A stretch of 17,716 nucleotides of DNA. Source: a virus (Duplodnaviria; Heunggongvirae; Uroviricota; Caudoviricetes). The position numbers and the translations under genes are program-made. The stretch lies in IMG/VR virus record IMGVR_UViG_2698536312_000017; one strand, written 5' to 3'. Positions 1 through 17,716 of the stretch are shown here, piece by piece. Positions within the stretch are counted from its first letter, which is position 1. The number at the start of each line of letters is the position of its first letter. The notes under the pieces were generated by a model that was not told where the DNA came from, ran no database searches, and was given only the letters and a program-made list of their open reading frames with translations.

Positions 1-525
1 ATGAACATAGCGTTGATCTGACTGCTCTTTACTGTAAACCTGAAGATTATCCCGTGCCGTCCCTTTATTCTGAAGGTCTGACAGATTGTTCTTCTGCCGC
101 AGGAATATCCTTTTCGGATCCTCAAGAAGATTTACCCAGCCCGCACTGTCGGAGCCTTCAGGATCGGTCAGGTTATCGTCTGCGGTATTCAGCCAGACCG
201 CTGTTGTTGCGACTCCGGCGAGAATGGCTCCTTTTGCATATCCACCAATGGCCCCCGCAAAACCGGCATTATACGTGTACAAACCGCCAGCCTGGGCGAA
301 CCGTATTGCTGCGGTAATATCGTACATCAGACCGTTAAAATCCTTGCCGTGTGGCGGTATACCTCCCGCTGAGACCGCTGTCATGGTCACCGGAGGAAAA
401 CCTGAATCATACGCAGCATTACCGCTCTCTCTGGTCTGCTGTGTCGCCTTGTCCGGGATACGGTTTTTATCTCCGGTACTCGCAAAGGGGACCGCCAGCT
501 GGCGGGGGTTATCACTGGCCTTCAT
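1..525 (-). CDS. tail fiber protein, N-terminal part (gene continues past the left window edge)
   Basis: Hand translation of the minus strand from ATG at 525..523 is open to position 1 (175 codons, [28 protein letters not shown]...). Strong RBS AAAGGAG about 7 nt upstream. Contains the NLSDL...ARDNL type motif I associate with enterobacterial phage tail fibers. Last gene of the baseplate cluster. Not in the ORF track because the stop lies outside the window. Confidence 0.7.
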
Positions 526-1117
526 TACGGGGCTCCTTTAAAACCACTGAAACATAAACACCCGGCGGGGATGGCAGTGCACCCGACGACTGGATAATCG
601 CCAGTTCTGCCAACGAGAGCGCGGACTCAAAGATGTAACTCATCCTCAATCCACCATTATTCAGAACATAAGCCCGGCGTTTTTTTCCGAACATAAATCT
701 CAGCATCCGGTTAATATCCGGAACGGAACAGTCAGTAATGTTCGACATGGCTTTCATCAGTATCAGCCGCCGGTATACAGCATCAGACAGGTCAACAGTC
801 CGGGTATCCGATTTTCCGTTGTAAAACGGTGCCTGATTAAACGGACAGGGATCATCCATTACCGGGGTGTCCATCCTGGACTCGCTGAAGCCCAGGTAAT
901 TAAAATCGTCCTTTACCGTCAGCCGGCGACTGACACCCACAATCTTTCCCCAGACATCAAGACCATACTTTTCTGCGGTATCGATGTTCCAGATAAGACC
1001 ATAAAAATCACTGATAAAACTGTCGGGGGAAAGCGCTGCGTTAAAGCTGTTAATGAGGGCATTGAGTCGGGGGCTGGCAGCATACTGCGCAAGCACAGTG
1101 GCAGCCACATTCTGCAC
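512..1117 (-). CDS. baseplate/tail-fiber-attachment protein (P2 gpI / Mu gp48-like position)
   Basis: 201-aa ORF between the J-like gene and the tail fiber. Start is GTG at 1117..1115, preceded by AGGAGG about 6 nt upstream. Function inferred from position and size only. Confidence 0.5.
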
Positions 1118-1118
1118 G

Positions 1119-2360
1119 TTATGCCTCCTGGAGTTTCACACTGATATCCGACACATCCAGAACCGGAATCTCATCTATCCCGAAAGTGACAGCCGTTGTC
1201 CATGACGAACCGTCACGGCTCACAGTAAGGCCCAGAATATCAATATGTTCCGGATCGGTTTTGTAAATGCCGGCATAGTAGCGCCCGGCAGAGACAACAG
1301 AGGCAACTCTTGCCCGCAGACCACCATCTGTACCATTAAATGCGTCCAGCACGGATTGCTGTACCTGTCGGGTAATATCTGAAGGCAGGTAGTCACTTTT
1401 TTTCAGCGTCACACTGACATGCAGACTGACGGGTTTGAGTGTCTGCCAGCTGATCACGTATTCAGGATACGGCGGATCGTACTCCTTATCTGCAACAGTG
1501 AACGTTGTGTTGCCATTCATATCAATACCCGGCGGAGCCTTACGCCAGATGGCAGCCGCGATATCTGCCGGGCTGCCGCCGTACACGCCAACATACAGCG
1601 AACCGGGTGTTAATGGATACTGACTGACTCCGGCTTTTTGTTCTGTTTTTTTCGGATTATGGGTGACGTAAACATCCACCACGTTTTCTACCGTGGAGAG
1701 TATTTCACCCCGGATGGCTTCCAGAATATTCCGGGCATTACGGGCAACTGAATTACGTCGGCGGTTTTCAAAGTCCGCACGGGTTTCCTCATCGCTGCCC
1801 GGCACACCGGCACTGGCGTTAGTGACACCTGACCAGCCAGGTATTGCCTTATAAATTTTATTCAGCGTCCCCACAGGACAGCCGACGGGGCCGGTGGACA
1901 AATTCAGAAATACCGCATCAACCTGCCCTGATGCGCCGATAGTGACGTCTGACTGACTGACATACTTATAACCGGCCTCATCCTGCGCCATACTGCCCGC
2001 CGGGATCAGCGTGCCAACCAGCCCGGTACAGGTCGCTGTTACTGTCGTACCTGTGGCCCCGCGGCGCTCCAGGAAATAAATCCTGCCTATTGCATCCTGA
2101 AAGCGACCACTGGAAAAGTCAGGGTTGATCTGGTTAACGATATACAGCAACTGATCGTTTTTATCCGCAATAATGGCGCTTTCGCTGGATGCAAGTTGTC
2201 CCTGCGGACTGCTCAGACTGGTACTCATGGCCCCGCCCAGCGCCGCCGAAAAATCAGCAAGCCTGCCGCTCAGAATATCCGCTTCATCCGGCACATTCAG
2301 CCCGCTATCCGAAATCTGTACAGCGGGCACTGCGGTAGAAAAAGATTTATTTTCACTCAT
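1119..2360 (-). CDS. baseplate J-like protein
   Basis: 413-aa ORF; ATG at 2360 overlaps the upstream stop (ATGA). Size and position (after the W-like gene, before the gpI-like gene and fiber) fit the baseplate J family. Confidence 0.65.
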   Translation of the reverse strand: MSENKSFSTAVPAVQISDSGLNVPDEADILSGRLADFSAALGGAMSTSLSSPQGQLASSESAIIADKNDQLLYIVNQINPDFSSGRFQDAIGRIYFLERRGATGTTVTATCTGLVGTLIPAGSMAQDEAGYKYVSQSDVTIGASGQVDAVFLNLSTGPVGCPVGTLNKIYKAIPGWSGVTNASAGVPGSDEETRADFENRRRNSVARNARNILEAIRGEILSTVENVVDVYVTHNPKKTEQKAGVSQYPLTPGSLYVGVYGGSPADIAAAIWRKAPPGIDMNGNTTFTVADKEYDPPYPEYVISWQTLKPVSLHVSVTLKKSDYLPSDITRQVQQSVLDAFNGTDGGLRARVASVVSAGRYYAGIYKTDPEHIDILGLTVSRDGSSWTTAVTFGIDEIPVLDVSDISVKLQEA

Positions 2361-2713
2361 AGCAGTACCGTAAAAATGTCATTATTGGTATCTGTAATAC
2401 GCAGCACACCTGTTACTGTCCGGGTTTGATCAGCTGTGACCTGGCAGACAGCGGCGCTCACAGTCGGCAGTTTAAGTGCTTCCTGTTGCAGAGAGGCATT
2501 CACCAGTTGTGTGCCGGGCCAGTGTCCGAGGATGCGTGGCCAGTAAGGTATGCCAGCCGTTGAGTCGTACCAGCACTCCCCCAGAAAAGTACTGCACGCA
2601 CACGCCACATCCTGAGCTACCGCATGGGGATTATCAGTAATGGCAAGATTTCCGGTATCATCAAGCAGGATATCCCATGTCCCGGTGTCAAGAAGAAGTG
2701 ATCGTGACTGCAT
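2357..2713 (-). CDS. small baseplate protein (gpW/gp25-like position)
   Basis: 118-aa ORF with AGGAG RBS upstream of ATG at 2713; lies between the spike and J-like genes. Assignment by synteny only. Confidence 0.4.
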   Translation of the reverse strand: MQSRSLLLDTGTWDILLDDTGNLAITDNPHAVAQDVACACSTFLGECWYDSTAGIPYWPRILGHWPGTQLVNASLQQEALKLPTVSAAVCQVTADQTRTVTGVLRITDTNNDIFTVLL

Positions 2714-2725
2714 GTTTTCTCCTGT

Positions 2726-3403
2726 TTACCGGGGTCCCTGCGTGGTTGAGCCGCCGGACTCAACGCCGCCGTGAACGTGGTTTCCAAAATCAATACCCCC
2801 GATGTTCGAACCGCCGGAAAGCCTGGACTGCCCGGTAACGTTAAGCCCCTTACTGACGGCGGTATCGCCGTTCAGCGCAATTTGTGGTGAGTTAACGGTG
2901 AAGCTTTTCGGCGCATTAATCACACCCTCAGGCGCGGATATCTCCACTTTCCAGGGAGATACAATCCGTATCTGGTTGTCATCAAATACCACAAACTGGA
3001 CGGGATCACCGTTGAGCACGCCACCCAGCCAGATGGCATCAGCATAATTATGGGTACGCTTTGATCCCGGCATCGCAGCCTGACGCGTGGCTTTTACCGC
3101 ACTGATATCCCGATCGCAGATGGCAAGAAAACCGATATCCCCCACATGTGGCGGCATAATCACCGCATTACCGCCCCCCTGTAGTCGCCATACGGGAATG
3201 TTATAAATCACCTCATGTTCAACCGGGGAACCGTCTGCTGCAACGCCCATTACCATCGGTCGGGCCTCAATAAATCCCTCTTCCACGGCTACCACCCGTC
3301 CCAGAGTGATAAACGCATGACGTCCGAGAAACTGCCGCAGCATAAAGTCCTGTGCATTGATTTCGCTGTTCACGTCTGTCGGGTTACTGAGTGGTTGTGC
3401 CAT
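2726..3403 (-). CDS. baseplate central spike protein (gpV-like)
   Basis: 225-aa ORF. The C-terminal third is Gly/Asn/Ser-rich and ends in GNHVHGG (HxH at 2771..2779), the apex motif of gpV-type spikes. Lies upstream of the W-like and J-like genes. Confidence 0.65.
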   Translation of the reverse strand: MAQPLSNPTDVNSEINAQDFMLRQFLGRHAFITLGRVVAVEEGFIEARPMVMGVAADGSPVEHEVIYNIPVWRLQGGGNAVIMPPHVGDIGFLAICDRDISAVKATRQAAMPGSKRTHNYADAIWLGGVLNGDPVQFVVFDDNQIRIVSPWKVEISAPEGVINAPKSFTVNSPQIALNGDTAVSKGLNVTGQSRLSGGSNIGGIDFGNHVHGGVESGGSTTQGPR

Positions 3404-4253
3404 TTTCTTCAGCCCTCATCATGGTACAGTTGGAACTCCACGGACCGCCCACGGTTCGCGAAGTAATGGTGTGTATCACCCCAGTGATCGTATAATCGCC
3501 CGTCATATCAGGCAGTGACGATTCCAGATGCGCTGGCCTGCCAGTAAAGAGATCGGGGCAGAATATCGTGGTGGCGCTGAGTCCGGTCATGGTGTAAACC
3601 GGATAGCCAGTCAGTCCGTGATCCGGCGAAATCAGTACCGGCGGAATATTCCGGTTCTGCCCTTTCGGCCAGATGGTGACTTTCTCCACATTCCCCAGAT
3701 CAATGTTAATATCGGCGGCTGAAGCGACATCCAGCATTTGTTGTACAACATTACCGGAAAAATGCGGGTCAGACAGACTGCGGCTGACCCCCTGGTTTTC
3801 AAATCCAAGCCCGACAGTTGACGCCAGCGCACGGATAATATCTGCAACCGCAACATCGCCCTTTGCGCTGAAATCTGCCGCCGGCTGATTACGCAGATTA
3901 AAATGAATCTGTCCTGTCAGAATGAGCGGAATATCCGGTGCCTGGTTGTAGTCGGCGTATGCATCAGTAATATCACCTTCAAAAATAAGCCGCCCGTCGG
4001 CCCACAGCCGCATTTTATTTGCGGTACTCTGCTCCTGTCGCCACACACCGCGCCAGCTTAAATTCGTCATATGCGCCGGTGACATTCCCCAGATATACAG
4101 CGTGATTTGTGTACCAGCCACCCCTCCATATACGGCAATACTGGCAAAACAGCTTGCGTCGGTAATGGTCAGCATATTGCCCTGGCCATTACCAAACGTT
4201 CGTCCGTCTGAAAGAGTGAACTCCACCGTTATTTTACGTTGTCTGTAGCTCAT
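3384..4253 (-). CDS. putative baseplate hub / tail protein
   Basis: 289-aa ORF translationally coupled to its neighbours; position between tape measure and spike suggests a hub. No diagnostic motif recognised. Confidence 0.35.
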
Positions 4254-4552
4254 ATCAGTTCCTCAGGTAACAGCCAGTAGAGCCGGTACCGGGATCCGAG
4301 CCCCCGCCAGTCAGGGTCACTATTCCCCTCCGTGTCGGTAAAAAACAGGTCCCCCTGAAACGGCAGGTATCCGTACCGGACAATCCGGTTATTATTCAGA
4401 CACAGCACGCCATACAGGCACGGTTCACCATTAACAATGATATCGATATACATCCCCGTAGTACGCTGATTCAGGCGAATGGTGCAGACCTGAGCGCCCA
4501 GTGTCACCGTAAACTGCTGGGCTTTAACGGGAGATAAAACAATTTCCAGCAT
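4250..4552 (-). CDS. hypothetical tail-module protein
   Basis: 100-aa ORF with start and stop overlapping both flanking genes; embedded in the tail operon. Function unknown. Confidence 0.4.
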
Positions 4553-5262
4553 CAGGTGATCCCCCTGTTCGTGGCGCTTCGTCTGTCAGCGTCTGACGGT
4601 TGTGTCACCGACGCCGTAACTGGCTGCGTTTTAACCGATGCGGCCCCTTTTGCTTTATCGTTGTCCGTGGGAGACGACTTATCCGTACTTCCCACTGACA
4701 CCTCTCCTGTATTCATTACGGTCTGAAATACCGCAGTAACCGTCAGTAAGGTCGGACCATTATTACTTCGCATTCGGTAGTCATATTTCACAAGGTCGCA
4801 GGATGTCCATGTCTTGTCCGGCGTCTCAATATCGTAGAGTCCTGCCGTGGTACGCATCCTTTCAAGCGTTTCCAGCACATTCGTCCGCGAGGTGGTGGAA
4901 AAATTTGTCAGGTTCGGGACGGATCCGGAAAAGGCCGTCCACCCCTCTACAGTGAAAGTCACATGCAGTTCCGGCGATCTCTGGATTTTATTAAAGGTGG
5001 TATAAGCCCCCTGCTCCACGGGGACGGTGGAAACAGAAGCCTCCGCGCCCACCTCAACGACAACAAAAGAATCCGGGGAGAAAGGTTTGCCACCCTTCTG
5101 ATGGGCACCTGCCGGATCATTCCGTGCGTAATAAATACCGAATGACGGTGCCAGTACACTGTTAATGAGTCCCAGGACACCGCCGCCACGAACTGCACTC
5201 AGTACGTTACTTTCACTGAGCGAAAAGTTATTCAGGGAAATATTATCGAAAGAAAAACTCAT
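4552..5262 (-). CDS. putative tail protein immediately after the tape measure gene
   Basis: 236-aa ORF; ATG at 5262 overlaps the tape measure stop (ATGA). Ser/Thr-rich C-terminus. Function by position only. Confidence 0.4.
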
Positions 5263-7280
5263 CCTGTTACCCCGCTGGAATAAACCGACACGAGCGCCGA
5301 ATTCGTGATACGCCGACGTGCGTCATCGGTAATACCCTTCACATTGTCCGACGTTGTGGTGACATTCAGTGTCCCGATATGCGTGGTTTCCGTTACGGTG
5401 GACTGCCATACAGGCGCAGGATGGCGCGACCGTATGGCCATTGCCGCACCCGGATAAGGCAGGTTCGCCAGCACCCGCGGAATATAGTTGCGGGTCTCCT
5501 CCGGAGCAGCAGCCAGTCCCTTACGCTGAACATTTCCCTCTCCCCAGTTATATGCCGCCAGAGCCTTAGCCAGATCGCCATGAAAAAAACGTATCAGGCC
5601 ACCAAGTTTTCTCGCGGCGGCATCAGCGGCTTTTTCGGGATCAAAGGCATCGTTCCCCCTCAGACCAAATTCCCTGGCCGTCTTCGGCATGAACTGAAAC
5701 AGTCCCATCGCACCAGCAGGTGAGACGGCAAACTGATTACCACGGGATTCGGTGATCGCAACGCTGCGCAGCAGTCCGGGCGGCAGGTTATATTTTTCCT
5801 CCAGTTGAGACAGTTTCGGTTGCAGCCAGCCTAACAGGGCTTCCCCGGTCTTCGTCGGTCGCTGGCGGTTTTGCATGGCATTACCGAGTTTTTCCTGCGT
5901 CGCACGCATACCCTGTAGCCAGGATTCACCGAAGGCTGCTTCCCTCCCGGTTGCCTGAGAAGCCTGAGTATCCAGCATGCCCTGCTGCCATACTGTGGGT
6001 GATTGTGCCCGGGTGATGTTGCCAGGCTTTTCTCCGGCATCCAGTTTTGTCTGATACGTCTCCATCTCTTTCTTATTGAAAAAGAAAGTCCCGTCTGAAG
6101 CCCAGAAAAAACCATGTGAATCCAGCCAGTCCTTATTTTCCCTGCCAACAATGGATGTCAGTAATCCGTCAACAACCGGGTAAAGCGCCGTTATCGCAAA
6201 AAGAAGGCCTCCGGGGCCACTGAGGGCTTTTGTCAGCCCCCGCACCCATGACGCCACTTTCAGCCCGATCAGCGTAATAATGACATTCTGCCAGCCCCCC
6301 AGTTCTCCGGCAGCCTTATTCGCCAGGGAGGCCACTGACTCAACGTCATTCAGAAATGTGGTGATAAACCTGTTCACTTCCTCCGGATGTTGCTGCATCC
6401 AGTCACCGAGTGTCTCCAGCCAGTGGCTGAGCTTCAGCGCGTACGGCATCAACGCGGTGCTAATCGTCATCCCGATGCCGGACCAGGTCTGATCGAGCTC
6501 AACAAGCTCTTTTCGTAGCTTACGGGCCAGCGCTGTACGCCCCGGCGTAACCTGCGAACGGGAAGTAAATTCGTCCACATCTTTCAGCGCATGACCGGAG
6601 CCAAGAAACTGCTGTCCGGCATAACTGAAGCCCAGCGCGTTGCCGTAGGCAGTTTGTTCGGACTTTGTCAGTCGCGGAAAAATAACCGCCAGCTTGCGCA
6701 TGATGGCTTCAGTGCTGTCAGTATTTAAATCAACACTAATGCCCGCCCTGGCTGCAACCTGAAACAAATCCTGTAACACAGGATCAAAGGACCTTCCGGC
6801 TCTGAAGGCCGCTTTTGCATTTGCAAGCCGGGAAAATGCCCCAGACATTTCCCCTTCATCAACATTATTTGCCCGCGCAGCCCGTAACCATCCGTCCAGA
6901 TTTCTGGCCTTCATGCCAAAAGCATCAGATTCCACGGACAGACGGTTCAGATCACGGGCAAAACCTGTTACCAGGTTCTTCAGCCCCCCCAGCGTCAGAC
7001 TGACACCCGCAAGAGCCAGAATCTCGCTACGGATCCCTGAAAAAAAACGGGACGCCCGTTTCCCGGCATCTTCCATTCGACGGGCCGTTTTATCAGCATC
7101 TTTTCCGGTTTTTTCCAGTGATTCACTGGTTTTCTTCTGTCCCTGACTGAATGTGTCAGCGACACCTTCCATCACCGTCGTGAGCCGGTTAAGGGCAGCA
7201 TGTACTGCCTGTTCCCCGGCAGTAAAGTCCCTGTCATCAATCCCGAGGGACAGAACAAGCTCATCAAGTACCTGCGCCAT
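5259..7280 (-). CDS. tail tape measure protein with lytic transglycosylase (SLT) domain
   Basis: 673-aa ORF with AGGAG RBS. Hydrophobic central segments (aa about 320-380). Residues about 495-605 carry family-1 lytic transglycosylase motifs (TESRGNQF...AMGLFQFMP...AAYNWGEGNV). Follows the chaperone gene. Confidence 0.8.
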   Translation of the reverse strand: MAQVLDELVLSLGIDDRDFTAGEQAVHAALNRLTTVMEGVADTFSQGQKKTSESLEKTGKDADKTARRMEDAGKRASRFFSGIRSEILALAGVSLTLGGLKNLVTGFARDLNRLSVESDAFGMKARNLDGWLRAARANNVDEGEMSGAFSRLANAKAAFRAGRSFDPVLQDLFQVAARAGISVDLNTDSTEAIMRKLAVIFPRLTKSEQTAYGNALGFSYAGQQFLGSGHALKDVDEFTSRSQVTPGRTALARKLRKELVELDQTWSGIGMTISTALMPYALKLSHWLETLGDWMQQHPEEVNRFITTFLNDVESVASLANKAAGELGGWQNVIITLIGLKVASWVRGLTKALSGPGGLLFAITALYPVVDGLLTSIVGRENKDWLDSHGFFWASDGTFFFNKKEMETYQTKLDAGEKPGNITRAQSPTVWQQGMLDTQASQATGREAAFGESWLQGMRATQEKLGNAMQNRQRPTKTGEALLGWLQPKLSQLEEKYNLPPGLLRSVAITESRGNQFAVSPAGAMGLFQFMPKTAREFGLRGNDAFDPEKAADAAARKLGGLIRFFHGDLAKALAAYNWGEGNVQRKGLAAAPEETRNYIPRVLANLPYPGAAMAIRSRHPAPVWQSTVTETTHIGTLNVTTTSDNVKGITDDARRRITNSALVSVYSSGVTG

Positions 7281-7892
7281 TTCTGTTCTCCTGTATCACC
7301 TGTTCGTTATGGGCATCCACATGAATTATTTCCAGCAGATCCCATAAGTCCTGCACACCAAGGACAGAATCCAGTTCAGCTTTTGAAGCCTTACCGGAGG
7401 AGATAACGGTCGCAATGGTACGGGGAACATTAACGTAATCCACCACCCCGAACGGTCTGTCGGGGTCGAGATAACGCGGGGGGATATCTAGCTGACGACG
7501 GTAGCGAAAAAATCCACATGCAGCTTAAAGACCTCCGCACGCAGATTAAGACGGGTAATGATTTCTTCAATATCCTCTTCAACAAGCGGTCTCCGGATGC
7601 TGCGTTTTTTCGGATCGGGAACAAACTGCACACAGTCCATCATTTCATCCATCAACGGACGCGCCTCATCAGGCGGAATTTTCGATAATGCTTTCAGCCC
7701 TTCAAGGGCAAGCGCAGCCATCCCCAGACTACGAACATCATCCGGTAACTCCACGCCACCACGCCCCATTGCCATAATGGCACGCATCGCCCACCATTCC
7801 GCCTGTGAGGCAGACATTTCGGTAAGATGAAATACCTTGCCCTTATCCCGTCCCTGACCTTCAATAGTGATAAATTTCTCTTTACGGGCCAT
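7264..7892 (-). CDS. tail assembly chaperone frameshift product (GT-like, predicted -1 frameshift)
   Basis: The -1 frame is open from 7524 to a stop at 7264..7266. A slip at TTTTTTC (plus coords 7506..7512) would fuse about 129 aa of the chaperone to an 80-aa extension (…HVDFF-RYRRQLDIPPRYLDPDRPFGVVDYVNV…). Prediction only. Confidence 0.45.
7488..7892 (-). CDS. tail assembly chaperone (G-like)
   Basis: 134-aa ORF between the tube and tape measure genes. Slippery heptamer T_TTT_TTC lies 5 codons before its stop, with an open -1 frame downstream. Confidence 0.65.
   Translation of the reverse strand: MARKEKFITIEGQGRDKGKVFHLTEMSASQAEWWAMRAIMAMGRGGVELPDDVRSLGMAALALEGLKALSKIPPDEARPLMDEMMDCVQFVPDPKKRSIRRPLVEEDIEEIITRLNLRAEVFKLHVDFFATVVS
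7506..7512 (-). other. candidate slippery heptamer T_TTT_TTC for the chaperone -1 frameshift
   Basis: Minus strand reads GAT TTT TTC in the chaperone frame; X_XXY_YYZ pattern; -1 frame open downstream. Confidence 0.45.
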
Positions 7893-8338
7893 CAGTTAAA
7901 AACCTCCGGAGTAATGGTTTCCCACTCAATAACCGCCTGCCCTGGCTGCAACGTACGAGCTGCATCAGGCAGCGCTTTCCATTGTTTGAGTACGCCATTC
8001 ACGCAGGTATATTTACGGCCAATCGCCGGAAGCAGGACGACAGCGTTACAACGGAATACAGCCCGACTGGCCCGGGATGTGGTTGACCAGGTATCAAAAA
8101 TATCCCGGCTGGGGGAATCCGGCATGATATGAAACGTCTGGATAATGTTGCTGTACACAAATCCCGCGGACAGTTTACCGTCAATACCGCGGGCAGTTTC
8201 CGCCAGTACCAGTGGATCGGTGCCATAAACGTTATCTGTTGCAAATCCCTGAAGTCGTACGCCGGAGGGATACAGATTATTCACTGTCAGCGTGATAATG
8301 GCATCCGCCGCAGTGATGGTGTTGTTGTTACCCGACAT
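7892..8338 (-). CDS. tail tube protein
   Basis: 148-aa ORF directly after the sheath gene (TAA then ATG adjacent) and before the chaperone; size and position typical of a contractile-tail tube. Confidence 0.6.
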   Translation of the reverse strand: MSGNNNTITAADAIITLTVNNLYPSGVRLQGFATDNVYGTDPLVLAETARGIDGKLSAGFVYSNIIQTFHIMPDSPSRDIFDTWSTTSRASRAVFRCNAVVLLPAIGRKYTCVNGVLKQWKALPDAARTLQPGQAVIEWETITPEVFN

Positions 8339-9823
8339 TTACTGGACCTCCGTGGATGCAATAACAAGTTTCTGGATACTACCGCCGTCACAGTACCAGA
8401 GCGTACAGGACGGACTGCTACGGGTTGCCCGCAAAGAGGGAAGCATATCGCCGATATACAGGTAATAGCCGGTGGCAAACAACGTTGAAGAAACATCTGC
8501 CCCCACAACATTGTTAATCTGTTTCTTCTGCGCCTCCGTCAGTGTCACCCCTTCACGGATCCCTCCCCAGCGTTTGTACTGCTGGATAACGTCACTCATT
8601 GACGCTGCAACCAGCGCCCGCCCTTCATTGTTGTAGGGGATCGTCTGGTTTGACTTGAATAACGCGATCACCGCCCCCTGCAAACTGGCATTCAGCCAGA
8701 TTTGCCCGCAGAAACTGTCCAGCCATTTAAAATCACCGGTAATAGTGCCATCCGCCCAGTAATCTTCCACCACACTGTTTTCCGCATATTTTCCGTAGAA
8801 ATTGTAACCTGCGGCGATCAGCGCATCATAATCGCTGCCACTGGTAACATCAGCGGCCAGCCCCTCATACTCGCGGAACTTGAATGATACACGCCCCTCT
8901 GGTCGGACAAAATCAAGGCACGCTGCATACCCCAGTACCGCTGCAGCCCGGTTACCATCAGTCGCGAAAACAGGTACAACAGAGCTGTAGTTATTGACAG
9001 CAATTATCTGGTAAGCGATGTGTTCAGTACTGCCTTTTACTCTGGCGTTGCCGCTGGTTGTCCATGCCACATAAAAGTAACGCTTGCCCTGCCCGTTTGC
9101 CCATGCAGAAAACGCCAGGTGTTGCTCGTCAGTGACCTCAGATACCGTGGAAAAACCCGCCCATTGCTGGGAAGCGGCCTTAATGGCTGCCATTGTGTCA
9201 GGGACATCAGATACAGGCGCGCCCCGGGATATCACCGCACCGGTGTTACTGGTCATCTTCAGGAGTTCTGCTGCCGATCCACTGCCGAACGTTATCGTGG
9301 TACTCCCGGGTTTCGCCCCGGCGACAGTAATGACAAAAGCATTCTGTGTGGTATCGAATACCACTGTAGCCACTGCTGCGGTCAGCGCTGTCTGTAGTGC
9401 CGTTGCAGCAGCGGCGAAGCTGGCGACACCGTTAAAATTCACTTCAATGCTGACGCTTTTCCCGTTAATACTCAGCATCAGCGTGCCGGAAAGTTTTTGT
9501 AGCTGTTCAACAGTCGCGCCCTTAAACGAACCGCTACGTAACCAGGCCGCCGATGGGGCAGGACTGAAACGGGAAAACAACAATTGCCCCGGCGTCCTGG
9601 TGGCATTTTTGAAGCCCTGGAAATAAAGCTGAGCGCGTGCGTACTCATCGGATAATGCACCAAAATACGCGGCCACATCATCCGGAGAGGAAAACGGAAC
9701 CACAGTGCCGACCGGAAGTAACGGATTACTGGTCAACAGCAGGCCGTTAAGATCGACGGCATTACCCGCCACAGCCAGCACACCGGGATTTATCTGTACA
9801 TCTTTACTGAGTGGAATTGGCAT
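8339..9823 (-). CDS. tail sheath protein
   Basis: 494-aa ORF with GGAGG RBS; the largest protein between the capsid and tube genes. Assigned by size and synteny. Confidence 0.7.
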
Positions 9824-10349
9824 TATCAGCCTCCGTTGTCCGGGTGATCACGTTGTCAAAAAACATCAGGGAAGTTGTGACCACAGGGTTAATCTGCATC
9901 TGAATATCAAGCGTCCAGCGCGGTTCATACTGTTGCTGACCGTTGGGGAATGTGGTGTTAAAGGGCTCTGAGCAATACAGCGGGGAAATCAGCCCACCGC
10001 CCTGCCGGAAAAGCCGTACGGAAAATTCAGACCGGAAAAGCGTTGCCAGCACCTGCGCGTTATCTGCCGCGTGAGGGCCGTAGAAATCAAGCTGGCAACG
10101 CCATTTTGTGGTACGGGTGATATGCTGAGAGCCCTCACCAGCCTGCGCTGGCGCAGAATATGCCACTACCGCAGTGGATAATCCGGTAACATCAATGCCC
10201 GTCATGGTGATGAAATTCCCCTGAGGCATCGGGACCTGGTTCTGCTGCGTTCGTTCAATCCCGGCATCAGAAAAAAGCCCCCGGAGATAATCACCGAGGG
10301 CCTGATAAAGAGCGCTTTCCGTAACGGAGAGGGTCACACCTGAAGGCAT
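9804..10349 (-). CDS. putative neck / tail terminator protein
   Basis: 181-aa ORF immediately upstream of the sheath gene, overlapping it by 20 nt. Function by position only. Confidence 0.35.
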
Positions 10350-10699
10350 ACAATAACCCTCATCCAGTCAGGCCAGATTTCCGGTACCTCAATCACCAGC
10401 CACGTTTCATCGCCAATAACAAATTTATCGCCTCCCTGTTGCCGGGCACGGTTAAGCCCGCACCAGTTACCATCGGTATACAATGTGGCGAAAACTCCCT
10501 GCTGGTTAAGATTATCAAGATGACGTAAATCAGCCTGGGTGACAGCCTGCTTTTGCACCCTGACGGAAACCGGATCTTCATACTCAGGTACGCGGGAATA
10601 ATCTGCCTGCTGTGTACTCCCGCGGGAACGATAAACCAGCGCGTCTGTAAAGGGATTTACCCGACGTACTGCGCCGGAAACAATACCGTGAAAGTTCAT
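10334..10699 (-). CDS. putative head-tail joining protein
   Basis: 121-aa ORF in the connector cluster; ATGA overlap with the upstream gene. Confidence 0.35.
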   Translation of the reverse strand: MNFHGIVSGAVRRVNPFTDALVYRSRGSTQQADYSRVPEYEDPVSVRVQKQAVTQADLRHLDNLNQQGVFATLYTDGNWCGLNRARQQGGDKFVIGDETWLVIEVPEIWPDWMRVIVCLQV

Positions 10700-11280
10700 T
10701 TTTTGCCCCCGTCTACAGAATAATCAACGCTGTCCATCATATGTCCGGTTTCAATAAGCGGGTTGTTAAAACCCTTTTGCCGGGCAGTGGATGCAGCGTT
10801 GGGCGGACTTTCCCAGTCGCGAACAGACATCTGCAACTGCCCTTTGATATGTTCTCCCATACACACCAGAGCGGTCGCAGTATCAAAATCATTCGCCCGT
10901 AATAAGGTCGCCATTTTTTCGCCCCATTCGGGACTTTTATGTTCGATCATCTTACGGAAGAACGGACGGGGGGGAATGGTGACCGTGTGCTCAGGAATAA
11001 CCACATCCTGAACAAAATTCCCTTTACCGGCTTTGACAAAGCGGTGCCCGGTTTCTCCCGTTTTTTCGTTATAGCGAAAGTGGAGCGTCTGCTCACGGGC
11101 GGGTATGACCGCTCTTCCACCAAACTCCTGAACTGCGGCAATATAAGCCACTGACGTACCGTCAGGGTAAGTTGCTCCCTCAAGAAAACCCACTTTGAGT
11201 TTTTTACCCAATGAAAGGTTCGCGGCAACCTGTTTCAGCTTCTGCCGGAACTGTTTGCCACCTGTGACTTTATTTACCAT
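10696..11280 (-). CDS. putative neck/connector protein
   Basis: The ORF track extends to 11550, but that N-terminal stretch is Arg/Trp/Cys-rich and overlaps the upstream gene. I chose the internal ATG at 11280 ([10 protein letters not shown]...), which has a GGGAGGGG RBS and sits just inside the upstream gene's end. Confidence 0.45.
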
Positions 11281-11728
11281 CGACGCCCCTCCCGTATCCC
11301 CGGTAATAATGCCCCGGATATCGCGAAGGTGACCCCCCGGAATGATACTGCATTGAGCGGTATGGCGCTGTCGCCTGCCAGTAGTCAGCACCCCAGGGGG
11401 TCTGGAGATACCACCACGACGCATCATTACTGCCGCTATTATCCACCGATACCGATACAGAACCTTCCGACGCACTGGTGATACGCCCCACCAGACCAGC
11501 CTGCCCGTCTCTCCCGTTTCCCAGCCCCCGCAATGCGCACAGATGCGCAACCAGCAGGAACAGAAGCTGTTCCCGCTCCTTCAGGTCGGTAACCGGACTG
11601 TCGTCCGTGTTATCCAGGTACAACGCGGTCGCCTGGTTAAACACCGCCGTCAGTAGCTCCGGTGTCACCATGGAAAACTCCGGGTACAGACTGACAAACA
11701 TCCGACAGTCAAACGTCACCGTACCCAT
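11270..11728 (-). CDS. putative head-tail connector/adaptor protein
   Basis: 152-aa ORF with AGGAG RBS. N-terminal region (…[14 protein letters not shown]…) resembles a small connector family seen after capsid genes; Gly/Tyr/Arg-rich C-terminus. Confidence 0.4.
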
Positions 11729-11733
11729 AGCGT

Positions 11734-12081
11734 TTACTCCTGAGGTTTACCCATCACTTCATCATTGCGGTTAACGCCCGGAGCCGGATTTTTCTGCGGC
11801 AGCGGTTCAAGGCCGGATTTAACGGCTTTCTGCTCCGTAGCCTGCGAGACTGCACTGTTCGCCTTATCCTGCGCAAAAATAACGCCATTTTTCACATAAG
11901 GTTGCTGTCCGTGCTCCGCCAGCCAGGCGTCAAAAAACACCTTATCGACCTGCGTCAGACCATAGCCCCCCACAATTTTAACCGCGTTATTCCGCCAGCC
12001 TGCCACCTGAACCCGTTTCTGACCCACTTCCAGCACCAGACCGTTCGGCAGTTTGCAGCCCACTGTTACCATTTCAGCCAT
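11734..12081 (-). CDS. hypothetical head-associated protein
   Basis: 115-aa ORF immediately downstream of the major capsid gene; unknown function. Confidence 0.4.
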
Positions 12082-12084
12082 AAC

Positions 12085-13113
12085 TCACACCCCCAGCATT
12101 TGTGCATACGCCAGCGGCTGGCGAATAATCGCCCCCCAGGTACCAGCGGATTTTTTCTGTTTCCAGGAAGACGTATCTGCCACTACCGCATGGGCGCGCA
12201 TTTTTTCAGTGAAAGCGCAATAGCCTGTATCCTGTTCACCCAGACGCTCCGCGATAAGCTGTACCAGCTCGCCAGCGTCAGAGGTGTATTCCACCGCCGT
12301 TTCAATGGTCATCGCCGGGAAATTTTTCGCCAGCAGATCGGACACGTTAACCCTGTACTGGTTTGTTTTGGTGAGGTTCACCTCTGCCAGCGGCGACATG
12401 CACAGTTTCATTTTGTCGGTACGCTCAATATGACCGTTAGTCTGTTTCACCAGTTGCTTAAAGAGTTTCACGATATCGTCATACACGCCCTGTCCGTCCT
12501 TGTCGTCCCACTTCAGTTTACCGTCAACGGTATCCGGGGTGATTGGTGCAGATAACGACGGATCATTCAGCAAACCGTAGTTCGTCAGTCCGGCAATACC
12601 GTAGAAATAGGACTTATTCTGGAACTTATTCAGCGTCAGTGCTGACGCCACGTTCAGCTCTGCCGCCCAGCCAATACGGGCTGCGCCGTACATCTCCAGC
12701 TCACGTTCGCCCCATACGGTGAAGGTCTGGAAGTGATAGCTCTGGCGCGGTACCCAGTTGACGTTTGCGCTTACCACCCCGTTGTTGCTGTAATCCCCGT
12801 AGGAACTCACCTCCCCGTCAGATTCTGCAATCGGGAATTGTGCCGACAGTGTCGTCCAGTCACCTTTTTTGGTTTCGCCCAGAATCTGAGCGGCTTTCAT
12901 CGGCGTCACCAGCACGCGGATCAGTTCTGGCTCAACGTAATTGGTGAAATACGCAGGGATACCGCTGTTAGCCGCTGTGACCAGCGCAGGCTGCGCGTCC
13001 ATCGCCAGTCCGTAATCGGCGGCGTACTCCTTCGGCAAATAAGCCTGTGCTCCGGGAAGAATAATCCCGTAGTCGCGACTTGCCGTCGCATAATGCTGTT
13101 TAAATTTATTCAT
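12085..13113 (-). CDS. major capsid protein
   Basis: 342-aa ORF; TAATG overlap with the upstream gene and a GGAG RBS. Position after the protease/scaffold-like and small head genes and before the connector genes; size typical of an HK97-fold capsid protein. Confidence 0.6.
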
Positions 13114-13595
13114 TATTTGCTCCAGGTACTGATCTTAATGACTTCTTTTGCCGCCGCAGCGCTGGCAACGGAAAACCAGGTTTCGACAAACCCCGCCATC
13201 GAGGTGCCAGCCGCCCCCGTGGCTATCTCCCCGGTGGCCAGTGAGGCAAATACTTTCTGCCCGATCGTCGCAGTAGTGGTGGTCAGCGCCCAGAAATCCC
13301 CCGACACCATCAGGGTGCATTCACGCCCCGGATAAATGGTGTTCGAGTCCCCGGCCAGCCATTCCACAATGGAAGCCTGCCCGTCACGAGGAACAAAACC
13401 CGCCGGTGCGCCGGCCCCCTTATTAGCGGCAACACCTTTGGTTACCCAGGCAAACCGGGCAATTACCAGCCCGTCAGGGCCGGTAATCAGCCCGCCATCT
13501 CCCGCCACATACGAGGCATGAGGGTTAGCACTGGCAAACGCCCCCGGAATACCCGGTGCCGGGTACTGGTTCATGTGTGTCTGAAAAGTATTCAT
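13113..13595 (-). CDS. putative capsid decoration / small head structural protein
   Basis: 160-aa Gly/Ala-rich ORF immediately upstream of the capsid gene. Confidence 0.35.
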
Positions 13596-13596
13596 A

Positions 13597-14946
13597 TCAG
13601 TAACCTCGTTTCAGTTTTGCACCGGGGAAATCTGCCGCAAACGTCGATGCGCTGGCCTGATCCATCGCCACACGGGGAGAGGATTTGGCCGTCTGCTTCT
13701 GCTCAACGGCAAACTTCACCATGCTGCGGTACGCACCCGGGTGAATACCCTGAATATCGATCCCCGTCTGTTCCAGCGCGGTACGGTAAACATCTTCGGC
13801 GCAGTCCATCGCCACCACATCGCCAATCAGCGGTCGCACTTCAGCTTCAGCCACACGGACGGCGCGGAAATTTTCAGCAGCCCGTTTCGTTGCCTGGTCA
13901 GTTGCCAGCCTGATTGCTGCATCCATCGCAGGTTTATCGACTTTCACATCGTCGGGTTTCACATCAGCCTCTTTTGTTTCGGGGGCTTCGTCGGTTGTCG
14001 GAGACAGTGCGGATTTAATTTTTTCCAGCACATCATCAGGAACTTTGCCGGACAGCAACGCCAGTACACTTTCCATCGGGCTGTCGGTATCAAATGCCTT
14101 CGACTCGTCAGTTAACCCGGTATCATCATCCCCGACCAGCTCCGGTACGGCTTCTGCTGATTCCATCAGTTGCGCCAGCTCCGCCGGTTCAATATCCATA
14201 TCCTGTGCCAGCCGTTCGCTGTAAGCAGTTTTTACCGCGCTGGCGATAGCTGCCGGACGCTTATACTGCGCCATCAGGCGTAACAAATCCCCGGGAGCCG
14301 CATCCTGCGCCAGACGCGGCGCAAGATAGGTTCCCAGCGCGGTAAGCACCGCCACTTCTTTTTTACTCAGTTTCATGCGTTTTAGCTCCTGAGGGAGAGA
14401 GTCCATAACAAGACAGTCCGACCCTACCCGGCCATCGCCGACCAGGGCCACATGATTTCCCACGATATTCCGCATAACGCCGTCATACGGCTCACCGTCG
14501 GGGGTGGTTCCCGGCGTCATATCTGCCACATAGGCATATGACGATGAGATTTCCCGTTGTTCATCCGTTTCTATCCCCGCGATGGCGGAGTTGTCCCAGA
14601 TGGACATGCCGTTAACCAGATAGGTACCGTCAAACTCGCTGTTGGCATGAGTCGTCCCCACCCGGTACTCGCGCGCGGGCGCGCCCGGATAATCGGGTTT
14701 GTGTCGGCACAGGACGGGAATATTGTTGAAGGTTGAAACTGCCTTGCGCAGTTCATCGGGGTCACGGTAAAGCTGATAAAGTTTTTTGGGGTCGAGTCCC
14801 AGCGCTTCCGCCCCCGGTATTTCATACCCGAAATAACCGCAGACGTTCGCCTTGCTGAGATTACTGCGCTCAATCTGGAGGCGACCGACTTTATCGAACT
14901 GCCTTACCGATGCCCGGTCAAACGCCAGCATTTCGGTAATAATCAT
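13597..14946 (-). CDS. putative prohead protease / scaffolding protein
   Basis: The ORF track starts at GTG 15018. I prefer ATG 14946..14944, which overlaps the upstream stop as ATGA and has a GGAG RBS, giving 449 aa. An acidic, Ala/Glu-rich central linker is scaffold-like. Lies between the MuF-like and capsid genes. Confidence 0.45.
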
Positions 14947-15713
14947 TTTTTCTCCAGTCCGGGAATAACGGCCTCCCAGCCACACCGGCAGTTGATTTCT
15001 TCGCCCGGCAGTACCCACTTACCATCCAGAAACATCCCCTTTCGCAGGTCAAACCGTTTACCGTTCGCCTTCACATGCGACGGACGCCATGTTTTACCCG
15101 CGCGGGAATGCCGCCAGACACCTTCAGTGATACCCACCGAACGCTGTCTGGCGGCCTGCATTACCGACGTTGCCTTATTGTTCTGGTCGCGGGCAATCAG
15201 CGCCGCGCGCCGTCGTGTGATGCCGTAACGTTTTTCCAGTTCATCGGTCAGCGTTTTCAGGTCACGTCCCCGGCCAACAGACTGCATGACCAGTGTTTCC
15301 ACCTGGGTGAGATGTTGCTGCGGGATGGAGCGAATGAGGTTCACATTCTCCGTGATGCTGGCCTGAAGTGCGGTATTCATCTCCGTTGTCATACGGAAAG
15401 GAACCGTAAACCCGGCATCACGGAGCGCAGTGTACAGTGACGCATCGCTGTTTTTCAGGACATCACCGGCAAACCGCCTCGCCAGCCGCAGGGCCATTTC
15501 GTCAAAATTTTTCTGCCAGCGCCTGGCAAGTTGCTGCATGGCACCACGCATCAGGTTAACGGGGGACGCATCCTGCGCGAGGTCTGTTTTACGGTACTCA
15601 GCCCGCAGCCAGTAAAGTACACTGTTGTGCATCCCACTGACGGCATTATCCAGTTGTCTGCGGTACCAGGCCTCAATCCCCGCGTTGGGTGAAATCCGCC
15701 TCAGGGTCTGCAT
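14943..15713 (-). CDS. head morphogenesis protein (Mu F / SPP1 gp7 family)
   Basis: The ORF track starts at TTG 15764; the first ATG is at 15713. C-terminal …[12 protein letters not shown]… is typical of the MuF/gp7 minor head family. Directly downstream of the portal. No extra C-terminal toxin domain. Confidence 0.7.
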
Positions 15714-16914
15714 TCGGGCCTTGCGGCGGATTTTCTTCGGTGTTGTCAATTTCAGTGTCGTCAATTTCGATGTCCCCGCTCAGGTCAATACCGCTGTACG
15801 GGCTGTCCTGCGCAGTCGCCAGCCGTTCGCGTACTTCGTTATTGGTCACTGCTCCGGTGCTCTCATAAATCTGATCCGTTTCCGCCTCAGTTTTACGGAT
15901 ATTCGCCAGTTGCTCGCGCGTCAGCTCATGCAGGGGTTCAAATTCAAACGTGATATCAGGATCGATATCGCCGAACTCAGACAACTGGATAATATCCAGC
16001 ACCTTTTTCAGCGGTTTCTTCAGAAGACGGGTGGCAAGTGCAGCAATGGTGTCGTAAAACACCCGGATTTCACCCTCACTCGACGCATTCAGTCCCGTTG
16101 GGCTCAGCCCGGCGAATTTTACGGACGGTATGGCACTGACAAAGAACATGTGTTCCTGTGCCTGCGCCTGAAGGGTGTCGAGGCCGCTCAGGGGAGTGTT
16201 GAACTGGAAAAACTCTTCGTTCGTCTTGTCCAGCATCAGCAGCCCGCGGTTATCACGGGTACGGTTAAACAACTCCGCGCGTTTTGCGTAATTCGGGTCC
16301 CTTTTACCACTTAATACCTGTGTCATATCCGTCTTAATCCCGCTCAGCGAAAACGAATGCAGCATATCGCCCACGCTGTCGCGTGTTCGCAGCCAGTTAT
16401 CAACATAAGGCTCAGCAATCTGAACCAGTGACAGGCCGCCAAAGTTGTAGGCCGGCTTCAGCATGTCCGGAACCGGACGGGAGATCAGATCAATCATGCG
16501 GCTGGCGTGAACCGTTTTTCCCATTACGTACCATTCGGACGGACGGTAAAAATCATCACTCAGCGGATTATCCGCGTTATATATACCCGGATACGTCCAG
16601 ACGGGTTCAATAACACGAAGCCCCAGCAGGGAACCTTTCGGGATTTTTTTGTCGGAAATAAACAGTCCGGATCCCAGCTCCGCCGGGTCAGTCCAGGCAG
16701 ATATACCCGATGGCGAACGCACATCAATATAAATCTGCCCTCGCCCGAAAAAGCCGTCGTGCTCAATCGCCAGTCTGAAAACGTCCTGTACGTTATAGTG
16801 CTCCAGTGCGTCAGTAAGCTGCGCTATGCGTGACGCGTGGCTGTCGTCCCCTTCTCCGACCGCCTTAACCTTTATCCACTTACGGGTCATCTCCTCGGCA
16901 AGCACACTGACCAT
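15673..16914 (-). CDS. portal protein (probably 5'-truncated by IS1; frame open up to 17003)
   Basis: 413-aa ORF from ATG 16914, directly upstream of the MuF-like gene, with an acidic C-terminal tail. The same frame has no stop between 16914 and the IS1 end at 17004. Confidence 0.65.
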
Positions 16915-17018
16915 ACGCCGGTACTCCGGTAACTGCGCCTGAAGTGCCAGATACGGATAGCCCGGGAAACCACCATAAACAAAATCAGGATAATGACTGT
17001 TCAGGTAATGACTCCAAC

Positions 17019-17522
17019 TTATTGATAGTGTTTTATGTTCAGATAATGCCCGATGACTTTGTCATGCAGCTCCACCGATTTTGAGAACGACAGCGACTTC
17101 CGTCCCAGCCGTGCCAGGTGCTGCCTCAGATTCAGGTTATGCCGCTCAATTCGCTGCGTATATCGCTTGCTGATTACGTGCAGCTTTCCCTTCAGGCGGG
17201 ATTCATACAGCGGCCAGCCATCCGTCATCCATATCACCACGTCAAAGGGTGACAGCAGGCTCATAAGACGCCCCAGCGTCGCCATAGTGCGTTCACCGAA
17301 TACGTGCGCAACAACCGTCTTCCGGAGACTGTCATACGCGTAAAACAGCCAGCGCTGGCGCGATTTAGCCCCGACATAGCCCCACTGTTCGTCCATTTCC
17401 GCGCAGACGATGACGTCACTGCCCGGCTGTATGCGCGAGGTTACCGACTGCGGCCTGAGTTTTTTAAGTGACGTAAAATCGTGTTGAGGCCAACGCCCAT
17501 AATGCGTGCAGTTGCCCGGCAT
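17019..17522 (-). CDS. insB: IS1 InsB (expressed as InsAB' transposase by -1 frameshift)
   Basis: 167-aa ORF …[52 protein letters not shown]… matches IS1 InsB as I remember it. Confidence 0.95.
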
Positions 17523-17716
17523 CCAACGCCATTCATGGCCATATCAATGATTTTCTGGTGCGTACCGGGTTGAGAAGCGGTGTAAGTGAACTGCAGTTGC
17601 CATGTTTTACGGCAGTGAGAGCAGAGATAGCGCTGATGTCCGGCAGTGCTTTTGCCGTTACGCACCACCCCGTCAGTAGCTGAACAGGAGGGACAGCTGA
17701 TAGAAACAGAAGCCAC
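17441..17716 (-). CDS. insA: IS1 InsA
   Basis: 91-aa [26 protein letters not shown]… matches IS1 InsA as I remember it; GTG start at the window edge. Confidence 0.95.
17457..17467 (-). other. IS1 programmed -1 frameshift site (TTAAAAAACTC, A6C)
   Basis: Minus-strand TTAAAAAACTC in the insA/insB overlap; this is the established IS1 InsAB' frameshift motif. Confidence 0.85.

Follow-up and report, generated by a model that had tools for sequence, protein, structure and literature searches.

A probable programmed -1 ribosomal frameshift at the tail assembly chaperone locus of a contractile-tail prophage (E217/PB1/Pam3 type): comparative evidence

The window, that is, the whole stretch of 17,716 nucleotides which was analyzed (IMG/VR virus record IMGVR_UViG_2698536312_000017), carries on its minus strand a series of tail genes in the order sheath (9823..8339), tube (8338..7892), chaperone (7892..7488) and tape measure (7280..5259). 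The features of interest are as follows:

8339..9823, minus strand: tail sheath gene (Pfam DUF3383, E 2e-140; phrog_205, tail sheath)
7892..8338, minus strand: tail tube gene, directly upstream of the chaperone gene (Pfam E217_Gp32, E 1.8e-17; phrog_1964)
7488..7892, minus strand: tail assembly chaperone gene, with the 0-frame product TAC-N (134 aa, 15.2 kDa; phrog_1932)
7506..7512, minus strand: slippery heptamer T_TTT_TTC (GA[T TTT TTC]) in X_XXY_YYZ phase, the proposed -1 shift site
7488..7505, minus strand: 0-frame tail ATVVS and TAG stop, presumably translated by non-shifted ribosomes only
7264..7506, minus strand: -1 frame extension of 80 codons and TGA (phrog_3976, E 6e-32)
7264..7446, minus strand: separate 60-aa GTG ORF of the PGAP annotation (WP_000228829.1)
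5259..7280, minus strand: tape measure protein gene with a C-terminal SLT lytic transglycosylase domain (phrog_2013, E 4e-246; phrog_2276; Pfam SLT, residues 493–598)

The chaperone gene begins behind a strong Shine-Dalgarno sequence (dG -10.2). Its 0-frame 3' end reads ...CTG CAT GTG GAT TTT TTC GCT ACC GTC GTC AGC TAG, in which the TAG occupies 7490..7488 and the heptamer, at 7512..7506, lies five sense codons earlier. Read in the -1 frame from the heptamer, the same DNA specifies FF RYRRQLDIPP... and stays open for a further 80 codons until a TGA is reached at 7266..7264, which places the end of the extension 17 nt inside the tape measure gene (ATG at 7280). The initial annotation had described this heptamer, its distance from the TAG and an open -1 frame ending just inside the tape measure gene; the coordinates and phase hold, and the 60-aa GTG ORF, as which the downstream piece alone appears according to it, is present in the ORF list. 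Its placement of the chaperone between tube and tape measure is borne out by the gene order and by the phrog and Pfam matches of the neighboring genes. The predicted fusion protein, TAC-NC, corresponds to join(7892..7506, 7506..7264) and would contain 209 amino acids (23.7 kDa), residues 1–129 being common to it and TAC-N.

The chaperone was identified through its match to phrog_1932 "tail assembly chaperone" (E 3e-59). Neither it nor the extension matched Pfam or NCBIfam families (the extension was searched at E values up to 1–5), and PDB contained no meaningful relative of either part. Pfam Phage_TAC_15 weakly matches three of 12 homologs (best E 9.6e-4) and leaves the window protein unmatched. 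An AlphaFold2 model of the chaperone, built upon an 18-sequence alignment, was too poor for a fold test (pLDDT 52, pTM 0.34). In every record examined for this widespread phage group the region is described as two unrelated hypothetical proteins and no frameshift is annotated; the examined set comprises prophages of E. coli, Salmonella, Serratia, Enterobacter, Pantoea, Xenorhabdus and Photorhabdus, together with lytic phages of Acinetobacter, Aeromonas, Edwardsiella, Klebsiella, Pseudomonas and Burkholderia. Many NCBI records label the 60-aa ORF "GreA." GreA and GreB possess an N-terminal coiled-coil and a C-terminal domain in a protein of about 158 aa. The ORF has 60 codons, lies in a tail module and finds no support in Pfam or NCBIfam for this label, which we judge to be a propagated misannotation. 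The portal gene of the present prophage copy is interrupted by IS1, and because of this the signal in this particular copy may no longer matter biologically.

The sequence TTTTTTC occurs 16 times in the window where about three occurrences are expected. Since T6C and A6C runs are approximately 5-fold over-represented, and A6/T6 runs are unusually frequent, the heptamer count was rejected as evidence by itself. The 20 minus-strand genes contain 26 in-frame X_XXY_YYZ heptamers, of which only that of the chaperone is followed by a -1 frame extending more than one codon past the 0-frame stop; here it continues for 74 codons beyond that stop. A -1 frame open for at least 80 codons is found at only 1.8% of the codon positions in the same genes. 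The motif is thus explicable by chance, but the combination of heptamer and long open -1 frame is more than chance.

Among 12 diverse phage relatives, 11 possess an in-frame X_XXT_TTN heptamer at the homologous codons, in the form of T_TTT_TTC/A/G or G_GGT_TTT at the codons for LH(V/L)(D/G)F(F/L); the exception, a Klebsiella phage, retains the shift-prone tetramer T_TTT. All 12 have the extension in the -1 frame. Closer relatives, gathered with the single chaperone protein as query, carry an in-frame T_TTT_TTY in 52 of 53 unique cases. Codon usage at the heptamer is nearly fixed in 55 unique sequences (GAT 55/55, TTT 55/55, TTC 53 and TTT 2) while the adjoining codons vary synonymously. Only 3 of the 60 conserved-residue columns in these sequences employ a single codon, two of them being D127 (GAT) and F128 (TTT); in other conserved Asp and Phe columns both codons occur. 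The 0-frame tail following the heptamer is short and weakly conserved among the relatives. In those relatives which have GTT GAT, a -1-frame TGA immediately precedes TTT TTT, and the shift is therefore pinned to the heptamer. The initial annotation had suggested comparison with homologous prophages, taking the lack of a conserved heptamer or extension as the outcome that would speak against recoding. That outcome did not occur, both being kept from E. coli and Salmonella prophages through phages of Acinetobacter, Aeromonas, Burkholderia, Acetobacter and Helicobacter.

The peptide specified by the -1 frame is itself conserved. LDIPP, located just past the 0-frame stop, is invariant in 55/55 unique close relatives (at least 58% identity); LDIP is retained in Bcep781 gp47, more distant phages diverge at LDIPP, and a basic RR patch extends to distant phages. 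Three natural examples of an uninterrupted single-ORF fusion were found, namely Bcep781 gp47, Ralstonia phage Jenny 30B_00041, and a protein of metagenome contig L109, and these align across the junction (LHVDFF|RYRRQLDIPP vs LHVDFFQHWQPMDFIPP and LHVAFLTDREPLDIP). Each adjoins a separate short chaperone paralog; for the production of two proteins with a common N-terminus, such pairs are the sole indirect support. A further apparent fusion of 178 aa (P0159, contig L110) was left out of this count because an indel is probable upstream of its G_GGT_TTT site.

The arrangement in PGAP and in most phage records implies two independent genes, in which case the 60-aa ORF would initiate at its own GTG to give a separate small protein and the heptamer would be incidental. 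Apart from the annotation itself, this is favored by Pantoea phage PA-1, which has a GTG before the conserved core and a plausible Shine-Dalgarno sequence (dG -8.1). No Shine-Dalgarno sequence is present at GTG 7446 (dG +0.4 vs -5.6 to -10.3 in 16 of 17 neighboring genes), and the conserved part of the -1 peptide begins at the heptamer, 20 codons upstream of this GTG. Over that upstream portion the third codon positions of the -1 frame are the most variable (13/13 vs 8/13 and 8/13). In several homologs the extension has no start codon in front of it or even within it: the 89 extension codons of Acetobacter phage phiAO1 include no ATG, GTG or TTG, and three others, a phage of Burkholderia, a prophage of Helicobacter and a phage of Klebsiella, offer their first candidate start 10–24 codons inside the conserved core. 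The starts called for the extension are scattered among the records, with products of 39–125 aa. The constant -1 relation of the two frames, the frozen synonymous sites of the heptamer and the existence of single-ORF fusions also argue against independent genes. As far as can be judged from sequence, the extension has no translation start of its own, and we judge the 60-aa GTG ORF, which represents its 3' part, to be an annotation artefact; two separate genes are very improbable.

TAC-N and TAC-NC would equally result if RNA polymerase stuttered on T6 and left one extra U in some transcripts. Efficient transcriptional slippage in bacteria usually requires runs of about 8–9 or longer, and on this general rule the run of six is too short. 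The site is nevertheless a homopolymer, T6 here and T7 in a few relatives, in a window unusually rich in A6/T6 runs, while A7/U7 runs have been noted as slippage-prone in transcription (PMC4066793), and the title of reference 76 in PMC12846349 points to a non-frameshifting route proposed for T4-like chaperones. Against polymerase slippage, homologs with only four or five T residues (G_GGT_TTT, or GC T_TTT G in the Klebsiella phage) keep the phase required for tRNA re-pairing, and the T run strictly keeps its phase with the 0 frame, though a slipping polymerase needs no phase. The T6 site is not the long, phase-free A/T homopolymer characteristic of transcriptional slippage, and we regard this route as unlikely. 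Even less credible is an accident, that is, a frameshift mutation or assembly error in a once-single gene of a defective prophage. The IS1 insertion would be in keeping with decay, as would the indels or premature stops observed in a few related contigs (L087, L053, L027, L106; also P0121/P0123). The identical split, with the same codon and frame offset, is found in nine complete E. coli genomes, in all but one of the 53 unique relatives and in lytic phage isolates from at least 10 host genera; since it recurs at one codon across genomes and lytic phages, independent errors are incompatible with it, and the comparative data effectively refute decay.

Based upon these comparisons the chaperone gene of this E217/PB1/Pam3-type contractile-tail prophage most probably undergoes programmed -1 ribosomal frameshifting, a reading which was that of the initial annotation and to which the comparative sequence evidence lends support. 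Most ribosomes would keep to the 0 frame and terminate at the TAG (7490..7488), yielding TAC-N of 134 aa. A minority would slip back by one base, as the two tRNA-Phe leave UUU UUC and pair anew with UUU UUU inside U_UUU_UUC (7512..7506), and would then translate 80 further -1 codons as far as the TGA (7266..7264) to give TAC-NC of 209 aa. By analogy with lambda gpG/gpGT and P2 gpE/gpE+E', the N domain common to both proteins would coat the tape measure protein while the C-terminal extension recruits the tube protein, so that the tube polymerizes around the tape measure; both proteins would presumably be absent from the finished virion. We infer from the comparisons, rather than observe, that slippage occurs and is ribosomal, as we do its efficiency, its role and the protein-protein contacts. 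The extension family phrog_3976 is, by the same analogy, the predicted tube-recruiting half of the chaperone.

Among the heptamers measured in E. coli, U_UUU_UUC falls into the efficient H_HH.U_UU.Y class, yet UUUUUUC lacking a stimulator frameshifted at only 0.12% in an E. coli reporter (PMC4066793); the shift may accordingly be inefficient here, or rely upon an unrecognised element. The UUUUUUG of P2 has an equally low reporter value, yet works in the phage. A downstream stem-loop or pseudoknot, which the initial annotation had proposed to look for, was found neither by folding the 66 and 113 nt following the heptamer (z-scores 0.06 and 0.42, neither significant) nor by RNAalifold on 18 relatives (-0.54 kcal/mol, 3 pairs, no conserved structure 3' of the heptamer) nor in an Rfam search. 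There is thus no stable, conserved hairpin or pseudoknot 5–9 nt downstream of the heptamer of the type known from IS3, dnaX and coronaviruses. The only local hairpin is a GC hairpin at approximately 7466..7445, which begins 40 nt downstream of the heptamer and is not conserved; the stretch TAGATATCCCCCC also lies downstream of the heptamer. GGAGG (7536..7532) was considered as a Shine-Dalgarno-like stimulator and rejected; it lies 19 nt upstream, beyond the 6–17 nt range used in PMC4066793, and is not conserved, being absent in Pantoea phage PA-1.

In its gene position, startless -1 ORF, conserved in-phase heptamer and end inside the tape measure gene the locus resembles known frameshifting chaperones. 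The likeness in geometry to such systems, also pointed out in the initial annotation, is closest with phage P2, of which it is a near copy. P2 has a contractile tail, and its gpE/gpE+E' frameshift, likewise -1, lies in the FETUD tail operon between the tube gene FII and the tape measure gene T. P2 has the heptamer T_TTT_TTG, placed six codons ahead of the E stop, as against T_TTT_TTC, five codons before the stop, in the window; its extension ends 8 rather than 17 nt inside the tape measure gene; and E (91 aa) is lengthened by 51 residues to an E+E' of 142 aa, compared with 134 aa and 80 codons here. Unlike the frameshift in P2, which was demonstrated experimentally and is annotated in the record, the present one is predicted from sequence comparison. 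In hhalign runs against P2 E and E', the N part and the extension alike scored probabilities of less than 1%.

Lambda gpG/gpGT offers the same scheme of a short abundant chaperone and a rare fusion, which arises when a -1 slip occurs close to the 3' end, directly upstream of the tape measure gene; its annotated T ORF overlaps H by 8 nt. Lambda is, however, a siphovirus with the heptamer G_GGA_AAG (tRNA-Gly/Lys) in place of a Phe-Phe site, and hhalign showed no similarity to lambda G. What gpG and gpGT do, and that the tail chaperone frameshift is broadly conserved, is established: the tape measure is bound by G and the tube protein by T, the two products stand in a ratio of about 30:1, and neither is present in virions (PMC5009743). 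In the Pakpunavirus/Vandenendeviridae (phage Adele) a myovirus locus routinely annotated as a chaperone plus a hypothetical protein has been re-read as TAC-N/TAC-NC from comparative data, with a conserved GTTTTT motif and a -1 frame that is always open (PMC12846349). That case shares with the present one the kind of evidence and the poly-T slip site, but concerns a different phage family. We did not find a chaperone frameshift described for the present phage clade in a literature search which included PMC12846349.

While the tail chaperone frameshift is well known in tailed phages, it is unannotated in this group. Treating join(7892..7506, 7506..7264) as one recoded gene corrects the gene model. 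Several of the phages concerned, among them the Acinetobacter Obolenskvirus group and those of Klebsiella, are candidates for therapy and are subject to re-engineering; if the T run were "cleaned up" by synonymous changes, tail assembly would be predicted to fail. The frameshift adds one more clade to a well-established rule, which is unchanged by it, and the wider interest is confined to the co-existence of frameshift and two-gene versions.

Bcep781 gp47 and gp46, Jenny 30B_00041 and 30B_00042, and the pair on L109 are true homologs of both parts: the long protein matches the predicted fusion over residues 6–196 (E 7e-16) and the short one matches TAC-N (E 7e-11). In these lineages, which have no frameshift, long and short proteins are specified by separate paralogous genes and the slip site is lost (GAT TTC TTT in L109). 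The gene order also differs among them, the long gene coming first in the Bcep781-like Naesvirus and in Bakolyvirus and the short gene first in L109. We tentatively suggest that the recoded single gene and the two-gene form may have replaced each other more than once within this one chaperone family. If both arrangements are functional, frameshifting is dispensable as a mechanism, and the family would in that case be a natural system for asking whether the frameshift is selected to control the ratio or merely to supply a pair of proteins that have a domain in common. A second question raised by this chaperone family is how U_UUU_UUC, with no stimulator, attains a useful efficiency.

A second putative recoding site was considered on account of a "frameshifted" pseudogene called by PGAP in CFSAN029787, a homolog of window 10696..11279. 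It was rejected; the ORF is intact in the window, and the two sequences differ by one gap.

The tail-module genes of the window all lie on the minus strand:

9823..8339, minus, sheath gene (Pfam DUF3383, E 2e-140)
8338..7892, minus, tube gene (Pfam E217_Gp32)
7892..7488, minus, 134-aa chaperone ORF, here TAC-N (phrog_1932 'tail assembly chaperone', E 3e-59)
7280..5259, minus, tape-measure protein, 673 aa (phrog_2013/2276; C-terminal SLT transglycosylase domain)
after the tape-measure gene in module order, minus, baseplate genes of the E217/Pam3 type

The SLT lytic transglycosylase domain occupies residues 493-598 of the tape-measure protein (5259..7280, minus strand); some related phages, such as Aeromonas phage 2_D05, have tape measure and transglycosylase as two genes ('tail injection transglycosylase').

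The chaperone ORF ends, in the 0 frame, with CTG CAT GTG GAT TTT TTC GCT ACC GTC GTC AGC TAG. It thus contains T_TTT_TTC (7512..7506) in X_XXY_YYZ phase, with the stop five sense codons further on. Read in the -1 frame from this heptamer, the product continues as FF-RYRRQLDIPPRYLDPDRPFGVVDYVNVPRTIATV... for 80 new codons to a TGA at 7266..7264, 17 nt beyond the tape-measure ATG at 7280. The initial annotation had proposed a programmed -1 frameshift on the basis of this ORF, the heptamer position, the 80-codon frame and its end inside the tape-measure gene, and every one of these elements was confirmed from the sequence.

The system would work in a manner like that of lambda G/GT and most closely resembles P2 E/E+E'. 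In the P2 record the E stop follows T_TTT_TTG after six codons, and the extension reaches 8 nt into gene T; here T_TTT_TTC lies five codons before the stop and the extension ends 17 nt inside the tape-measure gene. The locus shows all the positional and recoding features of the lambda G/GT, P2 E/E+E' class. No sequence relationship to lambda G or P2 E is detectable. Pfam has no family dedicated to the chaperone, and weak Phage_TAC_15 matches occur in 3 of 12 homologues. A closely parallel chaperone re-annotation, with a conserved GTTTTT motif, exists for Pakpunavirus and relatives (PMC12846349). Our literature search found no paper describing a chaperone frameshift in the clade of the window, and every database record inspected for the locus annotates two separate proteins; it is a so far unannotated case of a well-known frameshifting chaperone type. 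The 60-aa ORF at 7264..7446 (minus) is called 'transcription elongation factor GreA' in many E. coli, Salmonella and Serratia NCBI records. Neither Pfam nor NCBIfam supports this name, which appears to be a propagated misannotation; in the window the ORF is the C-terminal portion of the extension.

By itself the motif is not more than chance, with TTTTTTC present 16 times in the window versus about 3 expected. Both A6C and T6C are in fact about 5-fold over-represented, counting both strands (14 and 16 matches versus about 3 expected from dinucleotide-preserving shuffles). Among 26 in-phase heptamers within 20 minus-strand genes, only that of the chaperone has a -1 frame continuing more than one codon past the 0-frame stop, for 74 codons beyond it; in the same genes the -1 frame is open for at least 80 codons at only 1.8% of codon positions. 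The combination of heptamer and long open frame is unusual. Since the -1 peptide matches the conserved phage family phrog_3976 (E 6e-32), the extension is real coding sequence.

With the conceptual 209-aa fusion (TAC-NC) as query, tblastn retrieved 134 phage records. We compared 12 diverse homologues, from phages of Pantoea, Burkholderia, Pseudomonas (two), Klebsiella, Aeromonas, Edwardsiella, Acinetobacter, Acetobacter and Vibrio hosts together with a Helicobacter prophage, whose chaperones are 33%-59% identical to that of the window. All 12 have the extension in the -1 frame, and 11 carry an in-phase T_TTT_TTC, T_TTT_TTA, T_TTT_TTG or G_GGT_TTT at the homologous LH(V/L)(D/G)F(F/L) codons. 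The twelfth, a Klebsiella phage, has GC T_TTT GTA, retaining the U_UUU tetramer, which ranks among the most shift-prone in E. coli (PMC4066793). In Klebsiella phage RCIP0114 and relatives (about 1950..1960 of locus L005) the site reads GCT TTT GTA, the P-site half being lost and the -1 extension intact; such phages may use single-tRNA slippage or shift at lower efficiency. Closer to the window, 92 loci from bacterial genomes and IMG/VR gave 53 unique sequences, of which 52 have an in-phase T_TTT_TTY; L087, the one sequence without it, carries a premature stop well upstream. Relatives that use GTT for the preceding Val have a -1 frame TGA directly before TTT TTT, so the frame change is confined to the 21-nt stretch that runs from heptamer to 0-frame stop. 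Heptamer and -1 extension, the two elements on whose conservation the initial annotation had made its proposal depend, are therefore both conserved.

Codon usage was compared in 55 unique sequences (58-100% protein identity). The same residue is found in at least 90% of them at 60 alignment columns, only three of which use a single codon: K4, D127 (GAT 55/55) and F128 (TTT 55/55). F129 is TTC in 53 and TTT in 2. The remaining conserved Asp columns mix GAT/GAC (40/15, 47/8, 36/18), the remaining conserved Phe columns mix TTT/TTC (24/31, 6/48), and the His and Val codons flanking the heptamer vary freely. Frozen heptamer codons are the signature that would be expected of a functional slip site.

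The extension is apparently translated from the heptamer and not from the annotated GTG at 7446. Directly after the slip site the -1 peptide has a basic RR patch that extends to distant phages, followed by LDIPP, invariant in 55/55 unique close relatives (at least 58% identity); this region lies 10-20 codons upstream of the GTG. Between the 0-frame stop and the GTG lie 13 codons, with 13 third, 8 first and 8 second positions variable. No Shine-Dalgarno pairing was detected at the GTG (dG +0.4), and 16 of 17 neighbouring genes have values of -5.6 to -10.3. ATG, GTG and TTG are all absent from the 89 extension codons of Acetobacter phage phiAO1, and the first candidate start is codon 46 in Burkholderia E436, 42 in the Helicobacter prophage and 33 in Klebsiella RCIP0114; the conserved core of the extension begins near codon 22. 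The lengths that gene callers assign to the extension ORF differ widely across databases, ranging between 39 and 125 aa.

In three lineages the predicted fusion is one uninterrupted ORF, with a short chaperone paralogue as a separate gene beside it:

Burkholderia phage Bcep781, gp47, 170 aa (gp47/gp46 at 1522..2441 of L010)
Ralstonia phage Jenny, 30B_00041, 186 aa (1495..2462 of L009)
JGI metagenome contig L109, long form, 199 aa (locus 460..1584)

Jenny 30B_00041 aligns to fusion residues 6-196, over the 129/130 junction (E 7e-16), and its 136-aa neighbour to TAC-N residues 13-113 (E 7e-11). Contig L109 has the order tube, TAC-N (173 aa), TAC-NC, tape measure; its junction, CAT GTT GAT TTC TTT CAA (LHVDFF-QHWQPMDFIPP), is without a homopolymer, so this fusion is not a sequencing artefact. 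The slippery site is absent from all three lineages. Long/short gene order is not the same among them. Two separate paralogues are presumably a two-gene alternative to the frameshift. These lineages indicate that N part and extension work as one polypeptide with a short form needed beside it, and such a pair is exactly what a frameshift would deliver.

Tandem slippage of the two tRNA-Phe on U_UUU_UUC is the reading that the evidence supports best, with a predicted major 15.2-kDa and minor 23.7-kDa protein. This heptamer belongs to the H_HH.U_UU.Y class, listed among efficient E. coli motifs; its frameshifting in a reporter was 0.12% when unstimulated, 0.9% when combined with the IS911 stimulator and 7.6% when combined with the IS3 pseudoknot (PMC4066793). 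The downstream stem-loop or pseudoknot that the initial annotation suggested looking for did not emerge: no stable or conserved RNA structure was found downstream of the heptamer, an Rfam search of the site gave no match, and upstream only a non-conserved GGAGG, 19 nt from the heptamer, turned up. With no stimulator found, efficiency may be low. UUUUUUG of P2 has an equally low value in the same reporter table (PMC4066793). The P2 frameshift is nevertheless annotated as essential, its efficiency being reported as 2-3 times that of lambda. The chief competing mechanism, RNA polymerase slippage on the T run, is unlikely because homologues with only 4-5 T still hold the heptamer or tetramer phase. 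By analogy with lambda (PMC5009743), the shared N domain would bind the tape measure and the extension the tube protein, and both TAC-N and TAC-NC would be absent from virions.

The ATG equivalent to 7519 opens a +1-frame ORF (MWIFSLPSSARYPP...) in a few E. coli/Salmonella-type sequences (proteins P0121 and P0123; window 7519..7430, +1 relative to the chaperone). There, downstream of the heptamer, indels in C6 or G-rich runs link this ORF to the extension; they are either real fusion-breaking variants or homopolymer assembly errors.

Window positions 1..17001 are 99.75% identical to the prophage in E. coli CFSAN029787, with one gap over 17 kb. An IS1 copy (17004..17716) sits in the DUF1073 portal gene and breaks it about 70 codons after the start:

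17716..17441, minus, insA of IS1
17522..17019, minus, insB of IS1

The portal gene is intact in the CFSAN029787 prophage. Because of this break the window copy is probably defective, and intact relatives are a better place to study the frameshift signal. IS1 has its own classical -1 frameshift motif, A_AAA_AAC at 17465..17459, within the insA/insB overlap. The gene at 10696..11279 (minus) is an intact ORF in the window, its CFSAN029787 homologue being a 'frameshifted' pseudogene according to PGAP. In that enteroinvasive-type strain ipaHa, a T3SS effector gene, adjoins the tail-fibre end of the prophage (18775..18901 of L001), which suggests phage-associated cargo or a neighbour.

Follow-up and report, generated by a model that had tools for sequence, protein, structure and literature searches.

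Homology-based evidence for an IS1 insertion in the portal gene of a Shigella sonnei prophage

IS1 is the main IS of Shigella sonnei, where it is still expanding and where simple insertions are by far the commonest event, and the splitting of genes by IS1 is a standard mode of genome decay in Shigella (PMC7373316). The element carries two overlapping genes, insA and insB', which are joined by a frameshift at an A6C motif, its transposition is replicative and intramolecular, and the target duplications it produces are 8 or 9 bp long (PMC12903888). IS copies lacking a matching target-site duplication (TSD) are classically caused by IS-IS recombination or by adjacent deletion (PMC11708052), and Shigella genomes are rich in IS-bounded inversions (PMC8072062). 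Defective, IS-ridden prophages are also known, such as the IS-flanked Stx prophage of S. dysenteriae type 1 and the cryptic prophages of K-12, in which particle formation has been lost via IS insertion or rearrangement and many of the structural genes can still be read.

The locus described here lies in a stretch of 17,716 nucleotides (IMG/VR record IMGVR_UViG_2698536312_000017, hereafter the window) and may be compared with both of these groups. As in other IS1 disruptions in Shigella, a 768-bp IS1A element with insA, insB' and the A6C motif is accompanied by an 8-bp duplication and by a gene split into two pseudogene fragments; there is no mechanistic difference from the usual case, and what distinguishes this one is its site, portal nt 212-219, which is rarely hit (about 5 drafts versus hundreds of intact copies). 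Compared with the defective prophages mentioned above, decay is here at a very early stage, with one break in the window and the other late genes being full length and 99.7-99.9% identical to intact copies. We consider it very likely that, in a prophage of a minor S. sonnei sub-lineage, a transposing IS1 entered a 513-aa portal gene at codons 71-73, duplicating 8 bp and splitting the portal and the late operon from the terminases. An event of this type, here affecting the late operon of a prophage, is a textbook example of gene inactivation by IS1 in a pathogen rich in this element. The element, the duplication length, the fragments and the possible rearrangement all have well-known precedents.

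The element, of the IS1A type, is co-oriented with the portal gene and occupies positions 17004..17716 on the minus strand, so that 713 of its 768 bp fall within the window. Its right end (IRR), with the terminal inverted repeat GGTAATGACTCCAACTTATTGAT (17004..17026), begins at 17004, and the window breaks off at 17716 on the GTG start codon of insA, where 55 bp are still missing up to the left end, in agreement with the roughly 55 bp that had been estimated to lie beyond it from the letters alone. Both insA (17441..17716, minus strand, 91 aa) and the insB' frame (17019..17522, minus strand, 167 codons) are intact and are joined by the A6C programmed -1 frameshift motif TTAAAAAACTC (17457..17467, minus strand), and the product matches the Pfam families Zn_ribbon_InsA, HTH_Tnp_IS1 and DDE_Tnp_IS1. 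The full element can be read in a draft contig, CXDB01000068.1 (GCA_001256715.1; here L004), which was reached by exact look-up of the 413-aa product of the adjoining gene and is 100% identical to window positions 5673..17716 (window position p being CXDB01000068.1 position p+1). In L004 it occupies positions 4578..5345, is 768 bp long and has 23-nt terminal inverted repeats, the arms of which are complementary at 18 of 23 positions, in keeping with the imperfect repeats of about 23-30 bp that bound IS1 elements; it is identical at 768 of 768 positions to IS1A-family elements on the S. sonnei pINV plasmids of Ss046 and 53G.

Directly beside the right end of IS1, at 15673..17003 on the minus strand, lies the 3' portion of a prophage portal gene, comprising nt 212-1542 of a 1542-nt gene, that is, codons 72-513 plus the stop codon, with 99.9% identity to the intact 513-aa gene in 8 E. 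coli genomes. It belongs to the family Phage_portal_3 / DUF1073 (PF06381, E=3e-82), the window ORF reaching a score of 276.6 bits and an intact relative one of 285.7 bits (gathering cut-off 33.8). Gene callers report a 413-aa ORF (15673..16914, minus strand) from this region, and the exact protein is annotated as 'putative bacteriophage protein [Shigella sonnei]', but its ATG (16914..16912) is the internal Met101 of the intact portal and not the native start. The sequence-only reading had put 413 aa on the short side for a portal; the intact relatives have 513 aa. Nucleotides 1-211 are absent, and since the Pfam portal domain covers residues 87-449 of the intact protein, the 413-aa product is without profile positions 2-15 of PF06381. 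The break itself (...MDATPYDTL71, then the residues up to 101, then VSVLAEE...) is located upstream of the Pfam domain, and the 71 N-terminal residues removed form a Pro/Glu-rich extension, not part of the conserved core.

Among dodecameric portals of solved structure, sequence searches relate the protein to gp19 of the Pseudomonas phages E217 (PDB 8fvh, E=2.8e-32) and Pa193 (9b41, E=9e-33), with homology over residues ~190-483 (E ~1e-32), and genes near the window portal match the Pfam families of these two phages as well (gp24, cement protein, gp27, gp28, sheath gp31, tube gp32 and gp41). The enterobacterial portal differs from them in having a Pro/Glu-rich N-terminal extension of ~80 residues, which is outside the alignments to the E217 and Pa193 portals and most of which has been removed by IS1, and the enterobacterial structural module differs in being joined to lambdoid lysis, Q and early genes.

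Whether the portal gene is interrupted is settled by homology and not by the openness of the frame. Of the IS1-free copies used (n=18, from E. coli and Shigella), 8 come from complete E. coli genomes (loci L001-L003 and L007) and 10 from other E. coli/Shigella loci, which were reached via the capsid protein; the copies are 99.6-99.9% identical to the window up to 17003-17005, identity running on to 17005 because the first two bases of IS1, GG (17004-17005), happen to equal the target. Megablast with window positions 15600..17003 returned the 8 complete genomes at 99.8-99.9% identity, the annotated portal gene in each being 1542 nt long and encoding 513 aa. Beyond the point equivalent to 17003 the relatives continue with 211 nt more of the portal gene, then TerL (539 aa) and then TerS (Terminase_2 small subunit). 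The gene order in all IS1-free copies is TerS-TerL-portal-Mu_F-type head morphogenesis, and in the window IS1 stands in TerL's place. The intact target GACACCCTGAACAGTCATTATCC is present in all 10 further loci, one of which is an S. sonnei contig. The sequence-only reading had taken IS1 to lie probably inside the portal gene, separating its 5' end and the terminase genes from the rest of the operon, and had proposed alignment to IS1-free relatives as a check; the uninterrupted 513-aa portal found in these and their gene order bear out both points. No homologue starting at the equivalent of 16914 was found among the IS1-free relatives, nor is there in them a terminase stop codon or intergenic sequence within 16915-17003. 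When window positions 16500..17300 were used as a query, the insertion was absent from complete E. coli genomes, and the 39-nt portal/IS1 junction had 0 exact matches in one-genome-per-species contigs, a result to be expected if that set treats Shigella as part of E. coli.

The portal frame on the minus strand is open upstream of the ATG over 16915..17061 and is closed by a TGA (TCA on the + strand, 17062..17064). The part between 16914 and 17004, described beforehand as stop-free and as ordinary protein text, turned out to be portal residues 72-100, the 29 codons upstream of the ATG at 16914 being identical in IS1-free relatives. A Leu codon (17002..17004) straddles the portal/IS1 junction and is followed by 19 full codons of open frame within IS1, and both this number and the coordinates given earlier for the TGA were confirmed. 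This extension into IS1 (17005..17064, minus strand), which is a product of chance, contains no ATG, GTG or TTG, and any portal product must therefore start at Met101, without the first 100 residues. At the stop-codon frequency of the window, a frame is expected to stay open for 29 codons with P ~0.27-0.33 and for 49 codons with P ~0.11-0.15, so the caution that an 89-nt open stretch can arise by chance was justified. The two other frames had been said to give an immediate stop or Arg/Ser/Trp-rich text; each does contain one stop close to the junction, but elsewhere they are open too, and frame openness therefore does not discriminate. With P ~0.3 for 29 codons, chance alone could have opened the stretch upstream of a natural 413-aa portal in which nothing is interrupted. 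This reading is nevertheless practically out of the question, given that the 29 codons match residues 72-100 of the 513-aa protein conserved at 18 or more loci free of IS1 and that the 413-aa product falls short at the beginning of its Pfam profile; it was ruled out on this identity together with the Pfam start at residue 87.

One copy of the 8-bp target-site duplication is found at 16996..17003, reading ACTGTTCA on the + strand and TGAACAGT in the portal sense (portal nt 212-219). For the other side of the element, the protein encoded by the severed portal 5' fragment was predicted by reading into the left end of IS1 (GGTGATGCTGCCAACTTACTGATTTAG) after a duplication of 8, 9 or 10 bp, and was looked up in a collection of 15 billion proteins. 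An exact match is present for the product of an 8-bp duplication (81 aa, residues 1-73 followed by GDAANLLI and a stop), and those of a 9-bp (74 aa) and a 10-bp duplication (80 aa) do not occur in the collection. An 8-bp target duplication at portal nt 212-219 is thus demonstrated at the protein level, and the check for a duplication of 8-9 bp proposed by the sequence-only reading has in this way an indirect positive outcome. The 81-aa fusion product appears on 4 contigs under the name 'Uncharacterised protein [Shigella sonnei]', and for 2 of the 4 its accession is two away from that of an S. sonnei TerL allele (CSQ64468/CSQ64466 and CSQ85884/CSQ85886), the fragment being apparently encoded next to TerL. 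In addition, the distance of CSQ64468 and CSQ85884 from the accessions of the 413-aa protein (CSQ61306 and CSQ81570) is no larger than the span that one genome takes up. From this closeness of accessions and from the matching rarity of the two proteins, rather than from a shared assembly identifier, we infer that both halves are in the same genomes. A homologue search with the missing 71 N-terminal residues returned only 4 proteins, the expected S. sonnei fragment not being among them.

According to the reading that we prefer, an active IS1 would have transposed into portal codons 71-73 of a lambdoid prophage carrying an E217-like myovirus structural module, duplicating the 8-bp target in the process. 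The window would then represent the downstream half, with the right end of IS1, portal codons 72-513 and intact head, tail and baseplate genes, and the upstream half, comprising TerS, TerL and portal codons 1-73, would persist elsewhere in the genome, abutting the left end of IS1. The portal, if made at all, would be an N-terminally truncated product from Met101, and the structural genes would be at least 768 bp of IS1 away from the terminase genes and the late promoter region. Because of the truncated portal and of this separation, the prophage should be unable to assemble DNA-filled heads, and a loss of prophage function is predicted.

L004 is the only contig that crosses this IS1. The same portal junction is seen in an independent draft contig (L006), the first 30 nt of which belong to the right end of IS1. 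On the far side of the element, L004 carries a 3' fragment of the chromosomal gene yjcF (espX5), consisting of its last 77 codons (4335..4577), and beyond it yjcE, ghxP and soxR. Translation of the far flank had been suggested as a means of finding the portal 5' end; in L004, a single draft contig, yjcF' stands there instead, and the portal 5' fragment itself was found elsewhere, as described above. The portal halves may therefore no longer be neighbours. The 9-bp flanks of the L004 IS1 differ, being ACAGGCTTT on the yjcF side and TGAACAGTC on the portal side in this single short-read contig, and with no matching direct repeat around the element, the present structure is not a plain insertion unless L004 is chimeric. 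Such a lack of a matching repeat could also be accounted for by an IS1-mediated adjacent deletion up to portal nt 211, a classic cause of TSD-less IS copies (PMC11708052), by which the portal 5' end, the terminases and the early genes would have gone from the genome. This explanation is highly improbable, since a deletion leaves no reciprocal junction, whereas a fusion of the portal 5' end to the IS1 left end does exist in S. sonnei, apparently by TerL, with an 8-bp overlap, and yjcF and the ttcA-site prophage are moreover ~1.8 Mb apart in an E. coli-like gene order. Adjacent deletion was rejected on the reciprocal junction with its 8-bp overlap, which points to a true transposition.

The yjcF fragment has a wider distribution: the 77-aa YjcF tail is found on 366 contigs, one of them a 4.7-Mb chromosome, and the break is an old and common one. 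No IS1 was found at the same yjcF position among complete E. coli genomes, of which 17 have an IS1 elsewhere in or near yjcF. The gene looks like a repeated IS1 target, and it is frameshifted in O121 RM8352.

Three accounts of the present structure fit the observed junction orientations. It is quite conceivable, with something less than an even chance, that the plain insertion is still in place, a sub-variant of the transposition that we prefer, and that the yjcF-IS1-portal join in CXDB01000068.1 is a short-read chimera across a repeat with hundreds of copies. Simple insertions are the commonest IS1 event in S. sonnei (PMC7373316), and the same 8 bp are found at both portal junctions. The element is bridged by only one contig (in 2 samples), the other contigs with the 413-aa protein being no longer than 20 kb or starting inside IS1, and L004 breaks at another IS1 at its soxR end; the yjcF break being older and common, a yjcF-IS1 end was also available for mis-joining. 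Against a chimera, the bridging contig is identical in 2 samples, where a random chimera would rarely recur, and the bridged IS1 is free of gaps and Ns.

Alternatively, and rather less probably, the insertion may have been followed by an inversion through recombination between the portal IS1 and the resident IS1 of yjcF; a one-step route would be an intramolecular replicative transposition by which the yjcF copy attacked the portal. Either would give an inverted segment with yjcE-yjcF'-IS1-portal 3' at one end and yjcF 5'-IS1-TSD-portal 5'-TerL at the other. L004 indeed reads yjcF'-IRL...IRR-portal 3' with no shared flanking repeat, and the orientation of all three observed junctions fits such a product. 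A TSD absent from around one IS copy is a known sign of IS-IS recombination (PMC11708052), 103 of 114 reconstructed inversions fall on Shigella branches (PMC8072062), and IS1 transposes replicatively and intramolecularly (PMC12903888). However, in a K-12-like order the two IS1 copies would be direct repeats, recombination between which leads to a lethal 1.8-Mb deletion, so that a prior rearrangement in S. sonnei is needed, and the whole account hangs on a single draft contig. A genuine yjcF linkage would be the mark of a large rearrangement brought about by IS1 in the sub-lineage.

The layout of L004 also suggests a third account, which we regard as improbable, namely that a Tn9-like composite IS1-soxR'-ghxP-yjcE-yjcF'-IS1 (~6.1 kb) entered the portal gene as a unit. 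It could have transposed by means of its outer ends, or been excised as a circle that then recombined into an IS1 in the portal. Positions 1..53 of L004 are the right end of another IS1, abutting soxR at about codon 12 (soxR' 54..485), so that the redox-sensing regulator SoxR is without its first 11 residues in L004. As in a Tn9-type composite, a chromosomal segment of 4,524 bp (soxR'-ghxP-yjcE-yjcF') is enclosed by two IS1 copies in direct orientation, with the IRR of the left copy at 1..53 and the IRL of the right copy at 4578. The outer ends of such a unit would be an IRL by portal 5' and an IRR by portal 3', which are the two junction types observed, and DNA bordered by IS1 ends can be mobilised by InsAB' in trans (PMC12903888). 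The outer end of the right copy carries TGAACAGT, but that of the left copy is off the contig, and although an IRL-TGAACAGT-portal 5' junction exists it is not assignable to that copy, so nothing ties the left IS1 of L004 to portal 5'. The composite would further presuppose that the native soxR-yjcF locus has been lost or has been duplicated, and is a rarer type of event than simple insertion. Unlike that of a Tn9-type composite, the cargo of L004 consists of truncated housekeeping genes, and two independent insertions, into soxR and into yjcF, are a simpler origin for the layout. If the composite reading were true, the locus would offer a natural instance in which IS1 had carried housekeeping genes from the chromosome into the genome of a phage, here into a prophage late operon.

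Apart from the portal gene, the late operon (512..15764, minus strand) is in good order. All of its ORFs are full length compared with the relatives, as expected from the earlier statement that the structural gene set was otherwise intact, and it is cut off from TerS/TerL and the late promoter region. Its genes encode, in order, Mu_F-like head morphogenesis, Pa193_gp24-like and cement proteins, the major capsid protein, head-tail adaptors, terminator, sheath, tube, an SLT tape measure and baseplate proteins. The structural genes of the window are also separated, even on the mildest account, from the lysis and Q-antiterminator region that the relatives have upstream. Positions 1..17005 of the window are collinear with the intact prophage of E. 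coli CFSAN029787 at 99.7% identity, the differences being 47 substitutions and two indels, of 1 nt and 3 nt. The shorter indel (window position 6984) is a frameshift in the CFSAN029787 tape-measure gene (L007 12461..14481) and not in that of the window, where the tape-measure gene with its SLT domain (5259..7280, 673 aa) is intact; the 3-nt indel, at 8320..8322, lies in the tube gene (148 versus 147 aa). Two minus-strand ORFs, of 134 aa (7488..7892) and 60 aa (7264..7446), separate the tube gene from the tape-measure gene, a position usually taken by a pair of tail-assembly chaperones expressed by programmed frameshifting. A scan of the window against Rfam gave no match.

The intact relative in CFSAN029787 (L007, 4672000-4721000) is a lambdoid prophage of ~44 kb at the ttcA/intR (Rac) site, with sitABCD just past its tail-fibre genes and four tRNA genes upstream of its lysis genes. 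As the window starts essentially at a draft-contig end inside a tail-fibre gene, the tail-fibre end of the prophage studied here, and any sit genes, are outside the view. The prophage module is widespread and annotated in the genomes of E. coli, Shigella and Salmonella, and some genomes carry two copies of the structural module on different lysis and Q modules, in a mosaic fashion (L015/L016; L011/L012). Megablast against a phage collection returned no match to the portal region and the best matches by protein were Klebsiella temperate phages at ~59% identity, hence no named phage corresponds to this prophage.

With regard to frequency, the exact 413-aa sequence occurs on 6 contigs, one of which, from E. 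coli OK1357, is without IS1, leaving about 5 S. sonnei draft contigs. Intact 513-aa alleles are found on 186 and 227 contigs, including S. sonnei entries of the same accession series, and 816 indexed blocks of the collection contain the capsid protein. These counts, about 5 truncated against 186-227 intact, suggest that the insertion is rare and recent in an S. sonnei sub-lineage, a rarity consistent with the ongoing accumulation of IS1 in S. sonnei (PMC7373316). In the OK1357 contig (L005 1..2100; GCA_000188855.2) the 413-aa ORF results from two frameshifts near portal codons 69-79, where one nucleotide has been inserted and one deleted, and TerL is split into 503 + 38 aa, which may reflect homopolymer sequencing errors or real decay.

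The case has little significance beyond correct annotation and is one more example of continuing IS1-driven decay. The 413-aa 'putative bacteriophage protein' should be relabelled as a portal pseudogene fragment, and the isolates concerned should be recorded as having a defective prophage. The insertion, being a clean, recent and lineage-specific marker, could serve in the sub-typing of S. sonnei. Other copies of the module are decaying via other elements (L013 = CP091398.1, 4.99 Mb; L010 = CP125938.1; L012): in these, IS66-family elements are found in TerS and downstream of the tape-measure gene and an IS110-family element in the baseplate region, and L013 has many frameshifts.
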